This document shows, piece after piece, positions 1 to 64,000 of a stretch of 64,000 bases of DNA. The position numbers and the translations under genes were made by a program. The stretch spans positions 14,078 to 78,077 of the forward strand of contig DATJOW010000017.1 of the NCBI GenBank assembly GCA_035506715.1, read 5' to 3'. This stretch comes from Candidatus Acidiferrum sp. (GTDB lineage: Bacteria; Verrucomicrobiota; Verrucomicrobiia; Limisphaerales; UBA11358). The notes under the pieces were generated by a model. It searched no databases, was not told the DNA's origin, and saw only the letters and a program-made list of their open reading frames with translations. Position 1 is the first letter of the stretch. Every line of letters begins with the position of its first letter.

Positions 1-485
1 GCGGGGCTACGACCTACGAACGCGCTTATCTGAACCTGGCGCGCCGCTTCCCGGCCAAGGTGGCCGCCTGCGTTGGCTATGACGAAGGGTTGTCACATCG
101 GATCGAGGCTGGCTGCGATTTTTACATCATGCCATCGCGCTTCGAGCCCAGCGGTTTGAACCAGATGTACAGCCTGCGCTACGGGACCATTCCCATCGTT
201 CGGGCCGTGGGCGGGCTGGATGACAGCGTGATTGACATGACCGAGGATGCCGCCCGGGCCAACGGTATCAAATTCCGGGCTTATTCGGCGCGGGCTTTGG
301 CGAAGGCAATTCGCAAGGCCCTGGCGCTTTATCATCAGCCAGCTTTGTTACGCCGATACCGCCAAAATGCCATGCGGGCGGACTTTTCCTGGGATCGGAC
401 CGTGGGTGAGTATTTGGAGGTGTACGAAGCCGCAAAAAACTTCAGCTTTGGACGAGATTTACAAAGCGCTGGGCGCGTTCCCTGA
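1..485 (+). CDS. glgA: Glycogen synthase, C-terminal fragment (5' end outside window)
   Basis: Frame open from base 3. Translation YDEGLSHRIEAGCDFYIMPSRFEPSGLNQMYSLRYGTIPIVRAVGGLDDSVID matches conserved C-terminal GT5 motifs of bacterial GlgA (PSRFEPxGL, YGTxPxV..GGL). Confidence 0.8.
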   Translation, partial: GATTYERAYLNLARRFPAKVAACVGYDEGLSHRIEAGCDFYIMPSRFEPSGLNQMYSLRYGTIPIVRAVGGLDDSVIDMTEDAARANGIKFRAYSARALAKAIRKALALYHQPALLRRYRQNAMRADFSWDRTVGEYLEVYEAAKNFSFGRDLQSAGRVP

Positions 486-822
486 CCACGGCACTGGGAT
501 GATCGGCCTGCCAGGGCGCGTTCCAGAGGACATAGAACTCAAAATCGGTCGGCCGCCGCCCATGGCTGCGTTGAAACCGGTCAACCCGGGGCCGCATGGT
601 ACTTTGGGCAGCCGTCAACGCCTGTTGCGGGTCATGCGGATTCCCACCCGGCCACAGCTCGGGCCGGATTTGGAACCGGGAAATCTCCCCAACCGCGCCG
701 ACGGCATGGTCGTTGTTGCCGCTTTCGATCATGGAAAGCGCCGCCCAGCGATCCATTGAGAATGCAGGGGTCGCCAGCCCAAGGCCGGCAACCACCAAAG
801 TGGCTAAAAAACGTACATTCAT
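442..822 (-). CDS. Small secreted lytic-transglycosylase-like (SLT domain) protein
   Basis: Signal peptide MNVRFLATLVVAGLGLATPAFS. ESGNNDHAVGAVGEISRFQI resembles the catalytic Glu-Ser ... G-x-x-Q region of SLT domains. ATG at 822 verified. The 3' end overlaps the glgA 3' end convergently. Confidence 0.55.
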   Translation of the reverse strand: MNVRFLATLVVAGLGLATPAFSMDRWAALSMIESGNNDHAVGAVGEISRFQIRPELWPGGNPHDPQQALTAAQSTMRPRVDRFQRSHGRRPTDFEFYVLWNAPWQADHPSAVVRERAQRFVNLVQS

Positions 823-1047
823 TGTCCACTAATAAAGCCATTCACTTTTTAACCGTCAAATGGATTGTTTTGACATTGAATATAACAAACATTGTGTAAC
901 TATATTTCTATTCAAATTCGCGTCGATTGAATCTCATTTGGCCTGCAGCTTTTAGATTTGCGGGTTTTTCAAATTCGCCTGAGAAAAATCACCCATGTCA
1001 AAAAACGTTAAAAATTAGCTCATTTGCCCTGGTTTACAGGCTATGGC

Positions 1048-1839
1048 CTACCTGGTTTGATTGAAGAACCTGGTTAGCCTCAAAACCACGCTGCGAGGCA
1101 GTATCCAGATGAGGAGAACGATTAAGCGATTTCGCCAGCCGGAGATCGCCATCCGTTTTCCCTGCCGAAAAGCTCGGTGACCATGCCTGGCCACTTCTGC
1201 CGCAGTCATTTTGCCGGTTCGGATCGCGCGGGACTTGGGACCGCGGGCCACGGTGCCGAAATTCGATTCCGTGGGGCCGGGGCAAAGGGCAGTCACCGTC
1301 ACTCCCATCCCGGCAACTTCTTCGGCCACAGCCTGGCTGAACGACCCAACAAACGCCTTGGTCGCGAAGTAAACCGCCATGCCCGGACCGGGCAGGAAAC
1401 CGGCGACCGACCCGACATTAAGGATGCCGCCTCGTTTCCGTTTAATCATGGCGGGCAGGAACCACCCAGTCAAAGCCGTGAGCGCGCCGATGTTAACCTG
1501 GATGATCTCGAGTTGGCGCGATAGCGGCAAATCAGCAAAGTCGCCGCTGGCGCCGAAACCGGCGTTGTTCACCAACACGTCCACCTGGATTCCCCTGCCC
1601 TGCAACTCCTGAAATACCTGCGCCGGCGTTTCCGGCAAGGAAAGATCGGCCGTCAGGACAATCGCTTCGATTCCATGAACTCGCCGCAATTCAGCGGCCA
1701 AAGCCTCCAGCGCCGCGGTGTTGCGGGCCAGCAGCACCAGCCGGCTGCCGTCACCCGCAAAACAACGGGCGAGCTCCAAGCCGATTCCCGACGACGCGCC
1801 GGTGATCAACACGGTGTCGCGCAGCAGCGGGGTGTTCAT
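1048..1839 (-). CDS. Short-chain dehydrogenase/reductase (SDR) family oxidoreductase
   Basis: TGASSGIGLELA cofactor motif, NNAG motif, YxxxK catalytic motif (YFATK). 263 aa is typical for an SDR. Confidence 0.85.
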   Translation of the reverse strand: MNTPLLRDTVLITGASSGIGLELARCFAGDGSRLVLLARNTAALEALAAELRRVHGIEAIVLTADLSLPETPAQVFQELQGRGIQVDVLVNNAGFGASGDFADLPLSRQLEIIQVNIGALTALTGWFLPAMIKRKRGGILNVGSVAGFLPGPGMAVYFATKAFVGSFSQAVAEEVAGMGVTVTALCPGPTESNFGTVARGPKSRAIRTGKMTAAEVARHGHRAFRQGKRMAISGWRNRLIVLLIWILPRSVVLRLTRFFNQTR

Positions 1840-1854
1840 CAGCTCGGAACGATC

Positions 1855-3117
1855 CTATTCATTTCCCCACCCGAATCGCCGGGTGATCGGCCAGTAAACG
1901 AAAAAGGACTTGCCGATGAGGCTCGTCTCCGGGAAATCCCCCCAAAACCGCGAATCCAAACTGCTCAGCGTGTTATCGCCCATCACAAAGAGATGGTTGG
2001 TGGCCACCTGGAAATCGCGACCCGGTGACAACTCATAAATCATGGCGTGGCCGTAATACTGGTTTTCCTTGTACGGAAGCGCTTTCATTCCCGGCGGCGC
2101 GCCGGAATAGGAATAGACATTTTCGAAATGCGGCGTGGACGCCGACAAGGGCTGCCCGTTGACAACCAGGTGCCCCACCGGCACCGCGTCGCCCCCGTAT
2201 TGCGGCACTCCGGTCACCAAATGGTCCTGGGTCAAGGAAAGGTTCTCACTTCCCAGCCCCACCAGCCGCTTGATGTAGAACTGGTCGCCCGGAACGCGAT
2301 ACGTTTCCCGGCGCGCTTCCGGGATCCCCGCCGTCGCGAAGACGACAATCTCGCCACGTTGCGGTTTTCGAAAATTGTAACTGAGCCGGTCCACAAAGAG
2401 GTGGTCACCGGCACTGACCCGCATTTTGATCACGTCGTCGCCCTTGTGATAATACCTGCCGGCTTCCAATCCGGCGCGATAGGCCAGCGGAATCCCGCCC
2501 GGTGGCGCTTCGCCCAGATCCGGCGGAAACCAGATGACGTGCTCCACGCCGCCGATGGTGATGGACTGCCGGATGTTGAAAATCAGGAAGCTGGTCATCG
2601 GGCTGACGGCTTCGATGGTTCCATCGGCCTGGGCAACCACATGAATGTAGGATACGCCCTCAAACCATTCCTTGATCCGTTCCCAGCCGGTGGGGATGAC
2701 GAATTTGGGATCGCCCGGCTGGCCGTCGTGCGCCAGGTAGTTTTTCGAGGTAACGCCGAACAAGGTCGGCTGCATCGAGCCGGTGGGGATCTTGAACGGT
2801 TGCAGGAAAAATGTGCGGATGGCCATGGCCACGGCAATGGCCACCAGCAGCACCTCGACATTCTCCCGCCACATCGCGTGCGGATAGGGCTTGATCCACT
2901 TGTTCGCGGCAAAATCCAGCTCGTCCATCTTCAGCCGGATCTTGCCGATGTTTTCGCCGGCCGCGATGGTGTCCCGCAACTGATTCAAGGCCGAGGTGAC
3001 CGCGTTCACGGATGCCGCCGGGAGGATGTCGCGTTGCGCGGAAAGCAGATGCCACACGTGCTTGCGCATGGCGCAGGCCTCGCGCACCGTTTTCGAAGTC
3101 AGCCAGCGGATGATCAT
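1855..3117 (-). CDS. lepB: Signal peptidase I
   Basis: GSMQPTL (Ser box), GDHLFVDR, YIKRLVGLG (Lys box), GDNTLSSLDSRFWG. Lies directly downstream of lepA, the classic lepA-lepB arrangement. Confidence 0.9.
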   Translation of the reverse strand: MIIRWLTSKTVREACAMRKHVWHLLSAQRDILPAASVNAVTSALNQLRDTIAAGENIGKIRLKMDELDFAANKWIKPYPHAMWRENVEVLLVAIAVAMAIRTFFLQPFKIPTGSMQPTLFGVTSKNYLAHDGQPGDPKFVIPTGWERIKEWFEGVSYIHVVAQADGTIEAVSPMTSFLIFNIRQSITIGGVEHVIWFPPDLGEAPPGGIPLAYRAGLEAGRYYHKGDDVIKMRVSAGDHLFVDRLSYNFRKPQRGEIVVFATAGIPEARRETYRVPGDQFYIKRLVGLGSENLSLTQDHLVTGVPQYGGDAVPVGHLVVNGQPLSASTPHFENVYSYSGAPPGMKALPYKENQYYGHAMIYELSPGRDFQVATNHLFVMGDNTLSSLDSRFWGDFPETSLIGKSFFVYWPITRRFGWGNE

Positions 3118-3226
3118 AAAATATGGCCAGTGCCGAGCGGCCCGTTGCTTGAATCAAAGGCAGCCCAATCGGGCCGGCGGCCGCTCCCCTGCCCCCGGCT
3201 TTTGACCTTGGACCTGCGGTGGTTGT

Positions 3227-5017
3227 TCATGCTTTCAATACTTCAATGAACGCCTCCTGCGGAATGTTCACACTGCCGATGGCTTTCATGCGTTTTTTAC
3301 CCTCTTTCTGTTTCTCCAGCAATTTGCGTTTGCGGGTGATGTCGCCCCCATAACACTTCGCGGTCACGTCCTTCCGCAACGCGCTCACGTGCTCGGAGGC
3401 AATGATTTTGCCGCCAATCGCCGCCTGGATTTTGACCTGGTACTGCTGACGGGGAATGACTTCCTTGAGTTTTTCCGCCAGGGCCCGTCCCCGGCCCTCC
3501 GCCTTCGACCGGTGCACGATGGACGAGAATGCATCCATGACTTCGCCGTTCACCAGCATGTCCAATTTGATCATGTCGCTCTCGGAGTAGCCCGCATGTT
3601 CATAATCCATCGACCCGTACCCGCGCGTCATGCTTTTGATGCGGTCGTGGAAATCAATCAGAATTTCATTCAACGGCAGCAGCGTGGTCATCATCACGCG
3701 CCGCGCATCCAGGGTTTCGGTGTGGTCCAGCGTGCCTCGCTTCTCGGAGATCAAGGCCATCATGTCGCCGATATTCTCGTTGGGACAGATGATAAAGGCC
3801 TTTACGGTCGGCTCCTCGATTTTCTGGATGTAATTCGGCTCCGGCAGAAAGACGGGATTGTCAATTTCCTTCACCGTCCCGTCGGACATCGTTACCCGGT
3901 AAATCACGCTGGGGTAGGTTGCGATGATATCCATGCCGTATTCGCGCCGCAGCCGCTCCTGGACGATTTCCAGGTGCAACAGGCCAAGAAACCCGCAGCG
4001 GAAGCCGAAACCCAGCGCCACGCTGGTCTCCGCCTGGTAGACAAAGGCCGAGTCGTTCAACTGCAGCTTGGCCATGTTCACCTTGAGATGCTCGTAATCC
4101 GCCGTATTGATGGGATAGATGCCGCTGAACACCATCGGATGAATCTCCTTGAAGCCCGGCAGGGCCTCAGCCGGCCGCCGCGCGTCGGTGATGGTATCAC
4201 CCATCTTCACTTCCGCCGGACTTTTGATATTGGCGGTGATGTAGCCGGTCTCACCGGTCTCCAGCCGGTTCCGCACGTAGGGTTTGGGATTGAAACTGCC
4301 GACTTCCTTTACCTCGTAACTCTTGCCCGAATGCAGCAGCTTGACGTGCATGCCGGCGCGCACCTCGCCGTTGAACACGCGCACGTGCGTGACCACGCCT
4401 TTGTAGGTGTCAAAATACGAATCAAACGCCAGCGCCTGCAACCCCCCCTGCCTCGTCGGCTTCGGCGCCGGAATCCGGGCCACAATTGCCTCCAGAATCT
4501 CATCAATGCCGATGCCTTCCTTGGCGCTGCACGGAATCGCCGTGTCGCCGGGAATGGCCAGGATGTCTTCGAGTTGCTGCCGGGCCTGGGCGACGTTGGC
4601 ATGGGGCAGGTCGATCTTGTTGATGACCGGGATGATCTCGAGGTTCTGCTTCATCGCCAGGTGGACGTTGGCGACCGTCTGGGCCTCGACGCCCTGGGCG
4701 GCATCCACCACCAGGAGGGCGCCGTCGCACGCGCTCAAACTGCGCGAAACTTCGTACGAAAAATCCACGTGGCCCGGCGTGTCAATCAGGTTCAACTCGT
4801 AGGATTCACCATTTTTGGCCTGGTACAGCATGGTGACCGGATGGGCCTTGATGGTAATGCCACGCTCCTTTTCGAGGTCCATCGAATCGAGCAGTTGATC
4901 CTCCATTTCGCGGTCGGAAATGGTGCCGGTCCGGTGCAGCAGGCGGTCGGAAAGCGTCGTCTTCCCATGGTCAATATGGGCGATGATGCTGAAATTGCGG
5001 ATATGTGCTGCGTCCAT
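3227..5017 (-). CDS. lepA: Translation elongation factor 4 (LepA)
   Basis: GTPase motifs IIAHIDHGKTTLSDRLL, LIDTPGHVDF, NKIDL, plus conserved LepA C-terminal region. I chose the ATG at 5017 (MDAAHIRNFSIIAH) rather than the ORF-track start at 5095, because the extension runs through a tandem repeat. Confidence 0.95.
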   Translation of the reverse strand: MDAAHIRNFSIIAHIDHGKTTLSDRLLHRTGTISDREMEDQLLDSMDLEKERGITIKAHPVTMLYQAKNGESYELNLIDTPGHVDFSYEVSRSLSACDGALLVVDAAQGVEAQTVANVHLAMKQNLEIIPVINKIDLPHANVAQARQQLEDILAIPGDTAIPCSAKEGIGIDEILEAIVARIPAPKPTRQGGLQALAFDSYFDTYKGVVTHVRVFNGEVRAGMHVKLLHSGKSYEVKEVGSFNPKPYVRNRLETGETGYITANIKSPAEVKMGDTITDARRPAEALPGFKEIHPMVFSGIYPINTADYEHLKVNMAKLQLNDSAFVYQAETSVALGFGFRCGFLGLLHLEIVQERLRREYGMDIIATYPSVIYRVTMSDGTVKEIDNPVFLPEPNYIQKIEEPTVKAFIICPNENIGDMMALISEKRGTLDHTETLDARRVMMTTLLPLNEILIDFHDRIKSMTRGYGSMDYEHAGYSESDMIKLDMLVNGEVMDAFSSIVHRSKAEGRGRALAEKLKEVIPRQQYQVKIQAAIGGKIIASEHVSALRKDVTAKCYGGDITRKRKLLEKQKEGKKRMKAIGSVNIPQEAFIEVLKA

Positions 5018-5024
5018 TGCTTGG

Positions 5025-5052
5025 GTGACGAGTGACAGGTGACAAGTGACAA
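5025..5052 (-). repeat. Heptamer tandem repeat x4 in the lepA leader (minus strand TTGTCAC TTGTCAC CTGTCAC TCGTCAC)
   Basis: GTGAC recurs at 5025, 5032, 5039 and 5046 (period 7). Exactly 7 nt (CCAAGCA on the minus strand) separate the last unit from the lepA ATG at 5017. Confidence 0.85.
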
Positions 5053-5107
5053 GACGGATGTTCGGTTGCTGTCGATGACACCGGCCACTGCCCACGTTCC
5101 GTCCAAA

Positions 5108-5150
5108 TAGGATAACTGGAAAACGGCTTAAGAAAAGGAAATTTGACTGT
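5108..5150 (-). promoter_or_regulatory. Conserved promoter-like box, copy 1 (about 100 nt upstream of lepA)
   Basis: Minus strand CAGTCAAATTTCCTTTTCTTAAGCCGTTTTCCAGTTATCCT. 28 of 34 core positions are identical to the copy at 6121-6162, and both end in a TAnnnT hexamer (TATCCT / TATGCT). Confidence 0.45.
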
Positions 5151-5210
5151 TATCCTCCGTCATGCACCGACCAAAAGAACCGCCACCGAATTCATTGCAA
5201 GGCATCGTCG

Positions 5211-6101
5211 TTAATTATCGCCCATGAGCTCGATGGCCTTTGCCTCATCGTCCGGATGCACCAATATTTCAATCATCGGAGCCGTCCCTCCATACCCGCC
5301 CAAAATCGCGGTAATCGGCATCACTTGCTGAACAGCGGCATCATCCCGGTTGATTTCGAACCGGACTTTTTCGCGGACAAAGCGTTTCAGGAAAGTTTCC
5401 GCTTCCATGACGGAAAACTTTCCCATGCTGCGAAACACCAGGTTTTGTTTCTCCGCCGGATCCGGCGGCAAAACCGGTTGTGTCAGCAATGTTCTGTCAA
5501 AGAAGGGTTGGTTGGGACCACGGGTGGAAACTATCCCCAGGTCAGCTCCAATGTATTCCGCACACCAATTGCCGGTCGCCTGAGGAATGGCTACGCGCCC
5601 CTGTCCTGGGATTGAAATGTGCGCGGGGCGAATGATCCATGTCCCTTGCACGCGATTAACGTCCAGAAACCGTCCTTCGTACGAAACGGGAGGGTGCGGG
5701 GGGTCATATTCGCAGGCGTATCCGTCGGCAATCAATTTTTCCCGCAACGTAATCAGGCGGCCATCCGGCGTGGTGGTGTAACTAATCGGCATCTGCTTTC
5801 TAAATTCAATCGTCGGAAAGTCGAAATATCCTTCGATCATGCCGTTGCCCGGCATTCCTTCGGGTGGGTCTTCGTTGATTGTGCCGGTGAAATGTTCCAT
5901 CCACCCTTGTTTCAACCTGAGGGTGAAACGAATCACCATGCATCCGGCGGAACCGTCAGCAGTTTCAAAACCGTAAACGCCGCGCCAAACACCGGTCACT
6001 TTGGTTCGCGTTTCCGCCGGGTCGTTCAAAGACTGCCCATCCACCGCGCAAACCGTGACATTATCAGAATACTCCTCACCGCAATAAGGACACTTCTTCA
6101 T
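5211..6101 (-). CDS. Hypothetical protein: N-terminal zinc-ribbon-like CPYCG motif, C-terminal DUF2007-like domain
   Basis: ATG at 6101 verified (MKKCPYCGEEYSDNVTVCAVDG). The C-terminal about 70 aa (VFRSMGKFSVMEAETFLKRF...IEILVHPDDEAKAIELM) resembles the DUF2007 fold. The central domain is unassigned. Confidence 0.6.
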   Translation of the reverse strand: MKKCPYCGEEYSDNVTVCAVDGQSLNDPAETRTKVTGVWRGVYGFETADGSAGCMVIRFTLRLKQGWMEHFTGTINEDPPEGMPGNGMIEGYFDFPTIEFRKQMPISYTTTPDGRLITLREKLIADGYACEYDPPHPPVSYEGRFLDVNRVQGTWIIRPAHISIPGQGRVAIPQATGNWCAEYIGADLGIVSTRGPNQPFFDRTLLTQPVLPPDPAEKQNLVFRSMGKFSVMEAETFLKRFVREKVRFEINRDDAAVQQVMPITAILGGYGGTAPMIEILVHPDDEAKAIELMGDN

Positions 6102-6120
6102 TCGAACCAATAGCCGGTCG

Positions 6121-6162
6121 AAGCATAACCGGGAAACGGTTGAAGAAAAGGAAATTTGCCGG
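6121..6162 (-). promoter_or_regulatory. Conserved promoter-like box, copy 2 (20-60 nt upstream of the 5211-6101 gene)
   Basis: Minus strand CCGGCAAATTTCCTTTTCTTCAACCGTTTCCCGGTTATGCT, aligning with copy 1. The TATGCT hexamer ends about 20 nt before the ATG at 6101. Confidence 0.45.
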
Positions 6163-6301
6163 GCGCCACCGGGAAAGGCCGGCACCTGCCGATTTTGGAT
6201 TGCATGCCGGCAGGCCGCTGCTTTCGGTCAAATCTCGGACAGCCGGGCGCGAGACTCCTCCCCCACCCTGCCCTGCCCTCCCTCGGCGCACAATTGCTGA
6301 A

Positions 6302-8056
6302 TCACAGGCATACCAACGGCACCGAACGCGGCAGACGGACCACGATCGTCCCGGCGATTTTGTCGTGCCAGCCCTGCTTTTCCCGGTCCCAGCCGATCCA
6401 GAAAAAGCCAAGGAAAAGCACCACGGCGGAAAGGGCCGCCGCCAGTCCGCGCACGAACGCAACGAGGATGGTCATTGGCCCGCCATCATGCCGGACGACC
6501 TGCAGCTTGAGCACAATCCCCCCGATGGTCGTTCCTTTCCAGGCCCACAAACCGGCGAAATACGCCAACGCCACGATGAACACCGCTGGCGGGAAGTTCA
6601 AAAAACCCATCAATAATCCGAGCGGCCCACGGACTATTCCGGCGATAACCGCCACCACCACCAAGTCCAGAAATGCCGCCCCCATGCGCTCCCAAAAACC
6701 GGCCCGGGGACAGGCCAACGCCGGTGGAAACGCCGCTGCGGCGCTGGGCGGAGCGCCCGCCGCCATTTGAGGCGGAGGAACGCCGGGCGGCAGACTGTCC
6801 GATGTGCCAGGAGATGCCGCAGCACCGGGAACTGGCGGAGCCGAAACAACGTCAGCAGAGATGCCCTGGCCACCGGTTGATGGCATAGGGGCAACGGCCG
6901 CCATGGTGGGCGGTATGCCATAAGCCGGCTGCGCGACCGCTGGTTTGTCGGGCATTTCCCGGCGCGACCGGCTGAAGACGGCAGTAACGGCACAGCCCAG
7001 CCCCCAAACGCCGAAGATGGTATAGCTCAACAATCCCAAAACAGGGACAAGGTAAAACAACGTGAGCAGCACGGTGCCGACGAGGAACGCCACCAGCGGC
7101 CTTTCGAACCCTTTCCCAAAGTGCCGTCCCAGTTTCAGACCGAGCCATTCCAGCACGGCGACCTTGCCCACCGCCGCGCCGATGAACAGGGCGGCCCAAA
7201 GGAAAGGCACGACAATCAACCCGATTCCGGTGATGGCCAGAACGATGACCACCACGGGCACGAGAATTTTTGTCAGCAACCCCATCAGGAAGGTGGTCGC
7301 CAGCCGCCGGGTTAAATGGTCCACGCATGCCTGGACCGGCTGGGGAAAACAGACGGCGATGAACAGGTAGAACAGGAAAAACACACCGGCGATGGCCCAG
7401 ACAAAGCCGACCTGCGGCGCCAGCGGCCGCAATTCAAACACGCAATACTTCAACCATTTGCCCAACCAGCCCAGGTTGAAGAAGGGGATCGGAAAGCCCA
7501 CGTTCACTTTCTCACCCCGAACGTTCGCGCCATCCGCAATTTTTAGCCTGCCGCCTACCGCCACGGTATCGCCGGATACCTTGGCTTTGGGGTCCACGGT
7601 CAACACGCCCATCACCGCCACAGCATCTTCGTGAACTCTCGCTCCCGGCTGCAAATGAACGTTGCCCATCACCGCGACCACGGCTTCGCCCACCTCCCCG
7701 TCCACCTCCGAGCTGCCACCGATCGTGACGACAGCTTCCCGGACTTTCCCGTGAATTTTCGCCGAGCCGCCGATGACCACCACCGCTTCGGCAGAATCTC
7801 CGACTTTCAATTCCACGTCCTGGCCGAACATCACAATGGGATGCAGTTGCCCACCGCTCCCGCCCTCTGGATTCATCGCAGTTTCATTGACGGCGGCAGC
7901 CGGCGGCGCATTGGATTCGTCCGCCGGATTGTTCGTCGCTGATATCACTTCCGGCTCGGCGGCGACGTTGGTTTCCTGGGCGGTTGCCCGCGGCGCCAGC
8001 GACAGACTCCCGGCGATCGTTAATAGAATCAACCACGTTCGATTTTTTGTTTTCAT
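6302..8056 (-). CDS. Membrane protein: exported bactofilin-like beta-helix repeat region, multi-TM core, Pro-rich linker, C-terminal RDD domain
   Basis: ATG at 8056 verified (MKTKNRTWLILLTIAGSLSLAPRATAQ signal peptide) and overlaps the upstream stop codon as ATGA. Repetitive VVIGGSAKIHGKVREAVVTIGGSSEVDGEVGEAVVAVMGNVHL pattern. C-terminal WDREKQGWHDKIAGTIVV is typical of RDD family proteins. Confidence 0.75.
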   Translation of the reverse strand: MKTKNRTWLILLTIAGSLSLAPRATAQETNVAAEPEVISATNNPADESNAPPAAAVNETAMNPEGGSGGQLHPIVMFGQDVELKVGDSAEAVVVIGGSAKIHGKVREAVVTIGGSSEVDGEVGEAVVAVMGNVHLQPGARVHEDAVAVMGVLTVDPKAKVSGDTVAVGGRLKIADGANVRGEKVNVGFPIPFFNLGWLGKWLKYCVFELRPLAPQVGFVWAIAGVFFLFYLFIAVCFPQPVQACVDHLTRRLATTFLMGLLTKILVPVVVIVLAITGIGLIVVPFLWAALFIGAAVGKVAVLEWLGLKLGRHFGKGFERPLVAFLVGTVLLTLFYLVPVLGLLSYTIFGVWGLGCAVTAVFSRSRREMPDKPAVAQPAYGIPPTMAAVAPMPSTGGQGISADVVSAPPVPGAAASPGTSDSLPPGVPPPQMAAGAPPSAAAAFPPALACPRAGFWERMGAAFLDLVVVAVIAGIVRGPLGLLMGFLNFPPAVFIVALAYFAGLWAWKGTTIGGIVLKLQVVRHDGGPMTILVAFVRGLAAALSAVVLFLGFFWIGWDREKQGWHDKIAGTIVVRLPRSVPLVCL

Positions 8057-8532
8057 AAGGAGCGTTCCTTGGGTTTCTCGAAAGCGAGCCGGAAATACAC
8101 GGTGCCCAGTCCCACACAGAGGGCGTAGCCCAGGGCCATACTTATCAGGCACGCGGCGACCACGCCCGCACCGAGTTTTTTTACCACGAGCAAGGCCGCC
8201 CTTGACAGCACGTCGAGCGTGTTTCCAATCATGTGCAGCCCGGAAAGCCATTCCCCCACCCGATGCAACGCCAGCGCGGGGGTGTGGGTTTGCGGCAGCT
8301 CCCAGCTGCCCAGGCAAAGTCCGCCAAACAACGCCAGCAAAAGCGCGAACGACGACGCCTGCCAGGCCACTGGCCACGTCTGCCACGAACGGCGGTACCA
8401 CGGCAGCCGGGCCCGTTGTTCGATGGCGCGCATCACCCGGTCCGACAGCGCGGCCGGGGCCACCATTTCGGGAAGCGGCCGCAGCTCGGCGTTGATGGCC
8501 GCTTCCAATTGTTGATCGTGATCTGGCTTCAT
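8053..8532 (-). CDS. Putative membrane anti-sigma factor
   Basis: 159 aa with TM segments (WQASSFALLLALFGGLCLGSW; AGVVAACLISMALGYALCVGLGTVYF). Starts 15 nt after the ECF sigma gene and overlaps the downstream gene as ATGA. The call rests on position and architecture only. Confidence 0.55.
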   Translation of the reverse strand: MKPDHDQQLEAAINAELRPLPEMVAPAALSDRVMRAIEQRARLPWYRRSWQTWPVAWQASSFALLLALFGGLCLGSWELPQTHTPALALHRVGEWLSGLHMIGNTLDVLSRAALLVVKKLGAGVVAACLISMALGYALCVGLGTVYFRLAFEKPKERSL

Positions 8533-8547
8533 ACCGGTCAGGCGGCT

Positions 8548-9087
8548 CTACGACTCCAGGACAAGCCGAAGCTTCCGGCGCATCGCTTCCCGGCCCCGGG
8601 AAATATCCGTCTTCACCTTGCCCAGCGACACGCCGAGCTTCTCGGCGATTTCCTCGTAACGCAGCCCATCGAGATGGTAGAGCACCAGCGGCACCCGTTG
8701 GGCTGCCGGCAACTTCTGCAGCGCCCGCTCCACCAGCTCCTGCCGATCTCGGGCTTCCAACTCCTCGCCTGGATCAACCTCGGCGGCAAATTCAGGCTCC
8801 GGCGTGTCCCCGCCCTCGGGATGGCTCGCGAACAGCTCGGAGAAGAAGCTCCAGCGCGAACGATAGCGGGACAGGTGATTCAAACTGAGGTTGGTGGCGA
8901 CGGTCTTGAGCCAGCCGCCTGCCGTCGGACTCCCGGCCAGCTCACCGAAGCGTTCATACGCGCGCAGGAACACCTCCTGCGTCACGTCTTCGGCTTCAGA
9001 TGAATTGGCGAGCAAGCGCATGGCCGTGCTGTACACCATGTTCTGGTAGTTACGCATGAACGTCTCGAACTGTTGCGCATCGGTCAT
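8548..9087 (-). CDS. ECF-type RNA polymerase sigma-70 family factor
   Basis: Region 2 (EDVTQEVFLRAYERF) and region 4 HTH (LDGLRYEEIAEKLGVSLGKVKTDISRGREAMR). 179 aa. Confidence 0.9.
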   Translation of the reverse strand: MTDAQQFETFMRNYQNMVYSTAMRLLANSSEAEDVTQEVFLRAYERFGELAGSPTAGGWLKTVATNLSLNHLSRYRSRWSFFSELFASHPEGGDTPEPEFAAEVDPGEELEARDRQELVERALQKLPAAQRVPLVLYHLDGLRYEEIAEKLGVSLGKVKTDISRGREAMRRKLRLVLES

Positions 9088-9630
9088 GATCGGGCCGGGC
9101 CGGGTGCCGGCTCATCCTACGCCCGGCACGTCGCACAACGCAAAACTCTTGCCGTACCTCTTGCATAACTTTGGGAAATGAACTGCATGGCCGCAGCTAG
9201 AACAATCTCCACACCCGCACCGGGGCCATTGCCGTCACCGCCGGCAACCGGGAAGCGGTCCGCTCCGTTTCGGAGCGCATTGGGGATTGCCTTATGGCCG
9301 GGAATTCCGCCCGGTCAGGACAGTCAACCAGCCATGGGACTTCGCCCGTGGTTGACGGCTGGTTCGGCAGCACCGGCAACGGCTGGGCCTGCTTGAAATC
9401 CGGATTCAACCTGGCTCGGGGCGAAACGATTTTCATATTCCGGTTTGATAACCCGGCAGGCGACCGGTTTGTTTCAAAAAAGTCCGCCCAGCTTTGCGGG
9501 TGAACCCCGGCAGAACTGCCGTTAGGAATATCGATCAGTCCAGCCCAAGGGATCCGGGAAGCTCGCGATCAATCGTTATCCGACGCATCCCCGGCCTGGG
9601 ATTTGGGCGCCACGACCATGAGAATCCCGT

Positions 9631-9774
9631 TCAGAACCATCCACACGCCGGACAGACAACACTGTTCGGAGTCAATTCCGCATCCGTCTCGACTTCAAAA
9701 ACGTATCGTTGTCCACATCCGCATTGGATTTTGATGGGTATCACAGCCGGATCAGCTTCGATGGTACGCTGCAT
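9631..9774 (-). CDS. Candidate 47-aa zinc-ribbon mini-protein
   Basis: MQRTIEADPAVIPIKIQCGCGQRYVFEVETDAELTPNSVVCPACGWF has a CxC...CxxC pattern. The longer ORF-track version (to 9936) runs into a dispersed repeat, so I used the internal Met. No other support. Confidence 0.3.
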   Translation of the reverse strand: MQRTIEADPAVIPIKIQCGCGQRYVFEVETDAELTPNSVVCPACGWF

Positions 9775-9850
9775 ACGCCGATCCCTTGGATTTGTCCAGA
9801 GCAACCTGTCCTTATGCCCGACCAAGGGTGCATGTTTACTCTTTTTCCGA

Positions 9851-9947
9851 ACAGGCGGCTGAAAGCCACCAAACCCCGCATCCAAGATGGCTGCGCTACA
9901 GCGTAGCACACGGTTCCAGCGTGCGGGTTGGGGCATCTTCCAGAGCC
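9851..9947 (+). repeat. Dispersed intergenic repeat, copy A (degenerate)
   Basis: Arm CAGGCGGCTGAAAGCCACC, internal GCGCTACAGCGTAGC, core GGCATCTTCCAGAGCC (9932-9947). Same order and similar spacing as copy B at 17886-18035. Confidence 0.6.
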
Positions 9948-10047
9948 CGCTTGCTCACGCGCATACCAACCCATCAGGGCAGTGTGCTGATGCGCACGCA
10001 AACCAACCCTTGCGATGGGGATTGAACCTCGGCTACCGTCAGCCCTG

Positions 10048-12129
10048 ATGAAACCGTCCGTCTTTGCCCTCAACCATAAACCCCTTGGTTTTCTACTGTT
10101 TTGGCTGGCTTTGGCCGGTCTGCCTCCGCTGAACGCCCAGCAAGCGGCGCCCGCGCCCACACGGTGGGAAACCCGGGCGAAGCAGAAGACCGACCTGAAC
10201 CAGGGCATCACCTGGCTGACCCACGAGCCGATCGATTTCCTAATGCGGCGCGGGGACCACTATGACGACGAACCGGATCGGTACCAAAAAATGTGCGCAC
10301 CGGACAACCTCAAGCGCATGGCCGATGCCGGCATCCGCTACGGGCGGATTTTTTTCTACAAGGGTTTCGGGCGCGAATATGAGCGCGCCAACATGGAACA
10401 GGCCAAAGCTACGGCCGCTCTCATGCATCAGTTCGGCCTGAAGGTGGATATTTACATCGGCGGCACCATGTTTGCCGAAACGCTGTATTGCGAGCGGCCC
10501 GAGGCCCGGAACTGGGAGCAGCGCGACCAGAACAACCAATGGGTGCCGTACGGCCTCCAGACGTTCCGGCATTACGCCTGTCCTAACGAGCCCGCCTATC
10601 GTGATTACCTGAAGTCGATCCTCAAATACGCCGTCGAGGAGGTTCACGCCGACCAGATTTCCTTCGACAACATCATGCTGCAACCGGAGCCGGAGTCGTG
10701 CCGCTGCCCGCGCTGTATCACAGCGTTCCACGATTTCCTGCGCCGGCATTATCCCACGCCGGAAACCGTCCGCCGCCGGTTCGGCCTGCCGGACGTGGAG
10801 TGGATCCAACCCAACGAATGGGCGTCCCCCACCCAGCCGGACGGCATCAGCGTCCTCAACGACCCGGTGTTGCAGGAATGGGTCCGGTTCCGCTGCGAGT
10901 CACTGGCCCATTACGCCAACGATCTCTACGATTATGTCAAAAGCCTGAACCCCGACGTCTCGGTGCTGTTCAATATCAAGGGCCTTTACAGCTACAACCG
11001 CTACTGGGCCAACGCCGTCTATCACCCGTTGTTTGCCAATCGCATTGACGTGCTGTCGTTCGACACCGGCGGCTACGACGCCCGCATCGATGCCCGGACC
11101 GGGGCCCTGGTCTCCCAAATCCGCTTCTACAAGGTGGCCCGCCGGCTCAAAACCAGTTGCGAGGAGCCGCTGCAGGACGACCTGCGCTGCGCGGTGGACA
11201 TGGCATTTGCCTATCAAACCCCCGTCCGCGGCAATCCCGGCTCTCCCTTCACCACGCATGTCTCCACGCCGCTGCTCGAGTTTTACCGCGAATATCTCGA
11301 CCGCTACTACCGCGACACGGAGAGCGTGGCAGACGTCGCCGTCCTGCACACCTGGCCGTCCATGGCGTACAGCATCAGCGACACCTATGTGCCGACGACG
11401 CTCATGGAGCAGGTGCTCATTCAGCACCAAATTCCCTTCGACATCCTGTTCGACGAAGACCTGGAGCGGATTGGGAGTTACCAGGAAATCATCCTGCCCG
11501 GCCAGGAATGTGTTGGCGAGGCGCAGGCGCAGAAGTTGCTGGAGTACGCCCGCAACGGCGGCACGTTGCTGCTGACCGGCAACACGGCGCAATATAATCA
11601 GTGGCGCGAGCGCCGCCGCACCAATCCGTTCCTGCCTGCGCGCACGGAACGCAAAGGCCGGATAATTTACCTCCCGGAAATCATCCCCGCCGATTCCCCC
11701 GGCGCCAGAGTTCCAATGGCCGATGAGAATCCGGAGCCGGGGGCCGCTCCGCAGCGCGGGGCGCGGATGAGTCCGGCCCAGTGGGTTCTCCCGAAAAATC
11801 ACGAAGCCATCAGCCAAGCCGTGGTGCAGGGCTTGCCCCGGGGGCTTTCCATCCGGACGGAGGCGCCTTTGACCGCCGTCATGGACCTGCTCACCCGCCC
11901 CCGCAGCCGTGAAACCCTGGTTCACTTCGTCAATTTCGACCGCGCCAACCCCCTGGCGCCGCTTCCCACGACCGTGCGCAAACAGTTCGATGGAACGGTC
12001 AAATCCGTTACTTTGCTTTCGCCGGAACGGGATGCGCCGCAGCCGCTGTCATTCCGGGAATCCGCGGACCAGGTCACTTTTACCGTTCCGGCCGCAAAGC
12101 GTTACGCGTTGGTGGTCATCGCCCAGTAG
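10048..12129 (+). CDS. Secreted GH42-like glycoside hydrolase (beta-galactosidase family-like)
   Basis: ATG at 10048 verified, with signal peptide MKPSVFALNHKPLGFLLFWLALAGLPPLNAQQ. ACPNEPAYRDYL plus the Cys cluster CRCPRC...FHDFLRRHY resemble the GH42 catalytic-domain zinc site. The C-terminal GGTLLLTGN region resembles the GH42 trimerisation domain. Family call is from memory. Confidence 0.6.
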   Translation: MKPSVFALNHKPLGFLLFWLALAGLPPLNAQQAAPAPTRWETRAKQKTDLNQGITWLTHEPIDFLMRRGDHYDDEPDRYQKMCAPDNLKRMADAGIRYGRIFFYKGFGREYERANMEQAKATAALMHQFGLKVDIYIGGTMFAETLYCERPEARNWEQRDQNNQWVPYGLQTFRHYACPNEPAYRDYLKSILKYAVEEVHADQISFDNIMLQPEPESCRCPRCITAFHDFLRRHYPTPETVRRRFGLPDVEWIQPNEWASPTQPDGISVLNDPVLQEWVRFRCESLAHYANDLYDYVKSLNPDVSVLFNIKGLYSYNRYWANAVYHPLFANRIDVLSFDTGGYDARIDARTGALVSQIRFYKVARRLKTSCEEPLQDDLRCAVDMAFAYQTPVRGNPGSPFTTHVSTPLLEFYREYLDRYYRDTESVADVAVLHTWPSMAYSISDTYVPTTLMEQVLIQHQIPFDILFDEDLERIGSYQEIILPGQECVGEAQAQKLLEYARNGGTLLLTGNTAQYNQWRERRRTNPFLPARTERKGRIIYLPEIIPADSPGARVPMADENPEPGAAPQRGARMSPAQWVLPKNHEAISQAVVQGLPRGLSIRTEAPLTAVMDLLTRPRSRETLVHFVNFDRANPLAPLPTTVRKQFDGTVKSVTLLSPERDAPQPLSFRESADQVTFTVPAAKRYALVVIAQ

Positions 12130-12200
12130 CTTAGCTGCCGCCGGACCCTGGCTGGGCCAGGCGGGCGCGACGTACTAGGGTTAAAAAACGCCGCGGTCAG

Positions 12201-12225
12201 GGGCTGGTTGAAGCCCGGTTTTGTT
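12201..12225 (+). terminator. Possible intrinsic terminator after the GH42-like gene
   Basis: Short stem GGGCT/AGCCC (loop GGTTGA) followed by GGTTTTGTT. The stem is weak. Confidence 0.3.
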
Positions 12226-12270
12226 CTGGACTTTCTGCCCTCGATTTAATAATTTCGGGGTATAAGTCCT

Positions 12271-12972
12271 ATGAGAAAGATTTCCTTGTTCGTTGTTCAG
12301 GCAATTGCCGCGTGCCTTATCCAGTCCGCGTCCGCTCAGTACAGCATGCCGCCGGGCTCGCCCGAGGAACTGGAGGCAACCTACATCACGTCCATTGAAA
12401 ACCGAACCGCCGCCATCGTCGCCTCTTTAGATCTGAACAATGCGGAGAAGTCTGCCCGTGTTCATGACATTATCATCGCCCAATATCGGACCTTGCGGGC
12501 GCGTGACGAAGCCATCGATTCCCTGCTTAAATTGCAGGGCAAAGAGGTCAATTACAAAAATCGCGCTCCGCTGATGCAAAGCGAGTCCAAAGCCCTGCAC
12601 GACAAATTCCTCGCCAAGCTGGCCACGGAGCTGACTCCGGAACAGGTTGAAATCGTCAAAAACAAAATGACCTATAACAAGGTCCAGGTGACTTACGTCG
12701 CCTATTGCTCGATCTTCTCCGATCTCACGGAGGCGGATAAAACCGAGATCATGGACAAGCTCAAGGCCGCCCGGGAGGAGGCCATGGACGGCGGCAGCGC
12801 GGCGGAAAAGTCCGCCATTTTCCAGAAGTACAAGGACCAGATCAACGATTACCTGAACGCCCACGGGCATGACGTGGCCAAGGCCTACAAGGAATGGGAG
12901 GCCAAACAGCAGGCCAGCAATCAAAAGGCCTCGGGCGGCGCTGCCGGCGACAGTACACCGACCAATAAGTAG
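12271..12972 (+). CDS. Secreted helical protein, possibly DUF3826-like
   Basis: Signal peptide MRKISLFVVQAIAACLIQSASAQ. Lys/Glu/Ala-rich helical sequence of about 230 aa, next to a glycoside hydrolase. The DUF assignment is from memory and uncertain. Confidence 0.6.
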   Translation: MRKISLFVVQAIAACLIQSASAQYSMPPGSPEELEATYITSIENRTAAIVASLDLNNAEKSARVHDIIIAQYRTLRARDEAIDSLLKLQGKEVNYKNRAPLMQSESKALHDKFLAKLATELTPEQVEIVKNKMTYNKVQVTYVAYCSIFSDLTEADKTEIMDKLKAAREEAMDGGSAAEKSAIFQKYKDQINDYLNAHGHDVAKAYKEWEAKQQASNQKASGGAAGDSTPTNK

Positions 12973-13033
12973 GCCGCGGGCTCCTCGCCGCTCTGGCCTC
13001 CGCCCGGCCGTCCGGCCGCGAACCGGGCAACGC

Positions 13034-13291
13034 TCAACGTGGTTCTCCCCGGTAGGCCAGTCTGACAATCCAGTCGGCCAAAAAGAAACAAAGGGCGCCC
13101 CAAATCATCGCCGGGATGCCGAACGCGAAATAATAAAACACGGACGGCAGATCGGCGCTATTGCCGTCGCTCGCGGGCAAAAGGCTTTCCACAATGGTTT
13201 CAAAGCCGGCCCACACATTCCACAAGCCATAGGTGATGATCAGAAAACCGGCAATCCGGACCATCACGCCAAAAAGTTCGGAGGATTTCAT
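13034..13291 (-). CDS. Small two-TM membrane protein (hypothetical)
   Basis: 85 aa with two hydrophobic spans (VMVRIAGFLIITYGLWNVWAGF; FYYFAFGIPAMIWGALCFFLADWIV). No family recognised. Confidence 0.5.
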   Translation of the reverse strand: MKSSELFGVMVRIAGFLIITYGLWNVWAGFETIVESLLPASDGNSADLPSVFYYFAFGIPAMIWGALCFFLADWIVRLAYRGEPR

Positions 13292-13425
13292 CAGGCTGTA
13301 ATCGCAATCATTTCACTGCCGCCCCCCAACACTGGGTCAGTTGCCCCGGCCCTGTCAAGCCGGCTTTGCGCAGTCCCGCCAGTTTTGTTTTGGCAAATGC
13401 GCCGTTCGCCGTTTTACTGGACGCC

Positions 13426-14802
13426 ATGCAAGTCGTGCTTGATTACTTGAAACGCAACCAGGCCCGGTTCGTGGCGGAGTTGTGCGATTATCTCCGTTTC
13501 CCCAGCGTCTCGGCCCAGCCGCAACATCAGCAGGACATGATCGCCTGCGCCCGCTGGCTGGCCACACACGCCCGCCGCCTGGGCCTCGACGCGCGCGTCT
13601 GCCCCACCGCCGGCCATCCCATCGTCGTTGCCAAAACCCCGCCCGTGCCCGGCAAGCGGCACCGCCCCCATTTCATGGTCTATGGCCACTACGACGTTCA
13701 GCCGCCGGAGCCGCTCGATTTGTGGAAAACGCCGCCGTTTGCGCCGCGCATCCAGGGCCGTTCGATCTTTGCCCGCGGCTCAACCGACAACAAGGGCCAG
13801 AACTTTACGCATCTCAAAGCGGTCGAAGCTTATCTCAAAACCGGCACTCCCCTCCCCTGCGATCTGACCTTTGTCATCGAAGGCGAGGAAGAAGTCGGCA
13901 GCGCGAACCTGGCAAAATTTTTAAAATCAAACCGTCGCGAACTGGCGTGCGATGCCGTCATCGTTTCGGACACCGGCATGCCCAGCCCCAAACATCCGGC
14001 CTTGACCTACGCGCTGCGCGGCATCATCGCCTTTGAAATCACGCTGCACGGCCCGTCGCGTGACCTGCATTCCGGCGTTTTCGGCGGTTCGGTGGAAAAC
14101 CCGGCCATGGCGCTCGCCCGCCTGCTCGCGCAAGTCCGCGACGCCCGCGGCCGCATCACCATCCCCGGCTTTTATGACGACATTGCGCCGCTGTCGGCGT
14201 TCGAGCGGAAACAACTGGCTCGTTTCCCGCTGCCGGACCGCGCCCTGCAGCAATTGCTGGGTGTGACCCGGCTGTTCGGCGAGCGCGGTTTTACCCCCAC
14301 CGAACACCGGGCGGCCCGCCCCACCTTTGAAATCAACGGCCTGACCAGCGGTTACCAGGGCCAGGGCAGCAAAACCATCGTGCCGGCCTGGGCCCGGGCG
14401 AAAATCACCTGCCGCCTCGTGCCGCATCAGCGGCCGGCAAAGATCCGGGGTTTGGTGTGCGATTACCTGCGTAAAATCTGCCCGCCCACGGTGCGGATCG
14501 AGATCCAGGCCGGCCACGGAGCGGAAGCCTACCTGGTTTCGCCGCAAAGCCGCGCGGCGCAGTCGGCGCTGCGCGCCCTGAAAGCCGCGTTTGGTTGCCA
14601 GCCAATTTTGATGCGCGAAGGTGGTTCGATCCCCATCGTCAACGACTTCAAAAAAATCCTCGGCGCCGATTCGCTGTTGTTGGGATTGGGCCTGCCCGAT
14701 GACAACGCCCATTCGCCGAACGAAAAGTTCAACCTGGACTGTTTTGCCAAAGGCCAGGCGATGAGCGCCCACCTGTGGCAGGAGCTGGCGCAGCGCCCTT
14801 AG
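13426..14802 (+). CDS. M20 family metallopeptidase (dipeptidase / deacylase-like)
   Basis: ATG at 13426 verified. HYDVQP, GRGSTDNKGQ, IEGEEEVGS and HSPNEKF motifs are typical of M20 peptidases. Confidence 0.85.
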   Translation: MQVVLDYLKRNQARFVAELCDYLRFPSVSAQPQHQQDMIACARWLATHARRLGLDARVCPTAGHPIVVAKTPPVPGKRHRPHFMVYGHYDVQPPEPLDLWKTPPFAPRIQGRSIFARGSTDNKGQNFTHLKAVEAYLKTGTPLPCDLTFVIEGEEEVGSANLAKFLKSNRRELACDAVIVSDTGMPSPKHPALTYALRGIIAFEITLHGPSRDLHSGVFGGSVENPAMALARLLAQVRDARGRITIPGFYDDIAPLSAFERKQLARFPLPDRALQQLLGVTRLFGERGFTPTEHRAARPTFEINGLTSGYQGQGSKTIVPAWARAKITCRLVPHQRPAKIRGLVCDYLRKICPPTVRIEIQAGHGAEAYLVSPQSRAAQSALRALKAAFGCQPILMREGGSIPIVNDFKKILGADSLLLGLGLPDDNAHSPNEKFNLDCFAKGQAMSAHLWQELAQRP

Positions 14803-15491
14803 GCGGCCAGGGAATATTCCGCCAGCACTTGCACCCGCTCCGCCGAGGCGTACCAATCGGTCAATACCAGTTGCATCCGCCGCACCCGGCTCTCGCCAAA
14901 CGAAATCGTCCGGTTGGCTTCCAGAAGACTCTTCAGCCGCTGCCAGTCCGTGTCCGGCCGGCAAAAGCGCATGATCGTCAGGTGCGCCGTCTGGATTTTG
15001 TACTTCCGGGCGAGTTCATCCGCCACGTGGTTTTTTTTGAGTTCCTCCCGCAAATCATCCCGGATTTGCGCGAGCGTGTCGCCGACGGGAAATCCCTGGA
15101 CCATCACCGCGCTGGCCGATGCCGTCAGGCCCTGGAACCCGATTGAAAATTCACGGTGCGCCTTCAAGACCTTGCTGACGAGGGATTGGTACGTGGGTAA
15201 GGGGCCGATTTTGTCCCGCCAGAGTTCCGATCCCGGAACGATCGACAGCACCGTGACGTGGAGTTCTTCCGGCCGGTAGAAATACTGGCCGGGCGCCACG
15301 ATCGCCAGCTCATCCACGAATTTGGCAATGGAACGTTGAACCGCCGGCTCGGGCCGTAACATCAGAGTCAGGCCCCGCCGAGGATCACGGGTTTTATCCG
15401 GCAGATGGGGATCAATCGTGGGCCGGCCGCCCGCCAAGGCCAGGGCGGCTTCCTGCCAAAGCCGCTCGTAGATGTGCCTCGCCTCGCTCAC
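14799..15491 (-). CDS. 2H phosphoesterase superfamily protein (2'-5' RNA ligase-like)
   Basis: Two HxT motifs (LHVTVL and AHLTIM). GTG start overlaps the maf stop as GTGA. Its stop codon overlaps the convergent M20 stop codon (TTAG at 14799-14802). Confidence 0.65.
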   Translation of the reverse strand: MSEARHIYERLWQEAALALAGGRPTIDPHLPDKTRDPRRGLTLMLRPEPAVQRSIAKFVDELAIVAPGQYFYRPEELHVTVLSIVPGSELWRDKIGPLPTYQSLVSKVLKAHREFSIGFQGLTASASAVMVQGFPVGDTLAQIRDDLREELKKNHVADELARKYKIQTAHLTIMRFCRPDTDWQRLKSLLEANRTISFGESRVRRMQLVLTDWYASAERVQVLAEYSLAA

Positions 15492-16063
15492 CGGTGGTCC
15501 CAGGCCTGCAGTTCCGTGCGCAACGGCTCCAGCGGCAGCCCGACGACATTGCTGTAGGAACCGGAAATCTCCGCCACGATTATTTCGCCGTGCTCCTGAA
15601 TGGCGTAAGCGCCCGCTTTGTCCAGCGGGTTTACCTTCGCCAGGTAATCGCGAATTTGGCCGGCGGCCAGCGGGTGAAATCTCACGTCCGTGGTCGTGGC
15701 CAGCAGTCGTTCCTGGTGCGCGCGCAGGTGAATCAGGCTGATGCCGGTGACCACCTGGTGCGTCTGCCCCTGGAGCCGCGTCAGCATCCGCTCGGCTTCG
15801 GCAAGGCTCCCGGGCTTGCCCATGATTTCCCCGCCCAGGAAAACCAGCGTATCCGCCCCCAGCACGAGGGCATCGGGATTTTTTTTGGCGACCGCCCGCG
15901 CCTTGCGATGGGCATTCAGCTGGCAGATTTCGAACGGGGATAGCTGCTCGTCCAGAATTTCCGATGCGTCGCTGGGCACGACCAGGAAATCCGGATGCAA
16001 TTGCCGGAGCAGTTCGGCGCGGCGAGGCGAGGCTGAGGCCAGGATCAGCGGCGGCAATCCCAT
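15488..16063 (-). CDS. maf: Maf-like nucleoside triphosphate pyrophosphatase
   Basis: LILASASPRRAELL N-terminus, GADTLV, YAIQ motifs. 191 aa. Confidence 0.9.
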   Translation of the reverse strand: MGLPPLILASASPRRAELLRQLHPDFLVVPSDASEILDEQLSPFEICQLNAHRKARAVAKKNPDALVLGADTLVFLGGEIMGKPGSLAEAERMLTRLQGQTHQVVTGISLIHLRAHQERLLATTTDVRFHPLAAGQIRDYLAKVNPLDKAGAYAIQEHGEIIVAEISGSYSNVVGLPLEPLRTELQAWDHR

Positions 16064-16225
16064 GCGCTGAATTTAATCATGAACGCCATACGTGTCGAGT
16101 CACACCCGTGGGGCTGGCAACCCGCTTTGCCTTCGGCGGGGAAAGTGCTGGCCGGGCGGTTTTCGGGAAACCGTCGTACCTCCAAACGGCCGGCCGGCGA
16201 GCGGGATGATATCCCTTGCGATGGG

Positions 16226-16267
16226 CTGAAACAGAAAACTTGAAACTTGAAACTTGAAACTTGAAAC
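16226..16267 (+). repeat. Heptamer tandem repeat x6 in the aroK leader (CTGAAAC AGAAAAC then TTGAAAC x4)
   Basis: Perfect TTGAAAC units at 16240, 16247, 16254 and 16261. Exactly 7 nt (TCGGTTC) separate the last unit from the ATG at 16275. Confidence 0.9.
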
Positions 16268-16274
16268 TCGGTTC

Positions 16275-16814
16275 ATGCACAGCGACCGTCATCTCGTCAA
16301 TATTGCGCTCATCGGTTTCATGGGCGCCGGGAAATCGTCCGTCGGGCACCTCGTCGCCGAACAGTTGCGTTTTGATTACCTCGACACCGACGACGTCATC
16401 CAGTCGCGCGCCGGCCGCACCATCACCGAGATTTTTGCCACCGACGGCGAGCCGGCCTTTCGCAAGATGGAATCGGATTTGGTGAAGGAGCTCGCCGGGC
16501 GGACGCGCACCGTCATCTCGACCGGGGGCGGACTGCCGGTCAAACCGGAGAACCTGGCCTGCCTTAAAACCCATGCGCTGGTCGTCTGCCTGTGGGCGTC
16601 GCCGGAAAAAATCTGGGAGCGCGTCCGGCACCAGACCCATCGTCCGCTGCTCCACGATTCCGACCCGCAGAAAAAAATCCGCGACCTGCTCGCCGTGCGC
16701 GAGCCGTTTTACAAACAGGCCGACGTGCTGGTCAACACGGACATCCGCTCCGTGCGCGAGGTGGCGCAACAGGTCGTGCACCAATACCGGCTCGAATCGT
16801 CCGACCGGCGATGA
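16275..16814 (+). CDS. aroK: Shikimate kinase
   Basis: IALIGFMGAGKSSVG Walker A, DTD motif, GGG lid (ISTGGGL). The ATG at 16275 is preferred over the TTG at 16254, which lies inside the tandem repeat. Confidence 0.9.
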   Translation: MHSDRHLVNIALIGFMGAGKSSVGHLVAEQLRFDYLDTDDVIQSRAGRTITEIFATDGEPAFRKMESDLVKELAGRTRTVISTGGGLPVKPENLACLKTHALVVCLWASPEKIWERVRHQTHRPLLHDSDPQKKIRDLLAVREPFYKQADVLVNTDIRSVREVAQQVVHQYRLESSDRR

Positions 16815-17842
16815 AAGCCGCCATCCGCCAGCAAGCGCGTGAGTTGGGTTTTGACGACTGCCGGTTCACCGCCGCTGATGCGCCAGCCAGCGCGGATCGC
16901 TTCCAAAGTTGGCTCGCCACAAAACAGCATGGCGAGATGGCCTGGCTCGAGCGCACCAGCCCGAAACGCCTGGATCCCCGGAATGTCCTGCCCGGCGCTA
17001 AAAGCATCATCGTATTCGCAGCAAGCTACGAACTGGGTAATCCGCCATCCGCAATCCACCATCCGCATTCCGGCGTGATTGCCCGTTACGCCCGTTTCAC
17101 CGACTACCACAATGTCCTCGGCGAACGGCTGAAGCAACTGACTGCCCTCGTCCAGCAACTCGGCGGCGCGGAGGCCAAGTCGTTGTGGCACGTGGACACC
17201 GGGCCGATGCTGGAACGTGACTTTGCCCAGCGCGCCGGCATCGGTTTCATTGGCAAACATACCAACGTCATCAGCCGGCAATTGGGGAACTGGATTTTGC
17301 TGGGCGAAATCATCACCACCCTTGATCTGGAGCCGGATGCGCCGGAGCCAAATCGCTGCGGCAAATGCGAGCGCTGTCTCGAAGCCTGTCCCACGCGGGC
17401 CATCACGGCGCCCTTCCAACTGGATGCCCGCCTCTGCATTTCCTATCTCACCATCGAGTTGAAAGGTTCCATCCCGATTGAACTGCGCCCGGCCATCGGC
17501 AACCGGATTTTCGGCTGTGACGATTGCCTGGCGGCTTGTCCGTGGAACCGGTTCGCGCGCGAGGGCCGTTTGATGAAGGAACAGGCCCGTCCGGATCTCG
17601 CCGCGCCGGACCTGCTCGAGCTGCTGCAACTGGGCGAGGCGGCCTTCAAATCGCGCTTCGCCGGCACCCCGATTCTGCGCGCCAAACGCCGGGGGCTGTT
17701 GCGCAACGTCTGCGTGGCGTTGGGGAATACCGGCAGTGCATCCACCCTGCCCCGCCTGCAAAAAGCCGCTGGCGATCCCGAGCCGTTGATCGCGGAACAC
17801 GCCCGCTGGGCAATTGGTCAAATCAAATCGCGCCACCCATGA
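16811..17842 (+). CDS. queG: Epoxyqueuosine reductase
   Basis: ATG at 16811 overlaps the aroK stop as ATGA. N-terminus MKAAIRQQARELGFDDCRF, two 4Fe-4S motifs (CGKCERCLEACP, CDDCLAACPWN), C-terminal HEAT-like region. Confidence 0.9.
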   Translation: MKAAIRQQARELGFDDCRFTAADAPASADRFQSWLATKQHGEMAWLERTSPKRLDPRNVLPGAKSIIVFAASYELGNPPSAIHHPHSGVIARYARFTDYHNVLGERLKQLTALVQQLGGAEAKSLWHVDTGPMLERDFAQRAGIGFIGKHTNVISRQLGNWILLGEIITTLDLEPDAPEPNRCGKCERCLEACPTRAITAPFQLDARLCISYLTIELKGSIPIELRPAIGNRIFGCDDCLAACPWNRFAREGRLMKEQARPDLAAPDLLELLQLGEAAFKSRFAGTPILRAKRRGLLRNVCVALGNTGSASTLPRLQKAAGDPEPLIAEHARWAIGQIKSRHP

Positions 17843-17885
17843 AACGAGCTCGTGCCTTTTTCGAGTGCGCCCTGACCGTGCTCTT

Positions 17886-18035
17886 AAAACTGGCGACTGG
17901 AAGCCGCCGGCACCCGCAGTCAGGATGACCGCGCTACGCAGCGTCCGCTTTGCTCCTTCGCGGCGCGACGGCGGCCAGCGCGAGTTGAGGCATCTTCCAG
18001 ATGCCCGGGTTCTGCCAAGACGGCGGTTTCAAAGG
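17886..18035 (+). repeat. Dispersed intergenic repeat, copy B (most complete)
   Basis: Left arm AAAACTGGCGACTGGAAGCCGCC, internal GCGCTACGCAGCGT, perfect palindrome GGCATCTTCCAGATGCC (17989-18005), and an inverted right arm GGGTTCTGCCAAGACGGCGGTTTCAAAGG. Confidence 0.7.
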
Positions 18036-18101
18036 AATGGTGGCAGCCGGCGTTCAGCTTCGGCGCCCATACGCTTTCGCGGTTGACAGCCGGGATTCTG
18101 C

Positions 18102-18545
18102 ATGTTCAGTTCCCCGCCATTGAACGCCACGACTGACATCGCGTACGAAACGGCGCGCCGGATTACTCCGGCCGAGTTTGTTGACCTGCTGCGCCGCTCG
18201 ACCCTGGCGGAACGCCGTCCGGTGGACGATGCCCAATGCATCCAGGCCATGCTGCAACACGCGAACCTGCTTTGCACCGCCTGGCACGGAGCCAAACTCG
18301 TCGGGGTAGCCCGGTCCGTCACCGATTTTGAATTCTGCTGCTACTTGTCGGATCTGGCGGTGGATGCAGCCTATCAGAAACAGGGCATCGGCCGCGCATT
18401 GATTGCGTTGACACAGTCCAGGCTGGGCGCGCGCGCCAAACTCATATTGCTGTCCGCCCCCAAGGCGGAGCGCTATTATCCCCGCATCGGATTTGATGTC
18501 CATCCCTCAGCCTGGATCATCCCTGCCGACCGCGAATTGCGCTGA
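18102..18545 (+). CDS. GNAT family N-acetyltransferase
   Basis: Acetyl-CoA motif A, LAVDAAYQKQGIGRALI. 147 aa. Confidence 0.8.
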   Translation: MFSSPPLNATTDIAYETARRITPAEFVDLLRRSTLAERRPVDDAQCIQAMLQHANLLCTAWHGAKLVGVARSVTDFEFCCYLSDLAVDAAYQKQGIGRALIALTQSRLGARAKLILLSAPKAERYYPRIGFDVHPSAWIIPADRELR

Positions 18546-18571
18546 ATCCGCCAAACGAAACTCGATCTTCT

Positions 18572-19585
18572 ATGAACGCTTATCAGATCTCTGCCACCAC
18601 CGGCCCGGACGCGTTGCGGCTCGTGCAGTTGGCCGAACCCAAACCCGCCGCCGGTCAGGTGCTCGTCCGCGTGCGCGCCGCGTCGCTCAACTACCGCGAT
18701 TTGATGGTGGCCGACGGCCGCTACGGCAAGGTTGCCCTGCCACTCATTCCCCTGTCCGATGGCGCCGGTGAAATCGCCGCCGTGGGCGAAGGCGTGACGC
18801 GCTGGAAAACCGGCGACCGCGTGGCCGGCACCTTCTTTCAGGGCTGGTCGTCGGGACCGTTTGTGCGCGCGACCGCCCAAACCGCGCTCGGCGGCGCCCT
18901 GAACGGGATGTTGGCCGGGCACGTCGCGCTCGCCGCTGAAGGTGTGGTGGCGATCCCGCCGCATCTCAGCTTCGAGGAAGCCGCCACCCTGCCCTGCGCC
19001 GCCCTGACCGCCTGGCACGCTTTGGTTGTCCAGGGAAAGGTCGCCGCTAATGAAACCGTGCTGGTGTTGGGCACCGGCGGCGTTTCCATGTTCGCCCTGC
19101 AATTTGCCAAAATGCACGGCGCCCGCGTCATCATCACCTCCAGCAGCGATGAAAAACTGGCGCGCGCCAAATCGCTCGGCGCGGATGAAACCATCAATTA
19201 CCGTTCCCGGCCGGAGTGGGAAAAAGACGTGTTGGTCCTGACGCAGGAAGCGGGAGTCGATCACGTGGTTGAAGTCGGCGGCGCCGGGACATTTCCCAAA
19301 ACCCTGCGCGCGGTCAAGCCCGGCGGCCAGGTCCACCTGGTGGGCGGCGTCAGCGGGTTCACCGCCGACGTGCCGCTTGGCGACATCATCCGCAAGCTGG
19401 TCAGCGTGCGCGGGGTTTATGTGGGCAGCCGGGAGATGTTTGAGGCCATGAACCGTGCGGTGGCCCGGCATCGGACCAGACCGGTGATTGACCGCGTATT
19501 TGGATTTGCCGAGGCGCCGGCGGCCTATCGCTATCAGCAGAGCGGGGCGCACTGCGGAAAGGTGGTCATCTCTGGTGTTGCCTGA
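18572..19585 (+). CDS. Zinc-type (MDR) NAD(P)-dependent alcohol dehydrogenase / quinone oxidoreductase
   Basis: MDR fold features: GDRVAG, nucleotide-binding VLVLGTGGVSMFALQFAK, C-terminal GKVVI. Confidence 0.85.
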   Translation: MNAYQISATTGPDALRLVQLAEPKPAAGQVLVRVRAASLNYRDLMVADGRYGKVALPLIPLSDGAGEIAAVGEGVTRWKTGDRVAGTFFQGWSSGPFVRATAQTALGGALNGMLAGHVALAAEGVVAIPPHLSFEEAATLPCAALTAWHALVVQGKVAANETVLVLGTGGVSMFALQFAKMHGARVIITSSSDEKLARAKSLGADETINYRSRPEWEKDVLVLTQEAGVDHVVEVGGAGTFPKTLRAVKPGGQVHLVGGVSGFTADVPLGDIIRKLVSVRGVYVGSREMFEAMNRAVARHRTRPVIDRVFGFAEAPAAYRYQQSGAHCGKVVISGVA

Positions 19586-19737
19586 AAGCTTCATGGCTTT
19601 GTCGCTTCACTTCACCCGGCTGGCCAAGTGGCACGTCGCGTTTCCGGCTCGATTTGCAGATCCGCATCCGCCGACCGGTAAGGCGGGGTCGGGGCGCCGC
19701 GCCGACCTGCCTTCGCAAGGCTACCGCAAGGCAAGCC

Positions 19738-19758
19738 GGACGCCGCCGCGCGGCGTCC
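19738..19758. terminator. GC-rich perfect hairpin between convergent genes (possible bidirectional terminator or REP-like element)
   Basis: GGACGCCGC-CGC-GCGGCGTCC, a 9-bp stem with a 3-nt loop, between the ADH stop (19585) and the VIT stop (19823). No U-tract on either side. Confidence 0.3.
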
Positions 19759-19822
19759 CTACCTACAACTAGTCGCCGCCGGGAGTGTGCCGGGAGCGAT
19801 GGTACCATAAAACCCACCACCT

Positions 19823-20485
19823 TCATCCGCCCAGCGCCATGGTCAGGCCAACCAGCGCAAGACCGACAACGACCATCACCACCCCTGACAGCCAGGGCCG
19901 CCGCCCGGCACAACGCCCGTAGGCCCAGCCGGTCAGGAACAACATACCGACGGCAATGGCATTGGAGACACGCAGGGCCGGAAGCGGGTGTTGCATCAAG
20001 AGGAACGGGATGACTACGGGAAAGGTGGAGAGGAAGACAAGCAGGAAGACCGCCAGTCCGCCCAGGTAATCTTGCTTGCGGAGGCGCATCTGCTCTGGCG
20101 GCTCCGGCAATTGATTCAACCGCTGGCGGATGGCTTCGTATTCCGCCGGCTGCAAAACTTCCGCAACCATCGGCGGCAAAGCACCGGCAATGATCTGGCG
20201 GGCCGCCGCCGCATCCTCCGCCCCGCGCAAGGCGCGCAACGTGCGGAGTCTTTGGCTCGAATCAGCCAGGCAACCCATCAGATACAAAATCGCGTCGATA
20301 ATCCCCCAGGCCAGGTTGCAGCCCAAGGCACCCAGAAGCATCGTGCGGACTTCCGCACGGCCGGCTTCGGCGGCACTGAGCGAGCCGGTGATAGCCAGCA
20401 CCATGATCAACCCAAACAGAACCTCGGACACCCGGTCGTATGGGTCGAGGATGCGTTTGGAGGAGGGAATGAGGTTCTCAGACAT
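19823..20485 (-). CDS. VIT1/CCC1-family (iron/manganese transporter-like) membrane protein
   Basis: N-terminal DRVSEVLFGLIMVLAITG, a central soluble helical segment, three C-terminal TM helices. 220 aa. Family call is from memory. Confidence 0.65.
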   Translation of the reverse strand: MSENLIPSSKRILDPYDRVSEVLFGLIMVLAITGSLSAAEAGRAEVRTMLLGALGCNLAWGIIDAILYLMGCLADSSQRLRTLRALRGAEDAAAARQIIAGALPPMVAEVLQPAEYEAIRQRLNQLPEPPEQMRLRKQDYLGGLAVFLLVFLSTFPVVIPFLLMQHPLPALRVSNAIAVGMLFLTGWAYGRCAGRRPWLSGVVMVVVGLALVGLTMALGG

Positions 20486-20488
20486 AAA

Positions 20489-21145
20489 TCAACCAACCGG
20501 GGACTGGCAATCGCGCGGGCCATCAGGCGGGAGGACGCGGACCCGGCCGGTCGCGAGTTCATAGATCGCGCCGACAATCTGGATGCGGCCTCCGACCACG
20601 GCGGCGTGGCCGGCGGGGGTCGCCGCGAGTTGACGCACCGTCCAGCGCACGTTGGCTTCGACGGCGTGAAGCCATTGCGCCTCGGCAGGCTCGGACGCAT
20701 TGATGCCCTCCAGGCCCGGGAGGATGGCGTCGAGCAACTCGGCGACTTTCCCCTTTTCACCCCGGCCACCAAACTTGGTTTGCAGGGCGGCCTGCACCGC
20801 GCCGCAGCCTTCATGGCCGAGCACCACGAACAGCGGCGTCCGCAAATGAACCAGTGCGTAGCCCAGGCTGCCGAGGATTTCGGCCGAGACGACATTGCCG
20901 GCGACGCGCACTATGAACAAGTCGCCCAGGCCCTGATCAAATATCATCTCGGGCGGCACGCGGGAATCGCTGCAGCCGAGAAGGGTGGCGAACGGTTGCT
21001 GCGCCGCCGACAATTCGGTCAGGCGGCCGGGCAGCGGCGGCCGTTGTTGCGGTTTGCCGCACATGAAACGCGCATTGCCCTCGATCAACCGTGCGAGAGC
21101 GGCACTGGCCGTGATTGTTGGCGTGACCGTTGACATGCGATTCAT
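20489..21145 (-). CDS. Beta-class carbonic anhydrase
   Basis: CSDSRVPPE, FIVRVAGN and HEGCGAV zinc-ligand motifs. The start could instead be the Met at 21136. Confidence 0.9.
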   Translation of the reverse strand: MNRMSTVTPTITASAALARLIEGNARFMCGKPQQRPPLPGRLTELSAAQQPFATLLGCSDSRVPPEMIFDQGLGDLFIVRVAGNVVSAEILGSLGYALVHLRTPLFVVLGHEGCGAVQAALQTKFGGRGEKGKVAELLDAILPGLEGINASEPAEAQWLHAVEANVRWTVRQLAATPAGHAAVVGGRIQIVGAIYELATGRVRVLPPDGPRDCQSPVG

Positions 21146-21193
21146 TGATCAAGCACAGTCTTTGTGCCGAGCGTTCCCCGCAGTGGGACGTTT

Positions 21194-21304
21194 GCATCTG
21201 GAAGATGCCTGAACCTGAAACCGGGGAAGCCTGCGCCATCCCACGCCGGCAGGACAGCCAACCGGTCGGCGGTCTTTGGCGGGTTCCAGCCGCCGGTTTC
21301 CAAG
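21194..21304 (-). repeat. Dispersed intergenic repeat, copy C (inverted relative to A and B)
   Basis: GCATCTGGAAGATGCC (21194-21209) is the same palindrome core. The arm GGGTTCCAGCCGCCGGTTTCC (21281-21301) matches the reverse complement of the copy B left arm at 16 of 20 positions. Confidence 0.65.
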
Positions 21305-21356
21305 ACAGTGCCGAGGTGCACCCCGGAATAGGCCGGGGTCACCTGGCGGGTTGACT

Positions 21357-22784
21357 TCATAAATTGATAATCTCCATTCGATGATTACCCGCCGGATCGT
21401 CAGGCGGATCGCGCTGGGTCAGGATGGCGAAGGCGCCCGGGAGCCGATGCCGCCGCACCCAGTCTTTGACGTATGCCGTCCACGACGGCGGCGGTGCCGG
21501 CTCATGCTCCGGAATTACGCCGTGAGAAAATCGGAGGTCCGAGCAGGTTTTGGCGCGGGGGCTGATGGCAACCACCGGCACCGGCAGGCGCAGCGCCGCC
21601 AGCCATCGCGCGGTGGCGCCGCTGGCCGATGGCACAAAGACGGCCGCCGGCTGAAGGTACTCGAGGCTGGCCTCGACGCTCACGGCGATGAGGTGCTCGG
21701 GCCGGATGCGGCCGGTCAGGTCCACCCCGGTGTACCTTTCTTTGACGGTAACATGGCGGCGGGCCGGCTCCACGGCCGCCGCAATTTTGGCCAGCATCGC
21801 CACGGCCTCCACCGGGAAGGCGCCCATGGCCGATTCGCCCGAGAGCATGACGCAATCGGTGCCATCGAGAATGGCGTTGGACACGTCGGTCGCTTCCGCG
21901 CGCGTCGGCAGACGATAGGCGGTCATGGACTCGAGCATCTGGGTGGCAGTGATGACGGGCCGGGCGCGCCGATTGGCCCGGCGCATGATGTCCTTCTGCA
22001 CCACGGCAATCCGTTCGATGGGAACTTCCACACCCAAGTCGCCGCGGGCGATCATGATGCCATCCGCGGCGTCGAGAATCTCGTCGAGCCGTTCGAGGGC
22101 GCGCGACCGCTCGATTTTCGCGATCAGAAACGGGTCGTGGCCGAATTCGCGCGCGGCCTGCCGCACTGCTTGCACGTCTGCGGCGCCTTCAACAAAAGAC
22201 TGGCTCACGGCGTCCACGCCTTCGGCAAGCGCAAATTTCAGGCACTCGCGGTCCCGCTCAGTGAAGGCGCTGATGCCGAGGCTGATCCCCGGCAGGTTCA
22301 GGCCCTTGCGCGAGCGGAGTTCGCCACCCACTTTAACCACACATTTCACCTCGGCGCCGCTGACCTCTGCAACTTCGAGCTGGAGGTAACCGTCGTTGAG
22401 CGACAGGGGGTCGCCCCGTTTTACCACCTGCGGCAGGCGCGAAAAGCTGACCGAAACGCGCCGGGCATCGCCGGCGACCTGGGCCGTGGTGAGCGTGAAG
22501 CTGTCACCGGCTTTCAATTCGATTTTATCCACGCCGAGGTTGCCGATGCGCATTTTGGGGCCGGACAAATCCGCCATGATGGCCACCGGCCGGCCGACGG
22601 CCCGGGCGGCGGCGCGCAGGTTCAGGATATTCTGCCGGTGCGACGCGAATTCGCCGTGGGAGAAATTGAGCCGCGCGACGTTCAGTCCGGCGCGGATCAT
22701 TTGTTCCAGCACCGGCTGGGAATTTGACGCCGGGCCGATGGTGGCGACGATTTTGGTTTTGTGGGCGGGCAAAGGGTTTTCCAT
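21357..22784 (-). CDS. pyk: Pyruvate kinase
   Basis: KIVATIGPAS, ARLNFSHG, MIARGDLGVE and the ATQMLESM motif. 475 aa. Confidence 0.95.
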   Translation of the reverse strand: MENPLPAHKTKIVATIGPASNSQPVLEQMIRAGLNVARLNFSHGEFASHRQNILNLRAAARAVGRPVAIMADLSGPKMRIGNLGVDKIELKAGDSFTLTTAQVAGDARRVSVSFSRLPQVVKRGDPLSLNDGYLQLEVAEVSGAEVKCVVKVGGELRSRKGLNLPGISLGISAFTERDRECLKFALAEGVDAVSQSFVEGAADVQAVRQAAREFGHDPFLIAKIERSRALERLDEILDAADGIMIARGDLGVEVPIERIAVVQKDIMRRANRRARPVITATQMLESMTAYRLPTRAEATDVSNAILDGTDCVMLSGESAMGAFPVEAVAMLAKIAAAVEPARRHVTVKERYTGVDLTGRIRPEHLIAVSVEASLEYLQPAAVFVPSASGATARWLAALRLPVPVVAISPRAKTCSDLRFSHGVIPEHEPAPPPSWTAYVKDWVRRHRLPGAFAILTQRDPPDDPAGNHRMEIINL

Positions 22785-22786
22785 AG

Positions 22787-24376
22787 CTACAGCTGGCTTT
22801 CAATGGGCAGCAAGGACAGCAGATTCACCACCAGCCGGCGGTAGAGCGAGGCGTGCGGTTCGTGGGTGTACCGCACTTCCCGTCCGTTCTCCTGTCCGAT
22901 CCAGACGATGGAGCCGCACTCCTTGCAGGGGCCGGGACCGGGAACAAATTCGAGGCGATAGGCGGCCTCCTTCAGCCGGGCTTCGAGGGAGTCCGCCACC
23001 GGGCCGGCCACGTCGGGAATCTCAATGACGAGGCCCATCTCCGTATTGAGCACGGTCGAGCGCGGATCAACGTTCAGGGAGCCGACGAAAAGTGTTTGGC
23101 GGTCAAAGATGAACGACTTGGCATGAAGGCTGGAGCGCGGTGATTTGGCGTTGCGCCGGCGAGTGGTCCTGTCTTCCAGAGCGGTGGCGCGGAGCCGGGC
23201 ATTGGGCTTGATTTCCCACAGCTCGACACCGGCGCGGAGCAGCGCCTTCCGGTAGCGGCGATAGCCTGCGTGCACCGCCACCACGTCGGTCGCCGCCAGC
23301 GAATTGGAGAGCACCACCACCCGTATGCCGCGCGCCCGCAGCGACCGGAAGAGTTCCACGCCGGTCGGGCCCGGAACAAAATAGGGGGAAACGATAAAAA
23401 CCTCGCGCGTGGTGCCGTCGAGGACATGGCGCAATTGCGGGAGCAGGTGGGTGGCGGTGTTGGTCAGGTCGGTGGTGATCTTTTCCGGCTGGTCACACAC
23501 CAGCCGGGTCTTCCCCCAGGTGGCGTCCAGTTCGTGCTGGCGGATTTCCTCCCCCACTTCGTTCCCGGCCAGGCCCTGGAAATCGGGCGTATTGGTGATC
23601 GCCTGCACGCGGGCCGCCAGACCGGCGTATCTTTGGCTCACCTGTTCGGGCGAAAGCCGATTTTTGGTCAGCGCGTGGATGGGGATGGACAGCGAACTGA
23701 ACCAGTATCGCTCAAACATCTCCGACACCTCCGCCGCCGCCGGGCCGGCCGCCATGACGTCGAAATCAGCGAAGTGCGGTTCATCGCCGGCGGCATAATA
23801 ACGCGCCCCCACATTCCGGCCGCCCAGAATGGTGACCAGCCCGTCCGCCGTGAAGGATTTGTTGTGCATGCGCCGGTTGATCCGCTGGAACTCAAACAAG
23901 GTGCTCAGCCGCCGAAAGGTGCGGTTCGCCACGGGGTTGAATAACCGCACTTCGACATTGGTGTGGCTGTCGAGCGCCAGTAACACCTCGTCGGAAGCGG
24001 ACCCGCCAAAATCGTCCAGCAACAACCGCACCCGGACACCCCGATCCGCCGCGCACAAGAGCCGGTCCGTTAACAATTGGCCGGTGGCGTCCGGGGTCCA
24101 GATATAATACTGCACGTCGAGAGTGCGCTCAGCGGTGTCCGCAAGGGCCAGGCGCGCCGACAAGGCGTCCAGCCCAAACGGCAGGAGCTGGATTTCCGAC
24201 GCACCGGGGTGCTCGGCGGCGGCGGGTGCCACCGTGCGGGCCCAGGTCGTGTTTTGCGTGTCCACCGGGTAGCGCACGTTCCATTCCGGACTGGGCTTGG
24301 GCAGCGAAGTGCACCCGGTCAAAGCGGTCGCGACCAGCGTCAGGCCCAGGATTGGCCCAAACAAACCGGTTCGCAT
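22787..24376 (-). CDS. Exported phospholipase D / cardiolipin-synthase-like protein (two HKD motifs), probable lipoprotein
   Basis: ATG at 24376 verified, with signal MRTGLFGPILGLTLVATALTGC. HKD motifs at RRMHNKSFTADG and SLHAKSFIFDRQTLFVGSLNVDPRS. Confidence 0.85.
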   Translation of the reverse strand: MRTGLFGPILGLTLVATALTGCTSLPKPSPEWNVRYPVDTQNTTWARTVAPAAAEHPGASEIQLLPFGLDALSARLALADTAERTLDVQYYIWTPDATGQLLTDRLLCAADRGVRVRLLLDDFGGSASDEVLLALDSHTNVEVRLFNPVANRTFRRLSTLFEFQRINRRMHNKSFTADGLVTILGGRNVGARYYAAGDEPHFADFDVMAAGPAAAEVSEMFERYWFSSLSIPIHALTKNRLSPEQVSQRYAGLAARVQAITNTPDFQGLAGNEVGEEIRQHELDATWGKTRLVCDQPEKITTDLTNTATHLLPQLRHVLDGTTREVFIVSPYFVPGPTGVELFRSLRARGIRVVVLSNSLAATDVVAVHAGYRRYRKALLRAGVELWEIKPNARLRATALEDRTTRRRNAKSPRSSLHAKSFIFDRQTLFVGSLNVDPRSTVLNTEMGLVIEIPDVAGPVADSLEARLKEAAYRLEFVPGPGPCKECGSIVWIGQENGREVRYTHEPHASLYRRLVVNLLSLLPIESQL

Positions 24377-24533
24377 CGCCCCAGTCTGCGCCCGCGGCGC
24401 CTTCGTCGCGGTTGAAATCGATCGGTGGTAGCACGCCAAGGTCAAAAGTGACCGGGTTTTATCGGCGACCCTGTTTCTCAGTTGCGGTTCAAGCATGGTC
24501 CTGGATACAGCGAGCGATTCTCACCGGAGGAGG

Positions 24534-25391
24534 TTAATGAATCCAGCCCTCCTCCTGGAACCGGACTTTGAGCTGGTCGGCGATTTCCGCGGCCGTCTGC
24601 TGCGCCCGCCCCTCAATCTTGGCGCTGCCGCTGGCCTCCCCATAAACTTTCATTCCACCGCCGACGATGAGTCCGACCGGGCTGCCGGTGATCAGCCAAC
24701 CGGCGGCTCCCAGAGAGGCGCCCGGCCCCTTGCCGCTCTCCGAGTCCACTCGGCCCGCGCCGAGCTTTCGCAGTCCCTGCGCGGTCATTTGGAATCCTTC
24801 GACGGCGGTGGTCAACTCGGAGCCCCCCGAGCCGAAGCCAACGGTCATGCGCTTGGCGGTGCTCCCCTGCTCCACCGAAACCAGGTAGCCCCGGATGACA
24901 ATGTCGTTAATCTGCAACCTCGACCCGGCCTGGCCCCGCTCGGCCGGCAATCCCATCCCTTGGATGGCCAGAATCAATTGGGAAGTGATACTCGAGCCCA
25001 ACTGGCGTCCGAGCGCGGCTTCCGCCTCGGTGGGTGGCGTGACTGGCACGGACGCTTGAGCGGCGAACATGGAGTTGGTCGGGATTTCATCGGCCGAGGC
25101 GGTAAAATCGTAAATCACGATATGCTCGGGCCGCGGCAGCCGTTCGTGGACGTAGCGTTGACGCCCGGTGACACTGGTCGAGGCGCAGCCGGTAAGGACG
25201 GCCGCAGCCAGCGCACCCAGTGCGAGCGTCCGCACCGTCGCTTGAACGCCGCCAACCAGCGGCTGGAAGGCATTTAATCGCAGATGGGATGAGCGCGCGG
25301 GGCGCCCCGGGGTGCCGTCAAAACTTCGATGGTTAATCATGGCTTGCATTTGTTCTTCCTTGAGTCTTATCGAATGGTCGGCCTTTGTCAC
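24534..25391 (-). CDS. Lipoprotein, DUF4410-like
   Basis: Lipobox LAAAVLTGC. Gly-rich C-terminal half (GFGSGGSELT...GSPVGLIVGGGMKVYGEASGSAK). The start is uncertain, with alternative Mets at 25349 and 25340. The DUF call is from memory. Confidence 0.6.
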   Translation of the reverse strand: MTKADHSIRLKEEQMQAMINHRSFDGTPGRPARSSHLRLNAFQPLVGGVQATVRTLALGALAAAVLTGCASTSVTGRQRYVHERLPRPEHIVIYDFTASADEIPTNSMFAAQASVPVTPPTEAEAALGRQLGSSITSQLILAIQGMGLPAERGQAGSRLQINDIVIRGYLVSVEQGSTAKRMTVGFGSGGSELTTAVEGFQMTAQGLRKLGAGRVDSESGKGPGASLGAAGWLITGSPVGLIVGGGMKVYGEASGSAKIEGRAQQTAAEIADQLKVRFQEEGWIH

Positions 25392-25645
25392 CCGCCGATT
25401 TTGACCCGGCTTTGAACCTCCCGCTGCTGTTCCAAACCGGCTTGTCTCAATGATGACAAACGGACACGGAGGTTCGCCAAATGGGCGATTCCGACGGATC
25501 GGTGTTTCGCCCAGCGGCGCGGGTTCTATCCTCCGTTACTCCGGCTGGGCTTCAGGTCCTCCCCCGGCTTAAACCGCAATGCCAAGGCTCGGCGGATCAA
25601 GCTATCCGCCGGAAAATGATTTGAGTTTTGGAGCCCTTTATCGGA

Positions 25646-28108
25646 TCAGATATTATCCGCCTCGGTCGAGCTGCCTTTGACTTCCACCGCGCCTTTTTCC
25701 CCCCACCTCCAACCGAGCACGAACGGATGGTCCTCGCCGCGCTCGATGATGTACTGGCGGTGCTCGATGAGGGCGTTGCGGATGGCCTGTTTGGCGTAGG
25801 CGGCGCGGGCCCCGAGTTGCGGGAGCCGGTCAATCACATCCTGCACCAGATGGAACCGGTCCATCTCGTTCAACACCACCATGTCGAACGGCGTGGTGGT
25901 CGTCCCCTCCTCCTTGTAGCCGCGCACGTGCAGGTTTTTGTGGTTCGTGCGGCGGTAGGTGAGGCGATGGATGAGCCACGGATAGCCGTGGAACGCGAAC
26001 ACGATGGGCTTGTCCTTGGTGAAGAGCGTGTCGAAATCGTGGTCGTTCAACCCGTGGGGATGCTCGCTCGACGGCTGGAGTTTCATCAGATTGACAACGT
26101 TGATGACGCGCATTTTCAACTCGGGCACGTGGCGACGCAGCAGGTCCACCGCCGCGAGCGTTTCGAGCGTGGGCACATCGCCGCAGCAGGCCATCACGAC
26201 GTCGGGCTCGCCGCCCTTGTCGTTGCTGGCCCATTCCCAGATGCCGACGCCGGCGGTGCAATGCTTGATGGCCTGGTCCATGGTGAGCCAGACCGGCGCG
26301 GGTTGCTTGCCGGCGACAATCACGTTCACGTAGTTGCGGCTGCGCAGGCAATGGTCGGTGACGGAGAGCAGGCAGTTGGCGTCGGGCGGCAGATACACGC
26401 GCACAACTTCGGCCTTTTTGTTGACGACGTGGTCGATGAAGCCGGGGTCCTGGTGCGAAAAGCCGTTGTGATCCTGGCGCCAGACATGCGACGAGAGCAG
26501 GTAATTAAGCGAGGCGATGGGCCGCCGCCAGGGAATCTCGTGGCACACCTTCAACCACTTGGCGTGCTGGTTGAACATCGAATCGATGATGTGGATGAAC
26601 GCCTCGTAGCAGGAGAAGAAGCCGTGCCGGCCGGTTAACAGATACCCTTCCAGCCAGCCCTGACATTGATGTTCGCTCAACATTTCCATGACGCGGCCGT
26701 CGGGCGCGAGGTGGTCGTCATAATCGTACCGCTCGGCCATCCACGCCCGGTTCGTCACGTCCAGCACATCCTGCCAGCGATTGGAGTTGTTTTCATCCGG
26801 GCTGAACAGGCGGAAGTTCTTGCTTTCCAGGTTCAGCTTCATCACGTCGCGCAGGAATTTGCCCATGACGCGCGTGGCTTCAGCCTCGGTGCCGCCGGGC
26901 TTCCTGACTTGAACGGCGTACTGGCGGAAGTCGGGCATCCGGAGGTCGCGCAGCAACAAACCGCCGTTGGCGTGGGGGTTGGCGCTCATCCGGCGTTCGC
27001 CTTTGGGCGCAATCTCAGCATACTCCGGTTTGAAGCGGCCCCGGTCATCAAACAGCTCCTGCGGCCGATAACTTTTCATCCATTGCTCGAGGATTTTGAT
27101 GTGCGCCGGCTTTTCATGCATTTCCCCCATCGGCACCTGGTGCGAGCGCCAGGAATTCTCCGCGCGCTTGCCGTCAATCATCTTGGGGCACGTCCAACCC
27201 TTGGGCGAGCGCAGGATAATCATCGGCCAGCGCGGGCGCTCGGTGACGCCCCGCCGGCGGGCCGCGTTCTGAAGGCGCTGGATTTCTTCGACCGCCTGGT
27301 CGAGCGCCGCCGCCATGAGCTGGTGCATTTTCGGCGGTTCATGACCCTCAACGAAAATGGGCGCATAACCGTATCCGCGAAACAGTTGGTCCAGCTCCTC
27401 ATGGGTGATGCGGGCCAGCACGCAGGGATTGGCAATTTTGTATCCGTTCAGGTGCAGAATCGGCAGTACCGCGCCGTCCGTGGCGGGGTTCAGGAACTTG
27501 TTCGAGTGCCAGCTCGTCGCCAGCGGCCCGGTCTCCGCCTCGCCGTCGCCCACGACGGCGGCGACGATGAGGCCGGGATTATCGTAGGCCGCGCCGTACG
27601 CGTGACTGAGGGCGTAGCCCAACTCGCCGCCTTCGTGGATGGAGCCGGGCGTCTCCGGCGCGACGTGGCTGGGAATGCCGCCGGGGAAGGAAAACTGTTT
27701 GAACAGCCTTTTCATGCCTTCCTCGTCCGGTGAGATGTTCGGATAAACTTCGCTGTAGGTGCCTTCCAGCCAGGTATTGGCCACGATGCCCGGCCCGCCG
27801 TGGCCGGGGCCGATGACATAAATCAAGTTCAGGTCGCGCTCCTTGATGATGCGATTGAGGTGCACGTAAATGAAGTTCAACCCCGGCGTCGTGCCCCAAT
27901 GCCCCACGAGGCGCGGTTTGATATGTTCCTTGCGGAGCGGCTCCTTGAGCAATGGATTATCGTAGAGGTAGGTTTGGCCGACGGAAAGGTAGTTGGCGGC
28001 GCGCCACCAGGCGTCCATTTTGGCCAACAGGCCGACGCTGAGCGGGCCTCTGACGGTGGCCGCAATGGCTCCGGGGCGGCCGCTGGATTTAGCAGTTTTC
28101 GGTTTCAT
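25646..28108 (-). CDS. xfp: Xylulose-5-phosphate / fructose-6-phosphate phosphoketolase
   Basis: [45 protein letters not shown] and GDGEAETGP motifs. About 820 aa is typical of Xfp. Confidence 0.95.
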
Positions 28109-28148
28109 GATGAGTTGAGGTTGTGATTTCAGTTCTATGTAAATTCAT

Positions 28149-30482
28149 CTATCTCCGGCGCCCGCCACCAGCCCGGACGGGTGCCGAGCGGACGGGAGCG
28201 GGCCGTACAGCCGGGCGGGCATTTTGCGCCCGCGCCTGGCCCAGTTGGCGGGCATAATATTGCCGGTCGAGCTCCGCGGCGTTCTGGGCGAGTGCCTGGG
28301 GGGCGGCGCCGGCAACCTGGCGACCGCGCGGTTGCGAAGCCGCCACCGGCGCAGCAGTTCCGGTGTTCCGGCCCCCGGTGCGGGATGCCGATACCCCTTG
28401 AGCCGCGGCGCTCTGTTTGCGTTGGCCGGCGCCTTGAACCGGAGCGTAATAATCCCACTTGCCGCCCGCTCCGCGGCGATACCAGCCATCGCTTTTGCGT
28501 TGGTAGATGTTTCCGTCCGGCGACGCATAAAGGTCGCGGCCGCCGCCAGGAGACTGCCGGACGGTATCGAGCAACTGCGCGCCGCCGGGCACGGAACCCG
28601 CGCGGGCAGTGGTTGGCGGACGGGAATAAGGATTCAAGGCAAGCGTGTTGGGCGGCGGACTCCAGGGCGTGGGGCGGGCCCCGCTTTGGAAGCGTCCGTA
28701 CAAGGCCGGATAGCCGCCGTAAACAACCGGCCATCCCGGCGAACTGGCGGCGTCGGCGCGGCGATCATGGGGCGTGACGTGATTGCCGGATTGCCAACGA
28801 TCGTAAATGTTGTCAATCACGGCCGCCCGGAGACCGCCCCGATTATTCCACGAAGGCCGCCACGTCCACCATCCGTACCAGGGCGAGTAAAGATAACCAT
28901 AACCCCACGTGTAACCCCAGCCGTAATAGGTCGTGGTCGTCGTGCTGCACCACGGTTCATAATTATACCCCGTGCCATAAACCATCGTGCCATCATCCTC
29001 ATAAGCGCCCGTGTACCCGGAGGTGTAGCCGACCTCCACACTATTGGTGTCGGCATCGTAAACGCGGACAAAGGTTGCGTAATAGACCGGGGAGTCGGGC
29101 GGGATGGTGTAAATTTCCTGCGGCACCTCCGCCGCCACCTGCCACGGCCCGGCCGGGGCCGCCGCCGTGAACCACACGCCCTTGTCCGCGGCATAATAGC
29201 TTTCGCCGGCCCGGATGACCGGCAATGGCGCATTGACCGCGTACAGCAGGGAGGTGCCCGCAATCGGCTTGAACTGCGGTTCGCCGTCGTAAGCAAACTC
29301 GAGTTTCGTGTCACGCCTGACCGTTGCCGTGGTGGGAACCGAGCTGGCAATCAGCGCCTGCTCCGCCTCGGGCGTGCCGGGCACGGAAGCCAGCACCACC
29401 GCCTGCGGACTGCCGCGGGGAATATCGGCGAAGTCATCGGGCAAATCCTTCGGCGCCACGTAAGTCCACGGGCCGTCGAGCGAGTTTGCTCGGAACCAGC
29501 GGCCGGAAAGCAGCAGGTAAGCCTGGCGTTCGGGGACGTAAAAGAAGAGCTGGTTGTCCGAGTTTGCCGCGTACTGCAATTGGGTGCCGCGGATGGGCTG
29601 AAAATTCGGCGCGCCATCCGTCATCAGCAATTCCGCGGGCCGGGTGCTGACGAGGATGCGCGGCCGGCCTTGTCCCGCGGCCGCCGCCGGGGCGTTGGTG
29701 GATGCCGGGGAAAACGCGGCCACATCCGGCGGCGGGATTTGGGCCAGCGACCAGGGACCGGCGAGCGCATCCGCGGCAAACCACTGACTTTCACCCGAAA
29801 GGTACAACCGCCCGCCGGCCGGGTCGCGCACCAGCAAGGCCGGCGTGTTGATGACGCGTTCGAGGGCCGTGCCGGCCATCGGTCGGAACACCGGCTCGCC
29901 GTCGATCACCACCAGCACTGACGGGTTGGTCACCCAGATAATATCCGGCGGATTGTGATTCAACGGCTGGGTCTGCGGCCGGGCGGCCGCCTCCTCGAAT
30001 CCGAGCGCCGTGATCAGGTAATCGAGCGACACGGTGCGGGCGCCGCCCGGGAACAGTTCACGCACGAGGGCCAGGTCGTTGCTGCCGTTGTCCGGCGCGT
30101 CCGGGAAACTGCCCCGGGTGATTTCCAGGCGGTCGAGCGCGACCAGCCGGGTGGAGCGATCCACAGTGCCCTGCGCCTCGAACCAGACGACGCCGAGTTG
30201 CTCCTTTTTAGTGCGGGCCGGTTTCACCCCGACCACGGCCTGGGCGACGAACCAGTTGGTGGTCCAGCGTTCCACCTGCGGCAGATACATCGTGACGGTG
30301 TTTCCGTTGGTCGAGCGAACGCGCGGCCAGGGGGAGTCTTCGTCCAGGGCCGTCGGGGCCGCGAGCATCGCCGGGGCCAGCGCGAGCACCAGGCTGATGA
30401 TTTGTATTCCGCAGGCAACCGGGCTGCCAATCCGGCGCGGCTCGAGCAAGTGAACAGTTAGTTTCATATTGCGCTCCTTCAT
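28149..30482 (-). CDS. Large exported repeat protein of unknown function
   Basis: Hydrophobic signal region (ISLVLALAPAMLAAP), three internal repeats of about 65 aa (DG-P-F-PI-GT-L-Y ... G-WF ... GPW), an aromatic/Gly block (YYGWGYTWGYGYLYSPWYGWWTW) and an Arg/Ala/Gly-rich tail. ATG at 30482 overlaps the upstream stop as ATGA. Confidence 0.7.
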   Translation of the reverse strand: MKERNMKLTVHLLEPRRIGSPVACGIQIISLVLALAPAMLAAPTALDEDSPWPRVRSTNGNTVTMYLPQVERWTTNWFVAQAVVGVKPARTKKEQLGVVWFEAQGTVDRSTRLVALDRLEITRGSFPDAPDNGSNDLALVRELFPGGARTVSLDYLITALGFEEAAARPQTQPLNHNPPDIIWVTNPSVLVVIDGEPVFRPMAGTALERVINTPALLVRDPAGGRLYLSGESQWFAADALAGPWSLAQIPPPDVAAFSPASTNAPAAAAGQGRPRILVSTRPAELLMTDGAPNFQPIRGTQLQYAANSDNQLFFYVPERQAYLLLSGRWFRANSLDGPWTYVAPKDLPDDFADIPRGSPQAVVLASVPGTPEAEQALIASSVPTTATVRRDTKLEFAYDGEPQFKPIAGTSLLYAVNAPLPVIRAGESYYAADKGVWFTAAAPAGPWQVAAEVPQEIYTIPPDSPVYYATFVRVYDADTNSVEVGYTSGYTGAYEDDGTMVYGTGYNYEPWCSTTTTTYYGWGYTWGYGYLYSPWYGWWTWRPSWNNRGGLRAAVIDNIYDRWQSGNHVTPHDRRADAASSPGWPVVYGGYPALYGRFQSGARPTPWSPPPNTLALNPYSRPPTTARAGSVPGGAQLLDTVRQSPGGGRDLYASPDGNIYQRKSDGWYRRGAGGKWDYYAPVQGAGQRKQSAAAQGVSASRTGGRNTGTAAPVAASQPRGRQVAGAAPQALAQNAAELDRQYYARQLGQARAQNARPAVRPAPVRSAPVRAGGGRRR

Positions 30483-32908
30483 CCTTCGCTCTGGATCCCC
30501 TCGATGAATCCCTGCGCGCCTTCCTGGACGTTGGCGGCATTGGCTTCATCGGTGTCAATGTGCATGGCCAGCTTGTAGTTCGGATCCACACGAACCAGCA
30601 CATCGCCAAACACGAGTTCCCTATCCCCGTCAATCCGCACGCGCACGACCGACTTGTCGCGCACGCCGTAGCGGAGGGCATCCTCGGGCGTCATGTGAAC
30701 GTGACGCAGCGCGCAGATGACGCCGCGGTCGACTTTTACCCTGCCGGTCGGGCTTTCGAGAACGCACCCGGGCGTGTCGGCGATGTCGCCGCTTTCGCGA
30801 ATGGGCGGGTGCACGCCGAGTTTGAATTGCTCCGTCATCGCAATTTCAATCTGCGTGTACTTGCGGGCCGGGCCGAGCACGCGGACGCGCTCGATGCGGC
30901 CTTTCGGCCCGACGATGGCGAGTTGTTCCTGACAGGCATACTGGCCGGGCTGCGAAAGATCGGCGTGTTTGGTGAGCTGATGCCCCTTGCCGAACAGCGC
31001 CTCGACATGTTCCTGCGTGAGATGGATGTGATGGGCCGAAACTTCGACGAGAAACGGAACTTGTTTCTGGGCTTCGAGCACCTTCGTGATGTAGGAGCGG
31101 CTGAGGGCGCGCAACGCCTCGCGTGCCATCATGCGCTCCTCGTCCGTGGGCACCACCAGCACGGCGATCTTCGAATCTTCGGCGGTGATGCGGCAGATCT
31201 CGTCGAATCCGCGCGCCTGGCGGTTGCGCACCTCATCCAGCGAAATACCCATGCAATCCAAGCCTTGCAATGCCAGCGCGCGCACTTCGGCGCTGCCCTG
31301 GCCGATGCCGCCGGTGAAAACCACCGCGTCCAGGCCGCCCATGGAGGCGACGTACGCGCCGATGTATTTGCGCACGCGGTAGCAATACGTCTTGAGCGCC
31401 AGCAACGCGCGGGGCTGCTCCTCATCCGCCGCCTTGAGCACCTCGCGCATGTCGCTGGAAATGCCGGACAATCCCAGCAACCCGCTTTTCTTGTTCAACA
31501 TCTCTTCGCTCTGACTGGCGGTGCGGCCCTCGGTTCGCTCAAGAAAGGCGAGCACGCCGGCGTCCACGTCGCCGCAGCGGGTGCCCATGATGAGGCCCTC
31601 GGCGGGTGTGAAGCCCATGGTCGTATCCACCGACCGGCCGTGGTCCACGGCGCAGAGGGACGAACCGTTGCCGAGGTGGCAGCTCACCAGCCGCAGTTCG
31701 TTCGGGCGGCGCTTGAGAAATTCCGCGGCACGCAGATTGACGTAGTGATGCGACGTGCCGTGGAAGCCGTAACGGCGCACGGCCTTTTTTTCGTACAGCT
31801 CGTAGGGCAAGCCGTAAAGGTACGCATACGCCGGCAGCGTGTGATGGAACGCCGTGTCGAAGATCGCCACGTGGGGCACGGCGGGAAACAGCTTTCGCAT
31901 CTCGCGGATGCCCGCGACGTTCACCGGATTATGCAACGGCGCCAGCGGACTAAGCTCGTCGAGTTGGGCCAGCACTTCATCGGTGATGAGCGTGCCTTCC
32001 GTAAATTTCTCGCCGCCGTGAACGACGCGATGGACGACGACGCTGACCTCCCCGGCTCCGCCAATGACGCCCGTGTCCTTTGCGGTGAGTTCGGCGAGCA
32101 CAGCCTTGAACGCCTCGGCGTACCCGCCTTTGGATAGCTCGCGTTTCAATTCGCCTTTCGGCCCCTGATGCTTGAGGCGCGTGCCGTCGAGCCCAATACG
32201 TTCGATGAGACCCCGCGCCTGGCGGGATTCGTTGGCTGTATCGTAGAAACAATATTTGACCGACGACGAACCGCAATTGATGACCAGAATTTTCTCGGGC
32301 CGCTCGCCCTTGAGCTTGAGGCCGTACGGATCGTCGCTCTGGCGCAACGCCGCCGCCGCCTTGGCCGGGTCGGCCATGATGAACTTCACCCGTTCGGCTA
32401 TCGTACGCGAAATGAATTGCACCGCCCCGGGCGCGGCAACGATGGCGGACTGGAACAGCGACACCGGGATGAGCAGAATTTCGCAGCGGGTTTCGGCGAT
32501 GAATTCCGCCAGCAGCGGATTGCCGGTCATCAAGGCGCCCTCGCCGAAGGTGTCGCCGGCTTTCAATTGTCCGAACACCTGGCGGGCGCCGCCGTCCCCG
32601 AGGGCCGAAGCCGTCACGGCGCCGCCGAGCACGACATAGAAGTGCGTGGCTTCCGCGCCGCAGTGGGCGATGGCTTCATTGGCTTCGAAAGAGACGATGC
32701 GCGAAGCCTCCGCCAGTTTGGCCAACAGGTCATCCGCAAACCGGGTGAACAACGGGACCTTGGCTTTGAGGAAAGCGATGATTTCAGCTTGCGTTTTCAA
32801 AATCCGGTTGTCGGTTGGGAAAGCCAAAGCGCGCGGCCGGGCGCGATGCCGCCTCCTCCGTGCCGGGCAGGGGGAGAGGCTTTGGATACCAGGGGTTCCT
32901 GCCACCAA
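30479..32908 (-). CDS. Tri-domain fusion: cyclic-nucleotide-binding domain + acetate kinase + PduL-type phosphate acyltransferase
   Basis: cNMP domain about aa 42-165 (FGEGALMTGNP, RCEILLIP). AckA about aa 206-602 (ILVINCGSSSVKY, HRVVHGGEKF, GFHGTSHHYV, SCHLGNGSSLCAV, GTRCGDVD, VFTGGIGQGS). PduL about aa 617-795 (VSAHHIHLT and ALRHVHMT repeats). The start is uncertain: 32908 is a TTG, with alternatives GTG at 32905 and TTG at 32800. Confidence 0.9.
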   Translation of the reverse strand: MVAGTPGIQSLSPCPARRRRHRARPRALAFPTDNRILKTQAEIIAFLKAKVPLFTRFADDLLAKLAEASRIVSFEANEAIAHCGAEATHFYVVLGGAVTASALGDGGARQVFGQLKAGDTFGEGALMTGNPLLAEFIAETRCEILLIPVSLFQSAIVAAPGAVQFISRTIAERVKFIMADPAKAAAALRQSDDPYGLKLKGERPEKILVINCGSSSVKYCFYDTANESRQARGLIERIGLDGTRLKHQGPKGELKRELSKGGYAEAFKAVLAELTAKDTGVIGGAGEVSVVVHRVVHGGEKFTEGTLITDEVLAQLDELSPLAPLHNPVNVAGIREMRKLFPAVPHVAIFDTAFHHTLPAYAYLYGLPYELYEKKAVRRYGFHGTSHHYVNLRAAEFLKRRPNELRLVSCHLGNGSSLCAVDHGRSVDTTMGFTPAEGLIMGTRCGDVDAGVLAFLERTEGRTASQSEEMLNKKSGLLGLSGISSDMREVLKAADEEQPRALLALKTYCYRVRKYIGAYVASMGGLDAVVFTGGIGQGSAEVRALALQGLDCMGISLDEVRNRQARGFDEICRITAEDSKIAVLVVPTDEERMMAREALRALSRSYITKVLEAQKQVPFLVEVSAHHIHLTQEHVEALFGKGHQLTKHADLSQPGQYACQEQLAIVGPKGRIERVRVLGPARKYTQIEIAMTEQFKLGVHPPIRESGDIADTPGCVLESPTGRVKVDRGVICALRHVHMTPEDALRYGVRDKSVVRVRIDGDRELVFGDVLVRVDPNYKLAMHIDTDEANAANVQEGAQGFIEGIQSEG

Positions 32909-32995
32909 ACCGTGCCCGACGAAGCGATGACGCGCTCACGTAATTGCCTCGATTTTCTACCGGACATTTTTACTTGACCGGACCAGAACGGCCAA

Positions 32996-33011
32996 TTGGA
33001 CCTTGGTCCAA
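32996..33011. promoter_or_regulatory. Palindromic operator candidate TTGGACCTTGGTCCAA upstream of the ack-pduL/xfp operon
   Basis: TTGGAC-N4-GTCCAA. On the minus strand it is followed after 23 nt by TAAAAAT. A near-identical site lies at 57307-57322. Confidence 0.5.
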
Positions 33012-33275
33012 CTGACTTGGAAATCACAGCCGATGAACACCACGCACACGAGGAAGTTCTGTGGTCCGGGCCCGACCGGGCGGCCGTCGTGGATTCACGG
33101 CTCGACGGGCCGGGGCCAATCAAGATCATCATCGGGGCCTGCCGCCAGCGACCGGGAGGTGAGGCACGGGCGCATTCAAAGATATTTCAAGCGCGAGGTC
33201 GGATACGCCGCGTTGAACGTGCGGGACCAACGGCGCGCCGGGCCAGCGGTCCCGGCGTTGGCGCTTACGCCGGCC

Positions 33276-34355
33276 TTACTTTGGCGCCGGTTCTGGTTTT
33301 GCGGTCGCGTTGCCGGCCGGATTCCATTCCTCAATCAGGCGGTAACCGACCGCCAGCAGCGTGGGGCCGAGGAATACGCCGATGAAACCGAAGGCCAGGG
33401 CGCCGCCGATCACACCAAAGAAGATCAGGATGAATGGCAGGTTGCTGCCCTGGCTGATCAGCCACGGCTTGATGAAATTGTCCACATTGCCCACGAACAA
33501 TCCCCAGACGATCATGAAAATGCCGTAGCCGGTCGAGCCTTGATGGAACAGCCAGATGGCCGCCGGGATCCAGACCAGGCCGACACCCACCACCGGAATG
33601 ACTGAGGCAAAAAAGGTCAGCAGCGCCAGCAAGGCGGCTCCGGGAACGCCCGCGATGACATAGCCGATGCCGGCGAGGACGGCTTGAGCCAGTGCCGTCC
33701 CCAAAATGCCATACACGACTCCGCGGATGGTTTTATTGGCCACAGTCAGGAGGCGCACGCCCTGACCGCCGGCGATGCGTCCGACGGCGGCATTCAACCA
33801 GCCGGCCATGGCCTCACCATCACGAAACAGGAAGAACGCGATGAAGATGCTCAAGGCCAGCCCCAGCAGGCCGTTGCCGAGCAGCAAGCCCGCTTTCAAC
33901 AACCAGCCGCTCACGACCGGAATCTCCTCCTGCGCCTTGGCCATCAGTTTGGTACTGTCCCCGGCGAGACTCAGCCAGGATTCGACGGCTTTGGCGCCAA
34001 CCACGGGAATTTTGCCAAGCCATTCGGGCGGCGCGGGCGGGCCGGCCGCCATCCAGTTCTGCACGGCCGCGGTCAAAGCGTTCACGTTATCGGCCAGCGT
34101 CATGCCAACGATGACGAACGGGAACAGAACGATCAGCAACAGTCCCAAGGTCATCAGGGATGCGGCGAGCGTATGGCGCTGATTGACCAGCCGGAGCAAC
34201 CGGCGATAAAGAGGCCAACTGGAAGCGCACAACACCACGCCCCAGAGCAGCATGGACACAAACGGGCGCAATACAAACAGGCAACCCGCGATCAGCAGGA
34301 GCAAAATCGCCACGCCCACGTTCCGTTCCAGATTTGAGTTTGACGGCATTGTCAT
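33276..34355 (-). CDS. AI-2E family transporter (PerM/UPF0118)
   Basis: 8-TM profile. C-terminal FIKPWLISQGSNLPFILIFFGVIGGALAFGFIGVFLGPTLLAV is typical of the family. ATGA overlap with the upstream SulP gene. Confidence 0.85.
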   Translation of the reverse strand: MTMPSNSNLERNVGVAILLLLIAGCLFVLRPFVSMLLWGVVLCASSWPLYRRLLRLVNQRHTLAASLMTLGLLLIVLFPFVIVGMTLADNVNALTAAVQNWMAAGPPAPPEWLGKIPVVGAKAVESWLSLAGDSTKLMAKAQEEIPVVSGWLLKAGLLLGNGLLGLALSIFIAFFLFRDGEAMAGWLNAAVGRIAGGQGVRLLTVANKTIRGVVYGILGTALAQAVLAGIGYVIAGVPGAALLALLTFFASVIPVVGVGLVWIPAAIWLFHQGSTGYGIFMIVWGLFVGNVDNFIKPWLISQGSNLPFILIFFGVIGGALAFGFIGVFLGPTLLAVGYRLIEEWNPAGNATAKPEPAPK

Positions 34356-36091
34356 ATAGTGCCTCCGGAGGTTATAACAGCGGCTCCAGCTTGAAACCGT
34401 CGAACCGCCTGTTCAAGGTTAAAAAACATCCGCTCGCGGCCCAAGGTTTTCCCCAGCGTCGATTTTTGAACCAAGGCCAGCGGTTCCGGATTCAAGGCAG
34501 CCAGCCACAGGCTGATCCCGGACTGCTGGAGCTTCTTTTCCGCATCGGTCAGCATCATGAGCGCGGTGTATTCCAAGTCCGGGATCGCGCTGCAATCGAT
34601 GACGACTACTTGCGGCTTGTATTCATGGATGAGCGGCCACATCAGGTCCCCGATCCGCTGGGCATTGGCAAAATGGATGATGCCTTCGGTTTTGAGGATT
34701 AACAGGCCGGGGCAGAATTCGTCTTCCGGATGTTCGCTGGAACGCGGACGGAACACCGAGGTCCCGGGTTTTCGCCCCAGGACAAAGACCGGCCGGCGGT
34801 TGCCGTGATAGATCAGGGCCAGGAGCGAAAGCAGGACGGCTACCAGGATGCCCTGCAAAGTGCCGATGAACACGACGCCGGCTGATGCGGCCAGGGCCCA
34901 GCTGAATTCCATGACCCGCATTTTGGCGATGGCGCGGAATTCGCGGATTTTGATCATCCCGGCGCACGGCACGACGACCACGGCAGCCAGGGTTGCCTGC
35001 GGCATGAGATGGACCAGCGGCGCCAGAAAGAAGAGCACGGCGACCACCACCGTCCCGGTCACTAGACCGGCAATCTGGCTGCGGGCGCCGGACCGGCGAT
35101 TGACCGCCGTCTGTGAAGTCCCGCCGCCGGAGGGCATGTTATGGAACAGCCCGCCGACGAGATTTGCCAAGCCCAAGGCCAGCAGCTCGCGATTCGCCTC
35201 GGGCCGCGGTTCGTCGGCGCCACGGAAGGCCCGCCCGGCCGCCACCGTTTCGACGAAACTCATCAGCGCGATGCCCAGCGCGGCGGGCCAGAGATGCATA
35301 AACCAGGACAGGTCCGGAAGGCCGAACGGCGGCAAGCCGCCCTGGACTTCTCCCACCCGCTCAATGCCGAAACGATCCAGGCCCAGCAGTCCGGACACGG
35401 TGATCCCGGCCAGCACGGTGACGAGCGAGGCCGGCACGCGCGGCAGGAACTGCTGCAGGCCCAGCTGCAGGCAGAGCATGGCCAGCGCAAGCAGCATCGT
35501 GGGTCCCGACGCCTGCGGGAGATGATGAGCGATGGCAGCAAGGTTGTGGAAGAAATGACCCTTGGCAAAATGAACTCCCAGTAATTTGGGGACCTGATCC
35601 ACCACGATCACGAGACCAATGCCCGCTTTGAATCCGGTGAGCACCGGTTCGGAGATGAAATTGGCAATCATGCCGAACCGCAAGAGCGACGCCACGGAAA
35701 GCGCGGCCCCCACCAGCACGGCCAGCGTCGCCGCGCCGGTCATCAAGGCGTCGTGGTCGCCGCCGGGAACCGCCTGATGCAGGGCCCCGGCGGTCAGGAT
35801 GGCCAGCGTCGAGGTGGTGGTCACGCTCAAGGGACGCGACGTGCCCATGACCGCATAGACCGCTATCGGCACCAGGGCGGTGTAGAGTCCGACGACCAGC
35901 GGCAGGCCGGCGATGGCGGCATAGGCCATCGCCTGCGGGATGACGACCGCCGCGGCTGTCAGTCCGGCGACCAGATCACCGCGGAGCCATTTCCGCTCAT
36001 AGACAGCCAACCAGCCTGTCGCGGGAATCCAGCGCGCCAAGGAGTGCGGGCGGGAGGGTGTCGGAGCCTCGCTCAAAAATTCATTCGCCAT
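34352..36091 (-). CDS. SulP family anion transporter with C-terminal STAS domain
   Basis: N-terminal DLVAGLTAAAVVIPQAMAYAAIAGLP, multiple TM helices, C-terminal STAS (GLLILKTEGIIHFANAQRI ... VVIDCSAIPDLEYTAL). Confidence 0.9.
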   Translation of the reverse strand: MANEFLSEAPTPSRPHSLARWIPATGWLAVYERKWLRGDLVAGLTAAAVVIPQAMAYAAIAGLPLVVGLYTALVPIAVYAVMGTSRPLSVTTTSTLAILTAGALHQAVPGGDHDALMTGAATLAVLVGAALSVASLLRFGMIANFISEPVLTGFKAGIGLVIVVDQVPKLLGVHFAKGHFFHNLAAIAHHLPQASGPTMLLALAMLCLQLGLQQFLPRVPASLVTVLAGITVSGLLGLDRFGIERVGEVQGGLPPFGLPDLSWFMHLWPAALGIALMSFVETVAAGRAFRGADEPRPEANRELLALGLANLVGGLFHNMPSGGGTSQTAVNRRSGARSQIAGLVTGTVVVAVLFFLAPLVHLMPQATLAAVVVVPCAGMIKIREFRAIAKMRVMEFSWALAASAGVVFIGTLQGILVAVLLSLLALIYHGNRRPVFVLGRKPGTSVFRPRSSEHPEDEFCPGLLILKTEGIIHFANAQRIGDLMWPLIHEYKPQVVVIDCSAIPDLEYTALMMLTDAEKKLQQSGISLWLAALNPEPLALVQKSTLGKTLGRERMFFNLEQAVRRFQAGAAVITSGGTI

Positions 36092-37565
36092 GGCTTTTCA
36101 ACTCAAAGACGTGGTATTGCCACGGAGCCACATCCAGATAGAGCCCGCGGGATTGCAGTTCGGTTCCATCGCGCTCGTAAACGGCATCGCTCAACAAATC
36201 GCGCAATCGCCAGGGTGTGCCGCCGAGGTCGGCAAAGGGGAGACGGACATAACCCTGGCTGGCATGACCGGCATAATTGACGCAGGCAATCAGGCGTTCG
36301 CCGCCGGCCTTTTGCCAGGCAAAAACGATAAAGGCGTCGGACGAGCCGTTGCCCTCCCAGGCGGGGGCAGATTCGAGCAATTGCCATTGGCCCTGCCGGA
36401 CGACCGGCCGGCGCAAGATTTCGAGCAGCCGGGCGTAGAACAATTTCAAATCGCCGTTGACGGCTTCCTGCGGCGCGCGGACGAGATGCGGCGAAATCCG
36501 TTTGCGGCGTCCGTCGAATTGTCCCTGATGAAAGAAACGCAGGCCGGGCGAGAGAAAAGTGATGACGGCAGCGGCGCGATGAACTTCATCGGCAAAAGCG
36601 GCGGCGGCGCGAGGCTCATCGTGGTTTTCGAGAAACCGGGCGAGTTTGTTCTGGTAATCCGGCGCGGCGCGGAAATGCTCGCGCACCGGCCGCGCGCGGC
36701 CTTCGCGGAGGCGGTCGTACAGCCGCTTGTCGTAAGTGTAATCGAACCCCTGTTGTTGCAGTGTCCATTCCAAATCCCAATACACTTCGGCCATGAAGCA
36801 AAACTCCGGTACCTGTTCCCGCACCCGCCGGGTGGCGTCCGGCCAGAAGGCTCTGGCCGGTTTGCCCCAGGTCCGCTCGAAGACTTCCGGCAAGACCAGC
36901 ATGGCCATGTCGCAGCGCACGCCGTCGCACTGGCCGGCGATCTTCAACAACTCGCCGGTCATGGCTTCCGTCGTTGCAAGCTCGGCGTAGTTGAGCTGCA
37001 AGGTGTCCGGCCAGCCGGGGAAATACGGATCGCGCCCGTGGGCCAGCAGCAAGTCTCCGCGCTGGCGCTTGACCCAGGTGTAGTTTTGCGGCGACCGCGC
37101 CAGATCAAGCTCCGTCCCCGAAACATAATACTCGGGATGTTCCTCAACCCATGGATGGTCCAGGCCGGTGTGATTGGGCACGAAATCGAGCATCAGTTTC
37201 AGGCCGCGCTGGCGCAGCCGTTCACGCAGGCGCGCGAGCGCCGCGCCGCCGCCGAGGTTTCGCCCCACGGTGTAGCCAGTGATGGCAAACCCGGAACCGG
37301 CGATGTCGTCCTCGCGCAAATCGGGAAGCGTTTCCTCAAATTCCCTCCGCCATTCCGGATGGTTCCGGGAAATTTCCCGTCCGGCCCGGCCGGTCTGCCA
37401 GACGCTCAGCAACCAGACCCAGTCAAAACCAGCGTTGGCGAGCTGATCCAGTTCGGCGTCGGGCACATCCTCGAGCGTCGCCGGGCGGCGGAGGCTGCGC
37501 GAGAGTTCCGTGAGCCACACGCGGGTGTTGATTTGGAACAGCGAAGGGTATCGAACGGTCGTCAT
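36081..37565 (-). CDS. GH13 alpha-amylase-family glycoside hydrolase (cytoplasmic)
   Basis: GH13 regions I-IV: LDFVPNHTG, DGVRCDMA, FCFMAEVYWD, FLENHDEPR. No signal peptide. Overlaps neighbouring genes at both ends. Confidence 0.85.
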   Translation of the reverse strand: MTTVRYPSLFQINTRVWLTELSRSLRRPATLEDVPDAELDQLANAGFDWVWLLSVWQTGRAGREISRNHPEWRREFEETLPDLREDDIAGSGFAITGYTVGRNLGGGAALARLRERLRQRGLKLMLDFVPNHTGLDHPWVEEHPEYYVSGTELDLARSPQNYTWVKRQRGDLLLAHGRDPYFPGWPDTLQLNYAELATTEAMTGELLKIAGQCDGVRCDMAMLVLPEVFERTWGKPARAFWPDATRRVREQVPEFCFMAEVYWDLEWTLQQQGFDYTYDKRLYDRLREGRARPVREHFRAAPDYQNKLARFLENHDEPRAAAAFADEVHRAAAVITFLSPGLRFFHQGQFDGRRKRISPHLVRAPQEAVNGDLKLFYARLLEILRRPVVRQGQWQLLESAPAWEGNGSSDAFIVFAWQKAGGERLIACVNYAGHASQGYVRLPFADLGGTPWRLRDLLSDAVYERDGTELQSRGLYLDVAPWQYHVFELKSHGE

Positions 37566-40330
37566 TTGCCGGGTTCGGCGGCGGCTTGGGGATTGCGCGG
37601 ACGTTTTGCCGGTTTCTCCAGTTCCACCACCGCGGCAATTTTGCCGTGTTCGAGCACTTGTTCCGCGCTGGTGGTGGCGAACAGGTGCATGGCGCGGGCG
37701 ATGACTCCGGTCCAGCCCGTCTGGTGGCTGGCCCCCAGGCCGGCGCCGTTGTCGCCGTGGAAATATTCGTAGAACAGGATGAGGTCGCGCCAGTGCGGGT
37801 CATCCTGGAATTTTCGCTCGCCATCGTTCACGGGGCGGCGGCCATTTTTGTCCTTCAGAAAAATGCCGCCCAGCCGGCGCGAAATTTCCTCGGCGACCTG
37901 ATACAGGTTCATCTGCCGGCCGGAGCCGGTGGGACATTCGACGGTAAAGCCGTTGCCGAAGAAGGCGTAGTACTGGAGCAGCGCCCGGATGATCAGCCCG
38001 TTCACCGGCATCCAGATGGGACCGCGCCAGTTCGAGTTGCCGCCGAACATGCCGGTGTCGGATTCGCCCGGCACGTAGGCAACGCGAAATTCCTGTCCGT
38101 TGACATTGAAAACGTAGGGATGGTCGGCATGGAACCGCGAGAGCGAGCGAATGCCATAGGGACTGAGGAATTCCTTTTCATCGAGCATCTTTGCCAGCAC
38201 GCGCCGGAGCTTGTTTTCGTCGAGGATCGCGCCGAGCCGTCGGCCGGCCTGCCCAACTCTGCCCGGATCATGGATGAAAGTTCTCAATTCCGGACGCGCC
38301 GCGATGAAATCCGCGAAGCGTTGCATGAATTCCGGATATTTTTCCCGAAATTTACCTTCGAACACTGTGACGGCACAGAAGGGCAAAAGCCCGACCATGG
38401 ACCGGACCTTCAATCGCTGGGCCTGGCCATCCGGCAATTGGAGCACGTCATAGAAAAAGCCGTCTTCCTCATCCCACATGCCGGTGTCACTTCCGGCATG
38501 GATGGTGGCCGAGGCAATGGAGACAAAATGTTGGACGAACTTGACGACCATGTCGGCATAGGTCGCCTTGTGCATGGCCAGTTCCGTCGCGATCTCCAGC
38601 ATGTTCAGGCTGAACAGAGTCATCCACGCCGTGCCATCGGCCTGCTCGAGGTAGCCGCCGGTCGGCAGCGGCGCGCTGCGGTCGAAGACCCCGATGTTAT
38701 CGAGCCCGAGGAATCCGCCCTCGAAGGTGTTTTTGCCGGAGCGGTCCTTGCGGTTGAGCCACCAGGTAAAATTCAGCAGCAGCTTCTGGAAACTGCGTTC
38801 CAGCCATTCGATGTCGCCCTGGCCCGTGCGCGCCTTTTCCAGGCGATACGTAAAAATGGTGGCCCAGGGATGCACGGGGGGATTGACATCGCCAAAATTC
38901 CATTCGTAGGCGGGAATCTGGCCGTTCGGGTGGAGATAGGTCTCGCGCAGCATGAGGTCGAGTTGTTGCTTGCCAAAATCCACATCCACCAGTGTCAGCG
39001 GCAGGACATGGAACGCAAGGTCCCACGCGGCATACCAGGGATATTCCCACTTGTCCGGCATGGAGATGACATCGGCATTGTACATGTGATGCCATTGTCC
39101 GTTGCGCGGCGCGGCCTTGCTCGACGGCGTGTACGGGTCGCTCCCCCGCTCCTCGAGCCAGCGGTTCACGTCGAAATAATAATACTGTTTGGACCACAGC
39201 ATCCCGGCCAGCGCCTGGCGCATGACGTTGGCCTGGTCGGCATCGAGCGAACTGGGAATGACCGAGGCATAGAACTCGTCGGCTTCCTGCCGGCGCGCCT
39301 GCATGATTCCGTCAAAATGTTTGCCGAAGGCGCAATTGTCTTTGCCATAAGTTTGCTCCACGGCCGCCGGCACCACCGTAGTCAGCCGCAACCGGACGAC
39401 CTCGACTTTGCCGGCCGGCACCGTCAGGCGGTAATGCGCCGCAGCCTTGGTGCCGGTTTGCTTCGGATTCACGGCTTTGCCCTGCTTGTGGACGACGTAG
39501 TTGTTGAAGGCGTCCTTGACAAACGGGGTCCGGTTTTCGCCGCCGAACAACTTTTTCGCGTTGGTTTCGTTTTCCGCGAACAGCAGCGCCGCCTTGCCGT
39601 CGCAGTAGAGATAGCGCTCGCCCAAATCAGGCTCGGCGGCCTGGACCACGGCGGATTTGCCGGCCATGGCTTTCAAAAACGGCCGGGGATTGTCCTGTCC
39701 CCATGACCAGCGGTTGCGGAACCAGAGCGTCGGCAGCAGATGAATCTCCGCCGGGTTTGGCCCGCGGTTGTGGACGCTGATCTGGATCAGGATGTCCTCG
39801 GGCGATTCCTTGGCATATTCCACAAACACGTCAAAGTAACGGTCCCGGTCAAATACGCCGGTGTTCAGGAGTTCATATTCAAATTCCTGGCGGCCCCGGT
39901 TGCGGTTGGTGTGGACGATTTGATCGTAAGGATAGGCGTCCTGGGGATACTTGTAGAGCCACTTCATGTAGGAGTGCGTCGGCGTACTGTCGAGGTAGAA
40001 ATAATATTCCTTCACGTCCTCGCCGTGGTTGCCTTCGCTGTTGGTCAGACCGAACAAGCGCTCCTTGATGATGGGATCCTTGCCATTCCAGAGCGCCAGC
40101 GCAAAACAAAGCCGCTGCCGGTCATCCGAAATACCCGCCAGACCGTCCTCGCCCCAGTGGTAGGCGCGCGCGCGGGCCTGGTCATGGCTGAAATACTCCC
40201 AGGCGTTGCCGTTGTCACTGTAATCTTCGCGCACGGTGCCCCACTGGCGTTCGCTCAGGTAGGGGCCCCATTTTTTCCACGCGGCTTTCTGTCCGCGCGC
40301 TTCTGCAAGCCGGACTTCCTCTGCGTTCAT
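37562..40330 (-). CDS. GH63-like (MGH1/YgjK-type) glucosidase, cytoplasmic
   Basis: Conserved N-terminus WKKWGPYLSERQWGTVREDYSDNGNAWEYFSHDQARARAYHWGEDGLAGISD. (alpha/alpha)6-type C-terminal half. 922 aa. AAGGAG sits 8 nt upstream of the ATG. Confidence 0.8.
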   Translation of the reverse strand: MNAEEVRLAEARGQKAAWKKWGPYLSERQWGTVREDYSDNGNAWEYFSHDQARARAYHWGEDGLAGISDDRQRLCFALALWNGKDPIIKERLFGLTNSEGNHGEDVKEYYFYLDSTPTHSYMKWLYKYPQDAYPYDQIVHTNRNRGRQEFEYELLNTGVFDRDRYFDVFVEYAKESPEDILIQISVHNRGPNPAEIHLLPTLWFRNRWSWGQDNPRPFLKAMAGKSAVVQAAEPDLGERYLYCDGKAALLFAENETNAKKLFGGENRTPFVKDAFNNYVVHKQGKAVNPKQTGTKAAAHYRLTVPAGKVEVVRLRLTTVVPAAVEQTYGKDNCAFGKHFDGIMQARRQEADEFYASVIPSSLDADQANVMRQALAGMLWSKQYYYFDVNRWLEERGSDPYTPSSKAAPRNGQWHHMYNADVISMPDKWEYPWYAAWDLAFHVLPLTLVDVDFGKQQLDLMLRETYLHPNGQIPAYEWNFGDVNPPVHPWATIFTYRLEKARTGQGDIEWLERSFQKLLLNFTWWLNRKDRSGKNTFEGGFLGLDNIGVFDRSAPLPTGGYLEQADGTAWMTLFSLNMLEIATELAMHKATYADMVVKFVQHFVSIASATIHAGSDTGMWDEEDGFFYDVLQLPDGQAQRLKVRSMVGLLPFCAVTVFEGKFREKYPEFMQRFADFIAARPELRTFIHDPGRVGQAGRRLGAILDENKLRRVLAKMLDEKEFLSPYGIRSLSRFHADHPYVFNVNGQEFRVAYVPGESDTGMFGGNSNWRGPIWMPVNGLIIRALLQYYAFFGNGFTVECPTGSGRQMNLYQVAEEISRRLGGIFLKDKNGRRPVNDGERKFQDDPHWRDLILFYEYFHGDNGAGLGASHQTGWTGVIARAMHLFATTSAEQVLEHGKIAAVVELEKPAKRPRNPQAAAEPGK

Positions 40331-40378
40331 ATCTGTTCTCCTTTGTTGGCTACGATGATTCCGCCCGGCAGGGATCGC

Positions 40379-40987
40379 CTACTTCAGCCCCAACATGCCT
40401 GTCTGGAGGTCCTTGGTCGGCGGCTTGGGACCCAGCCAGATCGAGAAGACGGCCTCGGCAAATCCCTTGCCTTCAAAAGTGCCCAGGCCCTTGTCTCCGG
40501 CCTTCAGGGTGGTCCCTTTCCCGGGAACATACACAAATGTCAGCGTGTCGCCTTCCTTCACTTCGGGAACCAGCGCCAGCAACTGGTCAAACGCGGGCTT
40601 TTGGCCGGCCTTGTCCTTGGCGTTCGCCTCGAAGCCTTCCTGAAACCCGTCAACGAGTTGTTTCTTCGACAGGCTGCGCACGTAATGCATGCAGATGGCC
40701 TTCGCCTGATCGGCAGCGAGGATTTGTTCCGCATCCTTGGAGGCCGTCTCGACGTAGAGACCGCCCACGTAAACTTTGACAAAGGACTTCTTTCTCAGGC
40801 CCAGGCCATTCAGTTTGAGCGTTTTTCCGCCGGCGCTCAGCGTGTCGGGCAGCGTGACGCCCGCCAGTTCGGCGGCCCGGGCAGACCCGCCGAGCAGGGA
40901 CGCGGCCAGCACGACCAGCAGGGCGCGACAAATAAGCGATCGTTTTGCAGACGAGTTGGAGTTGATGAACGCAGATTCAGTATTCAT
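40379..40987 (-). CDS. Secreted chalcone-isomerase-like family protein
   Basis: Signal peptide, then VTLPDTLSAGGKTLKLNGLGLRKKSFVKVYVGGLYVE, characteristic of bacterial CHI-like proteins (from memory). Confidence 0.65.
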   Translation of the reverse strand: MNTESAFINSNSSAKRSLICRALLVVLAASLLGGSARAAELAGVTLPDTLSAGGKTLKLNGLGLRKKSFVKVYVGGLYVETASKDAEQILAADQAKAICMHYVRSLSKKQLVDGFQEGFEANAKDKAGQKPAFDQLLALVPEVKEGDTLTFVYVPGKGTTLKAGDKGLGTFEGKGFAEAVFSIWLGPKPPTKDLQTGMLGLK

Positions 40988-41026
40988 GGTTTTGGGTGGT
41001 GCATGGTTGATCTTAGTGCCAGTCCT

Positions 41027-41842
41027 TCAGTATTTCTCCGGCACAAATCTCCGGCCTTTGAGCGCAGCCTGGTCATCATAGGCTTCCTTCATCGCTCGCT
41101 TCGGCAGCTTGATCTTCTCGCGGGGCACCTTCTGGTAGGGGACGAGTTTGAGCAAGTGGGCAATGCAGTTCAGGCGGGCGCGCTTTTTATCGTCCGACCG
41201 CAGGATGTGCCACGGGGCCCACTTGGTGTCGGTCGCTTTCAGCATCTGGTCGCGGGCGCGCGAGTACTCAAACCATTTGCTGCGCGACGGCAGGTCCATG
41301 GGACTGAGCTTCCACTGGCGCAGCGGGTCGGTAATTCGCGCCTCGAAGCGGCGCCGCTGCTCCTGGTCGCTGACTTCAAGCCAGAATTTGATGAGCTTGA
41401 TGCCGGCGTTCGTGATAAAACGCTCAACCACCGGGCATAGCTCGAGGAAATGCCGGTGTTGCTCCTTGCTGCAAAAACCCATCACGTGCTCGACCCCGGC
41501 GCGGTTGTACCAACTGCGGTCGAAGATGACGATTTCGCCGGCCGCCGGGAAATGCTGCATGTACCGCTGCATGTACATCTGGGATTTCTCGCGGTCCGAC
41601 GGCGCGGGCAGCGCAACGACGCGAAAGACGCGCGGGCTGACGCGCTCAGTGATGGCGCGGATAGTGCCGCCCTTGCCGGCGCCGTCGCGGCCTTCAAAAA
41701 TGATGATCACGCGCAGTCCTTCGTGTTTGACCCACTCCTGCAAATGGCATAGCTCCGCCTGCAACCGGCGCAGTTGTTTCTCGTATTTCCGGGCCTTCAA
41801 TTTTTCGGTACCCTTTGATTTTTCTCTGTTTTTTTTGCTCAT
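41027..41842 (-). CDS. ppk2: Polyphosphate kinase 2 family protein
   Basis: IIFEGRDGAGKGGTI Walker A, FDRSWYNR, lid region. 271 aa, single PPK2 domain. Confidence 0.9.
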   Translation of the reverse strand: MSKKNREKSKGTEKLKARKYEKQLRRLQAELCHLQEWVKHEGLRVIIIFEGRDGAGKGGTIRAITERVSPRVFRVVALPAPSDREKSQMYMQRYMQHFPAAGEIVIFDRSWYNRAGVEHVMGFCSKEQHRHFLELCPVVERFITNAGIKLIKFWLEVSDQEQRRRFEARITDPLRQWKLSPMDLPSRSKWFEYSRARDQMLKATDTKWAPWHILRSDDKKRARLNCIAHLLKLVPYQKVPREKIKLPKRAMKEAYDDQAALKGRRFVPEKY

Positions 41843-41859
41843 ATGACCTCTTGGGATGA

Positions 41860-42390
41860 CTATTTGGTCTGCGACTTCGAGGGGGAACCCGGCGCGAGGC
41901 TGGGCAGGTTCGAGGCGATCGCCAAATCAATGTAGATGGCAATTTGGTTTTCGATCTGAAGGAACTGGGCCGCCCGCATCGGGGAAACCGACCGGCTGAT
42001 TCTCCGGTGGTATTTTTTCCAGAGTTTGGTGTGGTCCTCGAGGTTGCGGAGCCATTTTTCCGCCAGAACCTTCGCCGTTTCATCCGTGAACGTGTTATGG
42101 TTGTAGTCGCTGGCAAATTCCCGGGCCAGTTCCAGCTTGCGGTCGCCGATCACGGCGAGCTCCTTCTCATAGGCGCGATAAATGGGCCAGAACTTGTCCG
42201 CCTCCGCCGGCGTCAGGTTGAGCACCTGGCTGATGACCGCAACCTTGTTGGTGTTGAATTCCGAACGCAACGCGTCGAAATAGGCGCGGGTATCATCGTT
42301 TAAGGCCGGCAGGACCGGTTGGGCCGGCAGCCGGGCAGATAAAAGCACGGCTCCGGCAACGAGGCAGAGATAACGAATGGCTGCATTCAT
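41860..42390 (-). CDS. Periplasmic helical protein (hypothetical)
   Basis: Signal peptide MNAAIRYLCLVAGAVLLSARLPAQ. Helical Lys/Glu-rich mature part. No family recognised. Confidence 0.5.
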   Translation of the reverse strand: MNAAIRYLCLVAGAVLLSARLPAQPVLPALNDDTRAYFDALRSEFNTNKVAVISQVLNLTPAEADKFWPIYRAYEKELAVIGDRKLELAREFASDYNHNTFTDETAKVLAEKWLRNLEDHTKLWKKYHRRISRSVSPMRAAQFLQIENQIAIYIDLAIASNLPSLAPGSPSKSQTK

Positions 42391-42409
42391 GGTTTGTTCT
42401 GGTTGATAT

Positions 42410-44395
42410 TTACTGGCGCATGACGGCAGGGGTCCCGGCCGGGGGAAACATCCGGATTAGCGCTTCCTGAACGGCCGGAACATGCAGGTTGCCGAGGTGT
42501 CCACCGGTGGGATAGACGGTGGCATTCGTGCCAAAGGTCGAGCGGAACCACTTGAAATCCGCCCGATTTAACAGGAAATCGTCCTGGCACACCTGGACTC
42601 GCACCTTGGGATTATTGGCGAGTGATGCCGTGTCCTGCGTCAGATCCGTGGCGGCGAGGAGCGCCTCCCGGTTCGTACCGCGTCCCGTTTTCACCAGGTA
42701 GGGAACCATGAATCGATCCATGTACTCGGCGTAGGAAATCCGGCGGATTTCGCGGTAGGAGGGCTGCCGGACAAACCGGTCCGGATCCACCTTGAGCACG
42801 CCCAGGTTGTCCCGTCGCTGGCTGTCCACAATGGCGCTCATCAGGGTGTAGCGGAAGGCCAGCCCGATGAGGAAACGGGACTCGTCGAGGCTGAGCGGAA
42901 TATTGCCTGACACATCAAGGCCATTCTGGGCCGAGGACTGCGTGTTGTCATCTGATTTTTCGCGGCCCTGGGCGGCAAAGTACAATGCCTTGTAGATGGC
43001 ATCCTGCATCCGTTGGCGCCGCTCAACCGCCGGCCAGTTCAAAGGCGCATTAAACAGGTCATCCAGATCTTCCAAGGCATCCGCCAGGCTCGTGGGCGGC
43101 TCCACGGCAACATAGCGGTCAAAACTCAGGCCGTTCAGCTCCCCGGCGGCTTCGCGGGCGGCGATCATCAAGGTAAAATAGCCCCCGTACGAAACTCCGC
43201 TCAGACTGGTTCCAGTGATCTTGTCCCCTTTCCGTTTCCGGAGGTCGGCCAGGACCAGCCGGAGGGCGTTGATCACGTCGTCGCAATCCGCCGGGCCATA
43301 ACCCGGAATCGCCATCGTTGAGCCGTGGTCCATGAACTCCTGCTGGAACGGATTCGAGAAGGTGACGACGGAATAGCCGCGCCGGTAGAGCATATCCGCA
43401 TAGGCCAGCGTGGAACGGTCCAATCGATAGGACCCCAAGCCGGGAAGATAGCACACCAGCGGCGCCGGCTTCTTCTGCATCCAGCAGGAGTAGGCCAGTT
43501 TTTTTCCGGTGGCCGGCACCCGCACTTTGTAGGTGTCCGCCTTTTCAGCAAACCGGGGTGTCTGCGGCTTGAAAAAAACCGCACCGACGGTTGGATCGGG
43601 CTTTTCGCCCGGTTCATAGCGCGGCAGGTAATCCAGGACCAGCCGCTGCCGGTTCAGCGAGTAGAGGGTGCGAATCGCCTGGTACGGATCCACCAGCGAA
43701 TCCAGTTGGCGTTTCAACTCGGGTGCCTGTCCGCTGAAATCATTGAAGGTGAATCCAGGCCGGAGCGCCATCGGCCAATCCTCATCGTCATAAGCAACCC
43801 CGATCCAAAAACAGATGTCCAACGGGAAATCCACAATCTTGCCCACGGCATCGCGTCCATTGCTGGGACCGATGACGGGGATCATCAGGTAGAACCAGGG
43901 TCCCGAACCCCAATGGCCGAGCGTCAGACCGAAATCCTGGTCGGACCGGCCGATCTTCCAATGGGTAGCGGGATCGAACAAGCCGCCGAGCCCGATGGTG
44001 GAATTGACGCCGAAACGTTCGGTTTCCTCCCAGGCGCCGCGCCACCTGCCCTGCAGACAGTTGTTCACCAGCCGGACCGGGTAGGTGAGATTGTGCCCGA
44101 CGTTGTAGATTCGTTTGCGGACCGGTTTGGGCGCGACCGTGCAGTACCCCACGCTCAGCGGGTAAATGACACCCCGGAACAGCACATCATTGAACGCCCA
44201 CGAGCAGCGGTTGAAACCCTCCAGCGGATCCGGCACCGCGTCGAAGTAAGGCATCTGGCCGGCGGCCAGTTGTGGCTCCGAATTGGTTGGCGCGGCAGTC
44301 TGTGCCTGGACCCTGATGCAGGTCAGGGTTGCTGCCACCGCCAAAGCAGCAAGCATGGCTTTGAGTGTGGTTGATTTCCGAACCTTGGCTTTCAT
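42410..44395 (-). CDS. Exported fusion of an MlaA/VacJ lipoprotein-like domain with an alpha/beta-hydrolase domain
   Basis: MlaA-like about aa 50-215 (DPLEGFNRCSWAFND, NLTYPVRLVNNCLQG, INSTIGLGGLFDPA). Hydrolase about aa 300-655 with a nucleophile elbow GVSYGG (Ser about aa 402, nt about 43190-43192) and a C-terminal GGHLGN His. Confidence 0.8.
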   Translation of the reverse strand: MKAKVRKSTTLKAMLAALAVAATLTCIRVQAQTAAPTNSEPQLAAGQMPYFDAVPDPLEGFNRCSWAFNDVLFRGVIYPLSVGYCTVAPKPVRKRIYNVGHNLTYPVRLVNNCLQGRWRGAWEETERFGVNSTIGLGGLFDPATHWKIGRSDQDFGLTLGHWGSGPWFYLMIPVIGPSNGRDAVGKIVDFPLDICFWIGVAYDDEDWPMALRPGFTFNDFSGQAPELKRQLDSLVDPYQAIRTLYSLNRQRLVLDYLPRYEPGEKPDPTVGAVFFKPQTPRFAEKADTYKVRVPATGKKLAYSCWMQKKPAPLVCYLPGLGSYRLDRSTLAYADMLYRRGYSVVTFSNPFQQEFMDHGSTMAIPGYGPADCDDVINALRLVLADLRKRKGDKITGTSLSGVSYGGYFTLMIAAREAAGELNGLSFDRYVAVEPPTSLADALEDLDDLFNAPLNWPAVERRQRMQDAIYKALYFAAQGREKSDDNTQSSAQNGLDVSGNIPLSLDESRFLIGLAFRYTLMSAIVDSQRRDNLGVLKVDPDRFVRQPSYREIRRISYAEYMDRFMVPYLVKTGRGTNREALLAATDLTQDTASLANNPKVRVQVCQDDFLLNRADFKWFRSTFGTNATVYPTGGHLGNLHVPAVQEALIRMFPPAGTPAVMRQ

Positions 44396-44440
44396 TTCCT
44401 TTGATTGGGTCTGGCGGTCAGGGACCGGTGCTATGGCATT

Positions 44441-45229
44441 TCAAACTTTGCCGGGCGGCGGTTCCGCCGAGGGAGGCGGCGGGACAGGTGGCGGTTCCGG
44501 TTTGACCGTAATCGTGGCGGTCGGGGTTCCGGCAGTGGGAGGGTTGGCCGGGCCACCGGTCATGGAGAGGCTGATGGAAACCGGCATCATCCGCTCGGCG
44601 ACGGAAACGGTTTTCCAATTGAAGATGATCGCCAGCAGGCGGAACACAAAGGTGGCGCCAACGGCCATCAAGCCGGCCTTTTGAAAAGACCAATCGAGGC
44701 GCATCAACATCCAGGTAAACAGGCAGGCGCCCAATACTGCCCCCAGAACGTAGAGTTGCCCGGGCTTGAACAGCAATGGCTCTTCGCGGACCAGCACGTC
44801 GCGCAGCAAGCCGCCACCGGAGGCATTGATGACGCCGACCATGATCGCCGCCACGACGGACAATCCGGCATTGAGGCATTTTTCGACTCCGACGACGGCG
44901 TAGGCACCCAGCCCCAGCGCGTCTGCCAGCAGAAATACTTTTTGCAGACGGTCGATCCGACGGCTGAACGCAGCCGCCACGACGCACCCCGCCAAGACGA
45001 CGTATAGGTAACGCTCGTCCTGCATCGCCAGCGGCGGGCCGTTTTGGATGAAGATGCTGTCACGGATCAAGCCTCCTCCCAGGCCCGTCACCAGCGCCAG
45101 AACGAACAGGCCGACAATGTCATAATTTCGGCGGATGGCCACCAGCGCCCCGCTCAGCGCGTAAAGGAACGTGGCGCCGAGATCGAAGTAAATCGGCAGG
45201 ATAAACTGGCCTTTGAGTTCAACCGTCAT
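44441..45229 (-). CDS. TRIC / UPF0126 family cation-channel-like membrane protein with Pro-rich tail
   Basis: ATG at 45229 verified. Duplicated UPF0126 motif (LYALSGALVAIRRNYDIVGLFVLALVTGLGGGLIRD; second copy AAIMVGVINASGGGLLRD). Confidence 0.8.
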   Translation of the reverse strand: MTVELKGQFILPIYFDLGATFLYALSGALVAIRRNYDIVGLFVLALVTGLGGGLIRDSIFIQNGPPLAMQDERYLYVVLAGCVVAAAFSRRIDRLQKVFLLADALGLGAYAVVGVEKCLNAGLSVVAAIMVGVINASGGGLLRDVLVREEPLLFKPGQLYVLGAVLGACLFTWMLMRLDWSFQKAGLMAVGATFVFRLLAIIFNWKTVSVAERMMPVSISLSMTGGPANPPTAGTPTATITVKPEPPPVPPPPSAEPPPGKV

Positions 45230-45304
45230 TGGATCTTTTGTGCCACGTCCGGAACCGCCGGGGGCGCGCGCCTTCAGCGCGCGCCCCTTCATCTCATCCG
45301 GCGA

Positions 45305-46744
45305 TCAGAACAGCGAGTAAACCATGCCGGTCTGGACGCGCCAGACATCGCCATGGGCACCGTCGTTCTCTTCCTTGTAGCCGTAGAGGCATTCCAAGCC
45401 GACGCTGAGCCGTTTGCGGAGCTGCCAGACCAGGTTCCCGCTGGAATAATACGTTTTGTGGTAGGCGGCCCCGGTCTGGGCTTGCTCATTTTGCAGATCC
45501 ACGAAGCCGAACGTGGCGGTGGAACGGAACTTTTCCGACCATTGGTGCGTGTAACCGCCCATGGTGGCCAGGTACGTCAGCGACTGCAATGAACCGTCCG
45601 CGTTGTACGCTGCGTCGCCGCCGTTGAACCCGGTGTAGGTGAAGTTGTCGTTGCAGAAGGCGAAAATGCCCTGGCCGTAGGTGAACTGGGCCTGGACCGA
45701 GTCATGCTCGAAAACGTTTAAACTGGTGGACAGGTTCAAACCCCATCCCAAAACGTTCTGCTGACCGAGGGTCGGGCTGTTGGCGCCGATATCGCGCAGG
45801 ATGGTGGCAAACTGCACATGGCCCCACTTGGAGTCTTCCCAACGAACATTGAAGCCGCCATCCGGCAAATGGTTAACCGAGGAAGCGTCAGTGCCCGGTG
45901 TGCCGGCGGTATCAACCTGCGATGAGGGCTGCTGCACTCCGAAGTTTATCTGCCATCGATCATTGAGCGGCAGCATGTAGCGCACCGTCGCCTGCCGCGC
46001 AAAGATCATCGAATTCGGCCCTTCGAAGTCCACCGTGTCCGGCCAGACGTCCGGGTCTTCGAAGATGCTGTACGTGAAGCCGGCCGTGACATTGTAAATC
46101 TGGCCGTATAATTGTTTGAGGCGATAGGACATGCCGCTGCCGCTGCCGAAAAAGTCGTTGTTGTAGTAGAAGCGGAAGTCGCCCGGCATGTTGGGCGCCC
46201 GCACGTCCATGCTCAGGGACGAGCCCTTGGCGGTCATGTTGAACTGCTCGCCGCCACCGTATTGCGGGGTGTGTTCCATCGGGATGGTGGCGGTGACAAA
46301 CCGGTCCGGATTTCCGGAATTCTGGTTGTCCTCCATCATATCCACGCGCGGCTTCGCGTTGAACTTGATGAGGGCGTCCGTGTTGGGCACCGGGATGAAC
46401 CCCCGATATTTGGGATCAAGCGTGAGGTCGTTCAACCGCGGTGCGGCTTCCTGCATGTCGTTCATGTTGGCCCGGTCCGCCACGGGGCTCGGGTGCCCGA
46501 TGATGGGGTTGGTCGGCATGGCAAAATACACACCCTCACCGACGTTGGTTCCCGGCGCCGCGACCATCCCCCTCTGCTTTTCCAGTTCGGCAATTTTCTG
46601 CTGCATCTCTTCCATGCTTTTTTGCATGGCCTGCATGGCGGATTTGAGCTGGTCGAGCTCGGACGACTGGGCCGGCGCCGCGAGGACACCGGCGGCCATC
46701 AACGAAATGACCACGATTGAAGTTTTCATGGTTGCTGGTTTCAT
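45305..46744 (-). CDS. Outer-membrane porin with N-terminal coiled coil (DcaP-like architecture)
   Basis: Signal peptide, coiled coil ELDQLKSAMQAMQKSMEEMQQKIAELEKQ, alternating beta-strand pattern, C-terminal ...GMVYSLF with terminal Phe. Confidence 0.7.
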   Translation of the reverse strand: MKPATMKTSIVVISLMAAGVLAAPAQSSELDQLKSAMQAMQKSMEEMQQKIAELEKQRGMVAAPGTNVGEGVYFAMPTNPIIGHPSPVADRANMNDMQEAAPRLNDLTLDPKYRGFIPVPNTDALIKFNAKPRVDMMEDNQNSGNPDRFVTATIPMEHTPQYGGGEQFNMTAKGSSLSMDVRAPNMPGDFRFYYNNDFFGSGSGMSYRLKQLYGQIYNVTAGFTYSIFEDPDVWPDTVDFEGPNSMIFARQATVRYMLPLNDRWQINFGVQQPSSQVDTAGTPGTDASSVNHLPDGGFNVRWEDSKWGHVQFATILRDIGANSPTLGQQNVLGWGLNLSTSLNVFEHDSVQAQFTYGQGIFAFCNDNFTYTGFNGGDAAYNADGSLQSLTYLATMGGYTHQWSEKFRSTATFGFVDLQNEQAQTGAAYHKTYYSSGNLVWQLRKRLSVGLECLYGYKEENDGAHGDVWRVQTGMVYSLF

Positions 46745-46775
46745 AAATCAATTTCGGGTTGCAGGATTTTAAGGG

Positions 46776-47882
46776 TTACTTGAGCGAACCGAACAGGTCC
46801 AGGTCCAGTTCCCTGACGATGTAGTCAATCGCCTCGGTGGCCCGCACGCTGTTGCCGGCCTCGTTCACGGGAGGTGAAAATCCGACGACGGCCATTTTAC
46901 CCGGAACCACGGCGACAATGCCGCCGCCCACCCCGGTTTTGGCGGGCAGGCCGGCGTTGTAAGCCCAGGCCCCGGATTCATCGTAGAACCCCGCCATCAT
47001 CATCACCGCCAGAACGCGCGGCACATACTTCGAATCCAGGCAGCGCTCCTGGGTGATCGGGTTCACCCCCCCGTTGGCCAGCGTTGCGCCCATGACGGCC
47101 AGTTGTTTCGCGGTCACGCCGATGGAGCATTGTTTGGTGTACACATCGGTCGCCTCCGGCGGGTCACAGAACAGGTTTTCGTTGTTGTACAGGATCCAGG
47201 CGATGCCGCGGTTGCGGAAATTCGTGGCCGCCTCGGATTTGTAAACCTCGTCAATCAACTTGAGTTTCTCGCCGGCAAATTTGCTTTGATAGGCCAGAAT
47301 CTTCTCCCAGCGATCCTCGGGACCGTTGGCCTTGACCAGGCTGACCGACGCCATGGCCCCGGCGTTCACCAGCGGGTTGACCGCCTTGTTGTTGTGCATG
47401 CCCAGCGCCACCACCGAGTTGAACGGCATCCCGGTCGGCTCGACGCCGATTTTCTTGAACACCGCCTCTTCGCCGGATTCCTGCATGACCTGGGCCATGG
47501 TGAACACCTTCGAGCAGGACTGGATGGAGAAGGCGTAGTCAATGTCGCCGGCGCTGTACACTTTGCCGTCCGCGGTGACGATGACCACCGCGAACAGGTT
47601 CGACGGCACGCTGGCAAGGTACGGAATGTAGTCGGCGTTCTTGCCCGACTTGTCGTCTTTGAATTTGTTGTAGGCTTCTTCGACGACACGCTGCAGATCA
47701 GGCGTCGCCGAGGGAGCAGCCGCGGTTTGGCCTGCGGCCGGTTGGGCTGCAGACTTGTTGTTATGAACCTGGATACAACCAACCACGGCGAGCAGCGAAA
47801 CGACCAGCACGACTGCGCTCAGGTGGCGAAGGCTGAGTCCGGTTTTTTTAGTTTTCATGGTTGTGATCATGGTGGTTTTCAT
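46776..47882 (-). CDS. glsA: Exported glutaminase A (lipoprotein-type signal)
   Basis: YIPYLASVPSNLFAVVIVTADGKVYSAGD, FSIQSCSKVF (beta-lactamase-like SxxK), KTGVGGGI. Signal LSAVVLVVSLLAVVGC. The start is ambiguous (ATGs at 47918, 47882, 47870, 47858). Confidence 0.85.
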   Translation of the reverse strand: MKTTMITTMKTKKTGLSLRHLSAVVLVVSLLAVVGCIQVHNNKSAAQPAAGQTAAAPSATPDLQRVVEEAYNKFKDDKSGKNADYIPYLASVPSNLFAVVIVTADGKVYSAGDIDYAFSIQSCSKVFTMAQVMQESGEEAVFKKIGVEPTGMPFNSVVALGMHNNKAVNPLVNAGAMASVSLVKANGPEDRWEKILAYQSKFAGEKLKLIDEVYKSEAATNFRNRGIAWILYNNENLFCDPPEATDVYTKQCSIGVTAKQLAVMGATLANGGVNPITQERCLDSKYVPRVLAVMMMAGFYDESGAWAYNAGLPAKTGVGGGIVAVVPGKMAVVGFSPPVNEAGNSVRATEAIDYIVRELDLDLFGSLK

Positions 47883-47940
47883 CTTTGTAATCTTGGATTG
47901 GGATTTAATCTGGTTCATCAGCGGATCGCGACAGTAAGGC

Positions 47941-49005
47941 TTAATACTCCATAAAGTACTGCTGCAATTTCTTCGGGTCATTGGTCTTCATCAGGCCGAG
48001 CATCGCCAGAATGCGGGCCTTTTGCGGGCTCAATTCCATCGAGGTGATGAAACCCAGTTTGTCGTCGTCCACCTCGACGTTGCGCACCACCAGGCCGCTG
48101 CCGGTCCGGGTTGCTCGAACCACCAAAACACCCTTTTTGGCGGCGTCGGAAAGCGCGGCAATCACCGCGTCGGTGCTGTTGCCGTCCCCCACCCCCGCGA
48201 GCACGATGCCCTTGACGCCGTCCTTGACCAGGAAGTTCACGACCTCAGGCCCGACATTGGCGTAGGAATAAACAATCTCCACGCGCGGCAGGTCGTTCGT
48301 ACCCTTGCCGTCCACGGAAAATTCGCTCCTCGTGGTGTGCTTGGTGGTGTTGTGGTTGAAGAGATGGATCGTGCCCACGTTCATGACGCCGGCCCGGCCG
48401 CGATTGGGCGACTGGAAGGTATTGAGCGAAGTGCTGTTCATCTTCTGCGCCTCACGCGCATAGTGAATTTCGTCGTTGAGCACGACGAGCGGGCCGAGGC
48501 CGCGGGCATCCGGGCTCGCCGCGAGCGCGACCGCGTTGTAAAGATTCGCCGGCCCATCTGCGCTGGTCGCCGTGGCCGGGCGCATGGAACCGACGAGGAC
48601 CACCGGCTTGTCGCTGTGAACGACGAGGCTGAGAAAATACGCGGTTTCTTCCATGGTATCGGTGCCGTGAGTAATTACAACGCCGTCCACATCCTTGTCA
48701 GCCAGGACTTCGTTGACGCGTTTGGCCAGCTTGAGCCACACCTCGTGGTTCATCGTCTGGCTGCCGATGTTGGCCACCTGCTCCCCGCTCAAGTCGGCGA
48801 GATCGCCGAGGTGCGGAACAGCCTTGATGAGGTCATCCACCGAAAAGCTGCCGGATTTGTAGCCGACCTCGGTGGAGCTGGCCTGGGCGCCGGCGATGGT
48901 GCCGCCGGTGGCGAGAATTTTGATCTTGGGTTTGGCCTGGGCGGCGGTGGAAAACATCAAGGCCATCACCGCAACAAGGCACAGGAGGTATCGTGTCGTT
49001 TTCAT
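47941..49005 (-). CDS. ansB: Periplasmic type II L-asparaginase
   Basis: Signal peptide, then KIKILATGGTIAG (catalytic Thr), HGTDTMEETA, GVVLVVRATRTGSG. Confidence 0.9.
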   Translation of the reverse strand: MKTTRYLLCLVAVMALMFSTAAQAKPKIKILATGGTIAGAQASSTEVGYKSGSFSVDDLIKAVPHLGDLADLSGEQVANIGSQTMNHEVWLKLAKRVNEVLADKDVDGVVITHGTDTMEETAYFLSLVVHSDKPVVLVGSMRPATATSADGPANLYNAVALAASPDARGLGPLVVLNDEIHYAREAQKMNSTSLNTFQSPNRGRAGVMNVGTIHLFNHNTTKHTTRSEFSVDGKGTNDLPRVEIVYSYANVGPEVVNFLVKDGVKGIVLAGVGDGNSTDAVIAALSDAAKKGVLVVRATRTGSGLVVRNVEVDDDKLGFITSMELSPQKARILAMLGLMKTNDPKKLQQYFMEY

Positions 49006-49071
49006 ATTCAGTTCAATTTTGGTTTGCAGTTTGTTTTTGCCCGTTGGTTCACAATTTGAGTTCGCTGAAAT

Positions 49072-50721
49072 CTAGGCCGCCCGGCCTCTCTTTGAGGCCT
49101 TCCATTCCGTGACATAGGCCTGCGCCGCGGTGCGGAGGTATTGCCCGATCTTCGGATAGGTGTCTTCGGGGAGGTTGGCCAGCGAGACCCGCACGGACCA
49201 GTCTGGCCCGCCGAAGCCGCCGCCGTGCATGAGCACCACGCCGGAGTGCTCGGCCAGGCGGAAGAGCACGTCGGTGCATTCGTAGTTCTTCCGCAAAAAC
49301 CGCGCGAAATCCGGGCCGTACTCCTTTTCCGCCCACACCATCAGGTCAAGCTGGACGTAATAGGCGGCGCGGTCGCTGTCAGGCGGCAGCGTCAGGCCCA
49401 GGCCCTCGAACATCGCCTGAAACCGCCGACGCACGATGATCTGGCAAAGGGATTTGTAACTGTTGGCCGTGTCCAGCAGGGCGAACGTGGAGAACAGCGC
49501 CATCTGGATCTGCTGGGGCAACGAAAGGCCCGCGGTGTGGTTCAACGCCACCATCCGGCTGTCCGCCACCATGCGGTCGATGAACTTCACCTTGGCCGGC
49601 TCCAGCGTGATGGGGCTGTAACGATGATTCAGTCTGGCGCGGGTTTTGGCCGGCAGCTTCGCAATCATCTTGTCGAAGATGTTGTTCTGGTGGACGGCCA
49701 CCACGCCCAGGCGCCAGCCGGTGCACCCGAAATGCTTCGAGTAGGAGTACACGCCAATGGTGTTCTGCGGCAGCTCGGCCATGGCCGACCGGAAGCCCGG
49801 CACAAACGTGCCGTACACGTCATCGGTGATGATGATGAGGTCAGGCCGTTTCGTCTTGACGAGTTTGACCAGGCGCTGCATCGAGCTTTTGCGCATGGCA
49901 AACGACGGCGGGTTGCTGGGGTTGACGAGGAAGAACGCCTTGATGCGCTTGTCCTTCAGCTTGTCGATTTCCGCGTCGGCATATTGCCAGGTGTGGGCGC
50001 CGTTCTCGCGGCATTCGGAACTGGCGTCAAGGTTGACCACCTTGAAGGCAAAGCGGTCCATGTGCGCAATCTCAATGTAGGGCGTGAACGTCGGCACCGC
50101 CAGCGCGATGGTGTCGCCGCGATGCAACAGCTCGTTCTGCATCAGTGTATCGAAAATGTAACACATTGCCGCCGTGCCGCCTTCGACGGCAAAGATGTCG
50201 AATTTGCCCGCGGGCGGGCGGCTGTCGCACATTTCCTGGTCGAGGAATTCGTGCACGATGCGCTCGCAACAGCGCAACATCCGGTCGGGCACCGGATACA
50301 TATCGCCAATGATGCCATGAGTCAGTTCGTAGGCGAAGGCCTCGGCGTCGAACTTGAGCTTCTTGACGCCGTAATTCCAGGTGTCGCGGAGCAGCTTGAC
50401 GCCGGGCGCCTGGGGATTGGCGTCGAGGAAATCTTCAAACCGCGACGCCAGGCCGGGACTTTGGGCAATCTGCCTTCCCAGGTCGGGGATGTTGACGCCC
50501 CGGCGGGATTCTTCGAGGCCAAAGCGAAGGAGCGTTCCAAAGGCGTCGCGCGGCGTGGTGCAAATCCAGTTTGGATTGCCGCGACCGGCGTTGAGGAATT
50601 GGGCCGTTTGATCGCGCTCGGCCACCTGGGCGAGCTTGATCAGTTCATCTTTCAGTTCGAACGGGCTGAGTTTGAGCAGCGCTTTTTGATGTTCGCGCGT
50701 TGTGGAGGCTTTTATGTTCAT
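49072..50721 (-). CDS. asdA: Aspartate 4-decarboxylase (PLP-dependent)
   Basis: Strong resemblance to characterised AsdA: LSPFELKDELIKLA, LNAGRGNPNW, FAVEGGTAAMCYIF, VNPSNPPS, TDDVYGTF, YSYSKHFGCTGWRLGV, KFIDRMVADSRMVALNHTAGLS. Confidence 0.85.
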   Translation of the reverse strand: MNIKASTTREHQKALLKLSPFELKDELIKLAQVAERDQTAQFLNAGRGNPNWICTTPRDAFGTLLRFGLEESRRGVNIPDLGRQIAQSPGLASRFEDFLDANPQAPGVKLLRDTWNYGVKKLKFDAEAFAYELTHGIIGDMYPVPDRMLRCCERIVHEFLDQEMCDSRPPAGKFDIFAVEGGTAAMCYIFDTLMQNELLHRGDTIALAVPTFTPYIEIAHMDRFAFKVVNLDASSECRENGAHTWQYADAEIDKLKDKRIKAFFLVNPSNPPSFAMRKSSMQRLVKLVKTKRPDLIIITDDVYGTFVPGFRSAMAELPQNTIGVYSYSKHFGCTGWRLGVVAVHQNNIFDKMIAKLPAKTRARLNHRYSPITLEPAKVKFIDRMVADSRMVALNHTAGLSLPQQIQMALFSTFALLDTANSYKSLCQIIVRRRFQAMFEGLGLTLPPDSDRAAYYVQLDLMVWAEKEYGPDFARFLRKNYECTDVLFRLAEHSGVVLMHGGGFGGPDWSVRVSLANLPEDTYPKIGQYLRTAAQAYVTEWKASKRGRAA

Positions 50722-50741
50722 AGATTTGGGAGGGTATTGGT

Positions 50742-52469
50742 TTAGCGCATCATAACGACGATCACGGTTCCCCAGGCAATCAGGAGCACGTTGCCAAGAG
50801 CGTAGGGCAGGCCGTAACCAAGCGCGGGCACCTTGCTGTCGGCGGCTTCCTGCACCGCCAGCAGCGATGGCGTCGCCGTGCCCGCGCCGGCACAGGCTCC
50901 CAGCACGATCCCCGGATGCATTTTCAACAGAAAACGGCCGACGAGAATGGCAACGGTGTGCGAAATGAAAACAACCGCCAGGCAGACGAGGATGAGGCCG
51001 AAGCCGGCCTCCTTCAACCCCGTGAAAAACGCCGGGCCGGCGCTCAGGCCGACCACGGCGATGAACGCGTTCAGGCCGACGGAATCAAACAGCCACAGGG
51101 CGGACTCGGGAATGTGCCCAAAAACCGGGTAAACGGACCTCAGCCAGCCGAGCACCAGGCCCGCAAACAGTACGCCGCCACTCGTGCCCAGGCCGACAGG
51201 GATGCCGTGGACCGGCAACTCCTGCAGGCCCATCAGGCCGCCGATGAAAATGCCCAGCCCCACAAACACCATGTCGGTCATGCTGGTGGCCCGGTTGACG
51301 TAGCCCAAAACCCTGGCCGCGCGCTCGACATCCCGCTGGGCGCCAACCAGCGTCAGCGTGTCGCCGCGGTTCACCTCGGTGGCGGCGGTGAACGGCAGTT
51401 CGGTGCCGGCGCGGACAATTTTGCGCAGGATGACGCCATGGCTCATCAGCCGCCCCTGGTCGCTGATGGTCGCCAATTCGGCCAGGGTTTTGCCGCTGTA
51501 CTCCTTGTTGGTGACCACGACATCCAAAATGACCCCCGGGAAATCCAGCAGCTCCTTGTCCTCCACCTCTCCCGTCAGCGGGAAGTCCGGCGCCAGCAGG
51601 AATTCGCGCCGGGCGATGAGGGCCAGCACGTCGCCCGCGAGGATTTTCATCTGCGGCTCCGGCTCGAGGAGCTGCTCGCCCCGGCGGAGGCGTTGAACAA
51701 ACACGCGCCGGCCGGCCCCGTGCCAGCGCGCCTCGAATTCGGCGATGGTCTGGCCGGGAAGATCACCGCCGGGGACGCGATAGGCCCGGATGTCCCAGGC
51801 CCGGTAGGCCGATTGCACTCCGGGCGCATGGCTGGGCCCGCCGCCGGACATTTCCTGCTCCAGCTTACGGCATTCCTCCTTGAGGTTCACCCGCATGAGC
51901 AGCGGGCCGATGGCGGGCAGGAACCAGGCGGTGCTGATGGTCCCGAGCAGGTACGTGACGGCGAAAGCGATCGTCATCTTATCCACCAACTGGTCCTGGT
52001 CGGCCTCCGGCATGGACAGGCGATGGATGGCGTCGCCCGCCGTGCCGAGCGTGGCCGACTCGGTCATGGAACCGGCCAGCAGCCCGGCCGTGGTGCCGAT
52101 GTTGTAGCCCATGAGCCGCGCGGCGGCGAACGAGGTGCACAAGGCGGTCAAACACAGAACCACCGTGACCACCGCCTGGGGCAATCCCGTCTTCCGCAAT
52201 CCGCCGAAGAACTGCGGGCCGACCTTGTAGCCGATTGCGAACAGGAACATCAGGAAGAACACCGCCTTGACGTTCGGCGAGACGTCAATCTTCATCTGGC
52301 CGATCAGGACGCCGGCAATCAAAACACCCGTGACCGACCCGATGGCGAACGACCCGAACTTGATCCGCCCGATCAGGTAGCCCAGCGCCAGCGTCAGAAA
52401 GACCGCCAGCTCCGGGTGCTGTTGCATTGCTTTGATGAGCGGTTCCATGCTAATGGGAAAATCGGGCAA
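50742..52469 (-). CDS. aspT: AAE-family transporter, aspartate:alanine antiporter-like
   Basis: Duplicated YidE/YbjL-type membrane domains flanking two RCK_C/TrkA-C domains. Starts 7 nt after the upstream gene and lies 20 nt upstream of asdA, the classic aspT-asdA pairing. Confidence 0.75.
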   Translation of the reverse strand: MPDFPISMEPLIKAMQQHPELAVFLTLALGYLIGRIKFGSFAIGSVTGVLIAGVLIGQMKIDVSPNVKAVFFLMFLFAIGYKVGPQFFGGLRKTGLPQAVVTVVLCLTALCTSFAAARLMGYNIGTTAGLLAGSMTESATLGTAGDAIHRLSMPEADQDQLVDKMTIAFAVTYLLGTISTAWFLPAIGPLLMRVNLKEECRKLEQEMSGGGPSHAPGVQSAYRAWDIRAYRVPGGDLPGQTIAEFEARWHGAGRRVFVQRLRRGEQLLEPEPQMKILAGDVLALIARREFLLAPDFPLTGEVEDKELLDFPGVILDVVVTNKEYSGKTLAELATISDQGRLMSHGVILRKIVRAGTELPFTAATEVNRGDTLTLVGAQRDVERAARVLGYVNRATSMTDMVFVGLGIFIGGLMGLQELPVHGIPVGLGTSGGVLFAGLVLGWLRSVYPVFGHIPESALWLFDSVGLNAFIAVVGLSAGPAFFTGLKEAGFGLILVCLAVVFISHTVAILVGRFLLKMHPGIVLGACAGAGTATPSLLAVQEAADSKVPALGYGLPYALGNVLLIAWGTVIVVMMR

Positions 52470-52476
52470 TGATTAA

Positions 52477-55239
52477 TTATTTCTTCGCTTTCGCTGGTTT
52501 GCCGCCGGCGCCTTTCTTTTCGAGTTTCAACACCTTCAATCCCGCGGCGGCGTGGTAGCCGTGGATTTCCTTCACGTCCAGTTTGCGCATGAAGGTGATG
52601 ATTTCCGGGCTGATGACCTGGCCGGGCACCATGATGGGGAAACCGGGCGGATACGGGATGACGAAGTTGGCCGAGACCAGTTCTGGGCCTTTCTTCAACC
52701 GCTCATCAATTTCCTTGCCGTTGAGCTTGATGTGCTCGCAATTTTCCTCGTCGTAGGCCGCGTAGAAGGCCGCGCGCATGTCACCCTCGGGCGTCTTGCT
52801 CTTCGGATTGGCCCGGAACAAATCGTGATAGCGGCTGAAGTTCGGCAGGTCCGGCACTTCCTCGCAGAGCGACTTCACGCGCGCCTGGAACGTCTGCGCC
52901 TCCTCGCTCCGGGAGTTGGCCAGCCGCGCCTCGAGGTCGCGCGCGATGTCGGCCAGCACCTTGATCAGATAAGCGATGTCGCTCCGGGTGTTGTTGATGT
53001 TCGTCATCAGCAGGATCGTGTTGCGCGAGGTCTTGTTGATCTGGATGTCGAATTTTTCGGCGAGCAGGCCCTTGAATTGCGTGCCGTCGAAGCCGGCCGT
53101 GCCGCACATCAAGGTGAGCCGCGTCGGGTCCAGCGCAAACTCGTCGTTGTCCAGCGCTTCGATGGCCTCCTTCCAGGTGGAATGCGGCGGGCCGTAGTCC
53201 GCCAGGCCGCTGCCGCGCAGTTCCGCCGGTATCATTTCCGCCGGGGTCAGAATGCGAAAGTACTTCGAAATGAGCGGATGCGAGTTCACCTCGCGCCGCA
53301 GTCGGATGGCGAAACCCGTGTGCTTCATCACCAGCTCATAGCCTTCCAGCTCGGCCTGCCGGCGCGCGACATCGAGCGAGGCAAGGATCTGCTGGTTGGG
53401 CGAGGTGGAGGTGTGCGTAAAGAACGCCTCGTCGAACGGCTCCTCGACCGATTCGAAATCGTCGTCGTTCACCATGATCATGGATCCCTGGCGCAGTGAC
53501 GAAAGGGATTTGTGGGTGGATTGAGTGGCGTAGACGCGGATCCGCACCTTGTCCGGATCGGGCAGCAGATGGAGATCAAGCCGTTTCGGGTCGTTGGGCC
53601 CGAGCTGGGCGGCCTGCTTTTGGAACGCGGCGTATTCGGCCCGGTAAGCCTCGTCGCGATAGCGCGCCCGCAACGCGTCCGCGGCGGCCATGCCGGTGCG
53701 CCGGCGATGGAACGGCGAGAACCGCGCAAAACTGAACCAGGCCTCATCCCAGAGGAAAATGAGATCGGGTTTGATGGCGAGGCATTCCTCCATCACCCGC
53801 TTGGTGTTGTACAGGTGACCGTCGAAGGTGCAGTTGGTCAGGTCGAGCATCCGGACGCGGTCGAGCTTGCCTTCGGCCTTCAGGTCCAGCAGCGCCTTTT
53901 TGATCGTGCGCAGCGGCACGCCGCCGTACATCGAGAATTTATGGAGCGGAAACGCTTCCAGATAGACCGGCAGCGCGCCCGCCAGCACGCAACCGTAGTG
54001 ATGCGATTTATGGCAGTTGCGATCGATCAACACGATGTCGCCGGGCCGCAACAGCGACTGGACCACGATTTTGTTCGACGTGGAAGTGCCGTTGGTTCCG
54101 AAATAAACGCGCTGCGCGCCGAAACAGCGGGCGGCTTTTTCCTGCGCCTGTTTGATGTTGCCGGTCGGCTCCAGCAGACTGTCGAGACCGCCAGTGGTGG
54201 CCGATGATTCCGCCAAAAACAGGTTGGCGCCGTAGAACTGGCCCATGTCCTGAATCCAGTTGGATTTGAAAATGGATTTGCCGCGGGCGACCGGCAGGGC
54301 GTGAAAGGTGCCGATGGGCCGCCGGCTGTACTTCTTGAGCGTCGAGAAAAAGGGCGTGTCGTAGCGTTCGCTGACGCCTTCCAGGACGCTCAAGTGCAGT
54401 TCCATCAATTCTTCCACGTCGTAAAAGACGCGCCGGATATTTTTCGTGTCGAGCTGTCCCGCCAGCGACTCGACCGCGCGGTCGGTCAGCAGATAAACGT
54501 CGAGCTCGGGGCGGATGCCCCGGATGCCCTTGGCCAGCGTGGTGCCGTAGGCTTCGGGCGCCAGCGAATCGGGATCGACCGGCAGATGCTGGGCGATCTG
54601 GCTCCGAAACACCGGCAGGTTATAACCGGATCGCAAAGCGAATCCGTCATAAATCACCACGGCTTGGACGTTGAAATTGCAGATAACTCCGAGCGCGGCG
54701 TCCTCGAAGCTGGGCACGAGAACGATTTCGTAAATGAAAGGGTCTTCCGGCCGGCGCAATTTCCGGATTTCCTCGCGGATGCGTTTGGCCTGTTCGGCGT
54801 TGACGCCATCGCGCACCACGAGCACCTCGAAGTACGGGCGCGGCCCATCACCGGTCTGGAGATGCGCCGGCAGCGAGGGCAGAATTGTGTCCGCATTTTC
54901 ATCGTCCGTTTCCCACACGCTGGCGTCGTGGCGGTAGGAACCCCGCAGCAATGCCCGGCTGATGCGGTCGGTCAGCCGTGAGAAAGCGGCGAAATCCTCC
55001 TGCTTCAACAAGTCCCGCAACCGGCCGAACAGCTCCGGGCCGGGATACGCCCAGTAACTTTCGAGCGGCTCCAGTTCGGCGAGCAGTTGCGCAGCCTGTG
55101 AACGCAAATCCGCGGCGACCTTAGGCTGAGTGAGCGCCTTGGCCGTGTTGTGCAATTGCTGCCAGCGGTCCTGGCGGGCTTCGGTGGCACTGAAAAAATC
55201 CTTCAAATCGAGCGAGGTGGTTTTTGAGGCAGTGGCCAT
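52477..55239 (-). CDS. Large Orn/Lys/Arg-family (fold I) PLP-dependent amino-acid decarboxylase with receiver-like wing domain
   Basis: Wing-like YFEVLVVRD...IVLVPSFEDA, major domain with the PLP-Lys motif ATQSTHKSLSSLRQGS, C-terminal ANFVIPYPPGFPIMVPG. The ATG at 55239 is preferred over the TTG at 55245. Substrate unknown. Confidence 0.85.
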   Translation of the reverse strand: MATASKTTSLDLKDFFSATEARQDRWQQLHNTAKALTQPKVAADLRSQAAQLLAELEPLESYWAYPGPELFGRLRDLLKQEDFAAFSRLTDRISRALLRGSYRHDASVWETDDENADTILPSLPAHLQTGDGPRPYFEVLVVRDGVNAEQAKRIREEIRKLRRPEDPFIYEIVLVPSFEDAALGVICNFNVQAVVIYDGFALRSGYNLPVFRSQIAQHLPVDPDSLAPEAYGTTLAKGIRGIRPELDVYLLTDRAVESLAGQLDTKNIRRVFYDVEELMELHLSVLEGVSERYDTPFFSTLKKYSRRPIGTFHALPVARGKSIFKSNWIQDMGQFYGANLFLAESSATTGGLDSLLEPTGNIKQAQEKAARCFGAQRVYFGTNGTSTSNKIVVQSLLRPGDIVLIDRNCHKSHHYGCVLAGALPVYLEAFPLHKFSMYGGVPLRTIKKALLDLKAEGKLDRVRMLDLTNCTFDGHLYNTKRVMEECLAIKPDLIFLWDEAWFSFARFSPFHRRRTGMAAADALRARYRDEAYRAEYAAFQKQAAQLGPNDPKRLDLHLLPDPDKVRIRVYATQSTHKSLSSLRQGSMIMVNDDDFESVEEPFDEAFFTHTSTSPNQQILASLDVARRQAELEGYELVMKHTGFAIRLRREVNSHPLISKYFRILTPAEMIPAELRGSGLADYGPPHSTWKEAIEALDNDEFALDPTRLTLMCGTAGFDGTQFKGLLAEKFDIQINKTSRNTILLMTNINNTRSDIAYLIKVLADIARDLEARLANSRSEEAQTFQARVKSLCEEVPDLPNFSRYHDLFRANPKSKTPEGDMRAAFYAAYDEENCEHIKLNGKEIDERLKKGPELVSANFVIPYPPGFPIMVPGQVISPEIITFMRKLDVKEIHGYHAAAGLKVLKLEKKGAGGKPAKAKK

Positions 55240-55279
55240 AATCAATTTTTGGTCTTGGTTGTTGGTCGGTTCAAAATTG

Positions 55280-56971
55280 TCATTTCATCATCAAAATAAT
55301 CACCATGCCCCAAATGGTAAGCAGGGTGTTGCCGACGGCGTAGGTGACGGTGTAGCCCAGCGCTGGCACCTGGCTGCGACCCAGATCACAGATCAAACCC
55401 AGCGACGCCGTGGTCGTGCGCGCCCCGGAGACAATGCCCAGCGTGAGCGCGTCGTGGAAGCGGAAAAGGAACTTGGCGACGAGCATGCCCAGCACCAGGG
55501 GAAGGGTGGTCACGAGAGCGCCCCACAGGAACAAGCTCACACCCTGCGTCTTCAAGCCGTTGACGAAGCCCGGGCCGGCGGAAATGCCGACGATGGCGAT
55601 GAAAATGTTCAGCCCCACCGAGTTCATGAACCAGACGGTTGGGCTGGGAATGCGCCCGAAGGTGGGGCGCACCGACCGGAGCCAGCCTCCCAGGATTCCC
55701 GTAATGAGCGCCCCTCCGGCCGTGGACAACGTCAGCGGCACCCCCTTCACCTTGAGGACGAGCGCGCCCAGCAGCGCCCCGATCCCGATCCACGCACCGA
55801 TGAACGCGACATCCGCCACGTCGGTGGAATGATCCGGCACGCCCAGCAGCTTGGTGGCGGCATTGACGTCCTGGTTCCGACCCACCAGGGTCAGGATATC
55901 GCCCCGCTGAACTTTAGTATTGGGCAGGATGGGAATTGTTGTGCCGGTCGCCCCCCGCGTGATTTTCCGCAGGAACACCCCACGCGCCGCGGGCGCGTTC
56001 GCCAGCTCGAGAAGCGTCTGGCCATCGACGGCCTTGTTGGTTACGTAAACATCCACGCCTGACACCGGCACGTTCAACAACTCCGGGTCCTCGATTTCCT
56101 GTGCGCCTTCCCCGATCAATTTCACAAGCAGTTCACGCCGGCCGACAACCGCCACCACATCGCCTTCCTGTAACACAGTGTCCGCGGTGGCTTCCTCGAT
56201 CGTTCCGTTCCGGCGAATCCGTTGGACGAAGAGGCGCGCTTCCGGGAGCAGTGTTTCAGCCTCGACGACCCGGAGGCCGACCGCTTTCCCGCCGGTCTTC
56301 ACCCGGAACGCCCGCAGCTCAAACTGATGCCACGCGGAACCGGGTCCCCCCATTTCCTTGGTACCGCCGAATTTTTCCTCGTAGTCCCGGCAAGCCGCCG
56401 GCAGATCGATGCCGAGCAACTTGGGACCGAGCAAGGCAATAACGAGCGCCGAGCCCACGGTGCCGAACAGGTAAGTCACCGCGTACGCCACCGGCATCCC
56501 GTCGAACATCGCCTTGGTCTGGTCGGGCTCCAGCCCCAGCCGGTTGATGGCGTCGGTGGCGAGCCCCATCGACGCGGAGATGGTTTGTGAGCCGGCGTAA
56601 AGCCCCGCCGAGTAACCATAATCGTAACCGGCCATTTTGCAGACGACGACGGTAACAACCAGGCAGAGCACACACTGGACCACGGAGAAGAGCGCCTGCG
56701 GCACGCCGTCCTTGGCGATGCCGCGGACGAACTGCGGCCCAACTCCATAGCCAACGGCAAACAGAAACATCAGAAAAACAGTCGCCTTGAGGGGCGCCGA
56801 AATGGTAATCCCGATCTGGCCGATCAGGACGCCGGCCAACAGGGTGGCGGTGACCGACCCGAGGCCGATGCCCTTGAACGTGAATTTGCCAAAGTAGTAC
56901 CCGAGAGCCAGCGTGAGAAAGATCGCAATCTCCGAATATTCACGCAACGTGGCGAAGAACCAGGCAATCAT
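55280..56971 (-). CDS. Second AAE-family (AspT/YidE/YbjL-type) transporter
   Basis: Paralog of 50742-52469 (for example [25 protein letters not shown] and [16 protein letters not shown]) with two central RCK_C domains. Confidence 0.85.
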
Positions 56972-57306
56972 ATTTTACCTTTTTCCTTCCTTGCTTCCGG
57001 CTTGGTTAAACCGGCATTGTGGATTCCTCAATTGTCCAATCGGCACGCCGGCCAGCGGCTGGCCGGTGACCTTGCCAAGTCTGATTTTTCCCATCCTTAC
57101 ACCGCCCGGCAAAGTTCCCCGCGTCGCCAACAATGACATCACGGACTCAGGGGGAACATGAGCGGCCATTTGGCGTGTCAGGGCGATTCTGCCCGAACAA
57201 TGCCTCCCGGCGATCCGGTGATAATCGGTCGTCATTGTTTGTTGCGTGCGCGGGCTCAGTACCGAAGTTTCCTTCCTGTTTACGCGAACCAGTGCATGCC
57301 GGTCTA

Positions 57307-57322
57307 TTGGACTTTGGTCCAA
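57307..57322. promoter_or_regulatory. Palindromic operator candidate TTGGACTTTGGTCCAA upstream of the decarboxylase/antiporter gene array
   Basis: TTGGAC-N4-GTCCAA. On the minus strand it is followed after 24 nt by TAAACA. Counterpart of the site at 32996-33011. Confidence 0.5.
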
Positions 57323-57469
57323 GCCTAAGGTGCAGTATCAGTGCAATTTATGAAAATTCGTAGCCACACTTGGGACGGACAGCCTGAAAGCCGCCTTATG
57401 GCTAATAGCCCTTTCCCCGTCCTTGGCGGCAACTTGCGCTTCCACCATCCGGCAAAATGACGCGACGGG

Positions 57470-58501
57470 TCACTGATTCCCGGACATTCCCGGTAATCCT
57501 TCGCGAATGCGGGTAGAAAAATCCGGGTCCTGGTCGGCCGCCTTCGCCTTGTCGTTGATCAAACTGCGTTTTTTCAGCTCGGCCATCGGCAGGCTGGTGT
57601 CAATGCGACCGCGCTCGTACAGCAATTCGTTGCCGAAGCCGTTCACCAGCATCCGCCAGTCCCACGGGGCGCGGTCGGCGGCGGCGCGCTGCGTCCGGAT
57701 GCCGGTCGTGCAGTTGTCGGTAACCGCGTTGTACCACTCCGGCCGCGCGTGCAGGGAGTTCAAGCGATGAACGTAGTCGAGAAACAACTGGCGCGCCTGT
57801 TGGGGCGAACCCCGCAGCCGGTAAAGGTAAGCGTCCTCACCTTTTCGATAGTTCGTCCGCAGCCGCACGAGGTCGCGCTCGTCGGCGGCGACGTAGGTCA
57901 GCTCAAACTGGCGGTACAACCCTTTGATGGCCGAATAGCCCTCCCCCTTTTCCTTCCGTGTTTCGATGGAGAAACAGAGGTAATCGCCGCCTTCGAACCC
58001 AAAACTCATCATCGTGTGCGCCATGTACGGCGAACCCCAATAGACCATGTAGAGATCCACGCTGCGGAGCTTGTCCAAGTCGAAGGTTTTGTCGTAATGA
58101 CGCACCACGTAATCGGTCTCAGTGCGGTAATCACAATTCCGGATGTTGTGCATGGTTACGAGGTTGCCGTTGATGTCGGCATAGGGCAGCACGGCCAGGT
58201 CCGGCGTCCAGTCGCGGTCGTTGGACGGCGGTATGAGGAGGAACCAAATGACGACGCCGGCAAAGGCGGCCAGGAAGATGACCCGCGCCAGCCAGCGGGG
58301 CCGAACCCAGATAAACACCGCCATAGTACCGATGACGAACGCGACCGCCCCGGCGGTTCGCAGCCAGGGCGCCGGCAGGTTCGAGTAATAGATGGCGCCC
58401 ACCGACCAGAGCGTCAGGATGGCCACCATCAGCCAGTACAGAATCCAGCCGGCGGCGCGCAGCAGCCAGCGGAGCACGCGTTTTCCCGGATTCTGGATCA
58501 T
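57470..58501 (-). CDS. DUF4105 domain membrane protein
   Basis: N-terminal TM helices, then NIRNCDYRTETDY...VDLYMVYWGSPYMAHTMMSFGF...FSIETRKEKGEGYS...YRQFELTYVAADERD, typical of DUF4105 (from memory). ATGA overlap with the upstream gene. Confidence 0.75.
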   Translation of the reverse strand: MIQNPGKRVLRWLLRAAGWILYWLMVAILTLWSVGAIYYSNLPAPWLRTAGAVAFVIGTMAVFIWVRPRWLARVIFLAAFAGVVIWFLLIPPSNDRDWTPDLAVLPYADINGNLVTMHNIRNCDYRTETDYVVRHYDKTFDLDKLRSVDLYMVYWGSPYMAHTMMSFGFEGGDYLCFSIETRKEKGEGYSAIKGLYRQFELTYVAADERDLVRLRTNYRKGEDAYLYRLRGSPQQARQLFLDYVHRLNSLHARPEWYNAVTDNCTTGIRTQRAAADRAPWDWRMLVNGFGNELLYERGRIDTSLPMAELKKRSLINDKAKAADQDPDFSTRIREGLPGMSGNQ

Positions 58502-60453
58502 GGCGATGCCGCACCCGGATTGGGCGGCGGAGTGAACGTGTTGGGCGGCAACGAAGCGATGTGTTCGCGCAGGATGCGACGCACTTCCTCAATGGTGGCG
58601 GGTTTGTCCTGACAGGAATGGAAGCTCCGCACGATGAATTCTGATTCCGCGTAATCCACGTGCGCGCTGGAATATTTCACCAGCCCGTCCTTGCCCTGGC
58701 GATAATCGCCCTCGCCTTGAACAGCAATGATGGAATGGGCTTTGATTCCGGGTGCCGGCGGAATTTCGGCCAACGCCAGCAAGAACGGATTGTCCGGCCG
58801 CATGCTGTCCAGGCTCGTCGGCAACCCCTTCAATTCCCCCGGCACGCCCAGTTTTTCCTTTAATCCCACCAGTTCCTTGCTCTGGTCCAAAAGCTGTCGA
58901 GGCAGGGAGACAAATTTGCGCGCCAGGCTGCGGGCAAAACCGGTGGCCAGGTAACTGCCCCGGTGCGGCGTGCTGATGAAGACCACTTCTTTGACGAACG
59001 GCAGCGGCTTGTAGAAAAGGTATTTTTCAATCAGCGCCTGTTGAGCCGGGGAGAGTTTAAGCGATTCCAGCCGGTTGGTGTTGAGGACGTTCCAGAGCTT
59101 GTCTCGGGTGTCGGTCACAGTCAGCTTGGTGAGCAATCCGCCCTGGCTGTGGCCCACCACCACCATTTGTTGCAGGGCCGGGTCCTTCCCCTCCGGGTCC
59201 ACTTCCTTCACCTTGGCGGCCAGCGCCTCGCGCAGCCGGCTGGCGGAATAGACGACCGGGTTGCCGCTGTTGTAGATGAAATACCAGAACTGGCAATGTC
59301 GGGCCAGCACCGGGTCGGCGGACAGCGTGTTGATCATTTCCGCCCACCAGACCGGACTGCTGAATGTGCCATGCACGAATACCACCGGCACCAGGCCCGG
59401 CTCGTAAGGGCGCGTGAAATAAATGTCGCTCGGAATCTGCTCCTCGGCGGACAGGAACTGGACGTTGCCGAGGCTCCAGACCATGGATTGGTTCATGACA
59501 TAGGCCAGCGGCGCGGTGGTGTCGGTCTCCAGGGGGACCACGTGGCTGCCCACCTGGACTTTGTTCGTGGTGTAGGGCGAATAGAGCTCCAGGGTGGCGC
59601 GGAATCTGTTGCTGGCCAGGTCAGCCGGCCCACTCTCGATCCGCAGGAAGGCGGTGGCTGCCGTGCAGCGGGAAAGCTTGACCTTGTCGTTGGGCCGGCC
59701 CACGGCAATGAGTGGCGCACCCAATCCCGGCTGGATGTTGCGCACACTCAGCCCGCGCACCAGGAATTGATCGGCCAGGATGAAGTTTTTGGCATCCGTC
59801 ACCGGCCAGGGAAATCCGGAGGGGTCGAACTTCACGTCAATTTCCCCTGCCGGCAAATGCCAGGTGCCGCCCTGCAACACGGCCACGGCGTTGGTGGCCC
59901 GCCGCTCGGTCAATGCCCAGCCCAGGCCGGAGTTGTAGAAGTTGCAGGCGGCCCGAAACCGGTCGTCATAGGCCGGCGCCGTGTCGTTGGTGCCCTCGGC
60001 CCGGAGGAAAAACCAGGCATAAACCGCCGCCGCCAGGTAATAATTGCGCGCGTCCTGCGGCTTCCAGGTCCAGGCGGCCCGACGCACCCGTTCACCCTCG
60101 ATGAAGTTTAATTCCGACAAAGCGTACAGCAAATCGCTTTCGCCCGTCTCGACCGCCTTCCGGCGCAGCAACTGCAGGGTGGCGTCGGGAGATTGTTTAA
60201 ACGTCTCGTCCTGGTCGAAGCGATGGAGCACGGCGCAGGTTTCGGAACTTACCTGGCCGCTGCTGAGCTCGTTCCCATGAACCTGCTGAAAAACGATCCG
60301 CGGCGACGTCTTGTCCGCTCCGATCGGGGTCACACATCCCGGGGCAAGGCCCAGCAGGACCATGACGGCCAGACCCAGAAGCGCGCGCGCGGCCGTAAAT
60401 ATCCCCGGCCGTTGACGGCCGGGCTGCTCAGGGATTGCCGGATTCCTGATCAT
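58498..60453 (-). CDS. Lipoprotein with C-terminal alpha/beta-hydrolase (lipase/esterase-like) domain
   Basis: Lipobox LLGLAPGC. Nucleophile elbow VVVGHSQGGLL. C-terminal HS...D region. Confidence 0.7.
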   Translation of the reverse strand: MIRNPAIPEQPGRQRPGIFTAARALLGLAVMVLLGLAPGCVTPIGADKTSPRIVFQQVHGNELSSGQVSSETCAVLHRFDQDETFKQSPDATLQLLRRKAVETGESDLLYALSELNFIEGERVRRAAWTWKPQDARNYYLAAAVYAWFFLRAEGTNDTAPAYDDRFRAACNFYNSGLGWALTERRATNAVAVLQGGTWHLPAGEIDVKFDPSGFPWPVTDAKNFILADQFLVRGLSVRNIQPGLGAPLIAVGRPNDKVKLSRCTAATAFLRIESGPADLASNRFRATLELYSPYTTNKVQVGSHVVPLETDTTAPLAYVMNQSMVWSLGNVQFLSAEEQIPSDIYFTRPYEPGLVPVVFVHGTFSSPVWWAEMINTLSADPVLARHCQFWYFIYNSGNPVVYSASRLREALAAKVKEVDPEGKDPALQQMVVVGHSQGGLLTKLTVTDTRDKLWNVLNTNRLESLKLSPAQQALIEKYLFYKPLPFVKEVVFISTPHRGSYLATGFARSLARKFVSLPRQLLDQSKELVGLKEKLGVPGELKGLPTSLDSMRPDNPFLLALAEIPPAPGIKAHSIIAVQGEGDYRQGKDGLVKYSSAHVDYAESEFIVRSFHSCQDKPATIEEVRRILREHIASLPPNTFTPPPNPGAASP

Positions 60454-60470
60454 ACGCTTCCCCCCAAATT

Positions 60471-61481
60471 TCAGAACCGGAAGGCGACGTCAAGACCGAA
60501 CGAGTAACCGGTAAACCCATTGTTGCCCCAAAGATACGACCCGCCAATGCCCAGCCATTGCACTTTCCACAACTGGTTCAAATAATCCAGCACGACCCGG
60601 CCGTGGATCTCGTACAAGTGGTTGATGGGCAAGCCGTCCTTGATGCCGCCGTAAAACTCGGTGCGGCTGAAATAACCGCCCGTCCGCAGTTCATGGCCCC
60701 ACAGATCCTTCCCCAGCGGCACGTCCACGTCAATCTTGTTCATCCACGTTTCCGAATCCCCGCTGATGTCGATGTTGGGATTCGAAGCATGGAAACTCTC
60801 GGTGTAGAAATAGGTCGGGGTGGAGTCCAGGGTAATGATGGTGCGACGCCAATTGTAAATATAGCAGATGTCAGCGGCGGGCCGGATGGTCCACGTGTCC
60901 ACGTTAAAATCCACCAAGCCCTCCTGCTGCGCGATGGGTTGAGCGGCTACCGCTCCGGCATTGCCCCTGGCATAAAAGGTATTCTCCGTATGGCCATACA
61001 TCCCCATGAACGTCGGCGCGATGCTGAAGTGGTCGCTGAACCATAAACGCGCGCCGCCGCCGAACTGGATCGAGAAATCGCGGTACTTGTTCTGTGCGCC
61101 GTTCAGATTGTAGGGCGTCCCGTTCAGAGTGACGATATCATTGGGGCCGAAATCCCGCTTCGCGTAGAGATAGCCCATCTCGCCTTGCAGGCGAGGCTGC
61201 CAGGCGATCGGCAAAGTCCCGAGCGGTTGCGGGTCGCCGATGTCACCATATCCCCCGAACTTGGAAATGTTAATGTCCCCGCCGCTGCCGCCGCTAAACG
61301 ACGCGCCGGTCATGCCGAAGTCGCCGCCCAGAATCGTCGCTGCCTCGATTCGATCGCCCACCGTGTTTCTGAGCTCATTCACTTGTGCCCGAGCGGGCAC
61401 GGCGGCCAGCAACGGAGAGAGCAGGCCAATGACACAAGTGGCCGGGAGGCCGGCTCGGGAGAGATACAGTTTTTTATTCAT
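60471..61481 (-). CDS. Outer-membrane beta-barrel protein
   Basis: Signal peptide ending AVPARAQ, alternating hydrophobic strands, C-terminal GLDVAFRF with terminal Phe. Confidence 0.65.
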   Translation of the reverse strand: MNKKLYLSRAGLPATCVIGLLSPLLAAVPARAQVNELRNTVGDRIEAATILGGDFGMTGASFSGGSGGDINISKFGGYGDIGDPQPLGTLPIAWQPRLQGEMGYLYAKRDFGPNDIVTLNGTPYNLNGAQNKYRDFSIQFGGGARLWFSDHFSIAPTFMGMYGHTENTFYARGNAGAVAAQPIAQQEGLVDFNVDTWTIRPAADICYIYNWRRTIITLDSTPTYFYTESFHASNPNIDISGDSETWMNKIDVDVPLGKDLWGHELRTGGYFSRTEFYGGIKDGLPINHLYEIHGRVVLDYLNQLWKVQWLGIGGSYLWGNNGFTGYSFGLDVAFRF

Positions 61482-61486
61482 AATTT

Positions 61487-63205
61487 TTATTGAGTTTGAG
61501 ATGCACGTTTCACCGGGTTCGCAGCCGCCGACGGTTCGGGACGGGCCGGTTCGGGAGCGGCGGGAGCCTCGAACCAGCGTGCCTTGGGCACGACCACCTT
61601 TTCCTTCGGGTCCTGGAGGTAATGCGGGGAAAGAATCTGGACGCCATACTCATTGAAGAGATCCTGGATGTGCGTATGCAGTTCAGCGAGCACGAAGATG
61701 CGCTGGGGCGGCTCCTCCAGCCCGACATTCAACTGATACTCCACGTAGAAATCCGCCAGGGACCGCTGCAGGACAAACGGCGCCGGCTTGCGGCGCAAAC
61801 CGGAGGTGAGGGCCGCGGCCTCGAGCAGCAACGCGTGCACCTGGCGCCAGGGTGTGCCATAGCCGATGGTGACCGCCGTTTTGATGATCACGCCCTCTTC
61901 TTCAGCCACGCGCGAATAATTCTTCAAGGCCGTGTTCAACAGCATCAGGTTGGGCAGATGGATTTCCTCCCGCCAGGGAGTGAGGATCTTGGTGGAAAGA
62001 AAGCCGACCGAGGTCACGGTCCCCTCATATTCACCGGCCTTCACATACTCGCCCGGCCGCAGCGCCTTGGAATACATCAGAACGAGGCCGCCGGTAAATT
62101 GCCCCATCACGCTGCTGGCTCCCAGCGAAACCAGGAGCCCGACGAATACACTGACCCCGCGGAAAGCCTGGCTGCCGCTGCCCGGCAGGTAGGGATACAT
62201 CATGACGGCCGCAAAGATCCAGACCACGACCAATCCCAGCCGCCCCGTGGCCTTGGCCGCCTGGGGGTCCATCCACTCCACGCGAATCTGGCCTTTCTGA
62301 ATGGCGCCGAAAAAACCCCGCACCGCCTGGCCAACCAGACGCGCCAGCACGATAATGACCACCACGACAAACAGGTCGGGCAGCGCCGCGAGGACCGAGC
62401 GGGCGAGACCCGAAAGCGTATCGAACAGAAACCGGCCCAACTCCTCCCCCCAGGGCTCGGTGTAGGGAAATTGTGCCAGGCAAAAGGTGCCCCAGGCATA
62501 CGCGTTAATCAGCATCAACAGCCAGACCAACAGCCGGATCACGGAACGGATCAGGAAAGTCATGCGGCTGAGAAAAATGTAGCCGCCCCGCATCAAGCGG
62601 TCGCCCAGCCGGCGCACCATCTGGTTGATCTTGGGCATCACCCAATGTTCGACGCGCCAGAGCAGCCAGGATACGAACGCGAAAAGCAAGGTGGCCCCCA
62701 AGGTCAGCAGGATGGCCCGCGCCAGGAAAGGCCACCATTGGTGTTGCTTCTGCGCTTCCGAGATCACCACCTGGAGATCGCTCACGCTCGCCTGCACCGC
62801 TTGTTCCAACGTCTGGCCTTCAATGACATCCACGTCGGCCGGGGTGATCATGAAAGCCCGCTCGCCTCCGATGGTGATGACGACGCCATCCGAGGATGGG
62901 TGCGACTCGACGGTGCCGGCCGGGTATTTGGCAATCAGTTTTTTAATCTGCTCTTGCGCGTAGCCCGCGCGCTCCGCCGGCGTGTAGCCGTAATTCATGG
63001 CGCGCAGAATGGCCACCGGCCGGTTGAAGACCTTGACCGCGGCCGGCGGAGGCGACGGCAACGCCGAAGCGGCGGCTGGGTCCGCGGCCATTGCCGCCGA
63101 CCACCCCAGACCGAGCAAAAGACCGAGCCAAGCGGCCGACCTTCGGCAACCGCCAACCACCTTCAAAAAAAGACTGTATGTCTCGGCTTTCACCTTTGCG
63201 TTCAC
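61487..63205 (-). CDS. MscS-family mechanosensitive channel with large N-terminal periplasmic/TM extension
   Basis: MscS core GEYVKAGEYEGTVTSVGFLSTKILTPWREEIHLPN. I propose a GTG start at 63205, overlapping the upstream stop as GTGA. The ORF-track start at 63316 would overlap the upstream gene by 115 nt. Confidence 0.8.
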   Translation of the reverse strand: MNAKVKAETYSLFLKVVGGCRRSAAWLGLLLGLGWSAAMAADPAAASALPSPPPAAVKVFNRPVAILRAMNYGYTPAERAGYAQEQIKKLIAKYPAGTVESHPSSDGVVITIGGERAFMITPADVDVIEGQTLEQAVQASVSDLQVVISEAQKQHQWWPFLARAILLTLGATLLFAFVSWLLWRVEHWVMPKINQMVRRLGDRLMRGGYIFLSRMTFLIRSVIRLLVWLLMLINAYAWGTFCLAQFPYTEPWGEELGRFLFDTLSGLARSVLAALPDLFVVVVIIVLARLVGQAVRGFFGAIQKGQIRVEWMDPQAAKATGRLGLVVVWIFAAVMMYPYLPGSGSQAFRGVSVFVGLLVSLGASSVMGQFTGGLVLMYSKALRPGEYVKAGEYEGTVTSVGFLSTKILTPWREEIHLPNLMLLNTALKNYSRVAEEEGVIIKTAVTIGYGTPWRQVHALLLEAAALTSGLRRKPAPFVLQRSLADFYVEYQLNVGLEEPPQRIFVLAELHTHIQDLFNEYGVQILSPHYLQDPKEKVVVPKARWFEAPAAPEPARPEPSAAANPVKRASQTQ

Positions 63206-63567
63206 GACCCTTTCACCAGCCAGTCCCGGGCCTTGGGCAGGTCCTCGGGCAGGAAGTATTCGATGGCGAATCCGCGGTAGCCTTTTGCCACAAAGATCAG
63301 GGTCAGATCTTCCCAACGCTTGTCGCCCACGATGGCCATCCGCTCAATGTGCTGGTCGTATTCGGCCTGGAACGAGACGTCATCCCAGTTCCCGGCGCCC
63401 TCCCAGCCCTGGAAGTTCTCGGCGATGATCAGGAGGCGGATTTTGCCGTGGCGCGTAATGATGCCGATGGCCTGCTGTTGGGCCCGGGCAATCTCAGGCT
63501 GTGTCAATTTCCCAGCGACTTTGACGGTCAAGATGCCGTCCGCGTAGCCGAAAATTTCTACACTCAT
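63202..63567 (-). CDS. SpoIIAA-like / STAS-fold protein (DUF3478-like)
   Basis: ATG at 63567 verified. ILTVKVAGKLTQPE...GKIRLLIIAENFQGWE...ERMAIVGDKRWEDL pattern matches the STAS_2/DUF3478 family (from memory). Confidence 0.65.
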   Translation of the reverse strand: MSVEIFGYADGILTVKVAGKLTQPEIARAQQQAIGIITRHGKIRLLIIAENFQGWEGAGNWDDVSFQAEYDQHIERMAIVGDKRWEDLTLIFVAKGYRGFAIEYFLPEDLPKARDWLVKGS

Positions 63568-63628
63568 AAGCGGGTCCGGGGCAAACCGGCAGGTGGCACG
63601 ACGTGTGCCACCTGCCAGATCCATCGGT

Positions 63629-64000
63629 TTACAAGTCGGTGTTATTTTGACCCTTCTGCAATTCCATCAGGCGTTCGTCGAGATGTTCCGCCCAATAATC
63701 CATTGACAGTCTCACGTCTCCAAACGTCCCGTCAAATTTTGTGCGGATGGCTTTTGTGCCGGCCCGCCGGTCCACCGCCGCCGCCAACCGCTGGCCCGTC
63801 ACCCCGTCCAGGATCTCCATCTCGCCCTGGCAGATCCCCACGCCTGAACCGCTCCCGAAAATCACCCGCTTGACGAGGCTGATGCCCATCCCAATCGGCA
63901 TCACGCTCGATACGAAGTTGATGACCGGCCGGCATTTCTTCGCCTCCGTGATCGCCGCGTGGATCACCAGCGTGTTCGGACCGGCCTTGTCCACCAGCTC
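63629..64000 (-). CDS. C-terminal part of a DUF3313-like lipoprotein (5' end outside window)
   Basis: The frame stays open to the window edge, and the ORF-track 'M' at 63994 is a GTG. Family call is from memory with low certainty. Confidence 0.5.
   Translation of the reverse strand, partial: ELVDKAGPNTLVIHAAITEAKKCRPVINFVSSVMPIGMGISLVKRVIFGSGSGVGICQGEMEILDGVTGQRLAAAVDRRAGTKAIRTKFDGTFGDVRLSMDYWAEHLDERLMELQKGQNNTDL

Follow-up and report, generated by a model that had tools for sequence, protein, structure and literature searches.

The window (the whole 64-kb stretch of DNA that was analyzed) encodes a three-domain protein which we read, with a probability of roughly 0.7, as a cytosolic enzyme of ~773 aa that would carry both steps of acetyl-CoA/acetate interconversion on one chain, together with an N-terminal sensor-fold module for a ligand other than cAMP or cGMP, and would form the ATP-yielding end of fermentation. 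In the proposed mechanism, the C-terminal PduL-type di-zinc phosphotransacylase would interconvert acyl-CoA plus Pi and acyl phosphate plus CoA, the middle acetate/propionate-family kinase would interconvert acyl phosphate plus ADP and carboxylate plus ATP, and the N-terminal CAP-fold domain would respond to its ligand as an allosteric or oligomerization module. The parts of the fusion and the two genes that lie beyond it on the same strand are listed in Table 1.

Table 1. Features of the fusion gene and its neighbors in the window, with residue numbers given for the 773-aa protein
Feature	Position	Strand	Description and basis
Maximal ORF	30479..32908	-	809 codons from TTG, as first annotated
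Likeliest CDS	30479..32800	-	773 aa from TTG at 32800; N-terminus LKTQAEIIAFLK
CAP/cyclic-nucleotide-binding-fold domain	32339..32800	-	Residues 1-154; PF00027, phmmer, AlphaFold2, Foldseek
Equivalent of the phosphate-binding cassette, FGEGALMTGNPLLAEFIAE	32492..32548	-	Residues 85-103; alignments and family frequencies
Linker between sensor-fold domain and kinase	32294..32338	-	Residues 155-169; motif D-P-Y-G-L-x-L
Acetate/propionate-family kinase module	31121..32293	-	Residues 170-560; PF00871, TIGR00016, PDB matches, Foldseek
Helical connector between kinase and PduL	31049..31120	-	Residues 561-584; AlphaFold2 helix 554-577, Pfam boundaries
PduL-type phosphotransacylase module	30527..31048	-	Residues 585-758; PF06130, 5CUO alignment, Foldseek
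unk777 gene	28149..30482	-	777 aa; ATG overlaps the TGA of the fusion (ATGA)
Phosphoketolase gene (xfp)	25646..28108	-	820 aa; XFP_N, XFP and XFP_C (Pfam); NF003619, 1521 bits

Reading frame, domain layout and conservation

The initial annotation described three complete modules in a single 809-codon frame. The uninterrupted frame does exist, and all three modules were matched in it by their Pfam profiles above the gathering scores, at positions that agree with the ranges first given. In the numbering of the 809-aa frame, these matches were as follows: cNMP_binding (PF00027) at residues 72-155 (E 1.1e-16, 60.9 bits against a cut-off of 27.5), Acetate_kinase (PF00871) at residues 206-596 (profile positions 1-392 of 392, E 2.1e-146, 488 bits against 22) and PTAC/PduL (PF06130) at residues 621-794 (profile positions 2-175 of 176, E 1e-78, 264 bits against 25). 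The length of the protein itself needs revision, as it is probably 773 aa and not 809 aa, based on the logic that the homologs, which are 768-773 aa long, begin at a position that aligns with the internal TTG (MKTKPEIIAFLK against LKTQAEIIAFLK); the 36 Arg/Pro-rich codons 5' of that TTG have no counterpart in them. An alternative TTG start may be used and would give a protein of 782 aa.

An AlphaFold2 model of the fusion was obtained with a pLDDT of 86.8 and a pTM of 0.83. In it, the connector between the kinase and PduL modules prolongs the C-terminal helix of the kinase. When the whole model was compared with the PDB using Foldseek, no solved chain covered more than one module, and sequence searches gave the same result.

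The three-domain fusion is conserved in hundreds of genomes of Verrucomicrobiota, Planctomycetota and Bacteroidota. It is present as a single full-length ORF in 77 of 80 GTDB species loci from these three phyla (Ca. Brocadia among the Planctomycetota), at 63-89% identity end to end, and the same three domains occur in all of the best 120 database proteins (82-100% identity). The layout extends to at least 13 clusters at 50% identity and down to 35% identity. The titles of some metagenome-assembled genomes (Bifidobacterium, delta proteobacterium, Margulisiibacteriota, Binatia and others, at 77-82% identity) were not relied on for taxonomy, as they conflict with sequence similarity. Given this recurrence from independent sources, and the fact that the linkers themselves are conserved among relatives, there is a negligible chance that the frame arose by chimeric assembly or by a frameshift joining separate genes, and we rejected an artefact of this kind. 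What could be taken to favor such an artefact is that some database entries on long contigs are short proteins with the cNMP domain only, or with that domain and a partial kinase, and that in one locus, L081, the gene is spread over three frames; the broken copies come from long-read assemblies prone to error, and their alignments run from end to end. The database also contains proteins of two kinds, those with the kinase and PduL alone (593-649 aa) and those with all three domains (about 770 aa). In some distant members the kinase or PduL motifs are degenerate so that, judged by those motifs, not every family member is bifunctional.

The catalytic modules and their genomic context

The kinase module is apparently complete and active, in keeping with its first description as a full acetate kinase with all hallmark motifs. 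Beyond the full-length Pfam match, it scored 486 bits with the NCBIfam ackA model (TIGR00016, cut-off 293) and matched classical acetate kinases in the PDB with E values from 1e-122 to 1e-119. It has the complete set of hallmark residues, namely N175, S178-180, K182, R258, H290, D315, H347, N378, R408, R452, G498, I499 and E554, which we take to correspond to N7, S10-12, K14, R91, H123, D148, H180, N211, R241, R285, G331, I332 and E384 in Methanosarcina thermophila numbering. Each of them was kept in 212-231 of 231 aligned family sequences, except Ile332, which is Ile or Val. The predicted two-domain ASKHA fold superposes on 1G99, 6IOY and 2IIR with TM scores of 0.92-0.94 and rmsd values of 1.9-2.3 Å (Foldseek). 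Thus the module shares 45-48% identity and the same hallmarks with the classical enzymes of M. thermophila (1G99/1TUY), Thermotoga (2IIR) and Porphyromonas (6IOY), and differs from them in having extra domains at both ends and, in its close clade, in the adenosine-pocket motif, which is GIGQG instead of the usual GIGEN.

A similar case can be made for the PduL module, which also appears to be complete and active. Both repeat signatures that had been noted, SAHHIHLT and LRHVHMT, are in the translation, PF06130 spans both halves, and the NCBIfam model for phosphate propanoyltransferase (NF011652) was matched at 264.5 bits against a cut-off of 209. In the PduL of Rhodopseudomonas palustris (rPduL), the di-zinc site consists of His48, His50 and Glu109 together with His157, His159 and His204, and roles have likewise been described for Arg103 and Ser127 (PMC4784909). 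A gap-free alignment to 5CUO (E 8.5e-45) places H591, H593, E652, H700, H702 and H747 of the fusion at the zinc ligands and R646 and S670 at the latter two residues; R737 is present as well, and equivalents of rPduL Arg103, Ser127, Arg194, Gln74, Gln77 and Gln107 were all found. Conservation of the di-zinc site and of the Arg103/Ser127 positions exceeds 96% in the family. The AlphaFold2 model of the module is a double beta-barrel that matches 5CUO with a TM score of 0.95 and an rmsd of 1.1 Å (Foldseek). Overall, the module and the R. palustris enzyme (5CUO/5CUP) have 42% identity and share the fold, the six zinc ligands, the phosphate- and CoA-contacting residues and Phe116 of the rPduL dimer interface; rPduL Lys70 aligns with Ala in the fusion.

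Unlike R. palustris PduL, the module sits behind a kinase and has neither an encapsulation peptide nor shell genes nearby. Its internal position, as judged from the Pfam boundaries and the AlphaFold2 model, leaves no free N-terminus for such a peptide, and tblastn of the 64-kb window with PduA and EutN probes, whose sequences were approximate, found nothing better than E 2 (best E 2.1). The initial statement that the window lacks microcompartment shell genes is in agreement with this. Of the description of the module as the microcompartment-associated PduL type, the family assignment stands and the link to a microcompartment does not. With both modules apparently active, the placing of the kinase and phosphotransacylase steps on one chain is upheld as a prediction from their sequences.

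The genomic context of the fusion is fermentative. In the window, the order on the strand is fusion, unk777 and xfp. The unk777 product has a hydrophobic N-terminus and a Gly/Tyr/Trp-rich C-terminal part and gave no match in Pfam or NCBIfam; homologs of it adjoin the fusion in loci L001 and L081. Because its ATG overlaps the TGA of the fusion, the two genes are probably co-transcribed. The phosphoketolase gene xfp follows 40 bp past unk777. Phosphoketolase makes acetyl phosphate, which in the window would be converted by the kinase to acetate and ATP or by PduL to acetyl-CoA. As a universal partner of the fusion, phosphoketolase was rejected, since only 8 of 80 related loci have xfp within 8 kb of the fusion (plus L081, which was found separately), and genes downstream on the same strand for L-serine dehydratase (32/80), pyruvate formate-lyase PflB (28/80) and its activase (24/80) are commoner. 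Linkage in about one-tenth of the related loci implies that the coupling to phosphoketolase may be local. Other neighbors include pyruvate kinase (11 of 80 loci, the window itself being one) and glycogen phosphorylase (7 of 80). In most relatives, acetyl-CoA would be supplied by serine dehydratase and pyruvate formate-lyase. Where Xfp supplies acetyl phosphate directly, a fused kinase-PduL would gain nothing by channeling it, which leaves the advantage that selected for the fusion less evident in the window.

The serine dehydratase and formate-lyase context raises the question of substrate. The commonest operon of the relatives (kinase, serine dehydratase, formate-lyase, activase and transporter) resembles the E. 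coli tdc operon, and this parallel, together with the PduL module passing the phosphate propanoyltransferase cut-off, could be taken to indicate an enzyme mainly of the propionate/2-ketobutyrate branch (propionyl-CoA to propionyl phosphate to propionate), equivalent to TdcD plus Pta in the anaerobic breakdown of threonine/serine. We consider this unlikely in view of the fact that the kinase falls below the propionate-kinase equivalog cut-offs (436 against 580) and reaches only that of the generic ackA subfamily, and that its neighbor in the window is the acetyl phosphate-forming phosphoketolase; moreover, both enzyme families commonly take C2 and C3 substrates, so the distinction is a matter of degree.

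The N-terminal domain and its candidate ligands

The N-terminal domain was matched by phmmer to PKA-R, PKG, CRP and MlotiK1 (E 1e-10 to 1e-5) and by Foldseek to PKG, and its AlphaFold2 secondary structure consists of N-terminal helices, an eight-stranded barrel and C-terminal helices. A database search with this domain alone returned, as the closest relatives, only fragments of the same acetate kinase family and no other architecture. Gap-free alignments of the cassette to PKA RI-alpha and yeast Bcy1 place Leu96 at the phosphate-binding Arg (R209 of PKA RI-alpha, R82 of CRP) and Glu99 at the partner Thr. Among 217 family members, none has Arg at the former position, where L, V, M, T, A, S, Q or N stands instead; at the Thr/Ser position, Asp occurs in 190, Glu in 17 and Asn in 6, so that 207 are acidic there. 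By comparison, the cassette keeps its Phe-Gly-Glu across the family, and the ribose-contacting Gly-Glu is retained (G86 and E87 here, with the Glu in 207/217).

The initial annotation proposed control of the enzyme by a second messenger, and the pocket residues argue against it. A genuine sensor of cAMP, cGMP or another cyclic nucleotide that gates the acetyl-phosphate node would fit the PF00027 score, the conserved Phe-Gly-Glu and the fact that the best solved relatives are the cAMP- or cGMP-binding domains named above. Yet the residues that hold a cyclic nucleotide are absent from the domain, as the Arg is missing in every member and the acidic side chain that most members have at the Thr/Ser position would repel the cyclic phosphate, and the characterized cases summarized in PMC11550324 no longer respond to cAMP once this Arg is lost. 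By analogy with other Arg-less domains, control by cAMP or cGMP is therefore unlikely, and we regard cyclic-nucleotide sensing of any kind as very unlikely. Since both phosphate-contacting residues are replaced family-wide in a pocket that is otherwise conserved, this non-canonical site argues for another ligand, or none, and we infer one other than cAMP or cGMP; with the Gly-Glu retained, it may be nucleotide-like.

There are precedents for such a change. The Arg-less cyclic-nucleotide-binding-fold domain (CBD) of a family 2B encapsulin did not bind cAMP in experiments (PMC11550324), and an Arg-less trypanosomatid PKA regulatory subunit bound nucleosides instead of cAMP (PMC10959531). With these, the fusion domain has in common that the fold is kept and the Arg replaced family-wide, and it resembles the Arg-less domains also in having an acidic cassette residue incompatible with a cyclic phosphate (PMC11550324, PMC10959531). 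The replacements differ, with Trp in the encapsulin and, in the PKA subunit, Thr/Asn together with a Glu at position 5 of the cassette; the fusion has Leu/Val/Met and its acidic residue at position 15, and of the three it alone has a metabolic enzyme as output domain.

It is also conceivable that the domain takes no small-molecule ligand and is a structural, dimerization or self-liganded module, as in KCNH channels, whose cyclic-nucleotide-binding homology domain uses Tyr-Asn-Leu as an intrinsic ligand. That KCNH has peptide ligands is noted in PMC11550324. The Arg-less cassette, a long C-helix in the model as in CRP dimers, and a linker motif, D-P-Y-G-L-x-L, that follows the C-helices immediately with 92-94% conservation and that may fill the pocket or hold the domain against the kinase, are all consistent with such a role. 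Against it, the specific conservation of the pocket (the Asp in 190/217) points to a binding function under selection; the linker is modeled as a coil (pLDDT 67-71) with no docked strand, which speaks weakly against an intrinsic ligand; and kinase-PduL proteins without the domain (P0134 and P0136) imply that it is dispensable for folding of the enzyme pair. On balance, a role of this kind seems rather unlikely. Returning to a ligand other than cAMP or cGMP, we speculate, at somewhat short of even odds, that the fold has been re-tuned to a non-cyclic-nucleotide metabolite (e.g. a nucleoside, or a cationic or neutral pathway intermediate) or is self-liganded by D-P-Y-G-L-x-L, and that in either case it gates the kinase-PduL pair, choosing between ATP and acetyl-CoA as the fate of acetyl phosphate. 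If true, both the class of ligand and the kind of output, a pair of enzymes of central metabolism, would be new for the fold, and such gating would be widespread in Verrucomicrobiota, Planctomycetota (including the anammox genus Brocadia) and Bacteroidota.

Significance and relation to known systems

In bacteria, acetyl phosphate and the Pta-Ack pair are central to overflow metabolism, to fermentation and to the acetylation of proteins. The three-domain enzyme would offer a testable handle on the control of substrate-level phosphorylation in Verrucomicrobiota of soil and freshwater, in planctomycetes and in anammox Brocadia. Databases name the family only as acetate kinase or acetate/propionate family kinase, which hides the phosphotransacylase, and as such Pta may be wrongly scored as missing in pathway reconstructions.

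Multidomain Ack plus PduL proteins were pointed out, in one sentence and without characterization, by Erbilgin, Sutter and Kerfeld in 2016 (PLoS Biol, PMC4784909), who proposed that the fused PduL replaces Pta and channels the acyl phosphate. Like those proteins, the fusion has PF06130 and an acetate kinase on one chain, carries no encapsulation peptide and lies outside microcompartment loci; it differs from that account in its N-terminal cyclic-nucleotide-binding-fold domain, which is not mentioned there. In literature searches for cNMP/acetate kinase fusions, PduL with phosphoketolase, Brocadia acetate kinase and Ack-PduL, the three-domain protein was not described and Ack-PduL fusions were mentioned only in PMC4784909. 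Hence, of the architecture first put forward as unusual, the Ack-PduL fusion and the idea of channeling were already known, and the N-terminal domain, for which no paper was found, is the new addition. With it, a large natural family is added to the short list of domains of this fold known to lack the Arg.

A regulatory domain at the N-terminus of an enzyme of the acetate/acetyl-CoA node has parallels in two known systems. Class II Pta of E. coli and Salmonella has an N-terminal regulatory domain, and the mycobacterial cAMP-dependent acetyltransferase Pat, in which a cNMP domain with a canonical cAMP site is joined to a GNAT domain, controls acetyl-CoA synthetase. To our knowledge, class II Pta is the only case in which the Pta-Ack pair is under direct allosteric control. 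Pat has the same fold as the N-terminal domain of the fusion, which gave a weak match to the NCBIfam model NF058543 (E 0.0014), whereas the regulatory domain of class II Pta is unrelated to it, and both enzymes differ from the fusion in their catalytic partners.

Architecture and distribution of the fusion

The initial annotation had read a cyclic-nucleotide sensor, an acetate kinase (Ack) and a PduL-type phosphotransacylase on a single 809-codon frame, and the observation of a three-module fusion is correct and robust. In 809-codon numbering, Pfam domains were identified above their gathering scores for cNMP_binding (residues 72-155, E 1.1e-16), Acetate_kinase (206-596, all 392 profile positions, E 2.1e-146) and PTAC/PduL (621-794, 174 of 176 profile positions, E 1e-78). 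NCBIfam agreed: TIGR00016 (ackA) and NF011652 (phosphate propanoyltransferase) exceeded their cut-offs of 293 and 209 bits with scores of 486 and 264.5 bits, respectively, and CRP-like and encapsulin-2B models matched the N-terminal part only weakly. The nucleotide ranges originally proposed for the modules were accurate, translating to residues 42-165, 206-602 and 617-795 of that frame. The 809-codon ORF exists as described, but its start is revised: since homologues of 768-773 aa begin at the position aligned to the TTG at 32800 (MKTKPEIIAFLK versus LKTQAEIIAFLK), the protein most likely has 773 aa, and the first 36 codons, which are Arg/Pro-rich, are probably untranslated. Residue numbers below follow the 773-aa form.

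A frameshift or assembly chimera was rejected as the source of the frame, because all of the best 120 proteins (82-100% identity) from a 5.8-billion-protein collection (sources NCBI, ENA, JGI and Logan) share the three Pfam domains at a length of about 770 aa, and because 77 of 80 GTDB loci carry a single fusion ORF (median 772 aa by ORF clustering). These 80 were kept, for full-length alignment to the fusion at 63-89% identity, from 455 GTDB contig stretches encoding relatives (one genome per species). Broken copies are present in long-read assemblies; in one long-read metagenome contig (L081:4989-7315) the fusion aligned end to end in three frames and had been annotated as three short genes of 200, 216 and 70 aa. 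Many short database entries are fragments of broken copies, and frame splitting of this type therefore explains many short "cNMP-only" entries.

The three-domain architecture is common, not rare. Hosts among the 80 loci were mostly Verrucomicrobiota (Chthoniobacterales, Udaeobacter, Limisphaerales, Verrucomicrobiales), and the fusion also occurs in Planctomycetota (several Ca. Brocadia, including the complete genome AP021856, Pirellulaceae, Gemmataceae and Phycisphaerae) and a few Bacteroidota. A library clustered at 50% identity held at least 13 representatives of 763-799 aa matching approximately residues 10-771 at 35-52% identity, together with Ack-PduL proteins without the N-terminal domain (593-649 aa, e.g. 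P0134 and P0136, starting MQILVINCGSSS) and cNMP-Ack proteins without PduL (570-580 aa). Odd taxon labels (Bifidobacterium, delta proteobacterium, Margulisiibacteriota, Eisenbacteria, Limnocylindrales or Binatia) were noted for loci L007, L011, L004, L015, L018, L022, L032, L036 and L053, whose fusions are 74-82% identical to Verrucomicrobiota copies. Because these labels conflict with sequence similarity, they are probably binning or naming errors, which are likelier than recent transfer.

Catalytic modules

The Ack module shares 45-48% identity with acetate kinases of known structure (E 1e-122 to 1e-119) and retains all of the following hallmark residues (M. thermophila numbering): N7, S10-12, K14, R91, H123, D148, H180, N211, R241, R285, G331, I332 and E384. 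The PduL module gave a gap-free alignment with R. palustris PduL (5CUO, E 8.5e-45). The Zn1 ligands His48, His50 and Glu109 of that enzyme correspond to H591, H593 and E652, and the Zn2 ligands His157, His159 and His204 to H700, H702 and H747; the module also has Arg103, Ser127, Arg194, Gln74, Gln77 and Gln107, each of them kept in >93% of the family (residue roles as in Erbilgin et al., PMC4784909). In an AlphaFold2 model built from a 19-sequence alignment (mean pLDDT 86.8, pTM 0.83), Foldseek matched the kinase part to Ack structures at TM 0.92-0.94, the C-terminal part to 5CUO at TM 0.95 (rmsd 1.1 A) and the N-terminal part to PKG cyclic-nucleotide-binding domains; no solved chain matched by the whole model spanned more than one module. 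Both modules look active as predicted from these residues, the predicted enzyme pair is almost certainly functional, and we hold the identification as Ack plus PduL with high confidence.

Among three-domain relatives at 35-47% identity, inspection by eye indicated loss of the N-terminal NxGSSSxK loop and Arg91 of Ack in P0149, P0133, P0128 and P0124, and of the PduL His-x-His pairs in P0141, P0132 and P0130. Since catalytic motifs are lost there, one module may have become a pseudo-enzyme in these distant lineages. The adenosine-pocket motif of Ack reads G-G-I-G-Q-G in 119 of 126 sampled three-domain proteins, nearly all of them near relatives of the fusion in the window, and G-I-G-E-N/H in 67 of 79 stand-alone Acks and in Ack-PduL two-domain proteins; a PPK2 gene lies near the fusion in the window.

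Ack-PduL fusions and PduL outside microcompartments are known ideas, though uncharacterised (PMC4784909). Source annotations call the fusion proteins simply acetate kinase; no curated model was found in NCBIfam, no solved structure in PDB sequence searches and Foldseek, and no literature on the N-terminal cyclic-nucleotide-binding-fold domain of Ack-PduL proteins.

Gene neighbourhood and probable metabolic role

Features of the window
Feature	Position	Strand	Remarks
Maximal fusion ORF	30479-32908	-	809 codons, TTG start; translation of window
Linker motif D-D-P-Y-G-L-K-L	32315-32335	-	sensor-fold domain/Ack junction; residues 156-162 as listed
Ack adenosine-pocket motif	31298-31312	-	residues 497-501
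unk777	28149-30482	-	777 aa; hydrophobic N-terminus; Gly/Tyr/Trp/Pro-rich C-terminal half; between fusion and phosphoketolase
Phosphoketolase (xfp)	25646-28108	- (as fusion)	XFP_N, XFP, XFP_C; NF003619 1521 bits; 40 bp after unk777
Pyruvate kinase	21357-22784	- (as fusion)	window annotation
PPK2	41027-41842	- (as fusion)	window annotation
Amylase-family gene	36081-37565	-	plus-strand shadow at 36090-37772
DcaP-like porin	45305-46744	-	catabolism/acid-resistance-like block
Glutaminase	46776-47981	-	same block
Asparaginase	47941-49005	-	same block
Class I/II aminotransferase-fold protein	49072-50721	-	same block; 549 aa, aspartate-4-decarboxylase size
Asp-Al_Ex/TrkA_C permeases (two)	50742-52469; 55280-56971	-	same block
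Orn/Lys/Arg decarboxylase	52477-55245	-	same block; 922 aa

The fusion TGA overlaps the ATG of the downstream gene unk777 (ATGA at 30479-30482), whose product had no match in Pfam or NCBIfam. Homologues of unk777 (61-62% identity) adjoin the fusion in locus L001 and lie between fusion and xfp in L081, where the order (fusion, (rpiB), unk777 homologue, xfp) repeats that of the window. Genes for an alpha-amylase-family protein and a GH63-like hydrolase are also on this strand. No shell-protein genes were detected in the 64-kb window by tblastn with PduA and EutN probes, as the initial annotation had stated. By greedy ORF picking, every ORF but one between 21357 and 63316 is on the minus strand (GC3 0.75-0.85), a co-directional run of >40 kb whose lone plus-strand pick is the shadow listed in the table; it includes a co-directional block (45305-56971) resembling amino-acid catabolism or acid resistance.

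Across the 80 loci, the commonest same-strand downstream genes encoded L-serine dehydratase (32 loci, usually 26-92 bp 3' of the fusion), pyruvate formate-lyase (28), its activase (24), an MFS transporter (16) and glycogen phosphorylase (7). A DcaP-like porin (24) was mostly upstream; pyruvate kinase (11) and PPK2 (8) each include the window itself, and phosphoketolase was within 8 kb in eight loci, directly downstream in L007 and L011. The serine dehydratase (SDH_beta + SDH_alpha; L054:10338-11963 and 31 other loci) carries ~90 extra N-terminal residues that include a twin-arginine-like motif (RRTFIIRNAVIGAAAVMTG); a cytoplasmic Fe-S dehydratase would not usually have such an extension.

Because these partners all feed acetyl-CoA or acetyl phosphate, the job of the fusion is likely the last, ATP-yielding steps to acetate. 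Under fermentative conditions, serine would be converted via pyruvate to acetyl-CoA and formate, and sugar phosphates to acetyl phosphate, which, when derived from phosphoketolase, PduL would also turn into acetyl-CoA. With its serine dehydratase, formate-lyase and kinase, this gene set is similar to the E. coli tdc operon, and C3 substrates are therefore possible by analogy. We place a probability of about 0.7 on the best-supported mechanism overall, a bifunctional Ack-PduL enzyme whose N-terminal domain is not a cAMP/cGMP sensor.

The N-terminal domain

The N-terminal domain matched PKA regulatory subunits, PKG, CRP, MlotiK1 and NtcA (phmmer against PDB, E 1e-10 to 1e-5), with a gap-free alignment of the PKA RI-alpha cassette F-G-E-L-A-L-I-Y-G-T-P-R-A-A-T-V-K-A to F-G-E-G-A-L-M-T-G-N-P-L-L-A-E-F-I-A. 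In the fusion, Leu96 replaces the cyclic-phosphate-binding Arg (R209 of RI-alpha, R82 of CRP) and Glu99 replaces the cassette Thr. In 217 family members with the domain, the Arg position was L in 84, V in 68, M in 17, T in 16, A in 14, S in 10, Q in 3, N in 2 and Arg in none, and the Thr/Ser position was Asp in 190, Glu in 17 and Asn in 6; the cassette-start Phe, Gly/Asn and Glu and the Ala residues after the cassette were conserved. Based on this combination of conserved and replaced residues, the pocket is under selection, yet unlike that of every proven cAMP or cGMP receptor. We regard the second-messenger control proposed initially as unlikely, given that the whole family lacks the defining contacts to the cyclic phosphate, and we consider it quite probable that the domain is not a cAMP/cGMP sensor. 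As its nearest relatives are all within this Ack family, it is, by sequence, a dedicated subfamily.

Directly after the C-terminal helices of the domain is a linker motif, D157-P158-Y159-G-L161-x-L163, which is 92-94% conserved in the 217 sequences and modelled as coil (pLDDT 67-71); possible roles are a docking strap or an intrinsic ligand. DPYQLIDL is likewise the start of P0131, which lacks the sensor domain and may be a truncated gene call.

The fusion represents a large, conserved, uncharacterised family with a putatively re-tuned sensor-fold domain on an enzyme pair controlling acetyl phosphate. The domain of family 2B encapsulin, with Arg replaced by Trp, does not bind cAMP; by the summary its authors give, Arg-less domains of this fold are not cAMP-responsive and have other ligands, including haem, 2-oxoglutarate, chlorophenolacetate and peptides (PMC11550324), and the trypanosomatid PKA regulatory subunit binds purine nucleosides instead (PMC10959531). 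The cassette substitutions of the fusion differ from those of both family 2B encapsulin and trypanosomatid PKA.

Follow-up and report, generated by a model that had tools for sequence, protein, structure and literature searches.

Do seven adjacent genes of Candidatus Acidiferrum sp. encode a single pathway that crosses the cell envelope and, if so, which amino acids does it process? The genes lie in a 64,000-nucleotide stretch of DNA (hereafter, the window), where a preliminary description had recognized seven minus-strand genes separated by 66 nt or less and had named a family for each product. An ORF check of the window recovered these genes, consecutive and all on the minus strand, filling positions 45305-56971 exactly, and profile searches placed every one of the seven proteins above the curated cutoff of its family. 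An eighth gene and a non-coding region flank them:

55280-56971, minus strand: AAE antiporter AAE2 (563 aa; TIGR03802, 644 bits, cutoff 547)
52477-55245, minus strand: long OKR-family decarboxylase, DC (PF01276; product P0001, 920 aa, from the ATG at 55239)
50742-52469, minus strand: AAE antiporter AAE1 (575 aa; 568 aa if started at the ATG at 52448; TIGR03802, 626 bits, cutoff 547)
49072-50721, minus strand: aspartate 4-decarboxylase AsdA (TIGR03801, 761 bits, cutoff 435; NF006755, 769 bits)
47941-49005, minus strand: type II asparaginase (TIGR00520, 436 bits, cutoff 314)
46776-47981 as longest ORF, preferred 46776-47882 from the ATG at 47882, minus strand: glutaminase A (NF009020, 490 bits, cutoff 395)
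45305-46744 as ORF, part entry 45305-46729, minus strand: DcaP-family porin (PF19577, E 1.7e-16, 60.8 bits, cutoff 27)
44441-45229, minus strand: TRIC-family channel, the eighth gene (PF03458, two repeats, E 1.2e-37)
56972-57469, minus strand: upstream non-coding region of 498 nt, presumed promoter/regulatory by position only

The intergenic gaps, in gene order, are 34-40, 7, 20, 66, and 31 nt, plus one apparent overlap in which the longest glutaminase ORF runs 41 nt over the asparaginase stop. We prefer the ATG at 47882 as its start, which agrees with homolog lengths and with the signal peptide and leaves a 58-nt gap. The TRIC-family gene is co-directional with the seven and belongs to the conserved set.

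We propose that the locus is probably an envelope-spanning, two-armed precursor/product antiport-decarboxylation module leading from Asn and Gln to Ala and GABA. Both arms would begin in the periplasm, as the preliminary description had claimed in calling the amidases exported, and the export signals, which we read by inspection of the window proteins, bear this out. The asparaginase starts with a Sec signal, MKTTRYLLCLVAVMALMFSTAAQA, that ends ...STAAQA, with a putative cleavage site before KP; it is conserved in six homologs, and the protein is predicted to be a periplasmic type II enzyme, possibly a glutaminase-asparaginase. The closest structure to the glutaminase is E. coli YbaS (1u60, E 1e-106), and its N-terminus carries a lipobox (LLAVVG/C) followed by an Ala/Pro/Gln-rich tether. 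Among its cluster-linked homologs, lipoboxes (FTGC, LTGC) mark the close ones and Sec signals the more distant ones; given these homologs and its own lipoprotein signal and tether, we regard the window enzyme as an exported variant of the YbaS/GlsA type. Every cluster-linked glutaminase and asparaginase examined bears an export signal, either Sec or lipoprotein. A cytoplasmic location, as in E. coli AR2_Q, does not fit the N-terminal lipoprotein signal and tether.

The AsdA protein matches the solved AsdA structures 2zy5 and 3fdd (E ~1e-146), with the predicted reaction Asp + H+ -> Ala + CO2, and the AAE1 gene lies directly upstream of asdA. Exchange of Asp(1-) for Ala(0) by AspT is electrogenic (PMC9508256, PMC12462496). 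AAE1 and AAE2 both score as Asp:Ala "equivalogs," and each contains PF06826 (Asp-Al_Ex half) twice plus PF02080 (TrkA_C). We compared the L-Asp-binding residues of AspT (T130, S132, Y167, L431, T496, S498; list from PMC12462496) and Arg76. T130, S132, Y167, L431, F434, and T496 are retained in both proteins, and S498 is replaced by Thr in both; AAE2 has Ile for Q131 and Gly for R76, where AAE1 has Glu and Lys, respectively. AAE2 falls in clade c5 (binding-site signature T-I-S / T-T-T) and AAE1 in clade c6a (T-E-S / T-A-T). AAE2 matches the solved AspT structure (E 8e-49), and its orthologs, 73-82% identical, neighbour DC, AsdA, or both in over 20 loci. By phmmer, Tetragenococcus halophilus AspT is closer to AAE1 (206 bits) than to AAE2 (170 bits). 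A further clade, c1, accompanies DC in genomes that lack AsdA, and both window antiporters fall outside it. We consider AAE1 a candidate Asp:Ala exchanger; AAE2 may exchange Glu for GABA or be shared between Asp and Glu. Synteny did not discriminate between the two arms. In several loci only one AAE accompanies the two decarboxylases, and a model of one transporter per arm may therefore be too simple.

Periplasmic deamidation of Asn and Gln followed by uptake of the acidic amino acid is familiar from Pseudomonas (PGA/AnsB) and from Helicobacter and Campylobacter (AnsB and GGT). In those systems, glutaminase activity comes from PGA or GGT rather than a GlsA-type enzyme, and the products are assimilated via ABC or DcuA/GltS carriers and are not known to be exchanged against decarboxylation products. 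An unlikely alternative is that the seven genes serve nutrient acquisition: the periplasmic amidases would harvest NH4+ and acidic amino acids, the AAEs would be uptake or overflow carriers, and Ala and GABA would be metabolised internally (via the GABA shunt, the role given to M. tuberculosis Rv2531c), with no export and no antiport energy or acid protection. One related locus, L102, fits such a role in having an aspartase, an assimilatory route, beside an asparaginase, but that asparaginase is only 73% identical, and the contig is short, with no decarboxylase visible. The conserved set, however, is free of gabT, gabD, and genes of alanine catabolism; the glutaminase belongs to the YbaS type known from acid resistance; the DC gene directly adjoins an AspT-family exchanger gene in 61 of 69 DC loci; and two decarboxylases with two exchangers mirror known antiport cycles. 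The antiport-decarboxylation module remains our preferred reading.

The glutamate arm of this module would depend on DC, which the preliminary description had called a large Orn/Lys/Arg-family decarboxylase. The family stands (PF01276), but the substrate is predicted to be L-glutamate, in the subfamily of Rv2531c. For this M. tuberculosis protein, experiments in 2026 demonstrated L-glutamate decarboxylase activity but none on Lys, Orn, or Arg (PMC13506015), and we took Mg2+-dependent conversion of Glu to GABA and lack of Lys/Orn/Arg activity as the traits of its class. The alignment pairs DC residues 23-906 with Rv2531c residues 25-896 (chain of 947 aa, PDB 9n0o/9n0n; E 6e-236, 47% identity). 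Both have the four-domain long form (~920-950 aa), in which an extra N-terminal domain precedes the response-regulator-like wing. The catalytic and Glu-recognition residues H405, K406, K570 (PLP), R576, T606, and N731 are conserved as DC H412, K413, K579, R585, T614, and N737, and S615 of DC is also among the conserved residues; R718 differs, being replaced conservatively by K725 in DC and by Lys in all 12 clade members. DC is therefore predicted to catalyze Glu + H+ -> GABA + CO2. Its setting differs from the published one: Rv2531c is described as a GABA-shunt enzyme, and neither paper on it refers to an antiporter or to the neighbouring genes, whereas the DC gene abuts an AAE exchanger gene here as in most DC loci, which implies a precursor/product antiport role. 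Indirect support for the activity comes from eight sibling clusters in which a canonical GadB-type GAD (TIGR01788, 523-537 bits) takes the place of DC; this replacement also speaks for Gln->Glu->GABA as a second arm next to Asn->Asp->Ala.

A decarboxylase of basic amino acids (Arg, Lys, or Orn) that makes polyamines, with a glutaminase unrelated to it, is suggested by the Pfam OKR_DC_1 domain of DC and by the JGI label "arginine decarboxylase" on its homologs. We regard it as very improbable, given the inactivity of Rv2531c on all three substrates and the occurrence of canonical GAD in the same slot. In addition, the NCBIfam Lys/Arg/Orn decarboxylase models all score far under their cutoffs (201 vs 968 bits, and similar); Arg585 of DC (R576 of Rv2531c) aligns to Ser in LdcI and AdiA-type enzymes; and the partner transporter is of the AAE family, with no APC-type CadB/AdiC/PotE-like gene among the conserved neighbour families.

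Whether the glutamate and aspartate arms belong together was addressed by comparative genomics, which the preliminary description had called for as a check on the seven-gene order. Complete sets occur in 22 loci, window included, from Verrucomicrobiota, Burkholderiales, and unbinned metagenome contigs; 14 have the long-form DC and eight the canonical GAD. Recurrence of the gene set outside the window, in 21 loci, puts the arrangement far beyond what chance would give. Across the 69 DC loci, which come from at least eight phyla, the porin gene is present in 54. AsdA occurs in all 24 loci that carry the asparaginase. The glutaminase lineage is always accompanied by a glutamate decarboxylase wherever flanks are visible, its more distant members adjoin a GAD, and a DcaP-like porin gene lies immediately downstream of the glutaminase gene in 28 of 29 loci. 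Chance neighbours or separately regulated genes with no common pathway, a reading compatible with the lack of a recognisable shared promoter or terminator, are hardly credible when the set recurs with different flanks in at least two phyla, its modules co-vary (asparaginase with AsdA; glutaminase with glutamate decarboxylase and porin), and intergenic gaps are 66 nt or less. The two parallel deamidation/antiport/decarboxylation arms of the preliminary description therefore find support, at the level of sequence, in the Rv2531c subfamily, the GadB-type replacement, the export signals, and this co-occurrence of modules.

Region 56972-57469 yielded no credible ORF, Rfam family, sigma-70 match, or motif common to related loci, and we presume from its position that it is the promoter/regulatory region. 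Promoter, terminator, and riboswitch signals were sought at the locus and none was identifiable, and a search for RNA runs with the window sequence found none; we infer that the cluster is an operon.

At the outer membrane, the product of gene 45305-46729 is modelled as a DcaP-family porin with an N-terminal coiled coil and a putatively trimeric state. Inspection of its N-terminus revealed a signal peptide followed by a heptad-rich helix, and the AlphaFold model (pLDDT 63) places a helix at residues 23-53 before a beta-barrel. Searched by sequence, the porin has no match in the PDB; by fold, the model best matches DcaP 6EUS (E 2.9e-20, TM 0.79; next match 2.8e-12). Against the proposed entry of Asn and Gln through it, the DcaP porins of A. 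baumannii prefer di- and tri-carboxylates, and that species can grow on glutamate without DcaP1-3. Porins occur even in clusters without amidases. Among solved structures, the TRIC gene product matches the prokaryotic TRIC channels 5wuf (E 3e-31), 5h36, and 5wuc, and its gene is found in 18 of the 69 DC-seeded loci and in most full clusters; it is a possible, speculative K+ shunt.

Two known antiport-decarboxylation systems resemble the cluster. Like T. halophilus AspT/AspD (AsdA), it pairs an AAE exchanger with an aspartate 4-decarboxylase, there being an AsdA ortholog, and AAE1 and AAE2 have the architecture of AspT along with the substrate-site residues retained above. Nonetheless, the window AAEs are distant from AspT by phmmer and changed at R76, Q131, and S498; a porin and a periplasmic asparaginase come ahead of the exchanger, in a Gram-negative setting; and both an extra exchanger and an extra decarboxylase are interleaved. 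E. coli AR2/AR2_Q (GadA/B, GadC, YbaS/GlsA) provides glutamate/glutamine-dependent acid resistance (PMC3641589, PMC6250119) by the chemistry proposed here: Gln -> Glu + NH3, Glu + H+ -> GABA + CO2, and exchange of GABA for substrate. The glutaminase is YbaS-like in both, yet cytoplasmic in E. coli and, as its N-terminus predicts, exported and lipid-anchored here. AR2 combines a GadB-type GAD with the APC-family GadC, whereas the window has an unrelated long-form OKR-fold DC, AAE-family exchangers, and, in addition, a dedicated porin and a TRIC channel. Profile searches of the window cluster found no group II PLP GadB-type decarboxylase and no APC-family GadC; the GadB-type sibling clusters still use AAE exchangers. 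Judged by its predicted parts, the cluster would act as AR2 does while falling outside that system.

Overall, and with all activities, transporter specificities, the porin substrate, and the physiological role being those we infer, amino acids would cross the outer membrane via the DcaP-family porin. In the periplasm, the Sec-exported asparaginase would convert Asn to Asp + NH3 and the lipoprotein-anchored, YbaS-like glutaminase Gln to Glu + NH3, and at low pH the released ammonia would take up protons. The two AAE exchangers would then import Asp(1-) and Glu(1-) against neutral Ala and GABA, an electrogenic exchange, while AsdA and the Rv2531c-type DC would each consume one cytoplasmic proton per decarboxylation; the TRIC cation channel may, speculatively, provide charge balance. 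The cluster combines known parts in a new way and introduces no new principle, and its net outcome would be pH homeostasis and/or proton-motive force, as in AspT/AsdA and GadC/GadB/YbaS.

The seven consecutive minus-strand genes that the preliminary description placed at 45305-56971 are found as open reading frames at exactly those positions. Every gap between these seven is 66 nt or less, and the gene identities assigned to them are backed by Pfam and NCBIfam. Together with a TRIC-family gene as an eighth member, the cluster comprises:

44441-45229, minus strand: TRIC-family channel gene (solved prokaryotic TRIC cation channels, 5wuf, E 3e-31)
45305-46744, minus strand: DcaP-family porin (PF19577, E 1.7e-16)
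46776-47981, minus strand: glutaminase A, longest ORF (NF009020, 490 bits versus a cutoff of 395)
47941-49005, minus strand: type II asparaginase (TIGR00520, 436 versus 314)
49072-50721, minus strand: aspartate 4-decarboxylase AsdA (TIGR03801, 761 versus 435)
50742-52469, minus strand: AAE-family antiporter AAE1 (TIGR03802, 626 versus 547)
52477-55245, minus strand: OKR-fold decarboxylase DC, 922 aa (PF01276)
55280-56971, minus strand: AAE-family antiporter AAE2 (TIGR03802, 644 versus 547)

The longest glutaminase ORF runs over the asparaginase stop; judging from the lengths of its homologs and from where the signal peptide falls, the real start is likely 47882, which gives a 58-nt gap. The DC product (P0001) is 920 aa when read from the ATG at 55239. 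The G+C content of the cluster is unremarkable, and LepA encoded in the window is 95% identical to proteins from Verrucomicrobiia/Verrucomicrobiota metagenome-assembled genomes (MAGs). Directly after the TRIC gene and on the same strand is a gene (42410-44395, minus) for a 661-aa exported protein whose MlaA lipoprotein domain spans residues 55-250 and which extends at the C-terminus by approximately 400 aa; it is not conserved alongside the cluster in other loci. Elsewhere in the window, an 809-aa protein (30479-32908, minus) fuses a cNMP-binding domain, acetate kinase and a PduL-type phosphotransacylase (PTAC). This three-domain fusion, unusual for the acetyl-phosphate branch, is encoded near a phosphoketolase (XFP) gene (25646-28108, minus), and the 777-aa ORF between the two (28149-30482, minus) has no Pfam match.

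The window sequence is present in three wetland metagenome DNA runs only, and none of the RNA runs searched contains it. An Rfam search of the whole window returned nothing above the gathering score, with Chlorobi-RRM (E 0.11) as the only weak match in the 498-nt non-coding leader upstream of AAE2, and a tRNA search found none. Promoter and terminator counts were at or below shuffled expectation, with no site within the intergenic gaps, and the upstream regions of six related clusters share neither a common 11-mer nor a meaningful alignment.

DC had been described as a large Orn/Lys/Arg-family decarboxylase. The OKR fold (PF01276) stands, but the NCBIfam models for Lys, Arg and Orn decarboxylases all score far below cutoff, and in a PDB search the protein instead matches Rv2531c, the long-form L-glutamate decarboxylase of Mycobacterium tuberculosis. 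The match to the Rv2531c structures (9N0O/9N0N, E 6e-236) covers residues 23-906, additional N-terminal domain included, and identity across the 862 aligned positions is 47%. Rv2531c was established as an L-glutamate decarboxylase by knockout metabolomics, isotope tracing and reconstitution (2026 PNAS, PMC13506015); it requires Mg2+, has no activity on Lys, Orn or Arg, and recognizes its substrate through a network of K406, T606 and R576, plus R718 and N731 (PMC13506015). In alignment with this enzyme, DC keeps H412, K413, K579 (the PLP lysine), R585, T614, S615 and N737, and R718 is replaced by Lys725. The position aligned to R585 is Ser in Hafnia alvei LdcI and in an AdiA-type enzyme.

The conservation of the glutaminase neighborhood bears directly on the substrate of DC. 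As a reciprocal test, a metagenome scan with the window glutaminase recovered 80 loci. A DcaP-like porin directly follows the glutaminase in 28 of the 29 homologs of at least 70% identity, and all 24 loci with an asparaginase gene also carry AsdA, which is immediately upstream in 19. Counting the window, complete sets occur at 22 loci, of which 14 encode the long-form enzyme and 8 canonical glutamate decarboxylase (GAD). A GadB-type GAD of approximately 465 aa, with no long-form enzyme, is encoded in L085, L095, L099, L101, L104, L108, L109 and L118, where the cluster is otherwise alike; at three of these (L085, L099 and L101) it sits precisely in the slot between both AAE genes. These substitutes score 523-537 bits against TIGR01788 (cutoff 380) among the members scanned. 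Canonical GAD likewise replaces the long-form enzyme in L130, a contig with no visible asparaginase, and more distant relatives within the glutaminase lineage (60-69% identity) directly adjoin a GAD gene. At the genomic level, such non-orthologous displacement argues strongly that DC would decarboxylate glutamate in this pathway, with the glutaminase as its supplier. One further contig, L102 (6.5 kb, no decarboxylase visible), encodes aspartate ammonia-lyase (AspA; 44-1165) upstream of asparaginase-AAE-glutaminase-DcaP; this arrangement suggests an alternative, assimilatory fate of aspartate.

Comparative genomics also supports the seven-gene order itself. A metagenomic contig with a decarboxylase 81% identical to DC (L001) carries all seven genes in unchanged order and a PF03458 gene after them, within different flanks. 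More broadly, a scan of 185,579 species genomes identified 80 loci with decarboxylases 59-69% identical to DC in Verrucomicrobiota, Acidobacteriota, Methylomirabilota, Binatia, Myxococcota, Gemmatimonadota, Xanthomonadales and Burkholderiales. In the 69 loci where 2.2 kb or more flanks the decarboxylase on each side, an AAE gene is directly adjacent on the same strand in 61 and an OprD- or DcaP-family porin is on the same strand in 54, followed by AsdA (31/69), a TRIC-family gene (18/69), glutaminase (9/69) and asparaginase (7/69). Seven of the eight loci without an adjoining AAE have one on the same strand at least one gene away; the exception, L076, is a short contig. The core unit is therefore the long-form decarboxylase, an AAE exchanger and a porin, and AsdA and the amidases are modules added to this core. 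A 1489-aa single call of decarboxylase plus the following AAE (P0030; L082 10001-14470) was set aside as evidence of a fusion; other split genes on that contig make an assembly indel likely.

Several other genes recur around these clusters. A LuxR-type response regulator flanks 21 of the 69, with none beside the window cluster. A PPK2 polyphosphate kinase gene (window 41027-41842, minus) recurs near 15/69 DC-seeded loci and several glutaminase-seeded ones (including L050, L052, L071, L072, L082, L096, L113, L119 and L143); in two Terriglobia (Acidobacteriota) loci, L050 and L052, it is immediately upstream of AAE-AsdA-DcaP-DC. A tie between polyphosphate and the pathway is possible. Finally, a triad of DUF3302, an HlyD-type membrane-fusion protein and an outer-membrane efflux protein (AaeAB-like; families f13-f9-f3) lies beside decarboxylase/AAE clusters in many genomes (L002, L013, L015, L037, L053, L056, L059 and others).

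Both window exchangers share their architecture with Tetragenococcus halophilus AspT and keep most of the residues of its Asp site (PMC12462496). Across loci, the AAE proteins encoded next to the decarboxylase fall into clades with distinct residue patterns at this site. Clade c1 (TMS / SHS, Arg76; approximately 400 bits on TIGR03802, below cutoff) is the sole decarboxylase partner in genomes that lack AsdA, such as Lysobacter; c5 and c6c (TIS / TTT) take in AAE2; c6a and c6b (TES, Lys76) take in AAE1; and c3 (T[AEQ]T / TVA) is the second AAE of many full clusters. The full clusters almost always pair one TIS-type AAE with one of another type. Synteny initially pointed to c5, and thus AAE2, as the AsdA partner, a proposal we withdrew because c5 is equally adjacent to DC and TIS-type exchangers accompany the decarboxylase alone (L019, L053, L068). 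The TIS type is also the only AAE beside both decarboxylases in L071, L072, L118 and L130. We lean instead toward AAE1 for Asp:Ala exchange because it is nearer to AspT (206 bits, versus 170 for AAE2), has a basic residue (Lys) at the position of AspT Arg76 and is directly upstream of asdA. By a modest margin of preference, AAE1 is thus the candidate Asp:Ala exchanger and AAE2 the candidate Glu:GABA exchanger, in agreement with their earlier labels. A minimal pair of long-form decarboxylase and clade c1 AAE, often with an OprD-family porin, occurs in cultured Xanthomonadales (Lysobacter, Pseudoxanthomonas, Noviluteimonas and relatives; L030, L032, L035, L038, L045, L051, L061-L064 and L069), and these strains are tractable hosts for tests of the proposed Glu:GABA exchange. 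Cultured carriers of the core of decarboxylase and AAE include Lysobacter niastensis, Arenimonas daejeonensis KACC 14631, Pseudoxanthomonas koreensis KCTC 12208 and Variovorax jilinensis J22P168.

The export of both amidases, as first described, is predicted from their N-termini. The asparaginase carries a classical Sec signal (…STAAQA|KP), and Sec signals are shared by six homologs; in the glutaminase, a lipobox (LLAVVG|C) precedes a tether rich in Ala, Pro, Gln and Thr. Close glutaminase homologs carry FTGC or LTGC lipoboxes and distant ones, including GAD-only partners, Sec signals; the sole homolog without a signal (L061) is on the opposite strand, 5 kb off. The catalytic domain is nearest to Escherichia coli YbaS (1u60, E 1e-106), whose glutaminase activity serves Gln-dependent acid resistance (PMC3641589). 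For the porin, a sequence search of the PDB returned no match, so we compared folds. A model built from 24 homologs (pLDDT 63) features a signal helix, then a long helix (residues 23-53) that leads into a beta-barrel, and its top match is Acinetobacter baumannii DcaP (6EUS, E 2.9e-20, TM 0.79), with general porins eight orders of magnitude behind. The DcaP-like architecture first ascribed to this protein is thus upheld.

The sequence data establish the gene identities, the export signals, the conserved decarboxylase active site and the co-conservation of the genes; the activities, specificities, operon status and physiological role that we infer for the cluster would combine as follows. The porin would admit substrates; the periplasmic amidases would convert Asn to Asp and Gln to Glu, with release of NH3; the AAE exchangers would swap Asp and Glu for Ala and GABA electrogenically; and AsdA and the long-form GAD would consume protons through cytoplasmic decarboxylation, resulting in pH homeostasis and/or proton-motive force. 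A charge shunt through ClC is an idea put forward for E. coli acid resistance and, by analogy, we speculate that the TRIC channel could serve this purpose.

We place slightly less than even confidence in the joint reading: a self-contained, envelope-spanning module, horizontally mobile between phyla, in which AAE-family proteins, including true Glu:GABA exchangers in place of GadC, would act with long-form or canonical GAD, AsdA, two periplasmic amidases, a DcaP porin and a TRIC K+ channel as electrical shunt. It would convert Asn + Gln to Ala + GABA + 2 CO2 + 2 NH3 and provide acid protection and membrane energy for soil Verrucomicrobiota, Acidobacteriota and Burkholderiales.

Neither the parts nor the underlying principle is new: AspT/AsdA and GadB/GadC/YbaS are precedents, as is periplasmic deamidation in Pseudomonas and Helicobacter. 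New in combination are the coupling of an Rv2531c-type long-form GAD to AAE exchangers; the exported YbaS-type glutaminase, dedicated DcaP porin and TRIC channel; and the fusion of Asp and Glu arms in one module across at least two phyla. A literature search of incomplete coverage returned no prior description of the cluster or of the AAE and long-form decarboxylase pairing, and antiporters and genomic context are absent from both the PNAS paper (PMC13506015) and the JBC structure paper on Rv2531c.

Rv2531c-type glutamate decarboxylases have until now been discussed only as GABA-shunt enzymes. The locus adds physiological context, and near-universal AAE adjacency together with canonical GAD interchange lends their glutamate specificity independent genomic support across phyla. 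It also nominates AAE-family Glu:GABA exchange as a new transporter specificity, identifies an exported YbaS-type glutaminase, and raises a possible role of TRIC channels in decarboxylation-driven pH/energy homeostasis, an unexplored link. The module turns up frequently among MAGs and contigs of uncultured Verrucomicrobiota, Acidobacteriota and Methylomirabilota, some of which (several) come from wetland metagenomes, and it may thus be an important route for both acid tolerance and Asn/Gln turnover there, one that may release NH3, GABA and alanine in such habitats.

Follow-up and report, generated by a model that had tools for sequence, protein, structure and literature searches.

In Escherichia coli and lactic acid bacteria, the GadB/GadC system takes up glutamate, releases GABA and consumes a proton, which provides acid resistance and proton-motive force. 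In E. coli, this system can be fed by a glutaminase as well. Another glutamate decarboxylase, Rv2531c of Mycobacterium tuberculosis, was characterized by a knockout, isotope labelling and NMR on the purified enzyme, demonstrating that it decarboxylates L-glutamate, but not Lys, Orn or Arg, and forms GABA in vivo and in vitro (PMC13506015). Its K0.5 for glutamate is very high (509 mM), the knockout altered GABA only and the role assigned to the enzyme in M. tuberculosis is that of a GABA shunt fed from the internal glutamate pool (PMC13506015). Neither of the two papers on Rv2531c (PMC13506015, PMC12329521) mentions transporters or gene context. The AAE family of transporters already includes a glutamate exporter (PMC12462496, PMC9527358), and a literature search revealed no paper describing the pairing of such a decarboxylase with an AAE gene. 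The preliminary description of the locus presented here had anticipated a new combination of substrate and antiporter. This holds true for the antiporter, whereas the switch of this enzyme family to glutamate as substrate was published in August 2026, leaving the AAE combination as the only novelty.

The eight-gene array

The window, i.e. the whole stretch of 64,000 nucleotides that was analyzed, contains an array of eight genes encoding a porin, an asparaginase and a glutaminase that are both predicted to be exported, two exchangers, two decarboxylases and a UPF0126 protein:

55280..56971, (-) strand: AAE exchanger 1 (P0002, clade A1), 563 aa; TIGR03802, 644.5 bits
52477..55245, (-) strand: long-form (four-domain) OKR-fold decarboxylase according to Pfam and PDB alignment; predicted L-glutamate decarboxylase of the Rv2531c type
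50742..52469, (-) strand: AAE exchanger 2 (P0003, clade A2); TIGR03802, 626.4 bits
49072..50721, (-) strand: aspartate 4-decarboxylase AsdA; NF006755, 769 bits, and TIGR03801, 761 bits, both above cut-off
47941..49005, (-) strand: periplasmic type II L-asparaginase (AnsB) with Sec signal peptide; TIGR00520, 436 bits
46776..47981, (-) strand: glutaminase A (GlsA) with lipoprotein-type signal peptide; NF009020, 490 bits
45305..46744, (-) strand: DcaP-like outer-membrane porin; Pfam DcaP, 60.8 bits
44441..45292, (-) strand: UPF0126 / 'Gly_transporter' membrane protein, the final gene of the array; Pfam PF03458, 128 bits

The long-form decarboxylase comprises 922 aa when read from a TTG and 920 aa from the ATG at position 55239, which is likely the start codon; a database copy of the protein (P0004) has 920 aa as well. 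Counted from this ATG, the gene lies 40 nt downstream of exchanger 1, exactly as described before (34 nt to the TTG). Exchanger 2 follows 7 nt past the decarboxylase stop codon and is located 20 nt upstream of AsdA.

Judged by their N-termini, asparaginase and glutaminase are both exported. The asparaginase starts with a Sec signal closing ...FSTAAQA-KPK. The signal sequence of the glutaminase (...LSAVVLVVSLLAVVGC) is of the lipoprotein type, closing LLAVVGC, in agreement with the exported glutaminase postulated earlier; this protein probably starts at an internal Met located at 47918-47858, past the asparaginase stop codon. Homologues of the glutaminase in loci L077, L103, L104 and L106 likewise possess hydrophobic signal-like N-termini, and in L077, L104 and L106 the exported glutaminase resides within the array, as in the window. 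At L103, the glutaminase belongs to an array without the decarboxylase, which is found approximately 100 kb off together with its own AAE gene. A DcaP-like gene also occurs inside the arrays of L077, L104 and L106 and adjoins the decarboxylase gene in the Acidobacteriota loci L006, L009, L010, L011 and L040, while a UPF0126 gene accompanies the array in L004, L104 and L111. In the window's phylum, two of 401 genomes possess the array, and a near-copy of the eight-gene array exists in a Burkholderiales genome (L104).

Relationship and predicted substrate of the decarboxylase

Pfam detected the domains OKR_DC_1 (248 bits, split into two stretches) and OKR_DC_1_C in the decarboxylase, in which the PLP-lysine (K579) lies in an S-T-H-K motif. 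Relatives of the protein carry the JGI name 'arginine decarboxylase'. The domains and this label would fit an ordinary biodegradative Lys/Arg/Orn decarboxylase with an incidental AAE neighbor, but this explanation is extremely improbable. The protein scored five to eight times below every NCBIfam cut-off for the Ldc, Adi and Spe enzymes (LdcC 201 vs. 968 bits, LdcI 187 vs. 1056, ODC 157 vs. 794, AdiA 155 vs. 1167, SpeF 149 vs. 1310), and its best match to a Lys/Arg/Orn enzyme (E 1e-50) covered the core only. Pfam and NCBIfam profiles run on the window genes revealed no APC antiporter near the decarboxylase. The phylogenetic placement suggested in the preliminary description yielded a monophyletic group of all long forms (SH-aLRT 100), apart from the five E. 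coli enzymes CadA, LdcC, AdiA, SpeF and SpeC on which the tree was rooted. The inactivity of the characterized relative on Lys, Orn and Arg and the conservation of the AAE neighborhood across phyla (see below) also speak against a basic substrate.

With the structures of Rv2531c (PDB 9N0N/9N0O), the decarboxylase aligned in one stretch (E 6e-236, 788 bits), residues 23-906 corresponding to residues 25-896 of 9N0N at overall lengths of 920-922 and 947 aa, respectively. The wing domain, the STHK motif and the N-terminal extra segment of about 130 aa mentioned earlier were all recovered, and the segment corresponds, from residue 23 onward, to the four-helix-bundle domain of Rv2531c (PMC12329521). 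Thus, the window protein has the four-domain architecture with the additional N-terminal helical domain. The residues to which a role in binding PLP and glutamate is ascribed (PMC13506015) have as equivalents H412 (H405 in Rv2531c), K413 (K406), the PLP-lysine K579 (K570), R585 (R576), T614 (T606), K725 (R718) and N737 (N731), the conservative replacement of R718 by K725 being the sole change. All seven positions (with K or R at 725) are kept in 75 of 75 long-form proteins. At positions 585, 725 and 737, where the window protein has R, K and N, the E. coli enzymes possess S, E/D/A and E/T, which on the basis of the alignment is a charge reversal of the pocket that suits an acidic side chain.

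The assumption that the substrate is an acidic amino acid, probably glutamate, and not Lys, Arg or Orn, is strongly, though indirectly, supported by the full-length kinship to Rv2531c and by the preservation of the implicated residues. We consider it likely that the 920-aa protein is an Rv2531c-type L-glutamate decarboxylase that is coupled to one or both flanking AAE exchangers as a precursor/product antiport cycle. For the clade of the window protein itself, glutamate is the predicted substrate, since the clade is separate from that of Rv2531c, the only characterized member, to which the protein is approximately 45% identical. This distance, the very high K0.5 of Rv2531c and the lack of an in vitro assay with Asp in the respective report (PMC13506015) leave some room for another acidic or neutral substrate in the Gram-negative clade (alpha-decarboxylation of Asp to beta-alanine, cysteate or cysteine sulfinate, 2-aminoadipate), the AAE protein swapping this pair and glutamate being used by the mycobacterial clade only. 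Such a substrate is unlikely, however, given the glutamate recognition residues kept throughout the long forms, the exported glutaminase in four arrays including that of the window and the exclusive effect of the Rv2531c knockout on GABA. Moreover, a second aspartate decarboxylase next to AsdA would be redundant.

Association of the decarboxylase with AAE genes

Of 42 non-actinobacterial loci, 31 have an AAE gene as the immediate neighbor of the decarboxylase gene on the same strand, at a distance below 400 nt that usually amounts to a few tens of nt; among 38 Actinomycetota loci, there is none with such a neighbor. The 31 paired loci belong to Verrucomicrobiota, Acidobacteriota, Methylomirabilota and alpha-, beta- and gamma-Proteobacteria. 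This neighborhood occurs in five phyla and goes far beyond chance, and a pairing confined to the window, which had been named as an argument against the original proposal, was thus not observed. Within 10 kb of the decarboxylase gene, no AAE gene was found in three Bradyrhizobium loci and in the Delftia/Rhodoferax clade.

The two AAE genes flanking the decarboxylase are the only ones in the window genome. In Comamonas kerstersii, Alcaligenes endophyticus, Lysobacter niastensis and Bradyrhizobium yuanmingense, the decarboxylase-AAE pair stands alone, with no AsdA anywhere in the genome. AAE proteins of clade D scored 369-416 bits with TIGR03802, i.e. below the cut-off. Their genes are located directly downstream of the decarboxylase gene in 12 of 12 loci and were found nowhere else; the position is the same in a truncated copy (G551) and in G726, the sole new match obtained when a clade D protein served as the query.

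In many other loci a single A1 exchanger lies between the decarboxylase and AsdA (GADL-A1-AsdA), and in two Acidobacteriota assemblies it is the only AAE gene present. Consequently, the two enzymes either share this exchanger, or one of them runs without exchange. This arrangement would also be compatible with the other substrates discussed above. Among Burkholderiales sampled with AsdA as the seed, genomes with a clade C AspT beside AsdA lacked the decarboxylase (0/7), while it was present in all five genomes in which AsdA adjoins an A1 or A1c AAE gene. One further genome (G565, L112) lacks the decarboxylase, but has beside AsdA an A-superclade AAE gene that lies on a long branch. The AsdA lineages diverge along the same lines as the AAE clades. 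In Burkholderiales, a co-inherited mobile array, and not function, could be behind the link between A-superclade exchangers and the decarboxylase.

From this parallel splitting and the apparent horizontal mobility of the array, it might be argued that the enzyme acts on the internal glutamate pool in a GABA shunt, which is the only physiology demonstrated experimentally for the family, and that the AAE genes serve AsdA only or plain import or export, their adjacency being due to co-regulated catabolism or a co-transferred island. We regard this as quite improbable, because the pair also exists in genomes devoid of AsdA, clade D genes occur beside the decarboxylase only and the gaps on both sides of the window decarboxylase amount to just 7-40 nt. 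Furthermore, no GabT or SSADH match above the NCBIfam cut-off, by which the shunt would be carried on, was obtained for the window genome (92.7% complete). GABA is therefore probably not metabolized any further and has to be released from the cell. This genome also lacks a PF00282 decarboxylase, and its best match to GadC reached 24 bits at a cut-off of 673.

Clades and binding residues of the exchangers

Exchanger 1 (P0002) contains two Asp-Al_Ex domains and a TrkA_C domain (Pfam), and both window exchangers exceed the cut-off of 547 bits of the AspT equivalog TIGR03802. In the trees, P0002 belongs to clade A1, whose genes in other genomes mostly lie with this decarboxylase on one side and AsdA on the other, and P0003 to clade A2 (SH-aLRT 92-98). 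Both lie in the A superclade, outside clade C comprising the canonical, AsdA-only AspT (740-787 bits). Accordingly, the upstream exchanger is a paralog of AspT as proposed at the outset, while the AsdA-adjacent one does not represent AspT proper. The AspT binding residues T130, S132, Y163, Y167, L431, F434 and T496 are kept in P0002 and, except for Phe at the Y163 position, in P0003. Differences exist at the hairpin tips: T-Q-S in hairpin 1 of AspT is T-I-S in P0002 and T-E-S in P0003 (Q131 to Ile and Glu, respectively), and the Ser of hairpin 2 (S498) is Thr in both. P0002 is a candidate for a Glu:GABA exchanger, an Asp:Ala exchanger or both. That the AAE proteins act by exchange, and not as uniporters or symporters, and that this exchange is electrogenic, we infer.

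Proposed cycle and comparison with known systems

The following pathway is proposed. Substrates would enter through the DcaP-like porin, and the exported asparaginase and the lipoprotein glutaminase would convert Asn and Gln in the periplasm to Asp, Glu and ammonia. One or both flanking AAE exchangers may then import Glu(1-) and release GABA(0), whose formation from glutamate would use up one cytoplasmic proton. By this exchange and the proton consumption, the cycle would build a membrane potential and a pH gradient or guard against acid, in parallel with the Asp(1-)/Ala(0) cycle of AsdA and an AAE exchanger encoded by the same operon. The probable function of the pair is to exchange glutamate for GABA, whereby acid is consumed or energy is gained. 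As a general rule, we are inclined to believe, with some reservation, that long-form glutamate decarboxylases in soil and water Gram-negatives rely physiologically on AAE exchangers for Glu:GABA antiport, clade D being dedicated to this task and A1 possibly bispecific (Asp/Ala and Glu/GABA), which would constitute a second, non-homologous GadB/GadC-like cycle. If so, the eight-gene array would be a horizontally mobile pathway that converts Asn and Gln from outside the cell to Ala, GABA, ammonia and CO2 and builds proton-motive force across both membranes.

With CadA/CadB, AdiA/AdiC and SpeF/PotE of E. coli, the window system shares the OKR_DC_1 superfamily, the wing, core and C-terminal domains and the location of the decarboxylase gene beside an antiporter gene (cadB, adiC and potE adjoin the genes of their enzymes). 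These systems, however, use basic substrates and APC antiporters, and their enzymes do not have the N-terminal four-helix domain. Rv2531c is much more similar, having the same succession of N-terminal helical domain, receiver-like wing, PLP core and C-terminal domain (PDB 9N0N/9N0O/9N0P; PMC13506015, PMC12329521), the S-T-H-K motif, the H-K pair and the equivalents of R576, T606 and N731. On the other hand, it belongs to a separate clade, has R718 where the window protein has Lys, and is encoded by a gene without transporter neighbor, while the window gene has an AAE exchanger gene on either side and shares its operon with the genes of a porin and of exported amidohydrolases. AspT/AsdA of Tetragenococcus halophilus (structure in PMC12462496) has in common with the window the transporter family (TC 2.A.81), AsdA in the operon and the proposed logic, an anionic precursor entering, a neutral product leaving and one proton being consumed. 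Unlike AspT, the window exchangers fall outside clade C, flank a glutamate-type decarboxylase and are altered at the hairpin tips (Q131 and S498). In its predicted chemistry and physiology, the window system equals GadB/GadC, even though neither of the two components is homologous and it comprises an OKR-type PLP enzyme in place of a PF00282 decarboxylase, an AAE elevator-type exchanger in place of an APC antiporter and a glutaminase that is, according to its signal sequence, exported.

The decarboxylase and its gene array

The OKR-fold decarboxylase P0001 belongs to a tight, co-directional array of eight genes on the minus strand, which is transcribed in the order P0002, P0001, P0003, AsdA, asparaginase, glutaminase, porin and UPF0126.

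Genes of the array, in order of transcription
55280-56971, minus strand: exchanger 1 (P0002) of the aspartate:alanine exchanger (AAE) family; TIGR03802, 644 bits
52477-55245, minus strand: OKR-fold decarboxylase (P0001); 920-922 aa
50742-52469, minus strand: AAE exchanger 2 (P0003); TIGR03802, 626 bits
49072-50721, minus strand: aspartate 4-decarboxylase AsdA; NF006755, 769 bits
47941-49005, minus strand: type II asparaginase (AnsB); TIGR00520, 436 bits
46776-47981, minus strand: glutaminase A (GlsA); NF009020, 490 bits
45305-46744, minus strand: DcaP-like porin; Pfam DcaP, 60.8 bits
44441-45292, minus strand: UPF0126 membrane protein ("Gly_transporter"); Pfam PF03458, 128 bits

P0001 is separated from its neighbors by 34-40 nt on the upstream and 7 nt on the downstream side. 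Its PLP lysine is K579 within the motif S-T-H-K, and an extra N-terminal segment is present. A Sec signal was found on the asparaginase and a lipoprotein-type signal, ending in LLAVVGC, on the glutaminase. Thus, the preliminary description, which had pointed to an unusual pairing of a decarboxylase with an AAE exchanger, was confirmed in every detail. As listed, the glutaminase reading frame overlaps the asparaginase stop codon by 41 nt; its true start is probably an internal methionine at 47918-47858, which leaves the lipoprotein signal peptide intact. Since a promoter and terminator scan of positions 42000-58000 revealed sites no more numerous than in shuffled sequences, no operon boundaries are claimed from it.

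Identity of the decarboxylase

The scores of P0001 were five to eight times under the NCBIfam cut-offs for LdcC, LdcI, AdiA, SpeF and ornithine decarboxylase. Compared to solved structures, the protein matched the entries 9N0N, 9N0O and 9N0P ("probable amino acid decarboxylase") in a single stretch covering residues 23-906 (E 6e-236), while the best lysine or arginine decarboxylase structure matched only the core (E 1e-50). The three entries represent Rv2531c of M. tuberculosis, for which an extra N-terminal four-helix bundle has been described (PMC12329521). A clean deletion mutant, 13C labelling and NMR with the purified enzyme demonstrated in 2026 that Rv2531c converts L-glutamate to GABA and is not active on lysine, ornithine or arginine; residues H405, K406, T606, R576, R718 and N731 were implicated (PMC13506015). 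By alignment to the solved structure of this close relative, the equivalent pocket residues of P0001 are H412, K413, T614, R585, K725 and N737. This pattern, with lysine or arginine at position 725, is common to all 75 long-form (Rv2531c-type) homologues collected. Aligned with AdiA, CadA, LdcC, SpeF and SpeC from the annotated E. coli K-12 record, the long forms carry R, K/R and N at positions 585, 725 and 737, as opposed to S, E/D/A and E/T in the classical enzymes. The long forms have two more positive and one or two fewer negative charges at these positions, as would be required to accommodate an acidic instead of a basic side chain. Phylogenetic placement, proposed in the preliminary description as a check on the idea of an acidic substrate, set the long forms apart from the five E. 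coli enzymes as a monophyletic group (SH-aLRT 100; E. coli enzymes as outgroup; all trees are quick or FastTree searches). Within this group the Mycobacteriaceae clade branches first, followed by a Micrococcales/Streptomyces/Delftia clade and a Gram-negative clade containing P0001.

Conservation of the pairing

Whether the pairing is kept elsewhere was studied in a single scan of species-representative genomes, which yielded 80 loci with 10-kb flanks. With a neighbor defined as an immediately adjacent gene on the same strand at a gap of <400 nt (usually some tens of nt), an AAE gene adjoined the long-form decarboxylase in 31 of 42 non-actinobacterial loci, related genomes being non-independent samples, and in none of 38 loci of Actinomycetota. 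The 31 loci belong to Verrucomicrobiota, Acidobacteriota, Methylomirabilota, alpha-, beta- and gamma-Proteobacteria and one MAG of unassigned phylum. The pairing is therefore conserved outside the window, a point on which the preliminary description had made its hypothesis depend. Among the exceptions, the AAE gene lies two genes off in one locus, and three or four others are truncated contigs. Three Bradyrhizobium loci (L018, L019, L021) have no AAE gene within 10 kb of the decarboxylase. The window genome possesses only two AAE genes and its decarboxylase is flanked by both; by chance, such an adjacency would have a probability on the order of 1 in 1000 at each locus. Comamonas kerstersii, Alcaligenes endophyticus, Lysobacter niastensis and Bradyrhizobium yuanmingense contain the decarboxylase-AAE pair and lack AsdA genome-wide (best match 60 bits vs. 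a cut-off of 435). The AsdA/AspT system does not account for the pairing. A database protein of 1489 aa with OKR and AAE domains (P0033) was considered as a Rosetta-stone fusion and rejected; frameshift-garbled stretches in its sequence make an assembly artefact more probable than a genuine fusion.

AAE clades and their substrate site

The exchangers fall into clades with different contexts. Clade D, a long branch scoring under the TIGR03802 cut-off (369-416 bits), always lies directly downstream of the decarboxylase and never with AsdA (12/12). The truncated clade D copy in genome G551 has the same position, as does the one new match (G726) retrieved when 401 Gammaproteobacteria were searched with a clade D protein. 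Clade C (740-787 bits) was recovered by sampling 301 Burkholderiales with AsdA as the seed; 16 of these genomes have AsdA. The clade adjoins AsdA, none of its seven genomes contains the decarboxylase, and it is the canonical AspT. In the same sample, an AAE gene of the A superclade (A1, A1b, A1c, A2 and A3; 568-700 bits), whose members occur in loci or genomes with the decarboxylase and include P0002 and P0003, was found beside AsdA in six genomes. Five of these have the decarboxylase; the sixth (G565, locus L112) is without it and its AAE is long-branched. The typical order for clade A1, to which P0002 belongs, is decarboxylase-A1-AsdA, while A2 (the clade of P0003) and A3 are second exchangers next to either A1 or D. 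The closest relative of P0002 (80% identity) is encoded at locus L004 of another Verrucomicrobiota genome (G710, an unpublished Chthoniobacterales MAG) with the order decarboxylase-A1-AsdA...A2-UPF0126.

In AspT, aspartate is liganded by T130, S132, Y167, L431, T496 and S498, and the site is lined by Q131, Y163, Y524 and three phenylalanines (PMC12462496). Pairwise and multiple alignments showed most of these residues to be invariant across all AAE clades; the hairpin tips are clade-dependent.

Hairpin tips of the AAE exchangers
T. halophilus AspT: hairpin 1, T-Q-S; hairpin 2, T-L-S
Clade C: hairpin 1, T-Q-S; hairpin 2, S-A-N
Clade D: hairpin 1, T-M-S; hairpin 2, S-H-S
Clades A1, A1b and A1c: hairpin 1, T-I-S; hairpin 2, T-T/S-T
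Clade A2: hairpin 1, T-E-S; hairpin 2, T-I/A/M-T

The tip glutamine is lost in exchangers adjoining the glutamate-type decarboxylase. A clade series with Q, I, M and E at this position could show how elevator-type exchangers discriminate between aspartate and glutamate.

Each enzyme might have its own exchanger: exactly two AAE genes occur in the window genome and likewise in each of four Burkholderiales genomes that carry both decarboxylases. On the other hand, A1 might be shared by both enzymes or be bispecific. In two Acidobacteriota MAGs (G706, locus L009; G707, locus L011) with the order DcaP-decarboxylase-A1-AsdA, the A1 gene between the two decarboxylase genes is the sole AAE gene of the assembly, although gene counts in MAGs may be incomplete; both decarboxylases may thus depend on a single exchanger there. 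Bradyrhizobium speaks for a shared exchanger too, as closely related decarboxylases (branch lengths of ~0.05) adjoin clade D at L012, L013 and L020 and A1-AsdA at L014, as if the transporter partner had been exchanged recently. The 88 columns separating clade C (AsdA only) from clade D (decarboxylase only) assign neither A1 nor A2 to one enzyme: A1 resembles C at 29 columns and D at 16, and A2 does so at 29 and 13, respectively.

Related arrays and probable horizontal spread

A near-copy of the eight-gene array exists in the Burkholderiales genome G669 (L104: UPF0126-A2-decarboxylase-A1c-AsdA-AnsB-GlsA-DcaP), with 50-66% identity in seven proteins and 32% in the porin. The window-type architecture recurs in Pararhizobium (L030: A1-decarboxylase-A3-AsdA), and a gamma-proteobacterial MAG (L077) has the order DcaP-GlsA-decarboxylase-AAE-AsdA-AnsB. 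Within the phylum of the window, the long decarboxylase was detected in only 2 of 401 genomes (the window genome and 400 others), the second match (G337) being without AAE on its 8.7-kb contig. Because of this rarity and the arrays in Proteobacteria, the data point to a horizontal spread of the module. They also suggest that the window genome acquired its array horizontally, though in GC content (0.58-0.63) the array does not stand out from its surroundings.

The UPF0126 protein accompanies the array in several phyla (window, L004, L104, L111); it might be a channel for a small neutral product such as alanine or GABA, or for a counter-ion. A DcaP-like porin adjoins the long decarboxylase or lies in its array at L006, L009, L010, L011, L040, L077, L104 and L106 (Acidobacteriota, Proteobacteria). 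In the Acidobacteriota porins of L009 and L011, the N-terminus includes a repeat-rich stretch resembling a coiled coil.

Proposed physiology and relation to known systems

Both amidohydrolases carry export signals, in the window as well as in related arrays; thus, aspartate and glutamate arise outside the inner membrane and need uptake. Two parallel cycles are the best-supported model: one would lead from asparagine via aspartate to alanine, the other from glutamine via glutamate to GABA. In each, with substrate supplied by the porin, an anion would enter, a neutral product would leave and a proton would be consumed. The window genome (92.7% complete) contains neither a PF00282 decarboxylase nor GadC, and no GabT or SSADH match over the cut-off, so that GABA made here is probably exported rather than catabolised. 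Reviews of the AAE family mention a glutamate exporter (PMC12462496, PMC9527358), so the family has a precedent for glutamate transport. In the full-text literature, nothing was found on AAE proteins as GABA antiporters or on an aspartate-alanine antiporter together with an Orn/Lys/Arg decarboxylase, and both papers on Rv2531c (PMC12329521, PMC13506015) leave transporters and gene context unmentioned.

Thousands of long-form genes bear arginine or lysine decarboxylase names and their neighbors bear aspartate-alanine antiporter names. If our interpretation holds, metabolic reconstructions of bacteria from soil, wastewater and the rhizosphere are misled by both names. It also singles out specific cultivable organisms as test cases. 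For the recently recognised glutamate decarboxylase family outside mycobacteria, the gene context suggests a physiological role in energy conservation or acid protection and not in the GABA shunt.
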